Positions 1-64,000 are shown, counted from the stretch's first letter. The stretch: DNA of 64,000 nt from Candidatus Coprovivens sp. (GCA_051892935.1 JBJFGS010000025.1:80813-144812); one strand, 5' to 3'. The notes: generated by a model not told the origin, from the letters alone. Made by a program: numbers and translations.

Positions 1-48
1 CAACTTATAAACGAATTAGAACAAAGAATAGAAGAACTTTCAGAATAA
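1..48 (+). CDS. 3' end of an unidentified CDS entering from the left edge
   Basis: Frame open from base 1 (QLINELEQRIEELSE), stop TAA at 46-48, followed by a hairpin terminator. Confidence 0.3.
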   Translation, partial: QLINELEQRIEELSE

Positions 49-58
49 AAAATAAAGA

Positions 59-83
59 ATGTAGCTTAATGCTACATTTTTTT
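59..83 (+). terminator. Rho-independent terminator
   Basis: Stem atgtagc / gctacat (59-65 / 71-77) followed by a T run. Confidence 0.75.
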
Positions 84-108
84 GTATAATAAAAAAGGTG
101 ATTTATAA

Positions 109-2295
109 ATGAAAAAAGCAGAGCTACTAATACCTGTTGGAAATCAAGAATGCTTAATAGCAGCAATTCATAATGGAGCCGATGCAGTATACCTTGGTGG
201 AAAAAAATTTGGAGCAAGAGCATATTCAAACAATTTCAATGAAGAAGAAATGGTAAAAGCAATAAAATTATGTCATCTATACGGAGTAAAAATATATGTA
301 ACAGTAAACACAATGATTTATAATGAAGAAATAAAAGAAGTATTAAACTATCTAAATTTTCTTTACATTAATAATGTTGATGCCGTAATAATGCAAGATA
401 ATGGGTTAATAGAACTAGCAAGAAAATTAATACCTAATTTAGAAATACACGTTTCAACACAGGCTCATAATCATAACTCTCCAGCAATACAGCACTACAA
501 AGAAATAGGATGTACTAGAGTAGTATTTGATCGAGAATCATCACTAGAATCAATAGCTAATATAACTGTAGACATAGAAAAAGAAGTCTTTATATATGGA
601 GCACTATGTATTTGCTACTCAGGAAACTGCTTATTTAGCGCCTTAAACGGCGGTAGAAGTGCTAATAGAGGAATGTGTGTAGGTTCATGTCGTCTACCAT
701 ATACTTTATACAAAAATAACCAAAAACAAAAAGAAGGATACTTACTAAGTACAAAAGACTTAAATACACTTCCTAATCTTAAAGAAATACTAGATAAAAA
801 GATTGATTCTTTAAAAGTAGAAGGTCGTATGAAAAGCAAAGAATACGTAGCAATAGTAACAAAAACATTCCGTAAACTAATTGATGACTACTACAACAAA
901 AAAGAAATAATCTTTACACAAGAAGATAATGAAAAACTATTACAAACATATAATAGAGAATTTACAAAAGGATACCTATTTAATGAAGATAATATAATAA
1001 ATAATAAAACATCAAATCACCAAGGAATAAAAATAGGTACAGTAATTGGCGTAAATAACAAAAAAATAACTATTAAGTTAGATAAAGATTTATATCAAAA
1101 CGATGCAATTAGATTTGATAAACCAAATAAAGGTATGTATGTAAATACCCTATATAATAATAAAGGACTACTAGTATCAAATATAGCCAAAGGAAACATA
1201 TGCCAAGTAGACAATAAAGAAAGAATTATGATTAAAGACCTACTAGGCAGTAACGTTCTAAAAACAATAGATACAAAACTTAATGAAGAACTAAATCAAA
1301 TAACAGAAAAGAAAATACCTATCAATATAACATTTAAAGCCAAAATAGACGCAAATAGCACACTTTCCATAACAGATAATACAAATACCATAGAAATAGA
1401 AGGAACAATAACAGAAGAAGCTAAATCATCCCCTATAACAAAAGAACGTATTATAGAACAAATTACTAAACTAGGATCAACACCATTTACACCAAATCAA
1501 ATATTAGTAGATATAGATAGAAATATATTTATTAATATAAAAGAACTAAACGAACTAAGAAGACAAGCAGTAGAAAAACTAATAAATAAAAAAGAAGGAC
1601 ATTCCAAATCAGAAATACACCTTAGCATTCCATCTCCAATAGAAAAAATAAGTAATAATCCTAAAATAAGTATCTTAGTAAGAAACGAAGAACAATTAAA
1701 TATAGCACTAAGAAATAATATAGACTATATATATGTAACAGAAGAAAAAATATACCAAAAATATAAAACATATAAAAATATTTATTTAAGACTAAACAGA
1801 GTAATAGAAAATCACCCAGACTATGAAAACGAAAGACTTCTATGTACAGAATTTGGTTCTATAATAAAATATAATAAAAATAATAGCATAAGAACAGATT
1901 ATTATCTAAATGTTGCAAACGATTATACCATAAACAAACTTATTAAATTAAACAGTAATTCTATTACTTTGAGTGTAGAATTATCAATAGAACAACTAAA
2001 AAATATAAAAAATAAAGAAAAATCAGAAATATTAATATATGGAACACCAGAATGTATGATTATTAAAAATAATATATTTAATATAAAAGAAGAAAATGCC
2101 TACTTATTAGATAATAAGAACAATAAATATCCTATAATATATGATAATTATACTCATATCTTCAATCATACCAAAATTAATTTAATAGATAAAATTCCTA
2201 TATTAAAAAACTTTGGCACATATAGAATAGAATTATTAAACGAAAATATAATAGAAACACAAACAATTATAAATAAAATAAAAGATATGTTATAA
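109..2295 (+). CDS. Peptidase U32 family protein (long form)
   Basis: 728-aa ORF. RBS aaggtga lies 8 nt upstream. N-terminus reads ELLIPVGN...GADAVYLGG. EVFIYGALCICYSGNCLFS nearly matches the U32 signature E-x-F-x2-G-[SA]-[LIVM]-C-x4-G-x-C. Confidence 0.85.
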   Translation: MKKAELLIPVGNQECLIAAIHNGADAVYLGGKKFGARAYSNNFNEEEMVKAIKLCHLYGVKIYVTVNTMIYNEEIKEVLNYLNFLYINNVDAVIMQDNGLIELARKLIPNLEIHVSTQAHNHNSPAIQHYKEIGCTRVVFDRESSLESIANITVDIEKEVFIYGALCICYSGNCLFSALNGGRSANRGMCVGSCRLPYTLYKNNQKQKEGYLLSTKDLNTLPNLKEILDKKIDSLKVEGRMKSKEYVAIVTKTFRKLIDDYYNKKEIIFTQEDNEKLLQTYNREFTKGYLFNEDNIINNKTSNHQGIKIGTVIGVNNKKITIKLDKDLYQNDAIRFDKPNKGMYVNTLYNNKGLLVSNIAKGNICQVDNKERIMIKDLLGSNVLKTIDTKLNEELNQITEKKIPINITFKAKIDANSTLSITDNTNTIEIEGTITEEAKSSPITKERIIEQITKLGSTPFTPNQILVDIDRNIFINIKELNELRRQAVEKLINKKEGHSKSEIHLSIPSPIEKISNNPKISILVRNEEQLNIALRNNIDYIYVTEEKIYQKYKTYKNIYLRLNRVIENHPDYENERLLCTEFGSIIKYNKNNSIRTDYYLNVANDYTINKLIKLNSNSITLSVELSIEQLKNIKNKEKSEILIYGTPECMIIKNNIFNIKEENAYLLDNKNNKYPIIYDNYTHIFNHTKINLIDKIPILKNFGTYRIELLNENIIETQTIINKIKDML

Positions 2296-2312
2296 TAAAA
2301 ATAGGTGATAGT

Positions 2313-2933
2313 ATGATAGATTTAAAAACTTGTAAAACAAAAGATCTAGACGATATATTCTATGCAACAAAAGAAAGTCAAGGAACTGAAAATGCTATAT
2401 CAGCAATTAAATATGTTTTATTCGATGATGATTCTGTATTAGAAGGAAAAAAACCTGAAGATAATAAATACTTATATATATCATCTACAAATAATGCCCG
2501 AAAAAAAGCTATGTTAATGCAACAAGACGATATAACACATATTTTAATAAAGTATTGCATGTCTACGTTTGGCTTAAGAGGAAAAGATTTTATTGTAAAC
2601 GAAGAAGAATTACTATTAAATCTTCAACGTATAGAAAGACTAGAACTAAGTGCTTATGAAATGATTGAACAAATAGCCTATGCAGCAATAGGAAATATTT
2701 ATAATGCCATAGATCTTCTATATGGCAATCAAAATATTTTTAACGAAATAGTAGATTACATGTTATCAGAAAGATATATCTCAGAGTACAAAGATTCACT
2801 TGACAATTTTTCAGGAATTATTGATAATAATAACATTGATTCAGAAAAACGTTTTGCTTTTTATGATGCATATTGCAATATAGACAAAACATTCGAAGAA
2901 ATAAAAAGAAACAATCCAGATTATATAAAATAG
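2313..2933 (+). CDS. Hypothetical protein
   Basis: 206-aa ORF with RBS aggtga upstream. No motif recognised. Confidence 0.6.
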   Translation: MIDLKTCKTKDLDDIFYATKESQGTENAISAIKYVLFDDDSVLEGKKPEDNKYLYISSTNNARKKAMLMQQDDITHILIKYCMSTFGLRGKDFIVNEEELLLNLQRIERLELSAYEMIEQIAYAAIGNIYNAIDLLYGNQNIFNEIVDYMLSERYISEYKDSLDNFSGIIDNNNIDSEKRFAFYDAYCNIDKTFEEIKRNNPDYIK

Positions 2934-2948
2934 AAAAGAGTAGAGTTT

Positions 2949-3413
2949 ATGAAAAAAAATAAAAAAGAACTTGATATAAAAGAAAATTTAAAAGATTTAG
3001 GCAAAAAAAGTAATGGATTTTTATCAGAATTTAAGAAATTTATTGCTCGTGGAAACGTAATGGATCTTGCCGTTGGTGTAATTGTTGGAACAGCATTTAC
3101 AAGTATAGTAACAAGTCTATCGAATAATATTTTACTCCCTTTAATAGGAATTGTTATTGGTGGATTTAATTTTAAAGAACTTTCACTTGAATTTACAGCT
3201 TGGGGAAATCCAGTCACATTAAATTATGGTTTATTTATTCAAAGTACTGTAGACTTCCTAATAACAGCATTTTGTGTTTTCGTAATAGTAAAAGTATTAA
3301 ACAACTTATTTAGTAAAAAAGAAAAAAAAGAAGAACCCAAAGCTCCTGTTAAATCAGATGAAGTTAAGTTATTAGAAGAAATTAGAGATTTATTAAAAGA
3401 ATCAAATAAATAA
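2949..3413 (+). CDS. mscL: Large-conductance mechanosensitive channel MscL
   Basis: FIARGNVMDLAVGVIVGTAF matches the conserved MscL TM1 region. Size (154 aa) and the charged C-terminal helix also fit. Confidence 0.9.
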   Translation: MKKNKKELDIKENLKDLGKKSNGFLSEFKKFIARGNVMDLAVGVIVGTAFTSIVTSLSNNILLPLIGIVIGGFNFKELSLEFTAWGNPVTLNYGLFIQSTVDFLITAFCVFVIVKVLNNLFSKKEKKEEPKAPVKSDEVKLLEEIRDLLKESNK

Positions 3414-3471
3414 AAAGTAGATAGAGTAATATGAACTGAACCCCAAAAGTTGGACAGTTTATAAATAGTTT

Positions 3472-4340
3472 CTAATTAGAGGATTGTAACCTGTAATTCA
3501 CGGGAGACAGTCCTTTTAATTTTACTTTAATTCTATCGTAATTATAATAATAAATATAGTCATCAATCGCTTTTATCAAATCATCTAATGTTTTATAATT
3601 ATCCTCTTGGTCATAAAACATTTCTGTTTTAAGTATACCAAAGAAATTTTCCATCATTCCATTATCCATACTATTTCCTTTTCTAGACATACTTTGTTTT
3701 ATACCATTATTTTTTAATCTTTGCTGATAAGATTGATGTTGATATTGCCATCCTTGATCTGAATGAAATATTAATCCTTCTAAATTATTATTTTTATTAA
3801 ATGCTTTATTTAGCATATCATTAATTTGTTCTAAGTTTGGTGATTTAGAAGTATTATAAGAAATTACTTCGCCATTATATCCATCTAATATTGGTGATAA
3901 ATAACATTTTTCACCACGAAGATTAAATTCAGTAACATCTGTATACCATTTTTCATTTGGTTTGTCTGCATAAAAATTTCTATCGATTAAATTATCGGTA
4001 ATTTTACCTATAGTTCCTTTATATGATGAATATTTTCTTTTATTTCTTTTTAACGGTTTTAAACCTAATTTAACCATTATTCTATAGACTTTTTTATGGT
4101 TAACATTATAACCTTAATTTCTTAATTCTAATGTGATTCTACGATAACCATATCTTTCTTTATTATTAATAAATATTTCCTTTATTTTATCATTATTTCC
4201 TTATTTTTATCATCTTTATCTATTTTAGATAAAGTATAATAATATACTGATTTAGCTAAACCAGATATTTTCAGAAGAATCACTAATGGATATATTAGCC
4301 GAAGTTCACTTACAACATTTACTTTTTCTTCTGTTGTTGA
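3472..4340 (-). pseudogene. IS3 transposase orfB (DDE integrase domain), disrupted
   Basis: The C-terminal 201 aa are intact (WYTDVTEF, HSDQGWQYQ, MENFFGILKTE DDE motifs). The upstream part (VNVVSELRLIYPLV...KERYGYRRITLELRN*GYNVNHKK) needs one extra frameshift and reads through an in-frame TAA. Confidence 0.75.
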
Positions 4341-4825
4341 TTCTTCCTTGCTTGAACAACGGCTCTCAATTTTTTTGAGTATTCTAGCTCCGCTTTTAAA
4401 TATAAATTTTCTTCTTCCAATCTTTTTATTTTTTCTTTATCTGTTTCATTTTCTTTTTTCTTTGTTACTTTAGGCATAGTTGACCGTCCTCGCTTTCGTT
4501 CAACTATATTATAACCATTTTCTATATAATTTTTAATCCAATTTTGTAACATTCCATAACTTAGTAAACTCATATCCAAAGCAACAGACCATACGGCCTC
4601 ACCATTAATTAAAACTCTATCAATAGCTTCTTGTTTTTCGAATCTTGTATGATTTTTATTTTTACCAGCTCTTAAAATATCTATTCCGTGTTTATCAATT
4701 AGTGCAATTAGATAATTTATTAGACATTTTCTAACTTTATACTTATTTGATAAACTGCATATGGACATTCCATTCTTTTTATCATTATACAAATTTATTT
4801 TATCTTCATAAGTTAATTTTGACAT
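4319..4825 (-). CDS. IS3 transposase orfA (HTH)
   Basis: 168-aa ORF with an HTH-like N-terminus and a leucine-zipper-like LEEENLYLKAELE. It ends in an A-rich gaaaaag stretch where IS3 elements normally frameshift into orfB. Confidence 0.8.
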   Translation of the reverse strand: MSKLTYEDKINLYNDKKNGMSICSLSNKYKVRKCLINYLIALIDKHGIDILRAGKNKNHTRFEKQEAIDRVLINGEAVWSVALDMSLLSYGMLQNWIKNYIENGYNIVERKRGRSTMPKVTKKKENETDKEKIKRLEEENLYLKAELEYSKKLRAVVQARKNQQQKKK

Positions 4826-4900
4826 ATAAAAACCTCGTTTCTATTTTGTCCAAGAAACGGGGTTCATATCAATACTCAAATCTACTTTTTTATTTAATAA

Positions 4901-5812
4901 TTAAACTTTTTCTACTAATTTAATAGATTTATCTACTAAGTAATTAATATTTTCATCTCTACATACTGTATCTTTTTTAGTATGAATTTTATCTATATAT
5001 TCAAAATGCTTTCCTCTAATTACTGAACAAACACCTACACCATTAGTAAAATTAGCTTGATCAGATGGATAAATAGCTCCTTTAGTAATCATATCAGTAA
5101 TAACATTATTATCACTAGTATAAACATCTTTTAACAAATCTACATTTTTAATAGCTTTTTTATTAAAAATAAACATAATTTTATCTCCATCAGAAACACA
5201 ATCAAAATTAATTAGTAGCTTTTCTTTCATAACATCCTTATGCTTAGAAGCAAAAGATGCAGAACCTATAAGTCCAGATTCTTCTAAATCAAACAAGATA
5301 AAAGCAACTTTATCTTTTAAATTATCAGGTATTTTATTAATCATTTCTAGAATAGTTAATACACCAGATGTGTTATCATTAACAGTAGATTTATTTGCTG
5401 GACCAAACATTATTAAACAAACAAATAATATTATAATAAAATCATATATAAGTTCTAATAATAACTCATTAATTGGAAACAAAAATGAAATTCCAATAGT
5501 AATAAAAGCAGAAACAAATACAATTAAGAATAATAATAAAATTTGATATAAAACATAAATAAAAATATTTGTAGGTGTAATAAAATTAGGAACAGGTAAT
5601 ACAGCACAAGTATCATAATGAGCCGTAAATAAAACCTTAGCTTTACTAACATCACCAATAACTATATTTCTACTACCAAAATATCCTTTTTCAATTGATA
5701 TGTCATATTTAGAATCTTTTAATTCCTCTTTAACATAACTAATAAACTCATTTTTTTGTTTTTTATTTTTTCTAACCATATACTTATTTAAAATAGTATC
5801 TTTATACTTCAT
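4901..5812 (-). CDS. M28-family metallopeptidase with internal TM segments
   Basis: FTAHYDT and FILFDLEESGLIGS metal-ligand motifs. Start moved to the ATG at 5812 (MKYKDTIL), preceded by ggagg. The longer track ORF starts inside the upstream terminator. Confidence 0.7.
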   Translation of the reverse strand: MKYKDTILNKYMVRKNKKQKNEFISYVKEELKDSKYDISIEKGYFGSRNIVIGDVSKAKVLFTAHYDTCAVLPVPNFITPTNIFIYVLYQILLLFLIVFVSAFITIGISFLFPINELLLELIYDFIIILFVCLIMFGPANKSTVNDNTSGVLTILEMINKIPDNLKDKVAFILFDLEESGLIGSASFASKHKDVMKEKLLINFDCVSDGDKIMFIFNKKAIKNVDLLKDVYTSDNNVITDMITKGAIYPSDQANFTNGVGVCSVIRGKHFEYIDKIHTKKDTVCRDENINYLVDKSIKLVEKV

Positions 5813-5825
5813 ATAAACTTCCTCC

Positions 5826-5849
5826 AAAAAAAGAGCAATCATTGCTCTT
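5826..5849 (-). terminator. Rho-independent terminator
   Basis: On the minus strand: aagagca-atgat-tgctctt followed by ttttt. It overlaps the stop of the 56-aa ORF. Confidence 0.6.
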
Positions 5850-6018
5850 AATAATATATTAACATTCCAAAAATAGATATCAAAGAACCTAAAATCATAA
5901 CAAGAGCCATAATCCAACCAACAATTTTCATTACTAATTTTCTTTTTTGATTGGCAGTCATTTTTTTCTTTTTAGGTTTAATTTTTTCTTCGACTTCATC
6001 TTTAATTTTTTTTGCCAT
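5848..6018 (-). CDS. Small tail-anchored membrane protein (56 aa), absent from the ORF track
   Basis: MAKKIKDEVEEKIKPKKKKMTANQKRKLVMKIVGWIMALVMILGSLISIFGMLIYY. Strong RBS agaggtga 6 nt upstream; lysine-rich N-terminus plus one C-terminal TM helix. Confidence 0.55.
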   Translation of the reverse strand: MAKKIKDEVEEKIKPKKKKMTANQKRKLVMKIVGWIMALVMILGSLISIFGMLIYY

Positions 6019-6102
6019 TTAAAATCACCTCTAACTATATAAACTAAATATAATTTATCATATTTTTCACCTTAAGTAAATAAATTTAATCAGGTGAAAA
6101 AT

Positions 6103-6669
6103 ATGATAAGAATAATATCGAAGTATAAAAATATCTATATATTTCTAATAACACTAGCTATAATCGGTGCAATAAGTGGTTATCTATATTATCAGATTCA
6201 ACCAACTAAAACTAAAGAAGAAATAAAAACAAACGTCAACATCAAAGAAAGCATAAATTCAAGAGTAAATAACTTATCTAAAAACTTAAAAAATAATATA
6301 AAAATATTCTTTTATTCACTATTAATAATACCTATAATAATAAATATCTTTAATATATTTTATAAGCCTTTCGAAATAGGTTTTATTTTTAATTTATTAT
6401 CAAAATATAATATTAAACTATCATTAATATATACAAACATATACTTAAATATTCCTTTTATAATAAGTATCATCCTAACTAGAATAAGTATAACTTTCAT
6501 ATATAATATAATAAAATACATTATAATAAGAGATAATAAATCAAAAGTATTAATAAAAAATACATTTAAAAAATACATTATAATAATAATTATTTCAATA
6601 CTATACGATATATTAATTATCATCACTAGTCCTTATATAAACAGATATTTAATGACATTTATTAAATAA
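6103..6669 (+). CDS. Polytopic membrane protein, SpoIIM-like architecture
   Basis: ATG at 6103 preceded by aggtga. About 188 aa with an N-terminal TM helix and several C-terminal ones. The SpoIIM resemblance is by size and topology only. Confidence 0.5.
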   Translation: MIRIISKYKNIYIFLITLAIIGAISGYLYYQIQPTKTKEEIKTNVNIKESINSRVNNLSKNLKNNIKIFFYSLLIIPIIINIFNIFYKPFEIGFIFNLLSKYNIKLSLIYTNIYLNIPFIISIILTRISITFIYNIIKYIIIRDNKSKVLIKNTFKKYIIIIIISILYDILIIITSPYINRYLMTFIK

Positions 6670-6700
6670 TAATGTTATAATTAATAATAGAGGTGATGAT

Positions 6701-8368
6701 ATGGAAGCACTAGCTATCAGCGCAGCAAATTTAAATACCATAGAAGAAAACTTAGGAGCAGTTGCCAAAGAATTATCTGGAGTCATAAATAATGTTTCAA
6801 CAGTAAATGATCAAGTAAATAAAGTAGAATCAAAAGTAGAAACACTTAATGACGAAGTAAAAAGCCTAGTTAAAGAAATAAGAGAAACTACTATAATAAC
6901 AAACGCTCGTCAATCTATTATGTATAACAACTCAGAAATAGAAAAAAAATATGGATACTACGATAAAGTAAGAAGAACAACTGAATCCCTATTAGATGCT
7001 ATTGAAAACTCATCAATAAGAAAAAATTCTCTTCAAGAACTAAATCAAGAAATTATTTTAAATAATCCAAATTACTGGTTATCTTCTGCTTTAGCTGCAT
7101 TATCATCATGGTTATTAAACGATCGTACAAATACCGAAAAAGAATTAAATAACGCATTAAAAAAAGATAATAAAAAAACAAGTCTTTTCTTCTGTTTGAT
7201 AAATTTAAAATTACAAAGAACTCAAACATCTTTAAATTGGTTAAATAAATATCTATCTCTTCAAAATCCAACTAAATTAGATAAAGATTTTATAACTATC
7301 CTTGATTTAATTGCAACAGGTACTTTTGGTGATGAAGCCAAAAATACAGTATTAAAAAAAATAAATTTCTGGTTTAATAGTCTTAACTCTGAAAAAGAAA
7401 TACAAAACGAACAAAAAAGCATATGGAGCAATTTTTTAAAAACAAAACAAGATACCGATATAAGAATGCCAAATTTAGAAAACTATTCCCCAGATGTATT
7501 CAAACTAAAAAACAACTTAGCAATAACATCAACTTATATAAATGTCCTTAATCATTTAGAAAACATTATAAAAAGCGACACATCAAATAAAGGAATAAAC
7601 GAAATAATAAATAATTTAATATACGAATACGAATCAAATGAACAAATATATCAAAAAGACAATTTAAAAAATAATCTTATTATAGAATGTAATGGTAATA
7701 GAGAAGAAGCCGAAAAACTATTTAAAAAACAAGAAAGTATTTATAACAATGAAACCAATCTTCTAACCCTTTTAAGCAACATTATAATATATAAAAATTC
7801 ATACAGTATTAGTAATGAAACACAAAAAATAGCTTTATCACTAATGAAAGAATACATCCAAAACGCTATTGAAGAAATGAATGAAGAAATAAGTAAAGAT
7901 AACATCAATATATCAATAGACAAATTTAAAACAACAACCAAAGATGGAAGTAATTTAAAAGAAGCAAAACAAGACTTAGAAGCTTATCTAAGTACGATAT
8001 TTAATGAAGAAGATAAAGATTTAATAATTACTCTTTTAATAATAAATATTCTAGGAATAATAGGAATATTCATAACTTTAAACAGCAAAATTCTTTGTAC
8101 ATTATTAATAATAATAATTCTATTAGGAAATTTCATTTTACTATTTAAATTAAATCAAAGAAATAGGCTAAGAACAAGAGAAAAAAATAAATTGAGAATC
8201 AATATAGGAAATATCCTTGAAAGAGTCTTAGCAGAAACAACAGATTACAACAACTTAATGTTAGAAGACAACGAACATTATATAGAATTAAAAACATATC
8301 TAAACAATCTAGAAGCTGAAAACTACACAAAAAGTAACGACGAAAGAAATATTAATATAGGAGAATAA
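6701..8368 (+). CDS. Coiled-coil protein with two C-terminal TM helices (unknown function)
   Basis: 555 aa; RBS agaggtga. N-terminal heptad-like NLNTIEENLGAVAKELSGVINNVSTVNDQVNKVESKVETLNDEVKSLVKEIRE. TM pair LIITLLIINILGIIGIFITL and LCTLLIIIILLGNFILLFKL. Confidence 0.75.
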   Translation: MEALAISAANLNTIEENLGAVAKELSGVINNVSTVNDQVNKVESKVETLNDEVKSLVKEIRETTIITNARQSIMYNNSEIEKKYGYYDKVRRTTESLLDAIENSSIRKNSLQELNQEIILNNPNYWLSSALAALSSWLLNDRTNTEKELNNALKKDNKKTSLFFCLINLKLQRTQTSLNWLNKYLSLQNPTKLDKDFITILDLIATGTFGDEAKNTVLKKINFWFNSLNSEKEIQNEQKSIWSNFLKTKQDTDIRMPNLENYSPDVFKLKNNLAITSTYINVLNHLENIIKSDTSNKGINEIINNLIYEYESNEQIYQKDNLKNNLIIECNGNREEAEKLFKKQESIYNNETNLLTLLSNIIIYKNSYSISNETQKIALSLMKEYIQNAIEEMNEEISKDNINISIDKFKTTTKDGSNLKEAKQDLEAYLSTIFNEEDKDLIITLLIINILGIIGIFITLNSKILCTLLIIIILLGNFILLFKLNQRNRLRTREKNKLRINIGNILERVLAETTDYNNLMLEDNEHYIELKTYLNNLEAENYTKSNDERNINIGE

Positions 8369-8370
8369 CT

Positions 8371-8547
8371 ATGAACGAAGAACAATTTAAAAAACTAGAT
8401 ATAGGCAATGAAATAAAAATAAAACCAGCTATTATTAATCTTCCAGAAAAAAAAGATAAAGATAATAAAAATGATGAAAAAATAATAGTCGAACTTCCAA
8501 CATGGAACATAGAACCACCTATAGAAATAAAAAGAGGCGAACAATGA
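8371..8547 (+). CDS. Small protein (58 aa), absent from the ORF track
   Basis: MNEEQFKKLDIGNEIKIKPAIINLPEKKDKDNKNDEKIIVELPTWNIEPPIEIKRGEQ. RBS aggag lies 8 nt upstream, inside the end of the previous gene. Its TGA overlaps the next ATG (caATGAca). Confidence 0.6.
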   Translation: MNEEQFKKLDIGNEIKIKPAIINLPEKKDKDNKNDEKIIVELPTWNIEPPIEIKRGEQ

Positions 8548-8978
8548 CATACGAAGAATGGTTAAATACAATTGAAGAATTAAAACACCCAAACCTAAGC
8601 ATAGATAATCTAAATAAAATAAAAAACACCTCCTTAAATGAAAATATTAATCCTTTATTAATTCCTAAAATAGAAAATTTAGTTAAAGAAAGATTAAACA
8701 ACAGCATAAATAAAATAATTTTAAATCTTAGTGAAATATTTAGCGATATAAACTACTTAGATCTAACACTACTAAATTTTAAAAAAGAAATAAACTATAT
8801 ATTAGAGATAATCTCTATAAAACAATTACCAGAAGAAAAACAAAAAGAATTAAAAGACATGATAAAAGCCGAAAGTAATAATGTAATAGAAATTCTAAAT
8901 AAAGAAGCACAAAAGCTTGATTACACAGGTTCCTTATCATCAATAATAAATAACTATAGAATAAAATGGAGTGAATAA
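8544..8978 (+). CDS. Hypothetical protein (144 aa)
   Basis: Start placed at the ATG at 8544 (MTYEEWLNTIEEL), which forms an ATGA overlap with the upstream small ORF. The track start at 8502 lacks an RBS. Confidence 0.65.
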   Translation: MTYEEWLNTIEELKHPNLSIDNLNKIKNTSLNENINPLLIPKIENLVKERLNNSINKIILNLSEIFSDINYLDLTLLNFKKEINYILEIISIKQLPEEKQKELKDMIKAESNNVIEILNKEAQKLDYTGSLSSIINNYRIKWSE

Positions 8979-8979
8979 A

Positions 8980-10476
8980 ATGAATTACAATGAAGCAAAA
9001 GAATACTTAAAAAGATATTTAAAAGCAAGAATACCAGTTATTATAATTAATACAGCAGAAAAAAATCGTTCATTAAGATTAATTAAAGAAATTGCCAATG
9101 AAGCAAATATGAATTTTAATTTATATCAAATGTCTCAAGGAATATCTGATTTAAAAACAAATACAATAAAAAGCGAAGATAAAACAATAATGAGTGCCAT
9201 TGATTACATTGTAAACGAAATAAGACACCAAGAAAATAGTAATTTTATCATAAGTGATATATCAGATATATACGAATCAACCACCATTTCAAGGTACCTT
9301 GTAGATGTAATAGAAAAAGCAGAAACCATGTCTGGAGTAATAGTTTTAGTTACAAACGAACCAATTTGGTCAAATATTCAAAGATTAGGAATAACAATCA
9401 AACTAAACTACCCTACAGAATCAGAATTAAAAGAAACAATAATGAACACTATTTCTCCTTATAAAAACCAAATTGAAATAGAATGGGATGAAATAGACTA
9501 TGTAAATGCTGCAACATATCTTCAAGGATTAAGTGAAATGGAAGTAAAAAATATTATCTCATCATTAATTGTAAAAGGTTCAATAAAAAAAGAAGATTTA
9601 AAAGAACTAAAATATGCAAAACAAACTTTATTTAATGAAATAGCAGGGTTAGAAGCTATTGAAGTAGATGATGACTTTCAAATAGCTGGACTAGATAATT
9701 TAAAAGAATGGTTATATGAAAAGAAAACTTTAATGGATCCAGCAAAAAAAGAAGAGCTATCAAAAAGAGGAATTGCTGCTCCTCGAGGAATTCTACTAAC
9801 TGGAGTACCAGGTTGCGGAAAAAGTCTTTGTTCAAAAGCAACAGCAAGTATCTTTAATATTCCCTTATATAGACTTGATTTAGCAACTGTTCAAGGTCAA
9901 TACGTTGGTCAATCAGAAAAACAACTCAAAGAAGCTCTAGATACAGCAGAATACGTTTCCCCTTGTGTTCTTTGGATTGATGAAATAGAAAAAGGATTAA
10001 ACGATTCAAATTCTAGTGTTACATCAAAAATGATTGGCCAATTCCTATTTTGGTTACAAGAATGTGAAAAGCCCGTATTCGTAATAGCATCAGCTAATAG
10101 CGTTGAATCACTACCACCAGAACTAATAAGAAAAGGACGTTTTGATGAAATATTCTTCGTTGATTTACCAAACGCATCCGAAAGAAAACAACTACTAAAA
10201 TTATATTCAAATAAATATTTAAAAGTAGAAATAAGTGAAGAACTAAAAAACAAACTAGTCTCAATAACCGAAGGATTCGCAAGCGCTGATATTGAGGCAA
10301 CAATTCGTAATATAGCATATAAATTAATTGCCAATAAAGATATCGAATTAACAGAAAGACTTATAATAGAAGAATTATCAAAAGTAGTATCACTATCCAA
10401 AACAAATCCAGAAAAAATAGAAAAAATACGAAAATGGGGACAAGAAAGAGCAACCAAAGCATCAAAAGATATATAG
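8980..10476 (+). CDS. AAA+ ATPase (classical clade) with a degenerate N-terminal AAA-like half
   Basis: Walker A GVPGCGKS, Walker B VLWIDEIEK, second-region/Arg-finger PPELIRKGRFDEIFFVDLP. The N-terminal ~260 aa (PVIIINTAEKNRS...VIVLVTNEP) lack a P-loop. ATG at 8980 is preceded by ggag. Confidence 0.85.
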   Translation: MNYNEAKEYLKRYLKARIPVIIINTAEKNRSLRLIKEIANEANMNFNLYQMSQGISDLKTNTIKSEDKTIMSAIDYIVNEIRHQENSNFIISDISDIYESTTISRYLVDVIEKAETMSGVIVLVTNEPIWSNIQRLGITIKLNYPTESELKETIMNTISPYKNQIEIEWDEIDYVNAATYLQGLSEMEVKNIISSLIVKGSIKKEDLKELKYAKQTLFNEIAGLEAIEVDDDFQIAGLDNLKEWLYEKKTLMDPAKKEELSKRGIAAPRGILLTGVPGCGKSLCSKATASIFNIPLYRLDLATVQGQYVGQSEKQLKEALDTAEYVSPCVLWIDEIEKGLNDSNSSVTSKMIGQFLFWLQECEKPVFVIASANSVESLPPELIRKGRFDEIFFVDLPNASERKQLLKLYSNKYLKVEISEELKNKLVSITEGFASADIEATIRNIAYKLIANKDIELTERLIIEELSKVVSLSKTNPEKIEKIRKWGQERATKASKDI

Positions 10477-10484
10477 GTGATAAA

Positions 10485-11312
10485 ATGAAAGAAAAAAAAG
10501 ACATCAAATATCTTGTCAAAAGTAACAATTACATAGGACTATTATTCTTCGCGCTAGTACTAGCATCACTATTATATATATTAAAAAAAGAAGAAACAAC
10601 ATTTCAAAACATCGAACCAACTATGAATGAAATAACAAACTTACAAGAACAACCTAAAGAAATAACAGAGCCAACAAAAGAAATATCAGATCTCCAAAAC
10701 TATCTAAATACCGGAGATCCAAACACATTTAATATATATCAATCACATTATATATTAAATGAAAAAATAACAAAAGATAACCTTAATAACGAAACTCTTC
10801 TATATATGGCATATAAATATATAGAAAAAACAACCGACTTCACAAACTATATAAACTACCTGGGTTGTGATGAAGCTCAAATCATAGGACTAGATAATCA
10901 AATAACACAATGTGGTGGAACCAAAATAAATGCTACTACTTATACGATGAACAGATATATTACAAAAGAATTATTAAATAAAACAATCAAAAAAATATTT
11001 AACATAAATCTAACTCAATATACAAACTTTTATACAAGTGAAGATAATCTATGTTACTATTTAAAAGACGAATTTTTATGTGTTTCCCATCAAACAAATA
11101 AAATAACAAATTATGGCGAAAAAGAATTTCAAAAAGCATACAAATATAATAATAAAATAGAAATTATAGAAAAATATCATTTCATAAATAATGGAATATA
11201 TTACAAAGGTTTTAATAGCCAAGAAATAGGTGAAGGATATTATAAAAGTACCTTCAATAAAATAAATGGTTCATATTACTGGGAAAGCACAGAGTATTAC
11301 GAAATAAACTAG
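10485..11312 (+). CDS. Membrane-anchored protein (N-terminal TM), unknown function
   Basis: ATG at 10485 follows aggtga. TM helix IGLLFFALVLASLLYIL, then a ~240-aa Asn/Tyr-rich domain. Confidence 0.7.
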   Translation: MKEKKDIKYLVKSNNYIGLLFFALVLASLLYILKKEETTFQNIEPTMNEITNLQEQPKEITEPTKEISDLQNYLNTGDPNTFNIYQSHYILNEKITKDNLNNETLLYMAYKYIEKTTDFTNYINYLGCDEAQIIGLDNQITQCGGTKINATTYTMNRYITKELLNKTIKKIFNINLTQYTNFYTSEDNLCYYLKDEFLCVSHQTNKITNYGEKEFQKAYKYNNKIEIIEKYHFINNGIYYKGFNSQEIGEGYYKSTFNKINGSYYWESTEYYEIN

Positions 11313-11331
11313 TTATTTTAACTAGTTTTTT
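11306..11331 (+). terminator. Rho-independent terminator of the 6701-11312 cassette
   Basis: 9-bp stem aaactagtt / aactagttt with loop atttt, followed by a T run. It overlaps the stop codon. Confidence 0.8.
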
Positions 11332-11372
11332 CTTGATATTTCCTTGACATATCAAGTGTCTAGCAATATAAT
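11332..11372 (+). promoter_or_regulatory. Consensus SigA-type promoter overlapped by a palindromic operator
   Basis: TTGACA (11344-11349), 17-nt spacer, TATAAT (11367-11372). Perfect 8-bp inverted repeat cttgatat...atatcaag (11332-11356) brackets the -35 box. Confidence 0.7.
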
Positions 11373-11408
11373 TAAGATGTAAAATATAAAAGAAAGGAAT
11401 TGGTAAAA

Positions 11409-12176
11409 ATGCGTAAATTAAATGAATTATTTCAAGAATTAGGAATATCTAAAGTAAGATTAGCAAAATATTTAGGAGTTTCAAGACAAATGGTCTATAA
11501 CTATCTAGAACTAAATGATATAAATAAATGGCCAAAAGAAAAAAAATTATTACTATTTAAATTATTAGATATAAATGATAGTAACGCAATAGAAGATATT
11601 CAAGTAACAACAGACTACTTAATGAATGTTGAAAGTAGATTAAATCAAGGAGTAAAAAGTACGGCTGAAATGGATAATGGTTTAAACTTCAAAGGTTTAA
11701 ATAAAGAATCACAAGTACTCCTAAGCGATATAACTTATCTTCTAAAAGAAAAATTAAGTGATGAGACAAAAGAAGAAAACTACTATGCTATTTTATATCT
11801 ATATCATCTACTACAATCTTTAGATAATGTTCCAGAAATTAAATATATATTTGGTTATATGAGTAAAACAACAGGATTTACCAATCCAGAAGAATATAAA
11901 TTTCAAGAAGATAAACAATTTATTTTTGAAGGTATCCTATACTCAGCTTTAACATTATACAACAACGGAGGAGCATCTCGTTCTAAGTTAGCCGAATCAC
12001 ATAAACGTTTTGTACAAGAAATAGAACAAAAAAATGAAGAAAAACTTTCTCGTACACAACAACTAAATACAATAAAAATTCAAGCACTTAAAGAACTAGG
12101 ATTCACAGAAATAAACGAAAGCAATGCTGCCGAAGTATTTGAAAAAATAGCAGAAATTCAATCAAGAAAGGTTTAG
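11409..12176 (+). CDS. HTH-domain transcriptional regulator
   Basis: N-terminus MRKLNELFQELGISKVRLAKYLGVSRQMVYNYLE is a typical helix-turn-helix. The remaining ~200 aa were not recognised. Confidence 0.7.
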   Translation: MRKLNELFQELGISKVRLAKYLGVSRQMVYNYLELNDINKWPKEKKLLLFKLLDINDSNAIEDIQVTTDYLMNVESRLNQGVKSTAEMDNGLNFKGLNKESQVLLSDITYLLKEKLSDETKEENYYAILYLYHLLQSLDNVPEIKYIFGYMSKTTGFTNPEEYKFQEDKQFIFEGILYSALTLYNNGGASRSKLAESHKRFVQEIEQKNEEKLSRTQQLNTIKIQALKELGFTEINESNAAEVFEKIAEIQSRKV

Positions 12177-12191
12177 CAATAAACCTTTTTT
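12167..12191 (+). terminator. Rho-independent terminator
   Basis: Stem aaaggttt / aaaccttt with loop agcaat, followed by a T run. Confidence 0.7.
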
Positions 12192-12209
12192 ATAATAAAA
12201 GGAGTATAT

Positions 12210-12791
12210 ATGAAAAAGAAAATAATAATATTATCTAGCTTACTATTATTAATTAGTGGATGTAAAGAAAAAGAAATAGAATGTGAAGAGCAAAAAGAAG
12301 AAACACTAATAAAATATAATAATACAAAAATAACCGAAAAAGATGCTCTAGAAGAAACAAAAGAATATATCTTTCCAGTTATATTTGAAAAAGTAATAGG
12401 AGATATTTTAACAGAAGAAATGAAGGATAAACTCGAAGATGGAAATAACTACGCAGAAGAAACAATAGAAGAACTAAAAACTTACTATGAAGATGAACTT
12501 GAAAAAGCAATAATATCCTATACATCATATAAAACAATAGAAGAATATAAAAGATCAATTTTAATAAGTTATTTACAAGAAGAATATTTTAAAGAATATA
12601 TTAGCAATAAAGAAAAAATAGATTACAACGAAATTACCGATGATAATTTAACTAATTATTATAAAAAATATTATGTTGAGAGTATAAACGACTTATTAAA
12701 AAAATATAATGTAACATTCGAAAATAAAGATTATAAAAAGATGTATGAAAAATATATAGAAGAAAAAGAAACTTACTATAATAATAACTAA
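12210..12791 (+). CDS. Lipoprotein, unknown function
   Basis: Signal peptide with lipobox LLLLISGC; acidic Glu/Lys/Tyr-rich mature part; RBS aaaggag. Confidence 0.75.
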   Translation: MKKKIIILSSLLLLISGCKEKEIECEEQKEETLIKYNNTKITEKDALEETKEYIFPVIFEKVIGDILTEEMKDKLEDGNNYAEETIEELKTYYEDELEKAIISYTSYKTIEEYKRSILISYLQEEYFKEYISNKEKIDYNEITDDNLTNYYKKYYVESINDLLKKYNVTFENKDYKKMYEKYIEEKETYYNNN

Positions 12792-12812
12792 AGCACATTT
12801 TGTGCTTTTTTA
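12791..12812 (+). terminator. Rho-independent terminator
   Basis: aagcac-atttt-gtgctt followed by tttttt. Confidence 0.8.
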
Positions 12813-13004
12813 ATAATTTAAAGTGTCCTATTAGCATAATAAGAATAGAGAAGGGGAAGATAAAGAAATTAAAGAAAACATTCTTAAAAATAGCTAAAAA
12901 CGCCCAAAAATATATAACATAAATAAAATTAATAAGTATGAAAAAATAATAATTAAAAAATAAAAAGATCAAACTCATAAACATAACATTTGTTCGCTAG
13001 CAAA

Positions 13005-13049
13005 AATTAAAAAACTCCCCCTATTCAAAAATGCAAAAATTAATAGGGG
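13005..13049 (-). terminator. Candidate minus-strand terminator
   Basis: On the minus strand: cccctatt - 16-nt loop - aatagggg, then gag + tttttt. The only G/C-containing hairpin with a T run in this gap; the loop is large. Confidence 0.45.
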
Positions 13050-13102
13050 ACTCGAATTAAAAAAATACAAATAAAACATTCAAAAAAAAGATACAATTAT
13101 TC

Positions 13103-13410
13103 AATGAGATAATGAAACTAATCATATAATTAAATCTCGAATCCTAATTTGAAATAACCACAGTCCATAGATTGATAATTTATCAATTATTTAAATGTCG
13201 ATTCCAATTTCATAATACAGATTACGAAATATTAATTCCACGAGATGATAAATTGTTCATCTTTTAAAATCTCGATGCCGATTTAAAACAATAAATAAGA
13301 AACGAGACGATGAAGTATTCATCAAAAGAAATCTCGATTCCTAATTTAAAAGTTTAAATAGAAATCAAGCTAAAGAACTAATAAGCTAACAGAAATTCGT
13401 TTCCAATAAA
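13103..13410. repeat. Array of five degenerate ~61-74-bp hairpin units
   Basis: Cores aAATCTCGAwtCCnAATTT at 13132-13150, 13193-13210, 13267-13284, 13329-13347, plus a degenerate one at 13393-13408. Each is preceded by a nested inverted repeat, e.g. cgagat-gatga...tcatc-...-atctcg (13241-13274) and cgaga-gatgaa-gta-ttcatc-...-tctcg (13303-13336). Confidence 0.7.
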
Positions 13411-13607
13411 TGCCAAACCAAAAACGAACAAATGTATAACATATAAGAAAATAATAATTTTAAATTTTTTCTTAAATTAAAGATTAATTAAATAATAATT
13501 ATATAATATATATTAATAAAATAAAACTAAAGAAAAATAACATAATAAAGAAATAAATTAACAAAATAATTTTCTATATATAAATGAATTTTTAAATTAA
13601 ATATTTA

Positions 13608-13635
13608 ACTTCGTATAATATATATTATGTTAACC
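13608..13635. other. dif: dif-like XerC/XerD chromosome-dimer resolution site
   Basis: ACTTCGTATAA-TATATA-TTATGTTAACC. This matches 24 of 28 positions of B. subtilis dif as I recall it (ACTTCCTAGAATATATATTATGTAAACT). The right arm matches the E. coli XerD arm TTATGTTAAAT at 9 of 11. It sits at the gene-orientation switch, 1.7 kb from a Xer gene. Confidence 0.75.
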
Positions 13636-13718
13636 AATTAAATATTTTATAAAAAATAAATACTATTATTCATAATAATTATATTTATAAAGTTTAAAAA
13701 AGCTCATATTAAAAACTT

Positions 13719-14447
13719 CTATAAAGATATGATAATTATTATAATTCCAAATATAATCCCCATAATAAGCCATTTATAACATTTATAAGAGATTCCTTCT
13801 TTTAAAATTTTTAAAACACTAAGACTAATCATAATACCACCAGTAATTATTAGAATAATACTCATAATAAAATCATTAATAAAATTATTTAAAAAAATAA
13901 TACTAAATAAAGCACCAAAAACTTCCCCCATAGAACTAATAATAGTCATAAAAAAAGCTTTCCCCCTACTTCCAGTACTATAATAAATAGGTAAACTAAT
14001 ACATATTCCTTCCGGAATATTATGAATCATAATAATAAAACTCATCTTCAAACCTAAAGAAAGATTATTACTACTAGTTAAAGCACAAATAACTCCTTCA
14101 GGAACATTATGAACAAATAAACTAAGCATACTAAGAATACCTATCTTATATAAGCTACTCTCCCCTACAATATTTCTATCAATAACAAAAACAATTATAT
14201 AACCAATCAATAATAAAATTAAACCATACACAAAAATACCAAATATACTAAAATCATTATTAACCAATAATAAACCATCAGGAATTAATTCTATAATAGA
14301 GATTAAAAACATAACTATAAAAGATAACCCCATTGAAAAAGAGATTAACTTATTTTTATATTTTACATCAATAAATAATAGTATATTTCCTAATATAGTA
14401 GCAAATCCAGCTATAAAAGTTATAATTAAAGGATAAATATTTTTCAT
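13719..14447 (-). CDS. zupT: ZIP-family divalent metal transporter (ZupT-like)
   Basis: 242-aa polytopic protein with the paired HNVPEG and HNIPEG motifs of ZIP transporters. Confidence 0.8.
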   Translation of the reverse strand: MKNIYPLIITFIAGFATILGNILLFIDVKYKNKLISFSMGLSFIVMFLISIIELIPDGLLLVNNDFSIFGIFVYGLILLLIGYIIVFVIDRNIVGESSLYKIGILSMLSLFVHNVPEGVICALTSSNNLSLGLKMSFIIMIHNIPEGICISLPIYYSTGSRGKAFFMTIISSMGEVFGALFSIIFLNNFINDFIMSIILIITGGIMISLSVLKILKEGISYKCYKWLIMGIIFGIIIIIISL

Positions 14448-14530
14448 AGTAAATTATATTCAATAAATTACCAACTATTACCATAATATATTATTAAATA
14501 TAGCTAATAATAGTATTAGGAGGTTAGATT

Positions 14531-14656
14531 ATGAGCAGAAAAGAAAATAATCAAAAATCTTCTAGTAGATGTAATAATAATGCTAGAAGCAAAGAAAGAT
14601 CTAATGCTAGATCAAATGAACAAAAACAATCTGGATCAAAAAGCCAAAATAAGTAA
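14531..14656 (+). CDS. Small basic protein (41 aa), absent from the ORF track
   Basis: MSRKENNQKSSSRCNNNARSKERSNARSNEQKQSGSKSQNK. Strong RBS aggagg 7 nt upstream; terminator immediately downstream. Confidence 0.5.
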   Translation: MSRKENNQKSSSRCNNNARSKERSNARSNEQKQSGSKSQNK

Positions 14657-14666
14657 TCAAAATAAA

Positions 14667-14697
14667 AAGAACTATTTTTTAGTTCTTTTATTTTTTT
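14667..14697. terminator. Bidirectional hairpin terminator
   Basis: aagaact-atttttt-agttctt flanked by T runs on both strands. It overlaps the stop of the 14688-15311 gene. Confidence 0.65.
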
Positions 14698-15311
14698 ACC
14701 AAACAAGTAACTGCTTCTCTATCTTTTGTCTCACTATTAACATAATAGCAAGTACATAAATTTTCCCTGCAGCTACCACAATCAACAGCAGTAGCACATT
14801 TCGTTAATCTAATTTTCTCGCTATTTTGAGGGCTAACTGAACCAGGGTTATTAACAACTTTTTCTAAACCTGCAACTTTAGTTGCTCCTTGCTTATTTAA
14901 ATTAGTATATGAACTAGGAATAATTATAGTAAAGCCATCATCGCACTTAGTTTCATACAAATTAGTAAGTTTTTCGTTAAGTACTTTAAATTCAGCCAAT
15001 TGAGCGATACATGAATTTAAATTTATATTATCACAATAATATTTATTATCTAAGTAAGTAAACCAACTACCAACTATATCCAAACTATAATTCTGTATTT
15101 CTTTTCTTTTAGCATCTTCTTTTTTATATTCCTCAAGTAATTCTATTACAGGTTCTAGTTCACTTACACTTCCACTAACATAATACTTAGTCAAACTATT
15201 CGTAACAATCTCCGTATAATCTGAAGTTTTAAAATCAATAATTTTTTTACCTCCAAAAATAATTCCTACAATCAATAATATTATTAGTATAATAGGTAAA
15301 GCCTTTTTCAT
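14688..15311 (-). CDS. Membrane-anchored protein with Cys-rich C-terminus
   Basis: N-terminal TM ALPIILIILLIVGIIFGG. C-terminus reads CATAVDCGSCRENLCTCYY. Its ATG overlaps the Xer stop (ATGA). Confidence 0.7.
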   Translation of the reverse strand: MKKALPIILIILLIVGIIFGGKKIIDFKTSDYTEIVTNSLTKYYVSGSVSELEPVIELLEEYKKEDAKRKEIQNYSLDIVGSWFTYLDNKYYCDNINLNSCIAQLAEFKVLNEKLTNLYETKCDDGFTIIIPSSYTNLNKQGATKVAGLEKVVNNPGSVSPQNSEKIRLTKCATAVDCGSCRENLCTCYYVNSETKDREAVTCLVKK

Positions 15312-16210
15312 AAATCCTCCTTATAAATTTTATTTCTTGGATGACATTGATAATCACTCTTTATTTTCTCATTTACTAAATGAGCATATATTTGTGTAGT
15401 AGATATATCTTCGTGTCCAAGTAATTCTTGTATAATTCTCAAATCTGCCCCATTTTTTAATAAATGAGTAGCAAAAGAATGTCTAAGTACATGAGGAGAT
15501 ACATTTTTCTCTATTCCAGCTCTTTTACATTCTTTCTTTAATATTTTAAAAAATCCTTGCCTACTTATATTAGTCAAACTATTAGAAATAAACAAATAAT
15601 CGGATACTTTATCTTTTAAAATAATATTTCTATATTCCGTAACATAAATAGTCAAATATTTTAAAGCTAAATCAGTAACAGGAACTATTCTTTCCTTTTT
15701 GCCTTTCCCCATAACTCTTATAAAACAATTTTGAACATCAACATCAATTAATTTTAAATTACACAATTCAGTTATTCTAAGCCCTGTTGCATAAAGTAAT
15801 TCTAACATTGCTTTATTTCGATAGTCATAAGGGGTTAATAAGTTTATATTAAGTAACTTATTTACTTCATCTTCAGTTAAATAAGTTGGTAATTTCCTAG
15901 CATTCTTAGGACTAGAAATATTACTACAAGGATTTTCCTTTATAATATTATCATTAACTAAAAAAGTATAAAAAGAATTAATAACTGTTGTATAATGAGA
16001 AATAGTTCTAGAATTCTTATCTTGTATTGTAGCAATATATTTTTTTAAATCATCATAAGTATTATTAACGACATTTCCTTTAAAGAAAATATCAAAGTCT
16101 TTAAGATCATTTAAATAACTCTTTAAAGTATTATTAGATAACTTTCTTTCGAATTCTAAATACTTTAAATACTTATTAATATATTCACTAGGAACATATT
16201 CATCTTTCAT
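15308..16210 (-). CDS. Tyrosine site-specific recombinase, XerC/XerD family
   Basis: N-terminal core-binding YLKYLEFERKLSNNTLKSYLNDL. Catalytic ATGLRITEL, HVLRHSFATHLL, LLGHEDISTTQIYAHL (R-H-R-Y set). Confidence 0.9.
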   Translation of the reverse strand: MKDEYVPSEYINKYLKYLEFERKLSNNTLKSYLNDLKDFDIFFKGNVVNNTYDDLKKYIATIQDKNSRTISHYTTVINSFYTFLVNDNIIKENPCSNISSPKNARKLPTYLTEDEVNKLLNINLLTPYDYRNKAMLELLYATGLRITELCNLKLIDVDVQNCFIRVMGKGKKERIVPVTDLALKYLTIYVTEYRNIILKDKVSDYLFISNSLTNISRQGFFKILKKECKRAGIEKNVSPHVLRHSFATHLLKNGADLRIIQELLGHEDISTTQIYAHLVNEKIKSDYQCHPRNKIYKEDL

Positions 16211-16289
16211 ATTACCACCCTACTATTAAAATTATATAAAATTTCTCATAAAAAGTAAATTACTAAAAAAGATAATCTTTCGATTACCT

Positions 16290-17336
16290 TTAACAACCCC
16301 CAGCACCTACCCACATATCTTCAGAATAAGTATTTATTATCTCTTCTTTTAATTTACCATTATTAATAGAAAGTTTAAATTCAGTAAAAATATCACAACT
16401 TCCAACAACATAATAAATATAATTATCTCCAATATCAAGATAAGAATCAGTATAAATCATATATGAAGTTTTAGTTTCACCAGTAACATCATCATCAATT
16501 GTAGTTTCAACCGCTTTAGTATAATTCATTTTTAAAGTATATTCTTTATCTACATATATACCTTGTAAACTAAAGTAAGAAAGTTGATTTATAATCTCCT
16601 TTAAAACAACTCCATCACTATTCAAAATATATGCAATATTTTCATAAGTGTTTCTATGATTAAAAATATTATTATCCGATATAATATCATTGTTATTTCC
16701 TAAAAATAACACTAAGTACTCATCTTTTTCATCTTCCGACTTAAATGTTTTAGAAACATATAAATTATCGTTAAAATAATTATCTATAACACTAGAATCA
16801 GTAAAAACAGAAACAATAGATATATCAATAGATTTATTTCCAGCTAAAAATACTTCTCGTCTTAAAACATAATAATCTTTTGAATCATTATCATCAAAAT
16901 CAGCTTCTACATATGATTCTTTATCCAAATAATAATAAAATATTAATGGAACTTTATGTCCATTTAAAACAGCCTCTTTATTAACTTCTTTATAGAATGT
17001 ATATTTATCATTTTTTACTGGAGGCAATAATTCTTTGTTTTCATCCAAATTATCTTTTAAATCAAGATTTTCTTTACTTTGATTATCTTTTTCTAAAGTG
17101 TTATCATTTTTTGCATGCATTAAATACAAATTCCATCCACCAAAACCAATAATACCTATCAATATCAGGAATAACAATACAATCAAAAAAACATTACTTT
17201 TCCTTTTTTTAGGCATGACATCTTTAGGGATAGTTACACCATTGTTTCCATTTTCTTCTAAAACTTCATTAGATCTACTAGGTCTAATAACATTATTATT
17301 CACTTCCAACACCTCACTACTATTAAATAATAACAC
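16290..17336 (-). CDS. Single-pass membrane protein, unknown function
   Basis: TM VFLIVLLFLILIGIIGFGGW after a ~45-aa N-terminus. The start is uncertain: GTG at 17336, or GTG at 17303 preceded by gaggtg. Confidence 0.65.
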   Translation of the reverse strand: MLLFNSSEVLEVNNNVIRPSRSNEVLEENGNNGVTIPKDVMPKKRKSNVFLIVLLFLILIGIIGFGGWNLYLMHAKNDNTLEKDNQSKENLDLKDNLDENKELLPPVKNDKYTFYKEVNKEAVLNGHKVPLIFYYYLDKESYVEADFDDNDSKDYYVLRREVFLAGNKSIDISIVSVFTDSSVIDNYFNDNLYVSKTFKSEDEKDEYLVLFLGNNNDIISDNNIFNHRNTYENIAYILNSDGVVLKEIINQLSYFSLQGIYVDKEYTLKMNYTKAVETTIDDDVTGETKTSYMIYTDSYLDIGDNYIYYVVGSCDIFTEFKLSINNGKLKEEIINTYSEDMWVGAGGC

Positions 17337-17408
17337 AAAATACCTAAAAAAAATAAAAAAATATCAAATTTTCTTATATTTTGTTATAATTAATTATAGG
17401 TGATCAAT

Positions 17409-18608
17409 ATGGAAGTACTTGCAGACAAACTAAGACCACAATGTATCAACGACATAATTGGTCAAAAACATCTTGTTGGTGAAAATAAAATAATCAGAAA
17501 TTTAGTAGAAAATAATCACATTGTAAGTATGATATTATATGGAAAACCAGGTATAGGAAAAACTTCAATAGCTTGTGCCATTGCTCAAGAAATAAAAAAA
17601 CCATACCGTATGTTAAATGCAACCATAAATAACAAGCAAGACTTTGATATAGTAATTGAAGAAGCTAAAATGAACGGTGAAATGATTGTTATAATGGATG
17701 AAATACATCGTCTAAATAAAGACAAACAAGACTTATTACTTCCATATATTGAAAATGGTTTAATAATTCTTATAGGAATGACAACATCGAATCCATATCA
17801 TAAAATAAATCCAGCAATTAGAAGTCGTTGTCAAATATTCGAATTAAAAGAACTTACAATAGAAGATATAAAAGAAGGACTAGACAGAGCATCAAAGCAT
17901 TTAAAAGGTCTTATAATAGACGAAGATGCCAAAAATACAATTGCTCGTTTATCATCAGGTGATTTAAGGAACGCCATAAATTTACTGGAAGTATCATATT
18001 ATGCTACTAAAGATAAACATATAACATTAGAAGTCGTTGAAAAAATAAATGCCAAAGCTGTCTTTTTTTCAGATGCTAATGAAGATGCCCACTACGATGT
18101 ATTATCAGGACTTCAAAAATCAATAAGAGGATCAGATGTTGATGCATCACTACACTACTTAGCTAGATTAATTACCGAAGGAGATTTAGATAGTATATAT
18201 AGAAGATTAAGCGTTATCGCTTATGAAGATATAGGGCTTGCAAATCCAGGAATAGGACCTAAAGTAATTGCAGCTATCGAAGCGGCAGAACTTGTTGGAC
18301 TACCAGAAGCTAGAATACCATTAGGAACTATTGTTACAGAAATGGCCTTAAGCCCTAAAAGTAATAGCGCCCACATTGCCCTAGATGCTGCACTATCAGA
18401 TATAGAATCAGGAACAACGGGAAACTTACCAGAACACATAAAAACAAATTCGCCACTATATAAGTACCCTCACGACTATCCAAATGCTTGGGTAAATCAA
18501 CAATATCTTCCAGATAACATAAAAAATAAAAAATACTATAAACCTAAAAACAATAAATACGAATTAAATTTAAATAAAATACATTCAGAAATGAAAGGTG
18601 GAAAATAA
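17409..18608 (+). CDS. rarA: Replication-associated recombination protein A (RarA/MgsA)
   Basis: Walker A GKPGIGKTS, DEIHRLNK, and the C-terminal HYDVLSGLQKSIRGSDVDASLHYLARL typical of RarA. Confidence 0.9.
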   Translation: MEVLADKLRPQCINDIIGQKHLVGENKIIRNLVENNHIVSMILYGKPGIGKTSIACAIAQEIKKPYRMLNATINNKQDFDIVIEEAKMNGEMIVIMDEIHRLNKDKQDLLLPYIENGLIILIGMTTSNPYHKINPAIRSRCQIFELKELTIEDIKEGLDRASKHLKGLIIDEDAKNTIARLSSGDLRNAINLLEVSYYATKDKHITLEVVEKINAKAVFFSDANEDAHYDVLSGLQKSIRGSDVDASLHYLARLITEGDLDSIYRRLSVIAYEDIGLANPGIGPKVIAAIEAAELVGLPEARIPLGTIVTEMALSPKSNSAHIALDAALSDIESGTTGNLPEHIKTNSPLYKYPHDYPNAWVNQQYLPDNIKNKKYYKPKNNKYELNLNKIHSEMKGGK

Positions 18609-18609
18609 A

Positions 18610-19590
18610 ATGAAAATAGCCCTAATAGGAACTGGAGTTTATGGACTTGCAATTGCCATGGCCATAAGTAAAAACCATAAAGATATAACAATGTGGACAG
18701 AATCAGATGAAAGATACGAAAAATACATAAAAGATGGTAAAGTACTAAAAGACATAATACCTAACATAGAAGCACCCAAAAACATAAAACTTACCATATC
18801 ATACGAAAAAGCCGTAAAAGATGCTGATATAGTATTTATAACATCAACTGCAGCATTCGTAGGAAGCATATGCAAAAATATCAATCCATTTATTACTAAA
18901 AAAACTGTTGTATGTATCGCTTCAAAAGGAATAGAAAACACATCGTGTGCCTTCTTAAGTGATATCGCCTACGAAAACTTAAAAACAAAACATATAGCGA
19001 TAATTTCAGGCCCCTCATTTGCAATTGATATGGCCTCAAACAACCCAGTTGGATTATCACTAGCATCTCATAGTAGAAAAGCAACAAAACTAATAAAAAA
19101 TGCTTTAGAAAACGATACATTAAAACTAAGACCAACTAATGATCTTATAGGTGTCCAAATATGTGGCTCAGTAAAAAATATTATAGCAGTAGCAGCTGGA
19201 ATGTTAGATGGAATGAATTATCCAGAATCTACTCAAAGTTTTTTAATAACTGAAGCTTTAAATGATATAAAAAATCTAATAGGAGCCTTAGGAGGAAATC
19301 CCAGAACCATTACATCATTTGCTGGTGTTGGAGACTTACTACTAACATGTACATCAACCAAAAGTAGAAACTTCTCCTTCGGAAGAATAATTGGTCAAGG
19401 TGCAACCAAAGAAGAAAAAGAAGAACATCTAAAAAATAACACAGTCGAAGGATACTACACATTAAAAAGCATTTACAAACTAATTAAAAATAAAAAAATA
19501 AAAATGCCTATAATAGATTTAATTTACAAAATAGTAATGAATGATGAAGATCCACAATTACTTATTTCATTCTTAGTAAACAAAAAATAA
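18610..19590 (+). CDS. gpsA: NAD(P)H-dependent glycerol-3-phosphate dehydrogenase
   Basis: KIALIGTGVYGLAIA Rossmann start; GSVKNIIAVAAGMLDG and TCTSTKSRNFSFG motifs. Confidence 0.9.
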   Translation: MKIALIGTGVYGLAIAMAISKNHKDITMWTESDERYEKYIKDGKVLKDIIPNIEAPKNIKLTISYEKAVKDADIVFITSTAAFVGSICKNINPFITKKTVVCIASKGIENTSCAFLSDIAYENLKTKHIAIISGPSFAIDMASNNPVGLSLASHSRKATKLIKNALENDTLKLRPTNDLIGVQICGSVKNIIAVAAGMLDGMNYPESTQSFLITEALNDIKNLIGALGGNPRTITSFAGVGDLLLTCTSTKSRNFSFGRIIGQGATKEEKEEHLKNNTVEGYYTLKSIYKLIKNKKIKMPIIDLIYKIVMNDEDPQLLISFLVNKK

Positions 19591-19616
19591 AGTATAAATT
19601 CATACTTTATTTTTTT
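19590..19616 (+). terminator. Rho-independent terminator after gpsA
   Basis: aagtat-aaattc-atactt followed by a T run. Confidence 0.7.
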
Positions 19617-19629
19617 ATAAAAAAGACTA

Positions 19630-19860
19630 CTATTCAGTAGTCTTATCCTCATCATGTTCATCTTCATATAAATCTAAATAATCATTTATAGTTTCTTTAA
19701 TCTTATTAGCTTCCTCTTCATCCTTAGCATTAGATAGTAAAAAATCTAAATAAGTCGTTTTTTCACAAAAAGTTAAATCAGGATTAGTAAGAGTACTATC
19801 TTTCATAACTTCAGAAACATTTTCTAATTCTTCATTTTCATTCATGATAACCACTTCCAT
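19630..19860 (-). CDS. Small acidic protein (76 aa)
   Basis: Overlaps the 3' end of the ThiF-family gene by 23 nt. Glu/Asp-rich; no motif recognised. Confidence 0.5.
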   Translation of the reverse strand: MEVVIMNENEELENVSEVMKDSTLTNPDLTFCEKTTYLDFLLSNAKDEEEANKIKETINDYLDLYEDEHDEDKTTE

Positions 19861-20533
19861 TATTAATTATATCATTAAAAACATAACTTGCGATACAAAA
19901 ACCAGCAGCATTAGGCACAAAACTTACAGAACCAGGAGTTCTAGACTGAATCTTCCTAGGTAATTCTTGAGAACACAAAACAGGTAATTTATACTTAATG
20001 CCATTATCTCTCATCATCTTACGAATAACTTTAGCAACAGGATCATTCTGCGTTTTCCATATATTAGTAATCTCTAATTTAGTAGGATCAACTCTATTAC
20101 CAGTACCCATACTACTAATAATTCTTATATTATATTGTAAAGCTTTCTTTATTAATAATAACTTTGTTGACATAGTATCACAACAATCAATAATATAATC
20201 AAACTTAGAATAATCTAAAACGTCAATATTAGCTTCATTTAAAAACATTTCATAAGAATCAACACTTATATCATGATTAATCAATTTAGCTCTTAAAGAA
20301 GCTTCATTTACTTTAGAACAACCTATATTATTAATATTACACAATAATTGTCTATTTAAATTAGATTTACTAAATACATCACCATCTACTATAGTTAATC
20401 TCTTAATCCCCATTCTAACTAAAGCTTCAAAACAAGCCCCACCTACTCCACCAACACCAACAATTAAAATATTACTATTACAAAAAGCATTCAGCTCATC
20501 ATCACTAAAAAGTAATTTACAACGTTCCAACAT
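19838..20533 (-). CDS. tcdA: ThiF/MoeB-fold protein, TcdA/YrvM-like (tRNA t6A dehydratase family)
   Basis: ILIVGVGGVGGACFEALVRMGIKRLTIVDGDVFSKSNLNRQ nucleotide-binding fold. About 230 aa, the YrvM size. Start set at the ATG at 20533 after gggtga. Confidence 0.75.
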   Translation of the reverse strand: MLERCKLLFSDDELNAFCNSNILIVGVGGVGGACFEALVRMGIKRLTIVDGDVFSKSNLNRQLLCNINNIGCSKVNEASLRAKLINHDISVDSYEMFLNEANIDVLDYSKFDYIIDCCDTMSTKLLLIKKALQYNIRIISSMGTGNRVDPTKLEITNIWKTQNDPVAKVIRKMMRDNGIKYKLPVLCSQELPRKIQSRTPGSVSFVPNAAGFCIASYVFNDIINNGSGYHE

Positions 20534-20577
20534 AAAATCACCCAATAAAGTATATCATATTTTAAAACACAAAAAAA

Positions 20578-20746
20578 CTCAAGGGATACCTACCTGTGAT
20601 AAAAAACCTGCACTAAACAGGTGGGCATCACATGAACTGCTTTAGGATCCCTACACTTAAAAAGCAAGGTCTTCAACACCACAGTCAATTAGATTCCCAA
20701 TAAATCACTTACTCGGTTTTTATGAAAAGTAAGCACTTACCTTGAG
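20578..20746 (-). ncRNA. Unassigned structured-RNA candidate (cis-leader of tcdA or independent sRNA)
   Basis: About 40% G+C by hand count, inside an otherwise very AT-rich gap. Closed by the 7-bp helix ctcaagg (20578-20584) / ccttgag (20740-20746). Internal hairpins include gtgat..acctg-tttagtg-caggt..atcac. On the minus strand it is followed by ttttttt. Confidence 0.4.
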
Positions 20747-20806
20747 TAATTAAAGTATAACATAAAAAAAGGAATAATACTAGTACTATTCACTTCCTTT
20801 ACACAT

Positions 20807-22813
20807 TTACCCAACAGGTGGAATAAAATTAGGTTTAATTGTTCCATTATTACTAACTTGACCATTTGAAGAAACATTCGGCATCATCATATCTGGTTTA
20901 GAATTATCATAAAAATTAGTAATAACTTGAGATTGAACTTCGTTAGTAGGCTGAGAAACAACATTACCTGTATCATTAGCAGATTTTGCATTTACCTGAG
21001 AAACAGCTACACCTCCACCACTCTGTTGATTACCAGAATTATTAGAATTAGCAGCCGTTCCATGAACTTTCCAACAATTATTAACATCACATGAATTAGA
21101 ATTAGGTGCAGGGTTAGGCATTTCCATTTTTATAACCATTGGTAGCTTAAATGCTCCACCAAATCCAACACAATTACCTGGCTGTAAAATTTTCTGCTTT
21201 TCAATAACATCAGCAGAAATATTAGGTAACATCGTTCTAATATATTCAATATCCTTAGGATGTGTCATTTTAAATATTAAGAAATTACTACATTGAGCAA
21301 TAACTGTTTCTGATATTTCTACAGGTCTTTGCGAAATTATATTAAGTAAAACTCCATACTTACGACCTTCTTTAGCAATTCTATCAAATATATTATATCC
21401 AATTAAGAAAACATCTGCATCCTTTTGAACATATCTATGAGCTTCTTCCAAAAACAAATGAAACGGAATTTGTGCTCTTTGTTTTCTAGTCTTACAAAAA
21501 TCAAAGAATATTCTAGCAATAATTTTAACAATAATCTTCGCTTGAGTATCATCAATATCTTCCAAATTAATATTAATAACTTGTGCTTTCTTATTACCAA
21601 CAGCAACTAACGAAGCAATATATGTTTCATAAGAAATATAAGTATCACATTTATATATATTAGCAATTTTACTATTTATCAAAGAATTTAATCTAACTTT
21701 TAATAACATAGAATCATCATATAATTGTTCATTACTTTGGAAACCTTCACTTATTAAAGTAAACTCTAAAGCCGCAGCAAAATCTCTCATTGAATAAAAA
21801 GCATTAACTGGTTCTTCAGTCATTTCCAAATCTTCATCAATATGTTTTAAAATATAATCAGTAATTAAAACAGATTCTCCAAAATTACCATTACTATCTA
21901 TTTCAAAACACTCAGATAACGTTCTAGTATAACCCAATCCTTGAATAACACTATCAAAATTAAAATCGTTAGTATGGCATACTTCTAATACCTTAAATAT
22001 TTCATTTTTCTTATTAGCAGTAATTTGATTACTATATAAAATAGCAATTAATGCTTTCGCTATTAAATGATCTTTATATCTATTAGCTACTTCATCATCT
22101 TTACTAAATATTCTAGTTAACTTTAAAGACCTTTCTATGATAGGAATTTGACTATGTTTATCTGCTTGTAACATAATAGTTAAATCATCCATGTTTAATA
22201 AATGAAAAGGAATCTTTAATTCGTAATCAGATTCTTCTTGAATATTAGTTGTAATAAATTTATAACTATAATTAGGATTAATCTTACCTAAATCTCTAAA
22301 AGCAGTCTTATATTCACCATAAGCATCAAAAATGAAAATATTAGCATTATAAGAAACTAAATTAGGATTAGAAAAGATATTTTGAACTAATCTTGCAACC
22401 CCACATGACTTACCTGAACCAGTATTTCCAAATACTGCCATATGATTAGCAAATAGATTATTAATATCAGCAAAAACATCATAATCAGTATAAATAGAGC
22501 TTCTTCCTAATTTAAATGTTGTCTCATCATAAACCCCAACAATAGCACTAAGTTCTTGATCATTAATAGTTCTTATTTTACTAGATAAAACAGGCTTTCT
22601 AATAACACCTGATACATATCTCCCATTCATAAATTCCCCAAGAAATCTTATTTTAATTATTTCATCAGTAACTTCTTCTACTTCACCCAAAATAGCTTGA
22701 TTTGGAGCTTCAAAAACTACATGGACATTCATTAAATCTCCCATTTCTTCAGCTTTAGCTATAGTAGTAACGTGAGCTACGTTTCCAGAAATAAATTTAA
22801 TATTACCAAACAT
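20807..22813 (-). CDS. HerA/DUF87-type P-loop ATPase with low-complexity C-terminal tail
   Basis: N-terminal barrel-like GNVAHVTTIAKAEEMGDLMNVHVVFEAPNQAILGEVEEV. Walker A FGNTGSGKS, Walker B HLFLEEAHRY, then RKYGVLLNIISQRP. The last ~95 aa are Asn/Ser/Gln/Gly-rich. Start at the ATG at 22813 after agaggtg. Confidence 0.8.
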   Translation of the reverse strand: MFGNIKFISGNVAHVTTIAKAEEMGDLMNVHVVFEAPNQAILGEVEEVTDEIIKIRFLGEFMNGRYVSGVIRKPVLSSKIRTINDQELSAIVGVYDETTFKLGRSSIYTDYDVFADINNLFANHMAVFGNTGSGKSCGVARLVQNIFSNPNLVSYNANIFIFDAYGEYKTAFRDLGKINPNYSYKFITTNIQEESDYELKIPFHLLNMDDLTIMLQADKHSQIPIIERSLKLTRIFSKDDEVANRYKDHLIAKALIAILYSNQITANKKNEIFKVLEVCHTNDFNFDSVIQGLGYTRTLSECFEIDSNGNFGESVLITDYILKHIDEDLEMTEEPVNAFYSMRDFAAALEFTLISEGFQSNEQLYDDSMLLKVRLNSLINSKIANIYKCDTYISYETYIASLVAVGNKKAQVININLEDIDDTQAKIIVKIIARIFFDFCKTRKQRAQIPFHLFLEEAHRYVQKDADVFLIGYNIFDRIAKEGRKYGVLLNIISQRPVEISETVIAQCSNFLIFKMTHPKDIEYIRTMLPNISADVIEKQKILQPGNCVGFGGAFKLPMVIKMEMPNPAPNSNSCDVNNCWKVHGTAANSNNSGNQQSGGGVAVSQVNAKSANDTGNVVSQPTNEVQSQVITNFYDNSKPDMMMPNVSSNGQVSNNGTIKPNFIPPVG

Positions 22814-22870
22814 AACCAACACCTCTTTTATTATATACAACTATATCTTAACACAAAACAAAAATAAATT

Positions 22871-22901
22871 AAATAAAAAAGAACTATTTTTCCTAGTTCT
22901 T
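22871..22901 (-). terminator. Rho-independent terminator
   Basis: On the minus strand: aagaacta-ggaaaaa-tagttctt followed by tttt. It overlaps the stop of the 609-aa gene. Confidence 0.65.
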
Positions 22902-24722
22902 TAATTTAACTTTATCATTCTGTATAATAGAATTTCTAAATATAGAATTCCTTATTTTATTAATATATTGACCATATAAATCAGGATTGAATTCCTTAAT
23001 AACATTTACAGCTCTATCAAACCTCAAACTATTAATGCCACTAACATTTAAATAATGAGTTTTACTTATGTAATCACCATTTATAAACTCTCTTATTATA
23101 AAAGAATGATGTTTTAACATTAATTCATCAACATACTGACGTCTAATTAATATACTACACGCTAACTCATCATATAATTTCTTTTGAACTAATAACACAT
23201 CACTTTTCAAAGAAGGATACAAAATATTTAAAGAAGCACACATATATTTAAAATCATCTAAACTAAAATTCTCTTCCTGATACATTAGTAAAGAACCATT
23301 ATCAGAAATAACATTAATCATTTCCTTTATATGTATTAACCCATAAGAAGCAAAATATTGATTAAATACACCATCTAAATAGTTTTTCCATTCTTTTATA
23401 GAAATGTATTTATAACCAACCATTTTTCTAATAAATTCCAAATATGCTTTATGAATAATATCTCTATTATGAATATCTGCATATATATCTTTTTTCCATT
23501 CAAGTAAAATTAAATCAAAAGTATTCTTCTTTACTTCATCACTATCAAAGAATATATTTCTACCAAAATACTTTTTATCCCTAGAATAAAACCACTTAAC
23601 AACATCATAAAAAGTATCTTGATATTCTTCACTAACATTTAAATAAATAAAATAATTTATAGTTACAGAAATAGGTCTTTTCAACTCTTCAAGTAAATAA
23701 TCATAATTACTTAATACATACTCTTTCTTTCGATTATAATTATCAAAAGAAAGAGCAAATTCATTTACTTCTCCTTTCCATTCTTCTCCCTTTATACTTA
23801 AACTTTTAGATTTACCTAAATATTCACGAAAACAATCAAAATTACAAAAAGAATCTCTATCATTATTTAAAATAATATATAATAATTCCCTGTTCAATAA
23901 AGAATATTTAGAATAATAAAAAGAACTAAAATTACTGCCAACAGTACTATTATAAAACTCTATAAACTCATCTAAAGTAAAATATAAATGACTACTAGTA
24001 TATTCTTTATAAGTAAGTAAAACACTCTTTCTTAAAACATCTCTATCAAAACTATTATCAATAATTAACATTATATTTTTAAATAATAAAGATAAATTTG
24101 ATACATCAAATAATCTAATATTTTCATAATCCTTAATAAAGAAAGAAATATCATCGAAAGTAATACCAAGTAATCTAAAATTATTAAGTAAAAACTTAAT
24201 ATCATAACAGCACATAAAAGAAACAGCTTTTTTCTTTCTTAAAACATTCTCCTTCTCATTATAAATATCTAAAAAACAATTATATAAATCATATATAGTT
24301 AAACATTTATTTAAAGCACTATAAGAAATAATATCATCATTAATAACATTTTCTATTAAAGAAGAAGAAAAAAGCTTTAAAACGCCTTTAAATACATCAA
24401 TATTACTAGATTGTAATAAATAATAAATAATAATATTTCTAACATCAAAATCTAAACAAACTTCATCCATTTCATAAAGTATCAATTCTCTACTACAAGT
24501 AAAATCAAGTAATTCAAAATCATCCATAAAATGATCAGAATAACAAAGTAATAAATCATTAATATCATCACTAGAAAAACTATCTTTACTCAATATATTC
24601 CTAAGTAATACTACTTCATCACTCTCTCCATATAAAAAATAAAGATTACTAAAAGCTCTTTTCTTCAACAATATAATCTTTTTAAAAACATATTCACTTA
24701 AAAAAGACTTTATATCATTCAT
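22893..24722 (-). CDS. Large protein of unknown function, paralog A (609 aa)
   Basis: RBS aggagg. Shares blocks with the 767-aa neighbour: DDINDLLLCYSDH, LGITFDDI, YLLEELKRPI...YFIYLNV, KKYFGRNIF. Confidence 0.8.
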   Translation of the reverse strand: MNDIKSFLSEYVFKKIILLKKRAFSNLYFLYGESDEVVLLRNILSKDSFSSDDINDLLLCYSDHFMDDFELLDFTCSRELILYEMDEVCLDFDVRNIIIYYLLQSSNIDVFKGVLKLFSSSLIENVINDDIISYSALNKCLTIYDLYNCFLDIYNEKENVLRKKKAVSFMCCYDIKFLLNNFRLLGITFDDISFFIKDYENIRLFDVSNLSLLFKNIMLIIDNSFDRDVLRKSVLLTYKEYTSSHLYFTLDEFIEFYNSTVGSNFSSFYYSKYSLLNRELLYIILNNDRDSFCNFDCFREYLGKSKSLSIKGEEWKGEVNEFALSFDNYNRKKEYVLSNYDYLLEELKRPISVTINYFIYLNVSEEYQDTFYDVVKWFYSRDKKYFGRNIFFDSDEVKKNTFDLILLEWKKDIYADIHNRDIIHKAYLEFIRKMVGYKYISIKEWKNYLDGVFNQYFASYGLIHIKEMINVISDNGSLLMYQEENFSLDDFKYMCASLNILYPSLKSDVLLVQKKLYDELACSILIRRQYVDELMLKHHSFIIREFINGDYISKTHYLNVSGINSLRFDRAVNVIKEFNPDLYGQYINKIRNSIFRNSIIQNDKVKLKN

Positions 24723-24771
24723 ATATCTCCTCCTAAAGTCAAATTAATATAACAAAAAAGTATATTAAAGT

Positions 24772-24802
24772 AAATAAAAAGAATTAGAAAAATCTAATTC
24801 TT
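24772..24802 (-). terminator. Rho-independent terminator
   Basis: On the minus strand: aagaattag-attttt-ctaattctt followed by a T-rich run, directly after the stop of the 767-aa gene. Confidence 0.6.
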
Positions 24803-27052
24803 TTACTTTTTACCAACATGTTTAACACCATCTAATTCATCTAAATATTCTTTAGTAATCTCTCCCTTTAAAACTTTATTCAAAGCTCCTTTATACAAAG
24901 AATAATAATTAGATAATCCTTTAATCCTTAAAAACCTTAAAGCAAGCTCTTTTTCTTCAAGACTAACTTCATGCATAATATCATCAATTTTAATAATAAG
25001 TCTTTCATTAAATATCTCTTGATTAGTAACTAGTCTACTAGATTTAACCATTTTTTCAAAACTTCTAAATTGTCTAATATTAATACTATTCAACTTTTTA
25101 GAATTAACTACTAAAACAGTAAATTTATCAAAAGGCAAATTAGTTAACAAACAATAATCTAAAAAAGTAAAAGGTCTAACTATACCATTATCATTTACAC
25201 CTTCAACTAAAGCTTTTAAAACATAATCAACCATTTTCATAAGTACAGCATATCTTTGAGATTTTAACATATCAAACTTATTAATAAACTGAATGTATAA
25301 ATTATAATCATTCTCCATAACATTATTCAAAATCTTATCAAATTGAGTTTCACTAAGTCCTTCTTCTTCCAAAAAAGCTTCTTTACTTTTGTAATCCTTA
25401 TTTAAAAATCTTTCTAAAAGGATAGAACACTTTCTTGCTTCTTCCATTTTTTTATCAAGGTTTCTCAAATCTAAAACTCTATTCTTATCATTTGTATATA
25501 CATCATATAAAATAACTAATTTATTTTCCAATTCAGGATGTTTACTCTTAAACGCATCAAAACAAAGATCGAAATCATCAACTAAACCAATTTCTTCAGC
25601 TTTTAAATATATATTATCCACTTGATTGACTAATGACAAAAGTATCATCATTCTATCATAACCAATTCTATAATAGTAATCCTTTTCCAATAGTTTCATT
25701 TGATTATTCCAAGAACTTTTAGAAATATATCTTTTACCTAAAAATTTACATACAATATCATAGTATTCTTTATATATAGCATTACGATTAACAAAATCTA
25801 AAGTAATCTTTTCTCTACAATTATCCAAAATATCTTTATAAGTATTTTGTTGTTCTTCGACACTAGATTTTAAAACATTTCTTCCGAAGTATTCATAATC
25901 ATTCTCACAAATCCAAGAAACTATTTCTTTAAAAAAAACAATATCTTCAACATTAACATTTAATAAAACAAAATAATCAAAAGTAAATCTAATAGGTTTC
26001 TTTAATTCTTCTAATAAATATGAATATTCTTTTAGAACTCTTTCTTTATTATGATAGTTTTTAACATCTAATTTACACCAATAATCGATAAATGATTTAT
26101 ACCTATTAGTATCGCTTAAAAAAGAACTATGTTTACTAAAAATATCGTATATACCAGAAGAGCCTTGAACCATAAATCTAAAACTAATGCTTTTCATTAT
26201 TGTATAAAACAAATCTACTGACAATAAAACAGGACCATCACTATTTATATAAAAAGAACTAAAATCATCTTTAAAAGTATCATTATAATAAGAAATAAAA
26301 TCTTCATCTAAGAAATTAATATGTAATTTAGAATACTTATCGTATTCACTAATTACTTTATTATATAATTTTTCATCACCCAAAGTTCTATGTTTAATAC
26401 TAAATTGATTATTAAGTATTCTCCGACATTCTTTTTCATTTAATGATATATTCTTTTGATCAGCCAAAGAAAAAAAGTCATCAATATCATCAAAAGTAAT
26501 ACCTATTTTTTTAAATTTATCTGAAAAGAAAGAGTAATCAATTAATCCCATTAAAGCAATAACTTTCATCTTTTTTTCTTCTATATTAGAAATATTACAT
26601 ATATCATTAACTAAAATATATAAGTCATATAAAGACTCACCAATATGCAAATCAACAACACTCTCAATAGAATCACTTCTTTTAAAGAAACAATCATAAG
26701 GAATACATTGTAAAACCCTTAAATTAAAGTCAAAATCCTTTATACTTAATAAATAATATAAAATTAAATTAGTAATATTAAAAGTAGTCCCAAATTGTTC
26801 AAAATCATAGTATAATTCCTTATTATTTAATACTAATTCCAATATTTCTTCATTACTTAATAAATGATCAGAATAACAAAGTAATAAATCATTAATATCA
26901 TCTAATGAATAAACACTCTTACCTATTATATCTTTATAAGTATTATAATCCTCATTACTATCAAAATAATAATATTTTTTCAAATCTTTCTGAGTAGCAA
27001 TTTTAGCACAAAAAGAAATACGCAAACGTTGTATGATTTCTTCAAAATCCAT
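24803..27052 (-). CDS. Large protein of unknown function, paralog B (~749 aa)
   Basis: Start set at the ATG at 27052 (MDFEEIIQRL) after taggtga. Paralogous to 22893-24722, with a ~150-aa C-terminal extension. Confidence 0.8.
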   Translation of the reverse strand: MDFEEIIQRLRISFCAKIATQKDLKKYYYFDSNEDYNTYKDIIGKSVYSLDDINDLLLCYSDHLLSNEEILELVLNNKELYYDFEQFGTTFNITNLILYYLLSIKDFDFNLRVLQCIPYDCFFKRSDSIESVVDLHIGESLYDLYILVNDICNISNIEEKKMKVIALMGLIDYSFFSDKFKKIGITFDDIDDFFSLADQKNISLNEKECRRILNNQFSIKHRTLGDEKLYNKVISEYDKYSKLHINFLDEDFISYYNDTFKDDFSSFYINSDGPVLLSVDLFYTIMKSISFRFMVQGSSGIYDIFSKHSSFLSDTNRYKSFIDYWCKLDVKNYHNKERVLKEYSYLLEELKKPIRFTFDYFVLLNVNVEDIVFFKEIVSWICENDYEYFGRNVLKSSVEEQQNTYKDILDNCREKITLDFVNRNAIYKEYYDIVCKFLGKRYISKSSWNNQMKLLEKDYYYRIGYDRMMILLSLVNQVDNIYLKAEEIGLVDDFDLCFDAFKSKHPELENKLVILYDVYTNDKNRVLDLRNLDKKMEEARKCSILLERFLNKDYKSKEAFLEEEGLSETQFDKILNNVMENDYNLYIQFINKFDMLKSQRYAVLMKMVDYVLKALVEGVNDNGIVRPFTFLDYCLLTNLPFDKFTVLVVNSKKLNSINIRQFRSFEKMVKSSRLVTNQEIFNERLIIKIDDIMHEVSLEEKELALRFLRIKGLSNYYSLYKGALNKVLKGEITKEYLDELDGVKHVGKK

Positions 27053-27125
27053 AAAATCATCACCTATCATTGTATAAATGATAACATAACAAAACATTCC
27101 GTGCAAATTAAAAAAGATTTATATT

Positions 27126-27929
27126 TTAAATCTTTTTTAAATTTTTACTATTAATAAAATTTAAATGTTTCAAATAATGAAATTTACTTCTATAGATAAT
27201 GCCAGTATCAGAATCCTTAATAGCACCAAAATCATCAATATATTCATCATCACTCTTAGTTACTAAAGTAGGATCAAAAACTTTTATTTTTTCTTCTTGA
27301 ATATCTAATCCCCAATTTTCAAAAGTTATATTAGCAAGTTGTTGTTCCAAAGGAACATAATTAGGATTATCAACTATTTTATAGCACCCATTACTCATAT
27401 AAATAGATTCCATATCAACAATAGCATATTTACTTGGAACATCTTGCATAACAAATCTATCTGCTATACTAATAAGTTCACTTTGTGCAGAGAGCCCCTT
27501 ACCTTTTACAGATATATTAATACATCCTTCATGATAATGATAACAAGAATACTCTCTTTTAATTTGTTCAAGTATTTCTTTATTTTCATCAGATAAGCAA
27601 TCAATCTCTAATTCAATCCAAGCATCCTTATCTATACTATCACTACACATAAAAGTATAAATATTCTTACTCCATAATATTTGGCAAGCTGGAACACATT
27701 CTTCAATTATCCATCTACGAGGTTCTACCTCTACCATTTCTTGTGAAACTCGTGGAGCACCTTCATATTGTTTATTATTAGCAAGCTTTTTCCCACTAAT
27801 AACAGCTGCTGTATCATTTAATTTAGAAGATAACCTTCTATACAATATAGAAACCTTTAACTTAGCTTTATCAAGTATAGTTGCTTTTCTCCCTAATCTT
27901 TCATCTAATAACATTTCATCTAAATTCAT
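27126..27929 (-). CDS. Hypothetical protein (267 aa), Cys-containing
   Basis: RBS aagggga. Contains EECVPACQILW and CYHYHEGC. No family recognised. Confidence 0.7.
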   Translation of the reverse strand: MNLDEMLLDERLGRKATILDKAKLKVSILYRRLSSKLNDTAAVISGKKLANNKQYEGAPRVSQEMVEVEPRRWIIEECVPACQILWSKNIYTFMCSDSIDKDAWIELEIDCLSDENKEILEQIKREYSCYHYHEGCINISVKGKGLSAQSELISIADRFVMQDVPSKYAIVDMESIYMSNGCYKIVDNPNYVPLEQQLANITFENWGLDIQEEKIKVFDPTLVTKSDDEYIDDFGAIKDSDTGIIYRSKFHYLKHLNFINSKNLKKI

Positions 27930-27963
27930 TTCAAAATCCCCTTACATCTATAATTATAACCCC

Positions 27964-27997
27964 AAAATAAAAAAACAGGCAAATTTACATCCTGTTT
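27964..27997 (-). terminator. Rho-independent terminator after gatB
   Basis: On the minus strand: aaacagg-loop-cctgttt followed by ttttatttt. Confidence 0.65.
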
Positions 27998-29449
27998 TCA
28001 TCTTTTATTTAATTCATCAGTTATTATTTCTTTCGTCATAACTGGATTAGCTTTACCTCTCGTATTTTTCATAACTTGACCAACAAAGTAATCAAATAAA
28101 TTTGTCTTACCAGCTTTATACTGTTCGATTTGCGTACTACTATTATCCATTATTTCACAAATAATACGAGTAAGTTCATCTTTATCACTAATTTGCGCAT
28201 TCTCTTTACTAATAAAGTTTTTAGGTTCTTTATTATTTTCAATAGCTTTAAAGAAAACTTCTTTAGCTTGCTTACTAGATAAAATACCAGTTGCTAAAGC
28301 ATCTGTAATTTGTTTTAACATTGAAGGAGTAATATAAAACTCCGAAATACTTTTATCTTCTTTATTTAATTCACCAACTATATTAACAGTAACCCAGTTA
28401 GAAGCGACTTTAGCATCAATTCCTAATTCAACACATTCTTCATAATAATCAGAAATTGCTTTTTCTTTAACCAATACACCTGCATCATAAGAAGATAATC
28501 CAAATTTATCAATATATTTTTTCTTTCTATCCATAGCAAGTTCAGGTATAGAATTTCTAATTTCTTCTAACCATTCTTTACTAATCTTGTATTTAGGAAT
28601 ATTAGGTTCAACAAAATATTTATAATCAATTGCATCTGCTTTACTTCTCATATGAATAGTAGACTGACTCTCCTCATCCCAACGTCTAGTTTCTTGTTCA
28701 ATAACACCGCCATTTTCTAGTAATTCAGTTTGTCTTTCTATTTCATAATTAATTGAATCTCTAACACCACCAAAAGAGTTTACGTTCTTAATTTCAACTT
28801 TAGTTCCCCAATTATTAGGATCAGACTCATCTAAAGATGCATCCATTAACGAAACGTTAACATCACACCTAATTTGACCTTTCTTAGTATCAGCCTCAGA
28901 TACACCAGCATATTGATAAACACTTCTCATATGCTCTAAAAACGCAACAGCTTCACTTGCACTATGAAAATCAGGTTCAGTAACTAATTCCATCAAAGGA
29001 ACACCTGCTCTATTATAATCAATATTACTAGTTGAATAAAAATGATCTAAAGAAGCAGCATCTTCTTCTAAATGGAAATTATTAACTCTTACCTTTTTTA
29101 TTTCATCACCACATTCAAATTCAACCTCACCATAAATACCAGCAGGAATTGGTTTAGTTTCTTGAGTAATTTGAAAACCCTTTGGTAAATCAGGATAATA
29201 ATAATTTTTTCTTTCAAAATAGAAAAACTCAGGTTGACTACATTTCAAAATCATACTAATCATTAAAGCTTTTTTTACAGCTTCTTTATTTACAACAGGT
29301 AATATACCAGGAAAAGCCATATCTACAGCAGATATATTACAGTTAGGAGTAGACTCATACGAGTTACGAGAACTACTAAATACTTTAGAATTAGTTTCAC
29401 TCATCTCACAATGCATTTCTAATCCTATTTTAGCTAAATACTTAGTCAT
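27998..29449 (-). CDS. gatB: Asp/Glu-tRNA amidotransferase subunit B
   Basis: 483 aa. N-terminus IGLEMHCEM...SKVFSS; C-terminal YqeY-like tail; position after gatA. Confidence 0.9.
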   Translation of the reverse strand: MTKYLAKIGLEMHCEMSETNSKVFSSSRNSYESTPNCNISAVDMAFPGILPVVNKEAVKKALMISMILKCSQPEFFYFERKNYYYPDLPKGFQITQETKPIPAGIYGEVEFECGDEIKKVRVNNFHLEEDAASLDHFYSTSNIDYNRAGVPLMELVTEPDFHSASEAVAFLEHMRSVYQYAGVSEADTKKGQIRCDVNVSLMDASLDESDPNNWGTKVEIKNVNSFGGVRDSINYEIERQTELLENGGVIEQETRRWDEESQSTIHMRSKADAIDYKYFVEPNIPKYKISKEWLEEIRNSIPELAMDRKKKYIDKFGLSSYDAGVLVKEKAISDYYEECVELGIDAKVASNWVTVNIVGELNKEDKSISEFYITPSMLKQITDALATGILSSKQAKEVFFKAIENNKEPKNFISKENAQISDKDELTRIICEIMDNSSTQIEQYKAGKTNLFDYFVGQVMKNTRGKANPVMTKEIITDELNKR

Positions 29450-30909
29450 TATTTTACCTCCTTAACTACTTGGCCTTTATAATCCATTGCACTTTCAAGT
29501 GCATAAGCAATATTCAAAACTTTTTCATCTTCATAACAATTACCAGTTATATTAATACCTACAGGTAAGTTAGAAACAAAACCATTAGGTATAGTTATAG
29601 AAGGAAAACCGCCAAAATTACCTACCTGTAAATGTTCATCTAAAGACATTGTATTTATATCTTGTTTTAAATCTAATTCAGTAAACTTCTTAGCAGGTCC
29701 TACACCAACAGGACATAAAACTGCATCATATTTCTTATATAAATTTTTCCAAGTATCAACAATCATTCTTCGAGCTCTTTGAGCATTTTTAAAGTATCTT
29801 TCTTGGTTTTCTTTTTGTAATACATAAGAACCAATTACAAATCTTCTTTTTATTAATGGCGAAAAACCTTTAGTTCTATGATCTTTAATCATATCAATGT
29901 AATTATCTCCTTCACCTCTAGGTCCAAAGATAATACCTGTTAAGTTACTCATATTACTAGTAGCTTCAGCACTATGAATAACTCTATATACACTAAAAAC
30001 TGCGTTAAGTAGTTTTCTATCTACCGAAACTTCATCTACTTCCATACCAATATTTCTCGCAAGTTCAATAGTTTTCTTAAAATTTTCTAAATGTTCTTTA
30101 AGTTCATGTGAAGCATTAGGATAGTTTTCTATATCACATATTTCTTTTACATAACATAACTTCATACCTTTAACATCACCAGTACAAGATCCAAGTAAAT
30201 CCATCTTACTAGAATCCCAAGAAGTCATATCATTAGGATCAATTCCTTTCATAGTATTAACTACTATTGCAGCATCTCTAACAGAACGAGTTAAAACACC
30301 ACAATGATCTAAACTAGAAGCAAAAGGAAATAACCCATATCTTGAAATCATTCCGTATGTAGGTTTATATCCAACAATACCACAATAAGCAGCTGGTTTA
30401 CGAATAGAATCTCCAGTATCAGAACCTAATGCATAAGGATATACTCCAGCTGCAACAGCAGCAGCTGATCCAGAAGAAGATCCAGCACAAATACGAGTTC
30501 TATCCCAAGGATTTAATTGAACACCAGTATGACCAGTAGTACCAGTTCCACCCATACCAAATTCATCCATTGCTGTTTTATTTACTTTAATAGCTCCCGC
30601 TTTATTTAAATTAACAATAGCAGTAGCATCAAAAAAAGGTACATAATCTTTTAAAGTATTAGAACTTCCTGTTGAAAGAATACCCTTAGTAGAATAATTA
30701 TCTTTAACACCATAAGGAATTCCAGATAGTAAATTATCAGTTACTTCACATCCTTTAGCATCATCCAAAATAGTAACGAAAGCATTACATTTATCTTGAA
30801 TTTCATGACTACGTTCTAAAGATTCTTTAACTAACTCATCACTAGTTACATCACCTTTAACTAACATTTCATGTAATTCTTCAATTGATTTATCCATATA
30901 TTTCATCAT
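29449..30909 (-). CDS. gatA: Asp/Glu-tRNA amidotransferase subunit A
   Basis: Amidase signature GSSSGSAAAVAAG...GSDTGDSIRKPA. Start probably the ATG at 30909. Confidence 0.9.
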   Translation of the reverse strand: MMKYMDKSIEELHEMLVKGDVTSDELVKESLERSHEIQDKCNAFVTILDDAKGCEVTDNLLSGIPYGVKDNYSTKGILSTGSSNTLKDYVPFFDATAIVNLNKAGAIKVNKTAMDEFGMGGTGTTGHTGVQLNPWDRTRICAGSSSGSAAAVAAGVYPYALGSDTGDSIRKPAAYCGIVGYKPTYGMISRYGLFPFASSLDHCGVLTRSVRDAAIVVNTMKGIDPNDMTSWDSSKMDLLGSCTGDVKGMKLCYVKEICDIENYPNASHELKEHLENFKKTIELARNIGMEVDEVSVDRKLLNAVFSVYRVIHSAEATSNMSNLTGIIFGPRGEGDNYIDMIKDHRTKGFSPLIKRRFVIGSYVLQKENQERYFKNAQRARRMIVDTWKNLYKKYDAVLCPVGVGPAKKFTELDLKQDINTMSLDEHLQVGNFGGFPSITIPNGFVSNLPVGINITGNCYEDEKVLNIAYALESAMDYKGQVVKEVK

Positions 30910-30917
30910 CTTCACCT

Positions 30918-31217
30918 CTATCCTACTACCTTAGGTACAACTATTTCTCTATCTTCAGTATCATCACTATTAGCAAGCAAATCTTCAATTGGTACAGAAT
31001 CAACTGCAACATCTTCTCTTAATTCATAAACGAAATCATCTAAACAATGTGTCATAGGTTCGGCATCCTTAATACCATCTATTTCATTAATTAAATCAAT
31101 ATTAGCATCAATAGCTTCAAATTCATCTAATACCATAGCATTTTCTTCTGAACTAAGACCAATCAAAAGTTTATCTGCTAAGTCATCAACTAATTCTTTT
31201 GTAAATACTTTACTCAT
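30918..31217 (-). CDS. gatC: Asp/Glu-tRNA amidotransferase subunit C
   Basis: 99 aa, acidic, immediately upstream of gatA. Overlaps the aspS end by 8 nt. Confidence 0.8.
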   Translation of the reverse strand: MSKVFTKELVDDLADKLLIGLSSEENAMVLDEFEAIDANIDLINEIDGIKDAEPMTHCLDDFVYELREDVAVDSVPIEDLLANSDDTEDREIVVPKVVG

Positions 31218-32973
31218 CTTTTTTCACCTCTATTTTAATTCCTAACTCTTTAAGTTGTTCCCTAGTTAATTCGCTTGGACTTCCCATCATTTGATCAGCT
31301 CCAGAAGCACTAGGTGGAAACGCTTGAACTTCTCTTAAATTAGGTTCATCTTTAATTAACATAAGTATTCTATCAATTCCAGGAGCCATTCCTCCATGTG
31401 GAGGGCATCCATACTTAAACGCTGTAAATATAGATTTAAATCTTGTTTCAATTTCATCCCTAGTATAGCCAACTACTTCAAAACCTTTAGCTAAACTTTC
31501 TAAATCATGATTTCTAATAGCTCCAGAAGCCATCTCATTACCATTACAAACAAAATCATATTGATAAGCTAAAATGTCACCAACATCTTCATATTTATCA
31601 TAATCAGATATTCCACCATGAGGTAAACTAAATGGATTATGACAGAATTCATATTTTTTCTTTTCATCATCCCATTCAAACATTGGGAAATCATTTACAA
31701 TACATAATTCTAATTTATTAGTATCAATTAATTCTAATTTTCTACCTAATTCAGTTCTAATTAAACCAGCAAATTTTTGTGCTTGTTTAACTCTCTTATT
31801 AGCAATAAAAAACATTACAGAATTAGTTTTCATATTAAACTTTTTAATTAAATTATCTCTTTCTTCATTACTTAAGAATTTATCAATAGGTCCTTTAAAT
31901 GTTCCATCTTCCATTAAAGTAAGATATCCAATACCAGGCATACCAATAGATGATGCAAAATCAACAACTTCATTAAACCAAGAATTTGGTTTATCTCCAA
32001 TATCATCTACTACAATAACTTTTATAGTACTTTTCTTAAAAGGGCCAAAAGTAATATCTTTAAGTACTTCAGTAGCATCTTTTATAATAAGTGGATTTCT
32101 TAAATCAGGTTTATCTGTTCCATACATATCCATCGCATCTTTATAAGCAATCCTCCTAAAAGGTTTAGGACTTACCTTTTTATTAGTAAAAGTAGTAAAT
32201 ACATCATAAAAAATATCTTCTCCAACTTCTAAAACTTCATCTTCAGTAACAAAAGACATTTCTAAATCTAATTGATAAAATTCTAAAGTTCTATCAGCTC
32301 TTGCATCTTCATCTCTAAAACAAGGAGCAATTTGAAAATACTTTTCAACACCACCAACCATTAATAACTCTTTATATATTTGAGGAGCTTGTGGCAAAGC
32401 ATAAAACTTTCCTTTAAAGTTTCTTGAAGGAACAACAAAATCTCTTGCTCCTTCAGGACTAGAAGCTGTAAGAATAGGTGTTTGAACTTCCATAAAACCA
32501 TTATCATACATTTTATTTCTTAAAAAATGTAAAACATCACTTCTTAGCTTAAAATTATCTTTAACTTTATTATTTCTCATATCAAGATATCTATATTTTA
32601 ACCTTATATCTTCGCTAGCTTCTTTAGAAGAAACAATTTGAAAAGGAAGTTCATGTAATGAAGATCCCAACACTTCCAAAGTATCTACTAACAACTCAAC
32701 TTCACCAGTTTTTAGATTATTATTTATAGTATCCTCGCTTCTCTTTCTAATAATCCCAGACAATTTAACTACTGATTCTTTAGCAAGACCAACAAATAAT
32801 GAATCATCATTTGATACCGCTTGTAGTTTTTCAGTATTATCTCTTAAATCTAAAAACAATACTCCACCATGATCTCTTATATTTTCAATCCATCCACTAA
32901 CTACTACAGTTTTTCCTACTAATGTAGAATCTATATCACAACAATGATGTGTTCTAAAAATATTTTGCTTCAT
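31210..32973 (-). CDS. aspS: Aspartate--tRNA ligase
   Basis: OB-fold N-terminus VSGWIENIRDHGGVLFLDLRD. Class II motifs CFRDEDARADR and GGMAPGIDR. Confidence 0.95.
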   Translation of the reverse strand: MKQNIFRTHHCCDIDSTLVGKTVVVSGWIENIRDHGGVLFLDLRDNTEKLQAVSNDDSLFVGLAKESVVKLSGIIRKRSEDTINNNLKTGEVELLVDTLEVLGSSLHELPFQIVSSKEASEDIRLKYRYLDMRNNKVKDNFKLRSDVLHFLRNKMYDNGFMEVQTPILTASSPEGARDFVVPSRNFKGKFYALPQAPQIYKELLMVGGVEKYFQIAPCFRDEDARADRTLEFYQLDLEMSFVTEDEVLEVGEDIFYDVFTTFTNKKVSPKPFRRIAYKDAMDMYGTDKPDLRNPLIIKDATEVLKDITFGPFKKSTIKVIVVDDIGDKPNSWFNEVVDFASSIGMPGIGYLTLMEDGTFKGPIDKFLSNEERDNLIKKFNMKTNSVMFFIANKRVKQAQKFAGLIRTELGRKLELIDTNKLELCIVNDFPMFEWDDEKKKYEFCHNPFSLPHGGISDYDKYEDVGDILAYQYDFVCNGNEMASGAIRNHDLESLAKGFEVVGYTRDEIETRFKSIFTAFKYGCPPHGGMAPGIDRILMLIKDEPNLREVQAFPPSASGADQMMGSPSELTREQLKELGIKIEVKKDE

Positions 32974-33010
32974 ATCAATCTACTTCCTTTCTTTCTTATT
33001 TTTATTTATA

Positions 33011-34378
33011 TTAATATTCGCAATTTCCTGGAGTTCTTGGATAAGGAATAACATCTCTTATATTTTCAACACCAGTTAGATATATAAGTAATCTTTCAAA
33101 TCCCATTCCAAACCCAGAATGAATACATCCTCCAAATTTTCTTAAATTTAGGTACCAATCCATACCATCAGTTGCCATACCTAATTCATTCATTCTATTA
33201 ACTAATTTATCATAATTTTCTTCTCTTTGTGAACCGCCCATTAATTCACCAGCACCAGGTACTTCTAAATCAACAGCAGCTACTGTTTTACCATCATCAT
33301 TTTGTTTCATATAGAATGCCTTAATATCTTTAGGCCAATTTTTTATAAATACCGGTCCATTAAAATACTCAGTAATATATTTTTCGTGTTCCTTAGCAAT
33401 ATCTTCCCCATATTCAGGTTCAAATTCCCATTTAACATCAGCTTCTTTAAGAATCTTAATTACTTCATCATGATCAATTCTTACAAATGAACTATTTACT
33501 AAATTAGTTAATTTTTCTTTCAATCCCTTTTCAACAAATTGATCAAAGAAATCTATTTCCAAGGAAGCATTATCAAGTACATATTGAACAACATACTTAA
33601 GCATATCCTCCATAACATCCATATCACCATTTAAATCAGTAAATGCCATTTCAGGCTCAATCATCCAAAATTCATTTGCATGCGTTTTAGTATTAGAATT
33701 TTCAGCTCTAAAAGTCGGACCAAATGTATAAGTCTTTTTATAAGCTAAAGCAAATGTTTCAGCTTCAAGTTGACCACTAACAGTTAAATTAGCCATCTTA
33801 CCAAAGAAATCCTTTGAATAATCAGGTTTACCATTAACTCTTTCTAAATCCAAAGTAGTAACTTGAAACATTTCTCCTGCTCCTTCACAATCACTAGCAG
33901 TAATAAGAGGTGCATGAAAATACACATAATTTCTTTCTTGAAAATATTTATGTATAGCATAAGCAGCAATACTTCTAACTCTAAATACTGCTTGAAAAAG
34001 ATTAGTTCTAGGTCTTAAATAAGCTTGTTCTCTTAAAAATTCTCTAGTATGTCTCTTAGGTTGAATAGGATAATCAGCAGGACAATCTCCTAACAAAGTT
34101 ACAACACTAGCTTTTAATTCAACATCTTGATTACCAGAACTTTCAACTAATATCCCTTTAACTTCAATAGCACAACCTACTAACATTTTTTGTATATCTA
34201 AAAAATTATCAAGTCCATTATCATAAACAACTTGTAAATGTTGTTGTGTAGTACCATCACTAAAATCAATAAAACCAAATTCCTTTTGCTTACGATGATT
34301 TCTTATCCATCCCTGAATAATAACTTCATCTCCAATATGAGCATTATTAAATAAATCTTTTAAATCCATAATATTCAT
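33011..34378 (-). CDS. asnS: Asparagine--tRNA ligase
   Basis: FRAENSNTKTHANEFWMIEPEMAF and GFGMGFERL class IIb motifs; 455 aa. Confidence 0.9.
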   Translation of the reverse strand: MNIMDLKDLFNNAHIGDEVIIQGWIRNHRKQKEFGFIDFSDGTTQQHLQVVYDNGLDNFLDIQKMLVGCAIEVKGILVESSGNQDVELKASVVTLLGDCPADYPIQPKRHTREFLREQAYLRPRTNLFQAVFRVRSIAAYAIHKYFQERNYVYFHAPLITASDCEGAGEMFQVTTLDLERVNGKPDYSKDFFGKMANLTVSGQLEAETFALAYKKTYTFGPTFRAENSNTKTHANEFWMIEPEMAFTDLNGDMDVMEDMLKYVVQYVLDNASLEIDFFDQFVEKGLKEKLTNLVNSSFVRIDHDEVIKILKEADVKWEFEPEYGEDIAKEHEKYITEYFNGPVFIKNWPKDIKAFYMKQNDDGKTVAAVDLEVPGAGELMGGSQREENYDKLVNRMNELGMATDGMDWYLNLRKFGGCIHSGFGMGFERLLIYLTGVENIRDVIPYPRTPGNCEY

Positions 34379-34380
34379 CC

Positions 34381-35649
34381 CTATCTACAATTTATATCTA
34401 AATAATCATCAATCTCTGCTTCTTTAACCATTGTTACTTCCTTAGTATGATTATCTTTAACTTGAATTTCTCCACCTACTAAATCTTCACTATTAAGTAT
34501 TACTAAAAATTTTGCATTTAATCTATCTGCCTGTTTAAATTGACCTTTTAAAGCTCTTCCCATATATTCAGTTTCAACACGTAATCCTTGTAATCTTAAA
34601 TCTTGCGTTAAAGCCATCGCATACTCTTTTTCAGTATCATTTACATATAAAATAAATGCATCTAACTCATTATTAATAGGTACTTCAATATTTTCTTTAT
34701 CCAAAGCCATAACAAGCCTACCCAGTCCACAAGCAAATCCAATACCAGGTGTAGATGGACCTCCTAAATTACTAACCAAAGTATCATATCTACCACCACC
34801 AGCTAAGACATTATTAGAACCAAAATCCTTAACTGTAGCTTCAATTTCAAATACAGTATGACAATAATAATCTAATCCTCTAACTATTTTAGGATCAACT
34901 TCATAATCAATATCTAAAACATCTAAATAATTTTGAACATCCATAAATCTATTTTTAGATTCTTCATTTAAGTAATCTAACATTACTGGAGCATTCTTAA
35001 TTATGTCATTTTCAGCATCAAATTTACAATCTAAGATACGTAATGGATTCTTTTTTAATCTCTCATTACAATCAGGACACAATTCACTTATATGAGGCTC
35101 AAAATAATCAATTAAAGCGTTTCTATAATTATCTCTAGATAGAGTATCACCTAAACTATTAATTTTAACTTTTATACCTTTTAACCCCAATAATTTAAAA
35201 ATATTAACAGCAACAGAAATAACTTCTGCATCAATAGCGGGATCATCACTACCAAGAACCTCAACCCCAAACTGCGTAAGTTCTCTATCTCTTCCAGATT
35301 GTGGTCTCTCATATCGATACATTGTTCCATTATAGTATAGTTTTACAGGTTGTATAGTATCTCCATACATTTTATTTTCAATAAAACTTCTAACAACACC
35401 AGCTGTTCCTTCTGGTCTTAAAGTCATATTTCTATCCCCACGATCAACAAAATCATAAGTTTCTTTAGACACTATATCTGTTGTATCTCCAACACCTCTA
35501 TGAAACAATTCCGTACTTTCAAAAATAGGTGTTCTAATCATTCCATAATTATATCTTTCCATTACTTCATCAACAACACGACTAACATATTGCCATTTTT
35601 TCATTTGTTCACCATACAAATCATAAGTTCCCTTAGGTTTAGTTATCAT
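34381..35649 (-). CDS. hisS: Histidine--tRNA ligase
   Basis: MITKPKGTYD start after ggagg. Motifs RPEGTAGVVR and MYRYERPQSGRDRELTQFGVE. The longer track ORF (to 35715) runs into the T-box terminator. Confidence 0.9.
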   Translation of the reverse strand: MITKPKGTYDLYGEQMKKWQYVSRVVDEVMERYNYGMIRTPIFESTELFHRGVGDTTDIVSKETYDFVDRGDRNMTLRPEGTAGVVRSFIENKMYGDTIQPVKLYYNGTMYRYERPQSGRDRELTQFGVEVLGSDDPAIDAEVISVAVNIFKLLGLKGIKVKINSLGDTLSRDNYRNALIDYFEPHISELCPDCNERLKKNPLRILDCKFDAENDIIKNAPVMLDYLNEESKNRFMDVQNYLDVLDIDYEVDPKIVRGLDYYCHTVFEIEATVKDFGSNNVLAGGGRYDTLVSNLGGPSTPGIGFACGLGRLVMALDKENIEVPINNELDAFILYVNDTEKEYAMALTQDLRLQGLRVETEYMGRALKGQFKQADRLNAKFLVILNSEDLVGGEIQVKDNHTKEVTMVKEAEIDDYLDINCR

Positions 35650-35664
35650 TATATCTCCTCCATA

Positions 35665-35880
35665 AATAAAAAAGGTACCTAAATAACGTAAGGACGAAAA
35701 ATTCCGCGGTGCCACCTTACTTTACTTAGGTACTCTCATATTTTTATTTTATCGCTCTTAATGCGTTCTTAATATCAGAAAGTTGTTTTTCATATATAAT
35801 CCAATAAGGCATTTCCACCATATAGCCCTCTCTTTTATTTTCAATATATACTACTCGTCTTTCAATAAGAAAAGTCTAAA
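35665..35880 (-). promoter_or_regulatory. T-box riboswitch leader of hisS-asnS-aspS-gatCAB
   Basis: Minus strand: Stem I with AGTA S-turn, AGAGAG bulge and distal tggtggaaa. T-box sequence aaggtggcaccgcgg. Terminator gtacctaagtaa...ttatttaggtac plus tttttt. Promoter TTGACT-17-TAAAAT (35912-35884). Confidence 0.85.
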
Positions 35881-35971
35881 AGTATTTTACTATCAAAATA
35901 ATAATTAGTCAATAAATAGATTTAATTTATTCATATGACTAGCTATAATATTAACACTTTTTAGTAATATT

Positions 35972-35998
35972 AACAAAAAAAGCAAGAAAACTTGCTTT
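35972..35998 (-). terminator. Rho-independent terminator
   Basis: On the minus strand: aaagcaag-tttt-cttgcttt followed by tttt. Confidence 0.65.
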
Positions 35999-37314
35999 TA
36001 ATCATTAGCATCCCATATATTAGTATTTACAGCTTTAGTATCATAATCATACTTCAATTCTCTTCCCTTATATATTCTTAATAATAAAACTCCTTTATTC
36101 TCAGCATATAATTGAAAAGCAGGATGAGAAAAATCATCATAATGCATTTCTGAAAAATATAGTTTAATTTTATATCTCTCTGTTTTACCATAATCCATAA
36201 AGTGTAAAACACTATCTTCACTAGTTAAATACATCACAAAAGTATCTCTAGCCAAAACTTCTGTTACTTTTTCAATATTTAAAAACTCATTACCATCAAT
36301 TCTAAATATTCTATAATCTACAAAAGTATCATCACCAATTGTCCTATCTCGTCCAGTCTTAAAATAATAAGTATGATTATTGTTTTTCCATACATCGTAA
36401 ATAGGATCTACACTTTCAGCCGAAACAGTAGACTTTTTATATAAATCATATATAAACCATATACCATCTTTACACAAAATATAGTAATCAGTATCTTCAT
36501 CATAACTAATAGAATCATAAACATAATCTAATTCTTTAATTATTTCACCATCTTTATCTATCTTAATTAATCCCCACTTACCAGTATCCATACTTTTTAC
36601 TATATATCGATTATTTTCACCATAACCAATATCATAATCTTCATCCAAAGTACTCATTTTAACATCAGCAAATTTAGCAATAATTTCTGGCTTATGTTCA
36701 TCATCTTCTAAAAATCTATACAAATAAATAATTCTAGAATAATTTAAATCACCATATTCAGATTCTTGTTTTAATGAATCATCCACAAAGGCAAAAGTCT
36801 CATAAATCATCCCCAAAGTATAAGGATCATGTTTCGTCAAAGCATCTTTATTAGTTGTATTATACTGATCATATCCACCAAAAGCTTTATTACATCCTAA
36901 AACAGTATTTATACATTTATAAGTTCCTAATAGTTCACCTTTTCTACTATAATAATAAAGTAATCCTTTATATTTATCATATCTCTTTATATTTTCAGGA
37001 ACTTCATAATCAGTATCTACAACAGGCAAATCAGGTAAAGCCTCAGGATTTTTAAGTCCAATCCAAAAAGGAACCATTTCTTTCTTTGTTATAGAAACTC
37101 TGTTATAAGCCCTATAAACATATCCAAAAGAAATATATTCATTAACAACACCATCATCATACTTTCTTTCAATATGTAAAGCCAATATAGGTGTCTTACC
37201 TTCAGTATATCTAACATAATTTATAATAAACAATATTCCCCATAAAATCAAAACGATTAACACAATTAATTCTATTTTTTTCTCTTTAGACATCTTCTTT
37301 GGCGTTTGATACAT
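35998..37314 (-). CDS. Membrane-anchored WG-repeat-like protein
   Basis: N-terminal TM IELIVLIVLILWGILFII. GKWGLIKIDKDGEIIKELDYVYDSI resembles WG/KWG beta-repeat units. Confidence 0.65.
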   Translation of the reverse strand: MYQTPKKMSKEKKIELIVLIVLILWGILFIINYVRYTEGKTPILALHIERKYDDGVVNEYISFGYVYRAYNRVSITKKEMVPFWIGLKNPEALPDLPVVDTDYEVPENIKRYDKYKGLLYYYSRKGELLGTYKCINTVLGCNKAFGGYDQYNTTNKDALTKHDPYTLGMIYETFAFVDDSLKQESEYGDLNYSRIIYLYRFLEDDEHKPEIIAKFADVKMSTLDEDYDIGYGENNRYIVKSMDTGKWGLIKIDKDGEIIKELDYVYDSISYDEDTDYYILCKDGIWFIYDLYKKSTVSAESVDPIYDVWKNNNHTYYFKTGRDRTIGDDTFVDYRIFRIDGNEFLNIEKVTEVLARDTFVMYLTSEDSVLHFMDYGKTERYKIKLYFSEMHYDDFSHPAFQLYAENKGVLLLRIYKGRELKYDYDTKAVNTNIWDAND

Positions 37315-37393
37315 TTTATACCACCTCTATTATATATAATATCACATTTTATAATATTAAAAAATAACAAATAATTAAAAAGGATAAACGCAT

Positions 37394-38161
37394 CTATCCT
37401 TCATTAACTATTGAACTACTAATTAAATAAAAAGATTCATCTTCTTTTAAGAAAATATGTTCATATAAAACACCATCCTGTTTAATAGTTTTATCAGATA
37501 AAGAAGGTTTTTCTTTTCCTTTATAATTACTACAAAATTCTTCTCCAAAATAATTAATACATCTATTAATATCACGCAAATCAATTTGTAAATAATACTC
37601 TCGAATAGCTATTTGATTATTAGATTTATAAGCACTATCATAACTAGAATATCCAAATACAGTATTAGTATAATCATCAATTAAACAGTAGTATCTTTTA
37701 CCATCATTTTTACAATCATATCCATGATAATTAAAATCATCAAAATTTATTTCATTGTCAGAAATAAAATATTTCTTTTGATAATTACTAAAAACACTAT
37801 TATCAATAATTCTAATTTTACAATCAGTACTACTAGTGAATTTAATTGTTTTAGTAACTTGACAAACTATCTTTTCATGTTCATAAATTTTTTCATTATA
37901 ATCATTTTTAGTAAGATTATCTATAACAAAATGAACAATCTCCTCACTAGTCAAATCTTCACTAAGAAATTCTGCTTTTCTTAAATCAGTTTTATCTTTT
38001 ATTCTGTCATAAAGAACTACTGCCGTAGGATCTTTTTCATCTAACTTAGTGGTAGTTAACAATTCATATCCATATTTAGCATTTCCAACAACCAAAAAAG
38101 TAATTGTTAATACAACAAGAACTACTAAAACAACGACAAAAGTTTTAACTACATCTTTCAT
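37394..38161 (-). CDS. Membrane-anchored protein, unknown function
   Basis: ATG at 38161 after aaggtgg. TM FVVVLVVLVVLTITFLVV. No motif recognised. Confidence 0.65.
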   Translation of the reverse strand: MKDVVKTFVVVLVVLVVLTITFLVVGNAKYGYELLTTTKLDEKDPTAVVLYDRIKDKTDLRKAEFLSEDLTSEEIVHFVIDNLTKNDYNEKIYEHEKIVCQVTKTIKFTSSTDCKIRIIDNSVFSNYQKKYFISDNEINFDDFNYHGYDCKNDGKRYYCLIDDYTNTVFGYSSYDSAYKSNNQIAIREYYLQIDLRDINRCINYFGEEFCSNYKGKEKPSLSDKTIKQDGVLYEHIFLKEDESFYLISSSIVNEG

Positions 38162-38171
38162 AAGTACCACC

Positions 38172-38615
38172 TTATTTAATATCAGTATCTATAATTATTG
38201 TTGTAGGGCCATCATTAATAATTTCTACCTTCATATCAGCTCCAAAAATACCGCCCTTAGTAGGAACAATCTCATTAAGCAATTCATTAAACTTTTCATA
38301 CATAGGTTTAGCCTTTTCTCCTCCTAAAGCTCTAATATAAGAAGGACGATTACCCTTTCTCGTATCACCATATAAAGTAAATTGTGAAATAGATAAAATT
38401 TCTCCTTTTTCATCGATAACACTTCTATTCATAACATCATTCTCATCTTCAAAGACTCTTAGATTTGTTATCTTCCTAACACAATACTTTATATCTTCCA
38501 AAGTATCAGTATCAGTAAACCCAACTAAAACATTTAATCCTCTTCCAATCTCATTTACTAAAGCTCCATTAACCACTACTTTTGATCTATTTACTTTTTG
38601 AACAACACATCTCAT
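38172..38615 (-). CDS. dtd: D-aminoacyl-tRNA deacylase
   Basis: MRCVVQKVNRSKVVVNG...SQFTLYGDTRKGNRPSY; 147 aa. Overlaps the relA end (ATGA-type). Confidence 0.9.
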   Translation of the reverse strand: MRCVVQKVNRSKVVVNGALVNEIGRGLNVLVGFTDTDTLEDIKYCVRKITNLRVFEDENDVMNRSVIDEKGEILSISQFTLYGDTRKGNRPSYIRALGGEKAKPMYEKFNELLNEIVPTKGGIFGADMKVEIINDGPTTIIIDTDIK

Positions 38616-40789
38616 AATTTACTTTTCCTTTCAACTTCAATTAAGAAAGGCAATGACTTCAAATCACTAATAAAGTTTTCCAATTGTGTAGAACTAGTCG
38701 TTTTAATTGTAAGTGCAAAAGTAGTACTATCTAATTCTTCTATAGTTTTAACAGATTCAATATAAACATCTTTTTGAGAAGCTTTTGTAATAATATCAAG
38801 TAACTGATTTTTACCTCTAACAACCTTAATAGTTATATCTGTAAGATAAGAAGAATCACTATTCATATTCCATTCAACATCAATTAATCTCGTACTATTC
38901 TTTATATTTGGACAATCCTTTTTGTGGACAGCTATACCTTCTCCTTTAGTAATATAACCAATAATAGGATCACCCTTAACAGGTTTACAACAAGTTGCTA
39001 TTGTAACTAAAATATCATCAGTACCAGCAACAATTATATCACCTTTTGAAGCCTTATTACTTATACTACCTCTATTATTAACTTTACTTAGATAGATATC
39101 CATAACATCTTTTTTATCTTCAAATAATAAATCAATAATATAACCAGCTGTATATCTTAAAGATCCAATAGATAAATATAAATCATCTAAATCATTTGTA
39201 TGAGTGTCCCTAAACACTTTATTTAGATTATCATCAGTCAATACATCAGAAAAAGATAATTTTCTTCTTCTAATTTCTTTTTCCAACATTTCCTTACCAC
39301 TATTAATATAATTAGTTCTATCTTGTTTACTAAAATATGATTTGATTTTACTTTTAGCCTGGCTCGTTTTAACAAAATTCAACCAATCTTTATTTGGATT
39401 AGCTTCTTTTCCAGTGTTAATTTTTACAATATCTCCATCTTGCAATTCATAATCTAAAGGAACAATTTGATCATTGACAATAGCTCCTATAGTTCTATCG
39501 CCAACACCACTATGAATACGATATGCAAAATCTATAGGAGTTGCACCTTTAGGTAATTCTAAAACATCTCCTTTTGGAGTATAACAATAAATTAAATCAG
39601 TAAGTAATTCATTATTTAAATTATTAGCAAACTCAACATCACTTTCTACACCATTATTAGCTTCAATAATATTTCTAAACATTTCAAGTTTATGTTCCAT
39701 CATACTCTGTACTTTAACAGAACCTTTTTCTTTATAAGACCAATGCGAAGCAATACCTTTTTCTGCAATTTCATCCATTTCATAGGTTCTTACTTGTACT
39801 TCAAAAAGTTGCCCTTCTACACCAAAAACAGTCGTATGCAAACTCTGATACATGTTTTCTTTGGGATTAGCAACATAATCCTTAAATCTTCTAGGCATAG
39901 GTCTAAATTTACTATGTATCAACCCTATAGTTAAATAACACTCTTGTACAGTGTCAACAAATACTCTTAAAGCTAAAATATCATAAATATCACTAAACCT
40001 CTTACCATTATCCATTTTATTATAAAGACTGTGAACAGATTTAACTCTGCCCTTTATTTTAAAAGGAATACCATTTTCTGTAAGAATATCAGAAATACTT
40101 TGTTTCATCTCTAGTAAATACTCATTTAATTGTTCTCTAGAAGCATCAAGTTTTTCCAAAATATCGTTATATACATCCGGTTTAGTATATCGTAGGCATA
40201 AATCCTCTAATTCACTCTTAATACTATTAATACCTAATCTATGAGCAATCGGAATTAAAACAGCAGTCGTTTCATTAGCTTTTTGCTTCTGCTCATCAAC
40301 AGTTAAAGCATCAAGAGTTCTCATATTATGTAATCTATCAGCTAATTTTATAAATAAAACTCTAACATCTTCAGAAAGTCCAATTAATACTTTTCTTAAA
40401 TAAGCAGCAGAAGAATCTTTATCATCAGATAATTCTAGTCTATTAATTTTACTCAAACTATTTACAATAGTAGCAATTTCTTCACCAAAATCCTCTCTTA
40501 TTTCATCTAAAGTCGCATCTGTATGATTTATCGTTTCATGTAAAAGAGCCGAAGCAAGAGTAATATAATCAACATTTAAATCACATAAAATATTAGCAAC
40601 TTCTAAAGGATGTGTTATATAATCATCACCATTACGTCTTTTTTTACCCGCATGTTTAGCTAAAGCAAAACTATAAGCATTATTAATTACATCCAACTCA
40701 TCTTGTTTTTTTACTATTTTTTTAATTTTTTCATATAATTCATCATAAGTAACAGGTTTTTCATTATTTTGTGTCATCACCAAAGTCAT
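38612..40789 (-). CDS. relA: Bifunctional (p)ppGpp synthetase/hydrolase Rel
   Basis: HD hydrolase RRNGDDYITHPLEVA; synthetase YQSLHTTV; TGS and ACT-like C-terminus. The exact start is uncertain (M1, V4 or M5). Confidence 0.9.
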   Translation of the reverse strand: MTLVMTQNNEKPVTYDELYEKIKKIVKKQDELDVINNAYSFALAKHAGKKRRNGDDYITHPLEVANILCDLNVDYITLASALLHETINHTDATLDEIREDFGEEIATIVNSLSKINRLELSDDKDSSAAYLRKVLIGLSEDVRVLFIKLADRLHNMRTLDALTVDEQKQKANETTAVLIPIAHRLGINSIKSELEDLCLRYTKPDVYNDILEKLDASREQLNEYLLEMKQSISDILTENGIPFKIKGRVKSVHSLYNKMDNGKRFSDIYDILALRVFVDTVQECYLTIGLIHSKFRPMPRRFKDYVANPKENMYQSLHTTVFGVEGQLFEVQVRTYEMDEIAEKGIASHWSYKEKGSVKVQSMMEHKLEMFRNIIEANNGVESDVEFANNLNNELLTDLIYCYTPKGDVLELPKGATPIDFAYRIHSGVGDRTIGAIVNDQIVPLDYELQDGDIVKINTGKEANPNKDWLNFVKTSQAKSKIKSYFSKQDRTNYINSGKEMLEKEIRRRKLSFSDVLTDDNLNKVFRDTHTNDLDDLYLSIGSLRYTAGYIIDLLFEDKKDVMDIYLSKVNNRGSISNKASKGDIIVAGTDDILVTIATCCKPVKGDPIIGYITKGEGIAVHKKDCPNIKNSTRLIDVEWNMNSDSSYLTDITIKVVRGKNQLLDIITKASQKDVYIESVKTIEELDSTTFALTIKTTSSTQLENFISDLKSLPFLIEVERKSKL

Positions 40790-40803
40790 CTCCTATCATC
40801 ACA

Positions 40804-41115
40804 TTATGATTTCAACTTAGGTAAGATAATATCACCATCACCAAGTTGTCCATCATTTTTTGCATCTATATTCATATATTTATTATGATAATAACTAACT
40901 ATTAAATTATTATCAGTATGTAAAATATCATCAACCATATCACATAATTCTAAACCAATAGATAAAGACCACTTATTAAATCGTAAATAATCCCAAATAT
41001 CTTTTTCTGAAATATTTTTAAACCCAGCTTGTCTTAACAATCTTTTCTTACTTCTTAAAGCCGGTTTAATTCTATCGTAAAGTTCTTCTTGTGAATTCAT
41101 AATAATTTCTTCCAT
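40804..41115 (-). CDS. Small ComN/YrzD-like post-transcriptional regulator candidate
   Basis: About 103 aa starting at the ATG at 41115 after aaggtga. Assignment rests on size and position between spoVB-like and relA, as in Bacillus, plus the ISEKDIWDYL segment. Confidence 0.45.
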   Translation of the reverse strand: MEEIIMNSQEELYDRIKPALRSKKRLLRQAGFKNISEKDIWDYLRFNKWSLSIGLELCDMVDDILHTDNNLIVSYYHNKYMNIDAKNDGQLGDGDIILPKLKS

Positions 41116-41190
41116 ATTAATCACCTTAACATAATACTTCAACACTTACATTATATAACAAAAAGAAAAACTTATAAAGGAGAAAAGCCT

Positions 41191-42474
41191 ACGAAAAATA
41201 AATTTATAAAATCAACTATTATTCTCCTTATAGGAGGATGTCTTACTAAAATACTTGGTTTAATAATAAAAATAATATATACAAGAAATATCGGATTAGA
41301 AGGCGTTACAATCAATTCATTAATAGCACCAACATACTCTCTTCTAATAACATTAGCAAACTTTAATATGATAGTATCAATAAGTAAAAGAATAAGTTCA
41401 AATATATCTTCTAAAAAAGTACTAATAAATTCATGTTATATAATGTTTATTTTAGACTTAATACTTATAATAATAATGTTTCTATCTTCAAAATATATTA
41501 GTATTAATCTTCTAAAAAACCCTAGTACTTATTATCCACTTCTAGCTTGTTCTCTAACACTACCCTTTATATCTATAGGATACATTATTAAAGGATATTT
41601 CTATGGTAAACAAAATATGACACCACATATGATAAGTAACGTTTTAGAACAATTATTTCGTCTTATAATAATATCTACCTTTATTCCAAAAATAACTAAA
41701 TATGGAAGTATATTAACAATTACTATATATATATTATTTAATATAATAAGTGAATCAGTATCTATCATAATATTTTTATTCTTTCTTCCTAAAAACATAA
41801 AAATTAAAAAAGAAGATTTGCAATTCAATTATAATGAAATAAAAGAAATATTAGGAATATCTATTCCCTCAATAGCAGGTCGTCTACTAGGTAATTTAGG
41901 CTTCTTTCTAGAACCAATAGTACTAACAAATATATTATCATATAAAGGTTTATCTATTAACTACATAACAACAGAATATGCAATATATAATACATATACC
42001 ATATCAACACTTTTATTCCCATCATTTTTTATAACAGCAATATCAAATTCTCTTCTACCAGAAGTATCAAATTATTATAGCAAAAACAAAATAAGCATAG
42101 TAAAAAAAAGAATTAAACAATCATTAATAATATCACTTATAATAGGTTTACTTTGTACTATAACAATAACCATTTTAAAAGAACCTCTACTAAAAATATT
42201 ATATAATACCAAAGAAGGAATAGAATACATAAATATCCTAGCCCCATTCTTCATTCTCTTTTACCTAGAATCACCATTAGTTAGCGCTTTAACAGGTATA
42301 AACAAAATAAAACATTGCACTATAATAAGTACAACTGGTATCATAATAAAACTCTTAGCAATAATAATTCTAGGATTACTAAACTTTAAAATATATTCAC
42401 TTATAATAGCAGAAATAATAAATATAATATATGTTACTACATTAAACTATATAACCTTAAAAAAAGCACTATAA
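41191..42474 (+). CDS. MOP-superfamily flippase, SpoVB/MurJ-like; start codon unresolved
   Basis: Polytopic protein. The in-frame upstream segment KNKFIKSTIILLIGGCLTKILGLIIKIIYTRNIGLEG looks like the conserved SpoVB N-terminus. There is no ATG/GTG/TTG before 41368. RBS aaaggag lies 8 nt upstream of ACG 41191. Confidence 0.6.
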   Translation, partial: TKNKFIKSTIILLIGGCLTKILGLIIKIIYTRNIGLEGVTINSLIAPTYSLLITLANFNMIVSISKRISSNISSKKVLINSCYIMFILDLILIIIMFLSSKYISINLLKNPSTYYPLLACSLTLPFISIGYIIKGYFYGKQNMTPHMISNVLEQLFRLIIISTFIPKITKYGSILTITIYILFNIISESVSIIIFLFFLPKNIKIKKEDLQFNYNEIKEILGISIPSIAGRLLGNLGFFLEPIVLTNILSYKGLSINYITTEYAIYNTYTISTLLFPSFFITAISNSLLPEVSNYYSKNKISIVKKRIKQSLIISLIIGLLCTITITILKEPLLKILYNTKEGIEYINILAPFFILFYLESPLVSALTGINKIKHCTIISTTGIIIKLLAIIILGLLNFKIYSLIIAEIINIIYVTTLNYITLKKAL

Positions 42475-42481
42475 GTGCTTT

Positions 42482-43114
42482 TTAAGACTTCCTAATAATA
42501 TAAATATGATTATTTTTAAAAAGAGCATAAAATATATTATCCAAAGAAATATTATTCCTTATAAGCACATCCTCTAACCACTTATAAGATTTATTAATAT
42601 ATTTTAATGTATCTTTTTGTACTACACCTTCAACAATAATAGGTAAAGGTAAATTACTTTTAAGTTTAAATGGTTTATATTTAAAAATAGATAATTCCCC
42701 ATTAGTTTCTAGTAAAGCATATTCAACTTCTTCAATAGAAGAAATACCCTTTTTTCTTAATTCCAATAACAAATCATCAATAGAATATCTTTGACTCACT
42801 AAATTCTTATATACAATCTTACCATCATTAATTATAACAGTCGGCTTCCCACCAAAAACTTTATTAACTATTCTTAATTTAACGCTTAAATATCCTAAAA
42901 CAATCTCTAATACAACTAAAACTGCAATCGGTGCAATAGCAAGCCAAATACTTTGATTAGTTTTTTCAATACTTAAAGCAACCAATTCAGCTATCAAAAT
43001 AGACACAATAAGATCTATTATTCCCAATTGGCCAACTTCTCTCTTACCCATAATTCTATAAGCAAATACAATAAAAAAATAAAAAAACACAGTTCTAAAA
43101 ATAGTATCAAACAT
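42482..43114 (-). CDS. DUF421 (YetF-like) membrane protein
   Basis: N-terminus TIFRTVFFYFFIVFAYRIMGKREVGQLGIIDLIVSILIAE matches the DUF421 family pattern; 210 aa. Confidence 0.75.
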   Translation of the reverse strand: MFDTIFRTVFFYFFIVFAYRIMGKREVGQLGIIDLIVSILIAELVALSIEKTNQSIWLAIAPIAVLVVLEIVLGYLSVKLRIVNKVFGGKPTVIINDGKIVYKNLVSQRYSIDDLLLELRKKGISSIEEVEYALLETNGELSIFKYKPFKLKSNLPLPIIVEGVVQKDTLKYINKSYKWLEDVLIRNNISLDNIFYALFKNNHIYIIRKS

Positions 43115-43181
43115 AAAATCACCTAATAATATTATGGTACTAAATAATTATTTTTAAACATAATATTAATTAGGTGATTAA

Positions 43182-43547
43182 ATGAATATAATAAAACAAT
43201 ATTCTTATATACTAAAATTTATTATTTTTATACTATTAGCAACAACAACTCTAACTATAATAAATTTAATTTATCCTTTAAATAAAACTACTAATCAAAT
43301 AGTAAGTCTAATTATAATAACAATCTACTCATTAATAATAGGAATAAAAAAAGGAATAAAATGTGAAGAAAAAGCATATATAGAAGGTCTTAAACTAGGA
43401 ACAATTAATATAATAGTATTATATATATTAAGTATAATTACCTTAGACTTTAGAATTACTATAAAAAGAACAATATATTACTTAATAATTATCGGAATAA
43501 CAACATTAGGAAGTATTATTGGAATAAATAAAAAAAATACTAGATAA
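43182..43547 (+). CDS. Small polytopic membrane protein
   Basis: 121 aa with four hydrophobic segments; RBS taggtga. Confidence 0.6.
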   Translation: MNIIKQYSYILKFIIFILLATTTLTIINLIYPLNKTTNQIVSLIIITIYSLIIGIKKGIKCEEKAYIEGLKLGTINIIVLYILSIITLDFRITIKRTIYYLIIIGITTLGSIIGINKKNTR

Positions 43548-43572
43548 AAAGACACAAAAGTGTCTTTTTAAA

Positions 43573-44685
43573 TCAAACTTTATTCCCATTTTCATCAAAA
43601 GCATAAATATAATTAACGTTATTATAAATAAACATATTATTGCCTGTAATTTCTAATACCTGGTCGTTATTAAAAACGATCTTATCATATCCTACATCGA
43701 ATTTATACAAAACATCATTATAAATGATAGTACCATCTCTTTTAATAATCAACTCATTAACTAAGATATCATCATTCTCACCTTTATACGAACCAGTATA
43801 AGTACCAAAAGATATCCTGCGCCCTTTTACAGCAATAGCATCAACATTTTGATATTTATCTTCATCCCCAGATGAAACATACTCTTTAGAAGAATTTTCG
43901 CTCTTTAGTTTATCAATCGCAGTATTAATATCTTTTTCATAAGTGGTATATCTTCCTATAATAGTCTTCATATCAACTTCAAAATTACTAGTATTAACTT
44001 GATAGAAAACTAATTTATATTTACCATCTACATAAGCTTTATTATATTCCTCTAATAATCTATCAGTAGTAACTTTAATATCAGAATCAAAAGCTTTACC
44101 ATTAATAACCTTATCTAAACTAGTATAAGCTCCATAATCACCATTAGAAGAAATAAAAATATACCAACCAACACTTTTATCAACTACAGAATATAACATA
44201 TGTAAAGAATATAAATGATAATACTTAGTACTAAAGACTTCTTTATCAGAAATATAAAAAATTTTCAAAGTATCATTATTACTCTTATCTTGGTATTTAA
44301 CCAACATTTCAGGTGTTCCATTAAAATCTAAATCAACTAAAGAAATATCATATTGTATATAATCAGACATCTCTTTTTGAATAAAAAGAGCATAAGAATC
44401 TCCCCAAGTAGTACCAGTTTCAAAAGATAAAGTACCATCTTCATTAATTAAAGAACCCCCATTATTATATTTCTTTTGCATAGAAACAAATAAAACAATA
44501 ATTATACATAGAACTAATACTCCAAAAAACATAATAATAGTCTTTTTACTCTTATTAGGATTTTTTAAATTATTAACAAATACTTTTGCTTTATTAGCAA
44601 TACTTTTATCATTTAGAATAGGTTCCAAAAGTTCTACACTATTACTACTTTGAGTATCTTTTTGATTATTAACATCACCATTCAT
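43573..44685 (-). CDS. Single-pass membrane protein, unknown function
   Basis: TM IIMFFGVLVLCIIIVLFV after a ~45-aa N-terminus; ~300-aa extracytoplasmic part. Confidence 0.65.
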   Translation of the reverse strand: MNGDVNNQKDTQSSNSVELLEPILNDKSIANKAKVFVNNLKNPNKSKKTIIMFFGVLVLCIIIVLFVSMQKKYNNGGSLINEDGTLSFETGTTWGDSYALFIQKEMSDYIQYDISLVDLDFNGTPEMLVKYQDKSNNDTLKIFYISDKEVFSTKYYHLYSLHMLYSVVDKSVGWYIFISSNGDYGAYTSLDKVINGKAFDSDIKVTTDRLLEEYNKAYVDGKYKLVFYQVNTSNFEVDMKTIIGRYTTYEKDINTAIDKLKSENSSKEYVSSGDEDKYQNVDAIAVKGRRISFGTYTGSYKGENDDILVNELIIKRDGTIIYNDVLYKFDVGYDKIVFNNDQVLEITGNNMFIYNNVNYIYAFDENGNKV

Positions 44686-44746
44686 ACTATCACTATCCTC
44701 CTATTATATAATATCACATAATAATAAAATTTAAACAAAAAAGATA

Positions 44747-45934
<1,188 letters not shown>

Positions 45935-46017
45935 TTATAACATAAATAATATTATATTAAAACTTGCTTTTTTATAAAAAAGAATTATAATAATCCTCGC
46001 AAAAAGGGGAAATTAAA

Positions 46018-46944
46018 ATGATATCAAATGAAATAAGTGCCGACGGAATAAAACAAAAACTATATCAAAAAGCAAGAAGTTTCAAAAATTTCGAAAATTT
46101 AAATGAAGATGATTTAGTTAGAATATCTAAAAAAGTATATTATAAACAAGAAAGCAATCAAGAACCAACACTATTAAATCTCGTTTCAAATAAATTATCA
46201 AAATATTTAAATACATTAAGATATTTAACAAATCCACAAATTCACATAGAATTACCAAATTACGATGAAAGAATAATATATTTAATAATGAGTTCTGACC
46301 CAGACTTAGTAATATATAAAGAATTTTTAAAAAGAAATATAACAACTATTAAAGAAATAAATAGCGAGCAAGATATCCGTAAAAAAGAAGAATTAATTGA
46401 AAAACGCAGTATTGAAATAATGGAATATCAAGCAAAAGTAAGAAGTTTAATAGGTTTTTATGATAGTCAACTATTAAAATTTGAAGAAATATATTTTAAG
46501 AAATTTACAAGTAAATATGAATTAATTACTGATGTAAGACAAGACTACACAACAAAACTACTAGCTATCGTACCTTTATTCAAAAATCTATCTCCATTAA
46601 GTCAAAAAAGATATAAAGAATTACAAGAAAAAGCAACAATATGGCTTAATGAAACACACGCAATAAATAATTTACACACAGTTGCATATAGTTGCAATAT
46701 CCAAAAAGAAACTATAGGTTTAAATAGTATATTAGAACAATTAGTATTTTTCATACTAGTTGCCGATCCTAATTTAAAATGTCTTCAAATATACGAAGAA
46801 GAATCAAAAATGAGCGAAGTACAAAGAAGAATAGAAGAAGAATTTGGTTATTATAACATTAACTTAATATTATTAGAAAAAATATACCATCAAGCTTTTT
46901 GTCCTGATAAAGAATTAAGTCCATGGACATTAAAAAAACAATAG
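46018..46944 (+). CDS. Hypothetical protein (308 aa)
   Basis: RBS aagggga. No motif recognised. Confidence 0.6.
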   Translation: MISNEISADGIKQKLYQKARSFKNFENLNEDDLVRISKKVYYKQESNQEPTLLNLVSNKLSKYLNTLRYLTNPQIHIELPNYDERIIYLIMSSDPDLVIYKEFLKRNITTIKEINSEQDIRKKEELIEKRSIEIMEYQAKVRSLIGFYDSQLLKFEEIYFKKFTSKYELITDVRQDYTTKLLAIVPLFKNLSPLSQKRYKELQEKATIWLNETHAINNLHTVAYSCNIQKETIGLNSILEQLVFFILVADPNLKCLQIYEEESKMSEVQRRIEEEFGYYNINLILLEKIYHQAFCPDKELSPWTLKKQ

Positions 46945-46966
46945 AAACAAATTTCTATTGTTTTTA
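46938..46966. terminator. Bidirectional hairpin terminator
   Basis: acaatagaaa-caaa-tttctattgt flanked by A and T runs, between convergent genes. Confidence 0.65.
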
Positions 46967-48800
46967 TTTAGCTAATTTTTTAACACTATTTTTATTCTTT
47001 AATCCTAAAAACAATTTTTTACCAACAAATTTAACAGCTACAATAATATATGCACATGATAATAATAAATCAACACAGTTTAAGACTTTAGCAACCGGTA
47101 AATCAGGATAATTACTTAAATCAATTTCAATAGTACCAGCAACATACTCAGAATCCACCTTATCAATAAAATCATCACCAAATACAGAATAATCATATAA
47201 AAAACTTACATCGCAATGTTTCATATCATTACTAGCTCCCGTATCAGTACATACATTAGTAACTTGTTTCATTACAGGAGTATATCCATCTTCTAAAGAA
47301 GATTCAACTTCCACAATTTCATCTAAAGTAACATCATCATAACTCAATTTTTCATTAGTAGAATATTGTGGACCACCAGACTTCCATACATACCAATTAG
47401 TATCATTTAAATCAATATGTTCTCCATTCTTATTCAAAGAATCATTAATCAAACTTAAAGTATGACCATTTCCATAAATTCCTATTTTAGAAAAACCATT
47501 TCCCAAACATTTTTGTTCGAATACTTCCATTAATCTATAATAATCATTACCACTAAAATACTCTTCAAAATCTAAAAATACAGAAATATTCTCCCTATTA
47601 AGTTCAATTCCATTATTTTCCATTTCCTTATTTAAAACAGAAAAATATTCATCTAATCTTTCTTCATAGACAGATACTTTCATATCTGAAGAAACACAAA
47701 AATATAAACCTAAACTTATATCATTATTCACAACATTAATTATCTGATTAGTACATTCTTCTATATATGAACCACTATTATCAATATAATTACGAGGATC
47801 TCTAGCTACTTCAACTATAACATAATCAGAAGTTTCCTTAACTCTATTCCAATCTATATTAACTTGATAATTACTTATGTCAATTCCTCTTGCAACAGCA
47901 TAGCTATAAGTAACATTATTACTTACTGTATCAACTGTCTTATACAAATTAGGAATTAATATTACATCCCCAACATTTAACTCACTTTTGTCATTATTAT
48001 AAAAAATCAAATCATTTTCACTAAGACCAAATTGTAAAGCTAAAGAATGATAAGTATCTCCAAGTTGAACTCTATAAGAAGAACTATATACTAATTTGTG
48101 AGATGAATTTAAACCCTTTTTTAATATTATATTTGATAAATCTTCCTTAGCTGTAATACTACCTTGTAAATCTTTATGAATAGTATAAGTACCATCAAAT
48201 TTAATTTGACTACTATCTTGAACTAAAAAACAATCATAATTACTTAAGTCATATATGAAACGATTACAATCCACTAAATTTGAATCTTTACCATACATTC
48301 CTAAATACATATCACTTCTCTCAGCTTTACTAACAAAAGCTTCTATAATTTCTTTCCTTTGAGCATTATTAAGATTTTTATTTTCCATAACACCATCAAT
48401 ATTACAATAAACAGGTAAATCAATCTTATAATCTTTAACAATTGCTTGTAAATAATCAACATCTTTATATATTTGAGCTAAATCGTAAGCTTTAGTATCT
48501 AATATTAAACCGACACTAATATCTAATTCATCACACTTTTCTAGTTTAGCTTTTACAGCACTAATATTCATTAAAATCACTTGTACTAACATGTAACACA
48601 ACAAAATTATTAGTATGAACTACAGTATTATATTTTATCCCAATATTTTCATATCCAACAGTATTCTCATTCGATTTATCACTAGATTCTTATACTATAT
48701 TAGTTTTTATTAAAGCCCCAGTTTTTAAAAAAGCTGCTGGTGTCCCTAACAAAAATAGTATTTTTTCCAAAATGCTAAAAAACTTTTTACTCTTTTTCAT
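46964..48800 (-). pseudogene. LysM / GH25-like cell-wall hydrolase, 5' end disrupted
   Basis: Main ORF 46964-48604 has LysM (YRVQLGDTYHSLALQFGL...GDVILIP) and a GH25-like RGIDISNYQVNIDWNRV. The RBS-bearing ATG at 48800 encodes a signal anchor (MKKSKKFFSILEKILFLLGTPAAFL), hits TAA at 48690-48692, and lies in a different frame from the main ORF. Confidence 0.6.
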
Positions 48801-48863
48801 AAATACTCCCCTTTTTATATCTTTTATAATAAAAAATGAAAAAATTATGCAACAAAAAATGCC

Positions 48864-48900
48864 ATATAAAAAACGACACTTTACATTTTTTTGTCGTTTT
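48864..48900 (-). terminator. Hairpin terminator after queA
   Basis: aaaacgaca...tgtcgtttt stem around the queA stop, followed by a T run on the minus strand. Confidence 0.5.
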
Positions 48901-49936
48901 TTAAATCATTAGTAATAAACATTGCATCTCCAAAACTAAAAAATCTATATTTTTCTAAAACAGCAATTCTATAAGCGTTTAATATATTTTCTCTACTAGA
49001 TAATGCAGAAACTAACATAACCAAAGTACTTTTAGGTAAATGAAAATTAGTTATTAAACAATCGATAGCTTTAAATTCATAACCAGGATATATAAATATA
49101 TCAGTATTACCAGAACAAGCTTTAAAAACACCATTATTATTAGTAGCAATTGTTTCTAAAGTTCTAGTACTTGTAGTACCAACAGCAATTATACGCCTTC
49201 CATCTTTTTTTGCATCATTTAAAATACTAGCAGTTGTATCATTCATAACATAATACTCACTATGCATATGATGATCTAATATATTAGAAACTTCAACAGG
49301 CCTAAAAGTCCCCAATCCAACATGCAAAGTTACATATGTAATAATAACACCTTTATCTTCTATTTTCTTTAATAATTGAGGAGTAAAATGTAGACCAGCA
49401 GTTGGAGCAGCAGCACTACCAATATTTTTTGCATATACAGTTTGATATCTACTATTCTCTTCAAGTTTTTCATGTATATAAGGTGGCAAAGGCATACTTC
49501 CAAGTCTATCCAATATTTCCATTAAAATCCCCTCATATAATAACTGAACATGAACCAAACCTTCTGTAAACTTTTCTACTACTTTAGCTTTTAATTCCCC
49601 ATTACCAAAAGAAATAATAGTCCCTATCTTCAATCTTTTAGCAGGCTTAGATAAACATTCCCATTTATTAGAACCCAAATCCTTAAGTAACAAAAGTTCT
49701 ATAACAGCACCAGTTTCTTCCTTAATGCCAATCAATCTTGCAGGAATAACCTTAGTATCATTAAGAACTAAAACATCACCTTTATGTAAATAATCAATAA
49801 TGTTAGTAAAATGCTCGTGTTTTAATTCTCCAGTAACTTTGTCCATAACCAATAATCTTGAAGAATCTCTCACTTTTAAAGGAGTTTGTGCAATTAATTC
49901 ATTAGGCAATTCATAATCAAAATCATTTACATTCAT
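48881..49936 (-). CDS. queA: S-adenosylmethionine:tRNA ribosyltransferase-isomerase
   Basis: [19 protein letters not shown] start after ggggtg; GTTSTRTLE; 351 aa. Confidence 0.9.
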
Positions 49937-50016
49937 CTTAATACACCCCAATCAATACCATTAAATTATAAATACTTTTTTAAAAAAAGTCTACACAAAA
50001 AAAGAATGACTAAAAA

Positions 50017-50928
50017 TCATTCTATTGATAGTTTAAATTTATTAAGTAAAGGTGTTAAAAAACTAATAACAAGTATTCCAAAATAAACACCAATATTAAA
50101 TCTAACTAAATTAATCATTACTGCAGCAACGATTCCTACTAAAATAGCATAAATAATCCTACCACTTCTAACAACCGGAGTTGCAGTCGATAAAGAAGCA
50201 ACAAAAACTGCAATAAACACAAATCCGCTATTAAAAGTATTAACTAGTAATTCATTAAATGTTACAACCTTACCAAAATATAAAAGTACACTCACTAAAG
50301 CATAGCTTACTAAACAAATAATAGGAATATCCTTCTTATAATAAGAATTAAATAATAATATGATATAACCAACTATGGCAAGCAAAGTTGATGTAACCCC
50401 TATCTCACCAACACCCATACCTAAGAATAATTTAGCTGGGTCACTTTCAACAACTTTCAAAGTAACTTCATGATAATTCATATTACTATATAAACTCATT
50501 AAACTTAAAACTAAAAACAATATACATTTATATAAAGCAACCCTATTAACACATACTTTTTGATCAAGAAACTTCATAACAACATCTAAAACTACTATTA
50601 AAGGAATAGTAATATATAGTTTATTAGCAGGTCCTGTAACCAAATAACACAATGTATTAATATAAGGAATAATTGAATTAATAATATTATTATTATCTTC
50701 ATCTTTTTTTATACATAAATAATAATATGTCTCAAATACATAACTAAGTATTACAATTATAATAGGAATAATTAAATATTGTAGTGATAAAAACAAACTT
50801 AACTCCCCAGACTTATAAACCATTAGCCCATTTTTATAAAAAGAAAATATTATAATAGGAAGTATACTAACTAAGTATAACATATTAATACCAAATATCT
50901 TATTTTTCTTTACAAACCCTTTTTTCAT
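50017..50928 (-). CDS. RnfD/NqrB-family membrane protein (divergent)
   Basis: Polytopic, 303 aa. GMGVGEIGVTSTLLAIVGYIILLF resembles the conserved RnfD G-x-x-GE-T-S-x-L-A-x-L-x-G segment. Confidence 0.6.
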   Translation of the reverse strand: MKKGFVKKNKIFGINMLYLVSILPIIIFSFYKNGLMVYKSGELSLFLSLQYLIIPIIIVILSYVFETYYYLCIKKDEDNNNIINSIIPYINTLCYLVTGPANKLYITIPLIVVLDVVMKFLDQKVCVNRVALYKCILFLVLSLMSLYSNMNYHEVTLKVVESDPAKLFLGMGVGEIGVTSTLLAIVGYIILLFNSYYKKDIPIICLVSYALVSVLLYFGKVVTFNELLVNTFNSGFVFIAVFVASLSTATPVVRSGRIIYAILVGIVAAVMINLVRFNIGVYFGILVISFLTPLLNKFKLSIE

Positions 50929-52070
50929 ACTTCTTCTTTCTCCCTACTAATTAAATTTCTATTTGCCGGACAAACAAAATTACATAATCCACACCTAATA
51001 CAAGTAGAATCTAATTTCTTATTTAGAGGATTAAGTCCCATAGGACAAACATCAACACACTTACCACATTTAATACACTTAGATGGAACAGAATCATCTT
51101 TTTCAAATATAAATACTGTTTTAACATTATCAGTAACAGTAAGAGCCTCTATATTAGAACACTTAACTTTTCTCATAAAATTATTTAAATAAATATCTTT
51201 ATTATCAATAATCGGATTGATTGTATCTAATATAACTTCTTTTAAATTAGCACCATACTTTGTATTAATAACATAAGCTTTTGTAGGATCATCTAACATA
51301 ACAGTAATATATCTTTGACTAACAGGTAACCTATCCTTTAAAGCGACAAATATTTTATATAAAGACAAAGTATCCAAAAATAATATTTCTTCTAATTTAT
51401 ATTCATTAAAATACTTTTTAGCAATAACACCATTAGTATTATAAGGAAAAACTTCATTAATTACTATAAAATTAATATTAGGGTAACTACTAATCAAAGT
51501 TTTAACAGCATAAACATTATTATCATCATATTTATTTAATAAAAGATAAGCATCTAAGTTAAATCTTCTAGATAATAAATTAATTGTTTCTAATAAGTTT
51601 TTAACATTATCTTGAAATAAGTAATTATTATTAAATTGATAAGGCTCAATATCCATTCCATTAACAACTAAAACCTTACTATTAGCTTTTAACTTATTTA
51701 CTATTAATCTATTTTCAAAAGAAATTCCTAATTCCTGACATACACTAATTATTTCATCTTTCTTAATATCTTCAATTATCGATACTGAAGCTTCGCTATT
51801 TAATGTTGAATCATTTTTATCATTAGTAATAACTAATGAATCTTGTTTTCTTTCAATAGTACCAGAAACAGTTGCATAAGTTTTAATACCAGTAGGAGAT
51901 TCAACTAACAATTGATTAATATAAACATAATCATTAGTATCAACATATATAGAATCTCCTTCTCTAAAAAAGACTTCAACAGTATTTGGAATAAAATATT
52001 CTTTCTTTTCAATATCTATTTTCTTTTCATCATTATTAAACTTATAAGTCAGTTTCAAATAAAACACCAC
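50925..52070 (-). CDS. RnfC-like protein with two 4Fe-4S ferredoxin motifs (divergent)
   Basis: VVNGMDIEPYQF resembles RnfC NGAECEPY. C-terminus reads CIKCGKCVDVCP ... CIRCGLCNFVCP. GTG start directly after the uvrC stop. Confidence 0.6.
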   Translation of the reverse strand: MVFYLKLTYKFNNDEKKIDIEKKEYFIPNTVEVFFREGDSIYVDTNDYVYINQLLVESPTGIKTYATVSGTIERKQDSLVITNDKNDSTLNSEASVSIIEDIKKDEIISVCQELGISFENRLIVNKLKANSKVLVVNGMDIEPYQFNNNYLFQDNVKNLLETINLLSRRFNLDAYLLLNKYDDNNVYAVKTLISSYPNINFIVINEVFPYNTNGVIAKKYFNEYKLEEILFLDTLSLYKIFVALKDRLPVSQRYITVMLDDPTKAYVINTKYGANLKEVILDTINPIIDNKDIYLNNFMRKVKCSNIEALTVTDNVKTVFIFEKDDSVPSKCIKCGKCVDVCPMGLNPLNKKLDSTCIRCGLCNFVCPANRNLISREKEEV

Positions 52071-52074
52071 ATTT

Positions 52075-53850
52075 CTATTCTTTATTATATTTACTATCCA
52101 AGTATTCTTTTAATTCGATAGCTACATTAGTTGGTAATATTTCCTCTACTTCTTGAAGTGTTGCTTCTCTCATTTTCGCTATACTACCAAATTTTTTTAT
52201 TAATTGTTTCTTTCTAACAGGCCCAATCCCTTCAATATCATCTAAAACACTACTTATACTGCCTTTACTTCTAAGTGTTCTATGATAATTTATAGTGAAT
52301 CTATGTACTTCATCTTGCATTCTTGTCAAATAATGAAATACGTTACTCATTCTATCTATATTAATAACACTTAAATCAGAAGAAATCAAGTCATTAGTTC
52401 TATGTTTATCATTCTTTTTTAAACCAACAACCATTATATTAAGATGTAAAAGTTCTAATATTTCTTTTGCAGCTCTAATTTGATTCTCTCCTCCATCTAC
52501 AATAATCAACTCTGGAAGACTTGTTTTATCAACTAAAGCTCTCTGATACCTTCTATATAATATTTCCTTCATCGTATTATAATCATCATTTACATCAACT
52601 GAAACTTTATATTTACGATATTCATTTTTAGCAGGCTTACCATCAATAAATACTACCATACCAGAAACAGCAAAACTACCAAAAAGATTTGAATTATCAA
52701 AAACATCAATTCTATAAATAGAATCCAAACCTAATATCTTAGCTAATTCATCATTAGCTTTACTAGTCATAACTTCATCTTTTTTTATTTCTTCAAATCT
52801 ATTATTCAAATTAAGCTTAGCATTATCAAAAGCCATCTCTAATAAATCTTTTTTAACACCTTTCTGCGGAATAATAAAGTTAGTATTAACTACAGATTTT
52901 AAATTTTCTATATTTAATGAATCAGGAATTAAAATTTCTTTTGGGATCTCATTTCTACTATAAAATTTAGCAATATAATACTCAATATCATCATTAATAT
53001 CTAAATTAATTGGAAATATTTCATTCTTATGATTTAATAACTTACCATTTCTAATAAATAATATTTCAATAGATAAATAACCATTATCAACAAAATAAGA
53101 AATAACATCTCTATTAACAAAATCATGCAATTCGACTTTTTGTTTATCTAAAACAATATCAATATACTCTAATTCTTTCTTTAAATCCAAAGCCATTTCA
53201 AAGTTTAAATTTTCACTATACTTAGTAATTTTATCCATAATCTTATTTCTAAGTATTTCATCATTACCTCTTAAAAAAGATAGTATTTCATTTTCCATAT
53301 CAACTATTTTATCTTTATCTATTTTATTACTACAATAACCTAAACATTCACCAATATGATAATATAAACATACTTCTTTAGGATTACCTTCGCACTTTTT
53401 TAGAGGATATAATCTATTAAGCAAGTTTACTATTCTTCTAGCAGCATAAGCATTAGGATATGGACCAAATAGTTTTTTTCCATCTTTCTTCCTAATATTT
53501 AGATATCTTGATACTTTAAGTTTAGGATATGGATCACTAATATACTCAATATAAGGATAACTCTTATCATCAGTAAGCATAATATTATACTTAGGATTAA
53601 ATTCCTTAATTAAATTAATTTCTATTATAAATGCTTCAAGTTCAGAAGAAGCTACAATATATTGAAAGTCCTCAATTAAACTAACCATTTTCGCCGTTTT
53701 ACCAGTATGAACCCTATTAAAATAAGAAGAAAGTCTTTTATTCAAATCTTTAGCTTTTCCAACATAAATAATATTCCCATTCTTATCTTTCATTTGATAA
53801 GAACCAGGTTTATGAGGTACTAAAGCTAATTTATCTTTAAATTTCATCAT
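52075..53850 (-). CDS. uvrC: Excinuclease ABC subunit C
   Basis: GIY-YIG PGSYQMKDKNGNIIYVGKAKDLNKRLSSYF; UvrBC-interacting region; C-terminal HhH IEGIGPVRKKQLIKKFGS. Confidence 0.95.
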   Translation of the reverse strand: MMKFKDKLALVPHKPGSYQMKDKNGNIIYVGKAKDLNKRLSSYFNRVHTGKTAKMVSLIEDFQYIVASSELEAFIIEINLIKEFNPKYNIMLTDDKSYPYIEYISDPYPKLKVSRYLNIRKKDGKKLFGPYPNAYAARRIVNLLNRLYPLKKCEGNPKEVCLYYHIGECLGYCSNKIDKDKIVDMENEILSFLRGNDEILRNKIMDKITKYSENLNFEMALDLKKELEYIDIVLDKQKVELHDFVNRDVISYFVDNGYLSIEILFIRNGKLLNHKNEIFPINLDINDDIEYYIAKFYSRNEIPKEILIPDSLNIENLKSVVNTNFIIPQKGVKKDLLEMAFDNAKLNLNNRFEEIKKDEVMTSKANDELAKILGLDSIYRIDVFDNSNLFGSFAVSGMVVFIDGKPAKNEYRKYKVSVDVNDDYNTMKEILYRRYQRALVDKTSLPELIIVDGGENQIRAAKEILELLHLNIMVVGLKKNDKHRTNDLISSDLSVINIDRMSNVFHYLTRMQDEVHRFTINYHRTLRSKGSISSVLDDIEGIGPVRKKQLIKKFGSIAKMREATLQEVEEILPTNVAIELKEYLDSKYNKE

Positions 53851-54310
53851 CTACCTCCTTATTTAACAAATAATTATAAAGAGCTAAACACCCTTCATTA
53901 ATTTCATTATAAGCAGTATCAAAATCTCCACTATACCACGGATCATCTATATCTTTATTACTACCAGTAAATTCCAATAATAAATGAATTTTATTATCAA
54001 CATCAGGTCCAACTATTTGTATAACATCTCTTTTATTTCTCTGTTCCATTACAATAATATAATTATATAAATTATAATCTTCTCTTTTTATTTGAGTAGC
54101 CTTATGACTTTCACAAGTAACTCCCTCACTAACAAGTTTTTGTCTTGCTTGAGGATACATTTCATGACCAAGTTCTTCTATACTAGTAGCTCTTGATGCA
54201 CAAGTAAACATATAACGTTTACTATTCTTATATATAAGATCTTTAAAAATCATTTCAGCCATAGGACTTCTACAAATATTTCCATAGCATACAAACAGAA
54301 TGTTATACAT
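53837..54310 (-). CDS. Low-molecular-weight protein-tyrosine phosphatase
   Basis: ILFVCYGNICRSPMAE (C-X5-R-S P-loop) and the DPWY Asp loop; 157 aa. Confidence 0.9.
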   Translation of the reverse strand: MYNILFVCYGNICRSPMAEMIFKDLIYKNSKRYMFTCASRATSIEELGHEMYPQARQKLVSEGVTCESHKATQIKREDYNLYNYIIVMEQRNKRDVIQIVGPDVDNKIHLLLEFTGSNKDIDDPWYSGDFDTAYNEINEGCLALYNYLLNKEVDDEI

Positions 54311-54361
54311 ACTATCACCTTACAATATTATAACATAAAGAATAATTATTATTTCATATAT

Positions 54362-54577
54362 CTATCTTTTTTTGGCTTTTTTCTTTTCATCAGAAGTGGT
54401 ATAAGAAGTTACGTTACTATGAACCATTTCTGCAAAAAGAGAGTTTGATATTACTTCATTCATATCTTCACCATCCAAAAGCGAATCAACAAATTGTAAT
54501 TCATCATTTTCATCATACCTTTTAACAATTTTCAATCCTTCTTTTAAAGAAATCAACTTTTCTTTTTCATTACTCAT
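54362..54577 (-). CDS. Small protein (71 aa) coupled to the giant ORF
   Basis: Its ATG overlaps the giant ORF's TGA (ATGA). Acidic body with a KKKAKKR tail. Confidence 0.6.
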   Translation of the reverse strand: MSNEKEKLISLKEGLKIVKRYDENDELQFVDSLLDGEDMNEVISNSLFAEMVHSNVTSYTTSDEKKKAKKR

Positions 54578-57500
54578 AATGTAACTCCTCCACTCTTTTT
54601 AAGATTCTCTAATTCTAAAACATACTCTTCCATCTTAATAATAGCATCATTTCTTCTTTTCAAAATCAACTCTAATACTTGATCAGCTTTATCTTTACCT
54701 AAAGAAACGGCATATTTTCTAAATAAATCCTTATAATCATCATCACTTAAAAGTTTAACTTTATTTATTGTATCAGTAATAACAGATAAATCAAGATCTA
54801 TTTCTCCGTTCCTATACCTAGTAAATAATATTTGATAAATAGGAATACGATGATTACCATTAGGAGTAAAAGAATAATCTGCATTCAATGTTCTATCATC
54901 ACTTATAAACCTAAACGATTGTTCTTTGTCAATTCCTCTCAAATTATTTGAACTATCTATAATAAAATTTCCAACATAACAATCAAAATTACATAGTAAA
55001 AAGTCAATAACATATTCTCTTAGCAAAGCAGAAGAATAACAATAATCTAACTCTCCACCTTTATTAACCCAATCCTTAAGTACATCAGAATTATCCTCAC
55101 TTATCTCCACTAATTCTTGTTTAGAAAATCTCAATTTACCCCCAATACTCTCAACTCTTACTGAAGTACCAGGAGATAAAAATTCTTGTAATTTAGAAGC
55201 CGCTTCTTGAATATCAGCTCTAAAAGGTTGTAAAGCATAGTTATTTTTATCTACTGCTGGTTTTAGTAAGAAACTATCATCATCAATATCATATCTATAC
55301 ATAATTCCAGACTCTCCCAAATTAGCAGTTTCAAGAGCTACAATTTCTTCTTTAGACATTCCTCTTAAAACAGTTAAAGTTTTTCTAAAAAGACCAATAC
55401 GAGTCAATTCTTTTTTACAGTCAGGTAAATCAACTATTATTTGACAAACAATGCTTTCCATCTCGTATAAAGATTTACACAAATAATCAAAAGATATTTC
55501 ACTATTACGATACTTATCATTCAAAATAGTTAAACAATAATCTACTTTTTCTTTTATACTAACATTTGGATTATTCTCTTGTATCCCATCAAAGAATATA
55601 GAATACATCAACGAATAATTAGGACTAATTTTAAAATCAGCTTTAGCTTTCTTTAAATCTTCCACTTTCTTAGTATCATAAGCATAAACATCAAATTTAA
55701 TAATTGGAACATCAACTCCAAGAAAATCACTAAAATACTTAGCAGCCCTAATTGTAGCCTCATTTGGTACATCACCAACACAAGCCAAAGCACAAGGAAG
55801 CATACCTTCTCTAAAACCAGCTACTTCATTATAAGAACAATGCTTATAACAACTACACTGATTAAGAGCATTCAAATTTGTAAAAGCATTAATATTAGCA
55901 GTTGGTTCAATCTTATAACCACCATGCTCAACAAATAAATCTCTACCATTCATAAAAAGCATAAAACTCTTAGGTAAACTATTAAACAAATAAACAACAC
56001 CATTATTATCTCTATTATTTATAAACCAAAATCCTTTATCGGAAATACTAGATGTAGATAATGTCGAAGCTCCTTCTAACTTAGTCCATAAAGAAGGATC
56101 ATTAATTAACATCTCCTTAAAACCAGACATATTAGTATCATAAGAATAAATCCTATGGACTAAAAAATTAAACTTTTCAGAATTCATTTCAATAATAGTA
56201 ACACCATAAGGATTATTAGGATCACCCTTATCAATACGTTTACTTTTCAAATCCTCAATATTAGTAAGTCTTCCATTAAATTGATAATTATGTAACAATC
56301 TAATCTTAGCAATAATATTTCTCACTTCATCACAATAATCTAAAACTCCTGCATTGTCATTTATAAGTTTAGTCATTAAATCTTTTAATTCATTGATATT
56401 TTGAGATTCTATAATTCTACTCATTAATGTAATAATAGCTACATCTTTCTTATTGTAAAAACATTCTTTAAATATTTGATTAGCTCTTTCCAAACCATAA
56501 CATTCTATAATATCTTCTCGTAAAGTTTTTAGATTTAAATAATTATTTAATTGGAAATTATTAAAATCTTTTGCTAAAGAAGCGATATCAGCATATCCAA
56601 ATAAAGTAGCTAAAACATTCTTAATTTCAGCAATATTATTCGAATTTAATTTAATCATCCAAAAATCTTGTGTTTTCTTTTCATATTGTTTAAGTTCATC
56701 ATATGTTTTAATATCATACAAATTATTGCCTATAATAACTTTTCTAAGATTAGAAATATCAATTTCACTTAATTCATAATTTGAATTACAAATATCAATT
56801 ATTAACTCTTTATACTTATCAAAATTCCTAAAAGCATAATGAACTCTTTTATCATCATTATCAAACAAATTATAACGACAAACAATATCATAATAACTAC
56901 TAAGTAAATTAGCATTATTAGCTTTTATTTCTTTAGATATCACTGAAACAGCAGGTGTATTATATTTAATAACATCAAGTACAAATTCAAGACCAAATAA
57001 CGGATAAATATATTTAACAACATCATAATTAAAAACAGGATTCTTTTCTAAAGTATTTAATTTACCATTAGATTTTAAAATAAATAAAGCATTCTTAAAA
57101 ACAATTTGTAAATCACTATCAAATATTTCAAGATCAATAAATGGTAAAACTGTTACAATCTTTCTGAAAGTAAAACCATTTTCATTAGTCAAATCACTAT
57201 CGTAAGAATTAATAGCATTTGCAAAAACACTTCTAATAACATTATCATTTTTATCTATTAATCTAAAATCCTTCAAATTACTAAGTAAAAAATCAGCAAC
57301 GAAAAAACAATTATTCTTATTATTAATATCAAAATTTGAAAAATGAATAATCTTCAAAACTTTAGAAACCGATAATAAATGTCTATCAATAGTCGAAAAA
57401 TCATCTATATAAGCAAAAGTACGTTCATTCAAAAATTCCAGAGGAAGTTGAAATAAAATTGAAGGAGCAGTTTTTAAAGCAGCCACAACCATTTCCTCAT

Positions 57501-60500
57501 CTATTTCAATTAAAGAAGAAATTCTAGTTAAATAATAACCATTAATAGACAAAGCCTTTAAAACTAATTCCCTATATCTTTCCATAGTATTAGGAAATAG
57601 AAATATTAAATCAGAATTATAATCAAGAACAGTAAAACATAAATCAAAATCTTTCTTTAAAAAATCAGGTAAATAATTATAAACACAACCATTTTTATAT
57701 TCAACCAGCTTTAAAGCAGTCTCTTTATCATTTATCAAATTAGGTATAAAAGTAAATACAATAGGATATTCTAACAAATGATCTTTTGCATACCTAACAA
57801 TAATATCTAAAGAATGATTCGCATATGCAAAAGTACTTTCATCAAGTTTCATAGCATAATCAAGAATATCAATATCATCTTTAAAAGTATCACTTAAGTA
57901 AAAATAAACGCTTGAAGCGGAATCCTTTTTCATTAGTTTAAATATAATTTCTTTATTATTTAAAATAGAAGGAACATACTTATATAAAGAAGGATAATCA
58001 TCTATAATATTTGTAACACTATTAATAATATCTTGATCATTACAATCAACATATTTAATATAAAACAAAGGATCATCTAAAAAATACTTCTTAGCCATAT
58101 CATATTTTTTTTGAATAAATATTTCCAAATCAGTAAAATTATTAGCAAACCACTCTACTACATATTTTTTATCAGAACAAGAATTAAGTATATCATCTAT
58201 AATCGTTAAAGATTCTTTTTCTTTAGGTAATTCATTCAACCTCAATAAAACAGTAAAGTTTTCTTTACTTGAATAGTCAAAATTATAATACAACGAAGCA
58301 TCAATTCCAAAAGAATTAAGAAATTCCTTAAAAGGTCCATCAATATACCAATTATTTCTAAAAAAAATTGTAAAATCATAAATAAAATCATATTTATTCT
58401 CACTATAAATTTCAGAAAGTATATCCTTAAGTAATAAATATAAAGAATCATCAACTTCATTAATTAAATCTTTTCCTATCTGTAATAAAGATTGTATTCC
58501 TAGATTTTTAAGTATTTCCCTATCAACCTCAACGCCATTTTTTAAAGCAACTGAAACAGTATGTGAAGAAGATTTAAAAGAAAAATTATACCCACTCTTA
58601 AAAGCTAATAAAACATAATCATCATCTACATAGCCATGATAATAATCTAAAACACTAGGATAAAAAGAAACAATTTCCTTTACCACTTCAGAATTTAAAT
58701 ATCGAGCATCAATATAACTAAGTATTAAAGGATTTTCCTTTATAAGTTCAACAACTGAATTAGAACTCATATCATAATAAAATAACTTACTACATAATTC
58801 AGGTTGTTCTCTAGCAATAATCTTTAATAAATTAATATCTCTTCTCTGTTCAACATTTAACAATTTTATAATATCAGGATTTTTTCTAACAAACGAAGCC
58901 AAAGAATGATAATTATTTACAATATCAGAAAAAAAGATAATATATCTAGAGTCAGAATCAATTCTACTTCGTAAATACATTAACTCATCATCTGAAAAAC
59001 TGATTTTCTTAATAAAAGAATTAAAATATTTATTAGTAAGAATCTGTTCTTCAGGAAAATAGCCACCTAATAAAGCTTTTTTCAAAACATCTTCTTCAAT
59101 TCTGTCATAATAATATGATATAAAATCATAAAATCCCATTATAACCATTTTTCTTATAAGAAAAATTTTAGTATCAGTATTTATAGAATAAGAATTAATA
59201 ATTTCACGTATCTTATCAACACTTAAATATTTTAACAATTTAGTAAGTAAAACTTTATTATTTATAGTACTAGAAGACAAATCAACATAATTAAAAAGAA
59301 CATATTCATTTTCATCAATTTCATCAAGAAGTACTTTATCACTAACACCAATAATCTTTTGCATTTTTACAATACTATTCTTATTAAAACCAGTTCTATA
59401 CATTTTTAAAATAATACTAGAACTATCATAAATATAAAGACTAGAATTACTCTCAGATAATTTTACAAATAGATTAACAAGTTCTTGTTCATATTCAATT
59501 TTAATAAATCTACTAATAACTAAAGCATTCATAACAGGATGCTTTTTAAACATTTCAAAATTATATCCTGATTCAAATAAAAAATCGATATCTTCATCAG
59601 AAAAATTATTAATTACATCAAGTATTTCAAATCTATTATTTAAAATGTATTTTCTCATCAATAATGAATTAAAAATCGCCGAAGAACATAAATCCTTTGA
59701 ATCAGGTAAATAACCATTCAATAAACTATAATATAAATCAACTGCTTCCTTACAATCATTCCCATAAAAATGCAAATACTTAATTCCTCTATCATCACCT
59801 TTTTTTAAAAGAAATACAACTGAATCAAGAGATAAATCTGTAAAATCATTAATATATGGAAGAATATCATCAAAAGAAATACCGCTTAAAATAGCTTTTT
59901 CAATAACAGAACGAGTAGGATTATTCTTTAATAAATCCATCAAATAACTAGAATCATACTCAATAAATTTTTCTTTTAATATTGGAATATTCTGAACAAC
60001 TAATGGCAAAGAAATATATTTTTCATATGAAATATCTTTTAAACCTATTTTTTCTAAATCAAAATCACTTAAATACAAATTTTCAGTAGCTAATACATCG
60101 TAATGGCCTTCATTAACAAACTTATATATAATATCTTTAGACAAATCACATTTACCATATTTAGAAATAGCTTCTTCATACATACTATATGTAATATAAT
60201 CCAAATAACTATTAACTAAATTTTTATCGTTTGAATAAAGTAAAGGCAAATACATTCCCTTTTGTACAAACGCCTCAATGAAAACATTTTTATTAGTATT
60301 ACGAGAAAGATTAATAGCAAAATCATCCACTGTAAGACCATTATCAATAAGTTCTAAAGCAACAGGTAAAGAAATAGAAAAGCTACTATAAGAACGATAT
60401 TTATCCCAATCACGAGAAACAACACAATATAAAAAATTAATTTCCTCAGAATTCCTATAATCATCTTTTAACTGATATATACCACTTTTAACAAGTTCTA

Positions 60501-61569
60501 AAACATAATTAAAACAATTAATATCAGTCAATACCGAAGTCAAACCACCTATTAATGAATAATCATTATTTACTACAAAATATCTAGCAAGAGGAAAAGA
60601 ATCTAAAATATTAGTAAAAGAGTTAATTCTTTCTAAAGAAATATTATTATTTTGAATAAAGTTTATAACATCCTCATTAACAGCTTCTTTAGAAGCATAC
60701 ATTAAAGCATCAATTTTACCATCCTGTAAAAGATTTAATAATAAAGGAGAACTTTTTTTATAAGACCCATCATATAAAGAATAATCATAAAAAGAAAAGT
60801 CAGAATAATTAACTAAATCAGCAGAAGGATTAGAAGCTAAAACTAAAGCTTTACTACCTCCTATATCAATAAATCTTTTTACAATATTTTCATCATTCAA
60901 AATTGAAATATCATGATCATTCATATACATAGTAATTATATATTCAAAAAAAGCCTTAAAATCAAAATCACATTTAGATAATTCAATTAATAAATTAGAA
61001 AAATCAGCTTTAAAATTATTAGAATATCTAAAATATTTTCCCAAATATTTATAATTGTTATTGGAAATCATTAAAGCTGCAAGCTTAGGACTAATACTAT
61101 AAGAATGTTCAACTAACAAATCGACTTTATCAGGATAAAGAATATATATATCATATTGAAAACTACCTAAAATCTCAAATTTTTTCAAAATATCATCTAT
61201 AGAAACACCATTATTCAAATAATAATTTAAGTCATTTAAATCAAAAATAGCTCCATGAACATCAGTATATTCCTTATCACGATAAAAGTAATCTAATAAA
61301 GAATAATAAAACTCATCCGAAATGAAAAGTTTAGAATAAAATAAGTTATCAAGCCCATTATCAAAATCTAATTCACTAATAAATTCTTCATCACCAATAT
61401 ATTTATCAACAAATAAGAAATAATCATTATGAATTTTATCTCTAAGAGTATTCAATATATAATCAATATCTCTTTCTAAATAATCAGTATCAATATTATA
61501 TTTTTTAAATATTTCAAGCAAGGAATCTTCCTCTAACAATTTCAAAAATTTAATAACATCTTCGTGCAT
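54574..61569 (-). CDS. Giant repeat protein (2331 aa) with C-terminal kinase-like domain
   Basis: Uninterrupted 6996-nt ORF. TGcTATAAT extended -10 and RBS aggtg upstream. No signal peptide or TM seen. Helical repeats, including DUF4116-like ~26-aa units. C-terminal K/E/D-x4-N/D landmarks. Confidence 0.85.
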   Translation of the reverse strand: MHEDVIKFLKLLEEDSLLEIFKKYNIDTDYLERDIDYILNTLRDKIHNDYFLFVDKYIGDEEFISELDFDNGLDNLFYSKLFISDEFYYSLLDYFYRDKEYTDVHGAIFDLNDLNYYLNNGVSIDDILKKFEILGSFQYDIYILYPDKVDLLVEHSYSISPKLAALMISNNNYKYLGKYFRYSNNFKADFSNLLIELSKCDFDFKAFFEYIITMYMNDHDISILNDENIVKRFIDIGGSKALVLASNPSADLVNYSDFSFYDYSLYDGSYKKSSPLLLNLLQDGKIDALMYASKEAVNEDVINFIQNNNISLERINSFTNILDSFPLARYFVVNNDYSLIGGLTSVLTDINCFNYVLELVKSGIYQLKDDYRNSEEINFLYCVVSRDWDKYRSYSSFSISLPVALELIDNGLTVDDFAINLSRNTNKNVFIEAFVQKGMYLPLLYSNDKNLVNSYLDYITYSMYEEAISKYGKCDLSKDIIYKFVNEGHYDVLATENLYLSDFDLEKIGLKDISYEKYISLPLVVQNIPILKEKFIEYDSSYLMDLLKNNPTRSVIEKAILSGISFDDILPYINDFTDLSLDSVVFLLKKGDDRGIKYLHFYGNDCKEAVDLYYSLLNGYLPDSKDLCSSAIFNSLLMRKYILNNRFEILDVINNFSDEDIDFLFESGYNFEMFKKHPVMNALVISRFIKIEYEQELVNLFVKLSESNSSLYIYDSSSIILKMYRTGFNKNSIVKMQKIIGVSDKVLLDEIDENEYVLFNYVDLSSSTINNKVLLTKLLKYLSVDKIREIINSYSINTDTKIFLIRKMVIMGFYDFISYYYDRIEEDVLKKALLGGYFPEEQILTNKYFNSFIKKISFSDDELMYLRSRIDSDSRYIIFFSDIVNNYHSLASFVRKNPDIIKLLNVEQRRDINLLKIIAREQPELCSKLFYYDMSSNSVVELIKENPLILSYIDARYLNSEVVKEIVSFYPSVLDYYHGYVDDDYVLLAFKSGYNFSFKSSSHTVSVALKNGVEVDREILKNLGIQSLLQIGKDLINEVDDSLYLLLKDILSEIYSENKYDFIYDFTIFFRNNWYIDGPFKEFLNSFGIDASLYYNFDYSSKENFTVLLRLNELPKEKESLTIIDDILNSCSDKKYVVEWFANNFTDLEIFIQKKYDMAKKYFLDDPLFYIKYVDCNDQDIINSVTNIIDDYPSLYKYVPSILNNKEIIFKLMKKDSASSVYFYLSDTFKDDIDILDYAMKLDESTFAYANHSLDIIVRYAKDHLLEYPIVFTFIPNLINDKETALKLVEYKNGCVYNYLPDFLKKDFDLCFTVLDYNSDLIFLFPNTMERYRELVLKALSINGYYLTRISSLIEIDEEMVVAALKTAPSILFQLPLEFLNERTFAYIDDFSTIDRHLLSVSKVLKIIHFSNFDINNKNNCFFVADFLLSNLKDFRLIDKNDNVIRSVFANAINSYDSDLTNENGFTFRKIVTVLPFIDLEIFDSDLQIVFKNALFILKSNGKLNTLEKNPVFNYDVVKYIYPLFGLEFVLDVIKYNTPAVSVISKEIKANNANLLSSYYDIVCRYNLFDNDDKRVHYAFRNFDKYKELIIDICNSNYELSEIDISNLRKVIIGNNLYDIKTYDELKQYEKKTQDFWMIKLNSNNIAEIKNVLATLFGYADIASLAKDFNNFQLNNYLNLKTLREDIIECYGLERANQIFKECFYNKKDVAIITLMSRIIESQNINELKDLMTKLINDNAGVLDYCDEVRNIIAKIRLLHNYQFNGRLTNIEDLKSKRIDKGDPNNPYGVTIIEMNSEKFNFLVHRIYSYDTNMSGFKEMLINDPSLWTKLEGASTLSTSSISDKGFWFINNRDNNGVVYLFNSLPKSFMLFMNGRDLFVEHGGYKIEPTANINAFTNLNALNQCSCYKHCSYNEVAGFREGMLPCALACVGDVPNEATIRAAKYFSDFLGVDVPIIKFDVYAYDTKKVEDLKKAKADFKISPNYSLMYSIFFDGIQENNPNVSIKEKVDYCLTILNDKYRNSEISFDYLCKSLYEMESIVCQIIVDLPDCKKELTRIGLFRKTLTVLRGMSKEEIVALETANLGESGIMYRYDIDDDSFLLKPAVDKNNYALQPFRADIQEAASKLQEFLSPGTSVRVESIGGKLRFSKQELVEISEDNSDVLKDWVNKGGELDYCYSSALLREYVIDFLLCNFDCYVGNFIIDSSNNLRGIDKEQSFRFISDDRTLNADYSFTPNGNHRIPIYQILFTRYRNGEIDLDLSVITDTINKVKLLSDDDYKDLFRKYAVSLGKDKADQVLELILKRRNDAIIKMEEYVLELENLKKSGGVTL

Positions 61570-61657
61570 AATTAAACACCTATTTTCTTATATAATTATA
61601 GCACAAGTAAAATGATAAAAAAAACAATATATGTTATAATTAAAACGAGGTGACAAC

Positions 61658-62011
61658 ATGAAACTTTTAAAAGAATCAACAATCGAAATAAAAAAATCCA
61701 AATTCATTGGATTATGTTACGAAATAACATCAGTTGAAGAAGCAAAAGAAATAATAGAAAATTTAAAAAGAGAACATAAAAAAGCACGTCATATCCCATA
61801 CGCCTATAAAATCAATAATACTGCTAAAAAGACAGATGATAAAGAACCAACAAATACTGCAGGTTTACCAATATATAATATTTTAGAAAGAAAGAATCTT
61901 AATAATCATTTAATAGCTGTAATAAGATATTTCGGTGGAATAAAACTAGGTGCCGGAGGATTATTAAGAGCATATAGTGAAGCTGCAAACGAAGCAACTA
62001 AAAATTTATAA
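61658..62011 (+). CDS. YigZ/IMPACT-family N-terminal domain protein
   Basis: IKKSKFIG...RHIPYAY...RYFGGIKLGAGGLLRAYSEA. Only the ~115-aa UPF0029 domain is present. Confidence 0.8.
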   Translation: MKLLKESTIEIKKSKFIGLCYEITSVEEAKEIIENLKREHKKARHIPYAYKINNTAKKTDDKEPTNTAGLPIYNILERKNLNNHLIAVIRYFGGIKLGAGGLLRAYSEAANEATKNL

Positions 62012-62026
62012 AATAAAACAAAAGAA

Positions 62027-62059
62027 AAATACTATATCAATAATCGATATAGTATTTTT
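62027..62059. terminator. Bidirectional hairpin terminator
   Basis: 12-bp stem aaatactatatc / gatatagtattt with a T run, between convergent genes. Confidence 0.75.
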
Positions 62060-62583
62060 CATACCATTACGTCCCTTATGTCCTTTCTCGGTCTAGCCTT
62101 TGGGAACTGATCTGGTAGACCCACACCTACGCATGAAACAGTTTCATAAGGGACATTAAGAACCTCTTTAATTTCATTATTGATAAGGTTAGTATTACCT
62201 ATCCAGATAGTACCAAATCCCATATCCGTATACGCAAGAATCATATTTTCAATACAAGCACCAATAGAAATAATATCCATATCACGATTCTCAACCACTT
62301 CGTTATCGATAAAAACCATAATTAAATGGGGAACGTTCCGAATAATACCCGCGGTATGAGGACCGGTATGCCCGGGAATATTTCTAGTCTTGTTTTCTAA
62401 TAAATCGGCAATAGAACTTTTCTCCGATGCACTCAGTATTTTAAACTTCCAAGGTTGTCTATTGTGGGCACTTGGAGCTTTTATACCAGCAAGAATACCT
62501 TTCATCAAGGCTTCTTCATCTAATATGATACTCTTATATTTGCGTATACTCCTGCGAGATTCAATCACATCACTGAGTAACAT
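62059..62583 (-). CDS. Nitroreductase-family protein
   Basis: IESRRSIRKYK...APSAHNRQPW; 174 aa. Confidence 0.85.
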   Translation of the reverse strand: MLLSDVIESRRSIRKYKSIILDEEALMKGILAGIKAPSAHNRQPWKFKILSASEKSSIADLLENKTRNIPGHTGPHTAGIIRNVPHLIMVFIDNEVVENRDMDIISIGACIENMILAYTDMGFGTIWIGNTNLINNEIKEVLNVPYETVSCVGVGLPDQFPKARPRKDIRDVMV

Positions 62584-62748
62584 ATCCTATCACCTACATT
62601 TATTATAACATAACAAAATAATATTGCAATACTTTTTTTGAAAAAATAAAATATTAATAAAAAAACTCATATAAGAGTACTAAAATTTGACATACCTACT
62701 CTATAATATTAAAATATGTAATATTAGAAAAAGGGGGTAATTTTTATT

Positions 62749-63966
62749 ATGGCAAAAACTATAAGAATCGCTGGAAAAAATTTTAACGCAAATTTCTTTT
62801 ATACTTACATGAGAAAAAACTTTGGTGAATCATTTGCACACAGTAGTCTTTCATTTGAAAAAGAATTCGAAGAAAGTAAAAAACTAGCTCAAAGGCTAAG
62901 TGAATTCATGTCTCAAAGTAATTGTGCTTATGCTACTAAATTAGAAAATGGTTCTAAAGAAGATTTAGAATTATTAAAAACAAGATACAGTGAAATAGCT
63001 ACAGTATTAGAAAAAATATATTCTGTACCAAAAGAAAGATATATCCTAGACGAAGATGAAGAAGATTATTCACTATGTATCGATGATTTCATACCATATT
63101 TTAAAGGAGCTGTAAGACCTTATCGTAATAAATACGAAATAGAACAAGCTCGCCTAGCAGGCAAATTAACTGATGCTCCATACGAAAATGAATCTCTAAT
63201 CGATAAAGTAAAAGAATTAGCAGACCTAGTAAGTTTAAAAGTTGCTGCTGATAAAAAAGCATATAATTTAAAAAAAGGAAATAACGAAGCATATGCTTAC
63301 GCTTTAGGTTTAAAATCAATAGGTATTCCGGAAATAATTGAAATAAATGCAAAAGTAAATAAAAATTCAGGAATTCATACTGGATTCAAAACAACAGACA
63401 ACGACATAATAAACGCTCCATTCAAGACATGTCCTAAAGAATTAGTTCCAATAAAAATGCAAGAGCTACTTCATAATTATAATTATGTTTGGGCGCAAGG
63501 CATCCCTCCATTTACTGAAGGTGTCGATGACGAAAAACAAAAAATTGCTCATTTAAGAGCTGTTTGTGATAGAGAAGCAAAATTCCATATTGCATTCGAA
63601 AGAATACATCCATTTGAAGATGGTAATGGTCGTACAGGAAGAATAATTCTAAACGCTCATTTAGTCGCAAACGAACTAGCTCCTGTTTTAATTACTCCAG
63701 AAATGCGTGAATTCTATATAGAATGTATAGATACAGACAACTATCAAGCTTTAAGTCAGCATATAATGTCAATATCAAGTGTATGCTTAACAGAAATGGT
63801 TTCACAATATCGTAGAACAAAAGGTATAGATCCAGATGAATTAAGAATTTCCGATGTTCAACAAAAAGGTCATCATACAGCAGTCAAAGTATACATACCT
63901 GAAACACAACAAGAAAAAACTGCTCAAGGCGACGAGGATGTTAAAATATATCGAATAAAAAGATAA
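62749..63966 (+). CDS. Fic-domain protein
   Basis: Canonical Fic motif HPFEDGNGRTGR (H-x-F-x-[DE]-G-N-G-R-x-x-R) near the C-terminus of a 405-aa ORF. The N-terminal ~280 aa were not recognised. Confidence 0.9.
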   Translation: MAKTIRIAGKNFNANFFYTYMRKNFGESFAHSSLSFEKEFEESKKLAQRLSEFMSQSNCAYATKLENGSKEDLELLKTRYSEIATVLEKIYSVPKERYILDEDEEDYSLCIDDFIPYFKGAVRPYRNKYEIEQARLAGKLTDAPYENESLIDKVKELADLVSLKVAADKKAYNLKKGNNEAYAYALGLKSIGIPEIIEINAKVNKNSGIHTGFKTTDNDIINAPFKTCPKELVPIKMQELLHNYNYVWAQGIPPFTEGVDDEKQKIAHLRAVCDREAKFHIAFERIHPFEDGNGRTGRIILNAHLVANELAPVLITPEMREFYIECIDTDNYQALSQHIMSISSVCLTEMVSQYRRTKGIDPDELRISDVQQKGHHTAVKVYIPETQQEKTAQGDEDVKIYRIKR

Positions 63967-63993
63967 AAGTGTTAGAAAATCTAACACTTTTTT
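63967..63993 (+). terminator. Rho-independent terminator
   Basis: aagtgttag-aaaat-ctaacactt followed by ttttt. Confidence 0.8.
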
Positions 63994-64000
63994 ATTTAAC

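What the first reader, a model, noticed from the sequence alone, without database searches (positions are those of the whole stretch)
57400..58100. DUF4116-like ~26-aa repeats in the giant protein, plus a G-[ILV]-[ST]-x-D-D-[IF] motif shared with the two HerA-adjacent paralogs
Residues ~1180-1360 read as tandem units: NNKEIIFKLMKKDSASSVYFYLSDTF / KDDIDILDYAMKLDESTFAYANHSL / INDKETALKLVEYKNGCVYNYLPDFL / KKDFDLCFTVLDYNSDLIFLFPNTM / ERYRELVLKALSINGYYLTRISSLI / EIDEEMVVAALKTAPSILFQLPLEFL. This resembles the DUF4116 repeat pattern as I remember it. Separately, the giant protein contains NGVSIDDI (from residue 121), SGISFDDI and NGLTVDDF. The paralogs at 22893-24722 and 24803-27052 contain LGITFDDI and IGITFDDI. 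The three largest unknown proteins in the window may therefore share a repeat module and belong to one lineage-expanded family.
Basis: partly seen in the sequence, partly recalled or inferred. Interest (0 to 1): 0.5.

Follow-up and report, generated by a model that had tools for sequence, protein, structure and literature searches.

The report
DUF4116 solenoid repeats; shared motif unsupported
The flagged stretch does encode DUF4116 helical repeats inside a 2,331-residue protein, which NCBI already labels that way, but the seven-residue motif it shares with two other large proteins is best read as a generic helix-start signal, not evidence of a common family.

Summary
The six ~25-residue units are at aa 1204-1380 of the 2,331-aa ORF (window 57430-57960), and Pfam DUF4116 matches at E = 7.9e-20. 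Two more divergent units extend the array to aa 1179-1380. AlphaFold models each unit as a helix-turn-helix inside a ~1,200-residue all-helical solenoid. NCBI already names this protein "DUF4116 domain-containing protein".

The G-[ILV]-[ST]-x-D-D-[IF] motif is also present at all five stated sites. The idea that the giant protein and the two HerA-adjacent paralogs form one family is not supported:
- BLASTP gives E = 0.18 and 0.6.
- Whole-profile hhalign gives 1.2% probability; the best motif-centred comparison gives 12%.
- The paralogs have no DUF4116 signal.
- The strict motif is lost in most orthologues of both families.
- After correcting for the search space, the word match has p of about 0.08.

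In the model the motif lies at a helix junction: Gly ends one helix, Ser/Thr caps the next, with a hydrophobic staple and an acidic capping box.

Outside the finding, the conserved C-terminal third holds an unknown domain and an unannotated kinase-like domain resembling PI3K, PI4K, HipA and CtkA. That domain also occurs in mycobacteriophage capsid-associated effector proteins.

The parts
54574..61569 (-). Giant ORF, 2,331 aa, soluble, with no predicted transmembrane segment. Identical to the NCBI protein 'MAG: DUF4116 domain-containing protein [Candidatus Coprovivens sp.]'.
   Evidence: Ten full-length orthologues at 42-57% identity. Same gene neighbourhood in L002 and L003.
57430..58035 (-). 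DUF4116 repeat array, aa 1179-1380.
   Evidence: Pfam PF13475 at E = 7.9e-20. Fragment hits at aa 1187-1217, 1281-1327 and 1333-1379. hhalign internal repeat at 97.6% with a 76-aa period. Unit HMM. AF2 helix pairs. Coordinates checked.
58630..58932 (-). Second, weak DUF4116-like stretch, aa 880-980.
   Evidence: Pfam 18.9 bits, E = 0.0012, below the cut-off on its own. hhalign of aa 860-946 against aa 1179-1264 gives 55-72%.
57130..60717 (-). Modelled part of the N-terminal alpha-solenoid, aa 285-1480: 104 short helices and no strands.
   Evidence: AF2 mean pLDDT 84.5. Foldseek against PDB returns only generic solenoids (SKI3, FANCI, importins, mTOR HEAT region) at TM about 0.1.
61189..61209 (-). 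Motif copy 1, GVSIDDI, aa 121-127.
   Evidence: Orthologues read K-G-[IVF]-[SD]-[LIF]-x-[DT]-[IV]. This site was not modelled.
60319..60339 (-). Motif copy 2, GLTVDDF, aa 411-417. It lies at a helix junction: Gly follows a 9-residue helix and Thr is the N-cap of the next helix.
59863..59883 (-). Motif copy 3, GISFDDI, aa 563-569, with the same helix-junction geometry.
24147..24167 (-). GITFDDI in paralog P1 (ORF 22893-24722, 609 aa), aa 186-192.
   Evidence: Not conserved in the family.
26483..26503 (-). GITFDDI in paralog P2 (ORF 24803-27052, 749 aa from the ATG), aa 184-190. This is the position homologous to the P1 site.
55690..56232 (-). Most conserved part of the giant protein, aa 1780-1960: a domain of unknown fold with invariant His, Gly, three Ser, Asp, Glu and Arg.
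   Evidence: 78.5% mean identity to orthologues, against 42-46% in the solenoid. Alignment A7. No Pfam or PDB match. AF2 pLDDT below 50 here.
54595..55335 (-). C-terminal atypical kinase-like domain, aa 2079-2325, with a Gly-rich loop, KPA Lys, NFDxxxGNF and IDKEQSF motifs.

Best explanation
Window 57400-58100 encodes the core of a DUF4116 repeat array. It has eight helix-turn-helix units of about 25 residues (aa 1179-1380) stacked as part of a long all-helical solenoid. That solenoid makes up roughly the first 1,480 residues of a 2,331-residue soluble protein.

The solenoid evolves fast (42-46% identity among orthologues). It most likely acts as a scaffold or binding arm for the far more conserved C-terminal third. 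That third carries an unknown domain (aa ~1780-1960) and an atypical kinase-like domain resembling PI3K, PI4K, HipA and CtkA (aa ~2079-2325), with a complete Lys / Asp-x4-Asn / Asp set.

The heptapeptide G-[ILV]-[ST]-x-D-D-[IF] is a local helix-junction signal. Gly terminates one helix and the hydrophobic residue before the cap pairs with the one at N4 (a hydrophobic staple). Ser/Thr is the N-cap and the second Asp is the N3 capping-box residue. It recurs in a protein built from about 200 short helices, and it occurs once, by convergence, in the ancestor of the two HerA-adjacent paralogs. Those paralogs are related to each other but not detectably to the giant protein.

Shown here: the DUF4116 match, the repeat units, the helical model, the local geometry of two motif sites, and the lack of profile similarity. 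Inferred: the scaffold role, kinase activity, and the capping role at giant site 121 and in the paralogs.
For: - DUF4116: Pfam E = 7.9e-20, per-fragment hits, internal repeat at 97.6%, unit HMM well above decoys.
- NCBI already uses the DUF4116 label for this exact sequence.
- DUF4116 was predicted to be an alpha-solenoid by trRosetta in PMC8078820. The AF2 model of aa 285-1480 has pLDDT 84.5 and is all-helical, with each unit a helix pair. Its only fold matches are solenoids.
- Motif geometry: sites 411 and 563 both read 9-residue helix, 4-residue turn x-G-h-[S/T], then a 7-8-residue helix.
- No relation to the paralogs.
- Motif drift in orthologues.
- Empirical base rate: the relaxed motif occurs 8.1 times per 100,000 aa in 160,223 aa of other real proteins, so a ~680-aa protein carries one about 5% of the time.
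- Look-elsewhere tests on the word match give p = 0.13 and p = 0.075.
- C-terminal domains.
Against: - The strict motif is far more frequent in this giant protein than any independent-position model predicts: 3 observed against 0.003 expected. My own rough estimate from the frequencies is still only about 0.005 when conditioned on helix starts. Capping alone therefore does not explain three near-identical copies, and an ancient internal duplication may contribute.
- GITFDDI is the single best-matching 7-mer to the giant protein among about 16,500 words from all window proteins. None of the 15,127 words from other proteins reaches its score.
- The paralog-184 against giant-563 profile alignment is in register over 39 columns at 12% probability. 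A very distant shared helix-hairpin cannot be excluded.
- The paralogs and giant site 121 were not modelled.
Confidence: 0.75

Rival explanations
1. One reading: the giant N-terminal half and the two HerA-adjacent paralogs share a repeat module marked by G-[ILV]-[ST]-x-D-D-[IF] and descend from one lineage-expanded family.
For: The motif occurs only in these three proteins in the window, 5 times against 0.017 expected. GITFDDI is the top-ranked 7-mer against the giant protein. The in-register hhalign of the paralog-184 window against the giant-563 window gives 12.4% probability, E = 0.0024 for that single pair. Both families are restricted to the same small clade and co-occur in one metagenome at equal coverage.
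Against: BLASTP E = 0.18 and 0.6. Whole-profile hhalign gives 1.2%. Single-site profiles do not find the other sites above shuffled decoys. An unrelated giant window scores as well as the 563 window. The second weak match is not collinear with the first. The paralogs have no DUF4116 signal. The motif is not conserved in orthologues of either family. Family-wise p is 0.075-0.13. Only a tandem pair is found per genome, with no expansion.
Confidence: 0.08
2. The three motif copies inside the giant protein are relics of an ancient internal duplication of a helix-hairpin or three-helix module in the N-terminal solenoid. They are true repeats within the giant protein but unrelated to the paralogs.
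For: Three copies against 0.003 expected. Each site is conserved in position across orthologues at 42-57% identity. The 33 site blocks align in one pattern over about 23 residues: N-capped helix, Gly, h-[ST]-h-x-D-h helix. The secondary-structure pattern is identical at sites 411 and 563. Weak off-diagonal hhalign signals appear in the N-terminal half, for example aa 243-307 against aa 546-611 at 17.8%.
Against: Profiles of one site do not detect the others, scoring at most 1.7 bits and inside the decoy range. Motif-centred hhalign between giant sites gives at most 0.7% and is not in register. In most orthologues the sites have different residue preferences, and only this genome's protein has all three in the strict form.
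Confidence: 0.3
3. The apparent repeats are a by-product of the extreme AT-rich composition (about 25% G+C, so proteins rich in L, I, D, N, K, S and Y) and are not real.
For: G+C content is 23-30% across the window. The giant protein is 12% L, 9% I, 9% D and 8% N.
Against: Composition-matched shuffles of the whole window proteome never approach the unit scores: the decoy threshold is about 6 bits against 12.5-26 bits for the units. The Pfam E-value is 7.9e-20. The units are conserved in orthologues and are modelled as regular helix pairs at pLDDT 85-90.
Confidence: 0.02

Closest known systems
Pfam DUF4116 (PF13475) repeat proteins
   Same: Significant HMM match in several tandem stretches. Units of about 25 residues (the Pfam model spans two units). 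All-helical solenoid, as predicted for the family in PMC8078820.
   Different: The array is a small part (about 200 of 2,331 aa) of a protein whose conserved, probably catalytic, domains lie elsewhere. More distant relatives that share the C-terminal 850 aa have no DUF4116 hit. The family itself has no known function.
Helix N-capping box with hydrophobic staple, a general protein structural motif (named in GST studies cited in PMC9959719; the positional definition used here is from my own knowledge)
   Same: Hydrophobic at N', Ser/Thr at N-cap, acidic at N3 and hydrophobic at N4, preceded by a Gly that ends the previous helix. This is exactly the register seen at sites 411 and 563 of the model.
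   Different: It is a local folding signal, not a homology marker. It does not by itself explain why three copies are so alike in this one protein.
Solenoid-plus-PI3K-like-kinase proteins (PI3K, Vps34, mTOR and other PIKKs) and small atypical kinases (PI4K-II alpha, CotH, CtkA, HipA/HipT)
   Different: No Pfam kinase model reaches its threshold: the best is E = 0.005 in 3 of 17 family members. There is no PDB sequence match. Fold scores are modest and activity is untested. The resemblance in architecture is an analogy, not shown descent.
Capsid-associated multi-domain effector proteins of mycobacteriophages (Onyinye gp16; prophiFSQJ01-1 gp54, annotated 'minor capsid and ADP-ribosyltransferase domain fusion protein') and Phage_Mu_F fusion proteins
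   Same: They carry the same kinase-like domain (profile E = 8e-24 and 2e-28) as an unannotated internal module.
   Different: Those proteins are phage-borne and also carry a C-terminal ADPrib_exo_Tox domain. The giant protein is a chromosomal gene in conserved housekeeping synteny, and its central domain does not match their ADP-ribosyltransferase domain.

Membership tests
DUF4116 (PF13475) | Match to the Pfam HMM above the gathering score | tested here: met
   70.6 bits against a cut-off of 24.9, E = 7.9e-20, in 5 stretches. Three fragments each score 34-36 bits on their own.
DUF4116 (PF13475) | Tandem repetition of the unit | tested here: met
   Six units score 12.5-26 bits against an iterated unit HMM. 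hhalign off-diagonal match at 97.6%.
DUF4116 (PF13475) | Alpha-solenoid fold (predicted for the family, with no solved structure) | tested here: met
   In the AF2 model at pLDDT 84.5, each unit is a helix pair. The family prediction is in PMC8078820.
   BLASTP E = 0.18 and 0.6. hhalign 1.2% for whole profiles and at most 12.4% for motif-centred windows.
   No Pfam hit in P1 or P2. Unit HMM scores -0.4 bits. The three-site motif profile scores the paralog sites at 4.5 and 3.2 bits, within the decoy range.
   Paralog-family consensus is [GN]-I-x-[FY]-x-D-[IV]. The strict motif is in 2 of 7 paralog-family proteins. Among the 11 giant orthologues it occurs 4 times, 3 of them in this genome's protein.
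Helix N-capping box with hydrophobic staple | Ser/Thr at N-cap, acidic residue at N3, hydrophobic residues at N' and N4 | tested here: met
   DSSP of the AF2 model at sites 411 and 563. Giant site 121 and the paralog sites were not modelled.
PI3K/PI4K and HipA-like atypical kinases (protein-kinase-like fold) | Catalytic signature: Gly-rich loop, beta3 Lys, D-x4-N catalytic loop, metal-binding Asp | tested here: met
   K34, D127, N132 and D145 are invariant in a 17-sequence alignment at 27-50% identity. The assignment of their roles is by inspection.
PI3K/PI4K and HipA-like atypical kinases (protein-kinase-like fold) | Match to the Pfam PI3_PI4_kinase or HipA_C model above threshold | tested here: not met
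   Best E = 0.0051 (PI3_PI4_kinase) and 0.054 (HipA_C), each in 3 of 17 members; none in the window protein. HipA_C at E = 0.0021 in phage Onyinye gp16.
PI3K/PI4K and HipA-like atypical kinases (protein-kinase-like fold) | Fold similarity to solved kinases | tested here: inconclusive
PI3K/PI4K and HipA-like atypical kinases (protein-kinase-like fold) | Phosphotransfer activity | not testable with these tools
   Needs biochemistry.
Known HerA-containing anti-phage systems (for the paralog operon) | Partner proteins match a catalogued defence-system model | tested here: not met
   PADLOC hits only HerA (PDLC04102, 367 bits). P1, P2 and the 267-aa protein have none, and none in PHROGs.

The most novel reading that the evidence does not exclude
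The giant protein is the founding long form of an unannotated family of atypical kinases. It combines a fast-evolving DUF4116-containing solenoid arm, a highly conserved domain of unknown fold, and a kinase domain resembling PI3K, PI4K, HipA and CtkA. The kinase domain is also deployed as an internal module of phage capsid-packaged effector proteins and in HD-domain fusions. In this small-genome gut Bacilli lineage the protein is a vertically inherited core gene. It is followed by a translationally coupled 71-aa ORF and a low-molecular-weight phosphotyrosine phosphatase, which suggests a dedicated kinase/phosphatase signalling or self-defence module. In layout it would be a bacterial analogue of solenoid-plus-PI3K-like kinases.
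Probability: 0.4. Interest if true: 0.55.

Novelty: already known. Interest (0 to 1): 0.25.

Why it matters
As submitted, the finding adds little. The DUF4116 repeats are real but already annotated, and the proposed link between the three large unknown proteins is not supported.

Its value is mostly cautionary. In an AT-rich genome, a short motif that combines a Gly helix stop, a hydrophobic staple and a capping box can look like a family signature without being one.

The follow-up did expose something worth a separate look. The conserved end of this 2,331-residue protein carries a kinase-like domain absent from Pfam. A profile of that 852-aa end matched 854 clusters in a 1.84-billion-protein library, and many of the best matches align only to the kinase-like domain, including phage capsid-associated effector proteins. 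Next to it is a still more conserved domain with no detectable relatives of known structure.

Tried and rejected
- hhalign in single-input self-comparison mode returned no hits, so I replaced it with an 80-residue window scan.
- PDB sequence searches found nothing useful for the whole giant profile, the paralog profile, the kinase-like profile, the central-domain profile or the 267-aa neighbour. The dPPR hits cover only a helical tail.
- NCBIfam, PADLOC and PHROGs gave no hit for the giant protein or the paralogs.
- A viral-contig scan with the kinase-like alignment confirmed no locus. tblastn against annotated phages did find relatives.
- From motif recall (H...STxS...NE[VI]) I considered that the central domain might be an ADP-ribosyltransferase. 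It has no Pfam or PDB support and does not match the phage ADP-ribosyltransferase-bearing proteins, so I dropped the idea.
- I considered that the phage 'ADP-ribosyltransferase' labels might apply to the kinase-like domain. I rejected this because Pfam places ADPrib_exo_Tox at the far C-terminus of those proteins, separate from the match.
- I considered a secreted or polymorphic toxin and a mobile-element origin for the giant gene. Neither is favoured: there is no hydrophobic segment, and the housekeeping synteny is conserved across genomes at 46-54% protein identity.
- I rejected a compositional artefact for the repeats on the basis of the shuffled-proteome decoys.


Full report
**What is at the coordinates.** The window is very AT-rich (23-30% G+C). 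Its largest ORF runs from 54574 to 61569 on the minus strand and encodes 2,331 aa. The protein is identical to an NCBI entry named [quoted passage not shown]. It has ten full-length orthologues at 42-57% identity. Candidatus Coprovivens is an uncultured genus of Bacilli.

**Are the repeats real?** Yes.
- Pfam DUF4116 (PF13475) matches at E = 7.9e-20 and 70.6 bits against a cut-off of 24.9, in five stretches.
- Separate fragments place strong matches at aa 1187-1217, 1281-1327 and 1333-1379, and a weak one at aa 941-977.
- An 80-residue hhalign scan of the orthologue alignment against itself finds aa 1171-1240 similar to aa 1247-1315 at 97.6% probability. It also finds a weaker link from aa 860-946 to the array.
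Fifty shuffled copies of the window proteome set a threshold near 6 bits, and the best other window protein reaches 4.7 bits.
The array therefore has eight units, aa 1179-1380, window 57430-58035.

**Structure of the repeat region.** An AlphaFold2 model of aa 285-1480 (nine-sequence alignment) has mean pLDDT 84.5 and is entirely helical, with 104 short helices. Each DUF4116 unit is a helix of about 10 residues followed by one of about 5. Foldseek against the PDB returns only large generic solenoids such as SKI3, FANCI, importins and the mTOR HEAT region, at TM about 0.1. This agrees with the alpha-solenoid predicted for DUF4116 in PMC8078820. The array is thus one segment of a roughly 1,480-residue solenoid.

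**The motif is present as described.** G[ILV][ST]xDD[IF] is at giant aa 121, 411 and 563, at P1 aa 186 and at P2 aa 184. It is absent from the other 15,385 aa of ORFs in the window, where composition predicts 0.017 occurrences overall. P1 and P2 are true paralogs (30% identity, E = 2e-62), and their motif sits at homologous positions, so it counts as one event.

**Does the motif mark a shared family?** Every test beyond the heptapeptide is negative.
- BLASTP of the giant protein against P1 and P2 gives E = 0.18 and 0.6.
- hhalign of the 7-sequence paralog profile against the 11-sequence giant profile gives 1.2% probability.
- A profile built from the three giant sites across orthologues scores the paralog sites at 4.5 and 3.2 bits, inside the decoy range.
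- Single-site profiles fail to find the other sites.
- Motif-centred 91-residue hhalign gives 12.4% (paralog against giant 563, in register over 39 columns), 3.4% and 1.1%. The unrelated giant window aa 1-91 scores as high. The three giant sites do not align with one another (at most 0.7%). The only other weak paralog-giant match is out of order with the first.
- The paralogs have no DUF4116 signal.

**The motif is not conserved in either family.** Paralog orthologues read [GN]-I-x-[FY]-x-D-[IV]. Each giant site has its own residue preferences across orthologues. The strict motif occurs in only 2 of 7 paralog-family proteins. Among the 11 giant orthologues it occurs 4 times, 3 of them in this genome's protein.

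**Statistics with the search space included.**
- For shuffled giant sequences, some P1 7-mer has three BLOSUM matches of score 24 or more in 13% of trials.
- With a sharper statistic (the sum of the top three word scores), GITFDDI scores 83. None of 15,127 words from other window proteins reaches that, but shuffles give a family-wise P of 0.075.
- The paralog match is suggestive at best and has no supporting flanks.

**What the motif is.** In the model, sites 411 and 563 have the same geometry: a 9-residue helix, a 4-residue turn x-G-h-[S/T], then a 7-8-residue helix. The Ser/Thr is the last non-helical residue (the N-cap), the second Asp is N3, and the flanking hydrophobic residues are N' and N4. 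This is the classic capping box plus hydrophobic staple, preceded by a helix-terminating Gly. The positional definition comes from general knowledge; the terms are used in the GST literature cited in PMC9959719. N-capping is pervasive in this solenoid, with S/T/D/N at 74% of N-caps against a 29% background.

This reading does not fully explain three near-identical copies in one protein (3 observed, 0.003 expected). An old internal duplication remains a live, non-exclusive alternative, which I put at about 0.3.

**No lineage expansion.** The protein database of about 5.8 billion sequences holds 11 giant-type and 7 paralog-type proteins. A scan of 185,579 species genomes found one paralog locus. 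In each genome seen, the paralogs form one tandem pair inside a conserved four-gene operon: a 267-275-aa unknown protein, the P2 type, the P1 type, and HerA. The operon sits between gatCAB and thiF/gpsA/mgsA. PADLOC recognises only the HerA.

**The rest of the giant protein.** This part lies outside the finding. Conservation rises from 42-46% in the solenoid to 78.5% at aa 1780-1960 and 67% at aa 2079-2325.
- An exhaustive HMMER search with the last 852 aa found 854 cluster representatives at E <= 1e-3. Many of the best 150 hits, in proteins of 107 to 3,065 aa, align only to the last ~245 residues. Some of these are fused to Phage_Mu_F and Rho_N, or to HD domains.
- The domain alignment keeps an invariant Lys (KPA), an Asp and Asn (NFDxHxxNF) and an Asp (G[VI]DKEQ[SA]F), plus a Gly-rich loop.
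- The AlphaFold model of this part is moderate (pLDDT 65.7).
- Nearly all of its top 50 Foldseek hits are PI3K, Vps34, CtkA or HipT kinases (best E = 0.012, probability up to 0.99).
- Pfam gives only sub-threshold PI3_PI4_kinase and HipA_C hits.
- The same domain forms an unannotated internal module of large mycobacteriophage capsid-associated proteins. Their "ADP-ribosyltransferase" label comes from a separate C-terminal ADPrib_exo_Tox domain.
- The central domain (aa 1780-1960) has no Pfam or PDB relative and was modelled poorly.

**Genomic setting of the giant gene.** It has no hydrophobic segment. It lies in the same housekeeping neighbourhood in three genomes. That neighbourhood comprises a nitroreductase, an Impact_N gene, the giant gene, a 70-73-aa ORF (overlapping the giant gene's stop by 4 nt in the window), an LMW phosphatase, uvrC, rnf genes and queA.

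**Verdict.** The DUF4116 interpretation is correct, but it is already in the public annotation. The shared-module, single-family interpretation is not supported. The motif is best explained as a helix-junction signal, possibly amplified within the giant protein by old internal duplication. The most interesting material is the unannotated kinase-like domain and the unknown conserved domain at the C-terminus, which deserve their own evaluation.

Noticed in passing
window 54595-55335 (-), giant aa 2079-2325: Unannotated atypical kinase-like domain with an invariant Lys / D-x4-N / D set. Its fold hits are to PI3K, PI4K-II, CotH, CtkA and HipT. The 852-aa C-terminal profile matched 854 library clusters at E <= 1e-3, many through this domain alone. 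It also occurs inside mycobacteriophage capsid-associated ADP-ribosyltransferase fusion proteins, Phage_Mu_F fusions and HD-domain fusions.
   Followed up: partly
window 55690-56232 (-), giant aa 1780-1960: The most conserved segment of the giant protein (78.5% identity among orthologues). It has invariant His, three Ser, Asp, Glu and Arg across distant relatives and no Pfam or PDB match. AlphaFold confidence is below 50.
   Followed up: partly
window 54362-54577 (-) and 53837-54310 (-): A 71-aa ORF overlaps the giant gene's stop codon by 4 nt. It is followed by a low-molecular-weight phosphotyrosine phosphatase and then uvrC. The order (giant gene, 70-73-aa ORF, LMWPc) is conserved in two other genomes, so a kinase-like protein sits next to a phosphatase.
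   Followed up: partly
window 20807-27929 (-); L001 9081-16259; L004 5104-12261: A four-gene operon (267-aa unknown, P2, P1, HerA-type ATPase) is conserved at the same chromosomal site, between gatCAB and thiF/gpsA/mgsA, in three genomes. HerA matches anti-phage HerA models (PADLOC 367 bits). The three partner proteins match nothing in Pfam, PADLOC, PHROGs or the PDB.
   Followed up: partly
window 58630-58932 (-), giant aa 880-980: A second, degenerate DUF4116-like stretch lies upstream of the main array. Pfam scores it at 18.9 bits and hhalign links it to the array at 55-72%.
   Followed up: yes
window 62749-63966 (+): A Fic/DOC-family protein is encoded upstream of the giant gene, beyond the nitroreductase and Impact_N genes. 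It is present at the same place in L003 but is replaced by a 935-aa unknown protein in L002.
   Followed up: no
window 14688-17336 (-): A tyrosine recombinase (Phage_integrase with an N-terminal SAM-like domain, 15308-16210) is flanked by two ORFs with no Pfam or PADLOC match (14688-15311 and 16290-17336).
   Followed up: no
window 27052-27106 (-): The mechanical ORF for P2 starts at a TTG at 27106 (767 aa). The NCBI protein and its orthologues start at the ATG at 27052 (749 aa).
   Followed up: yes
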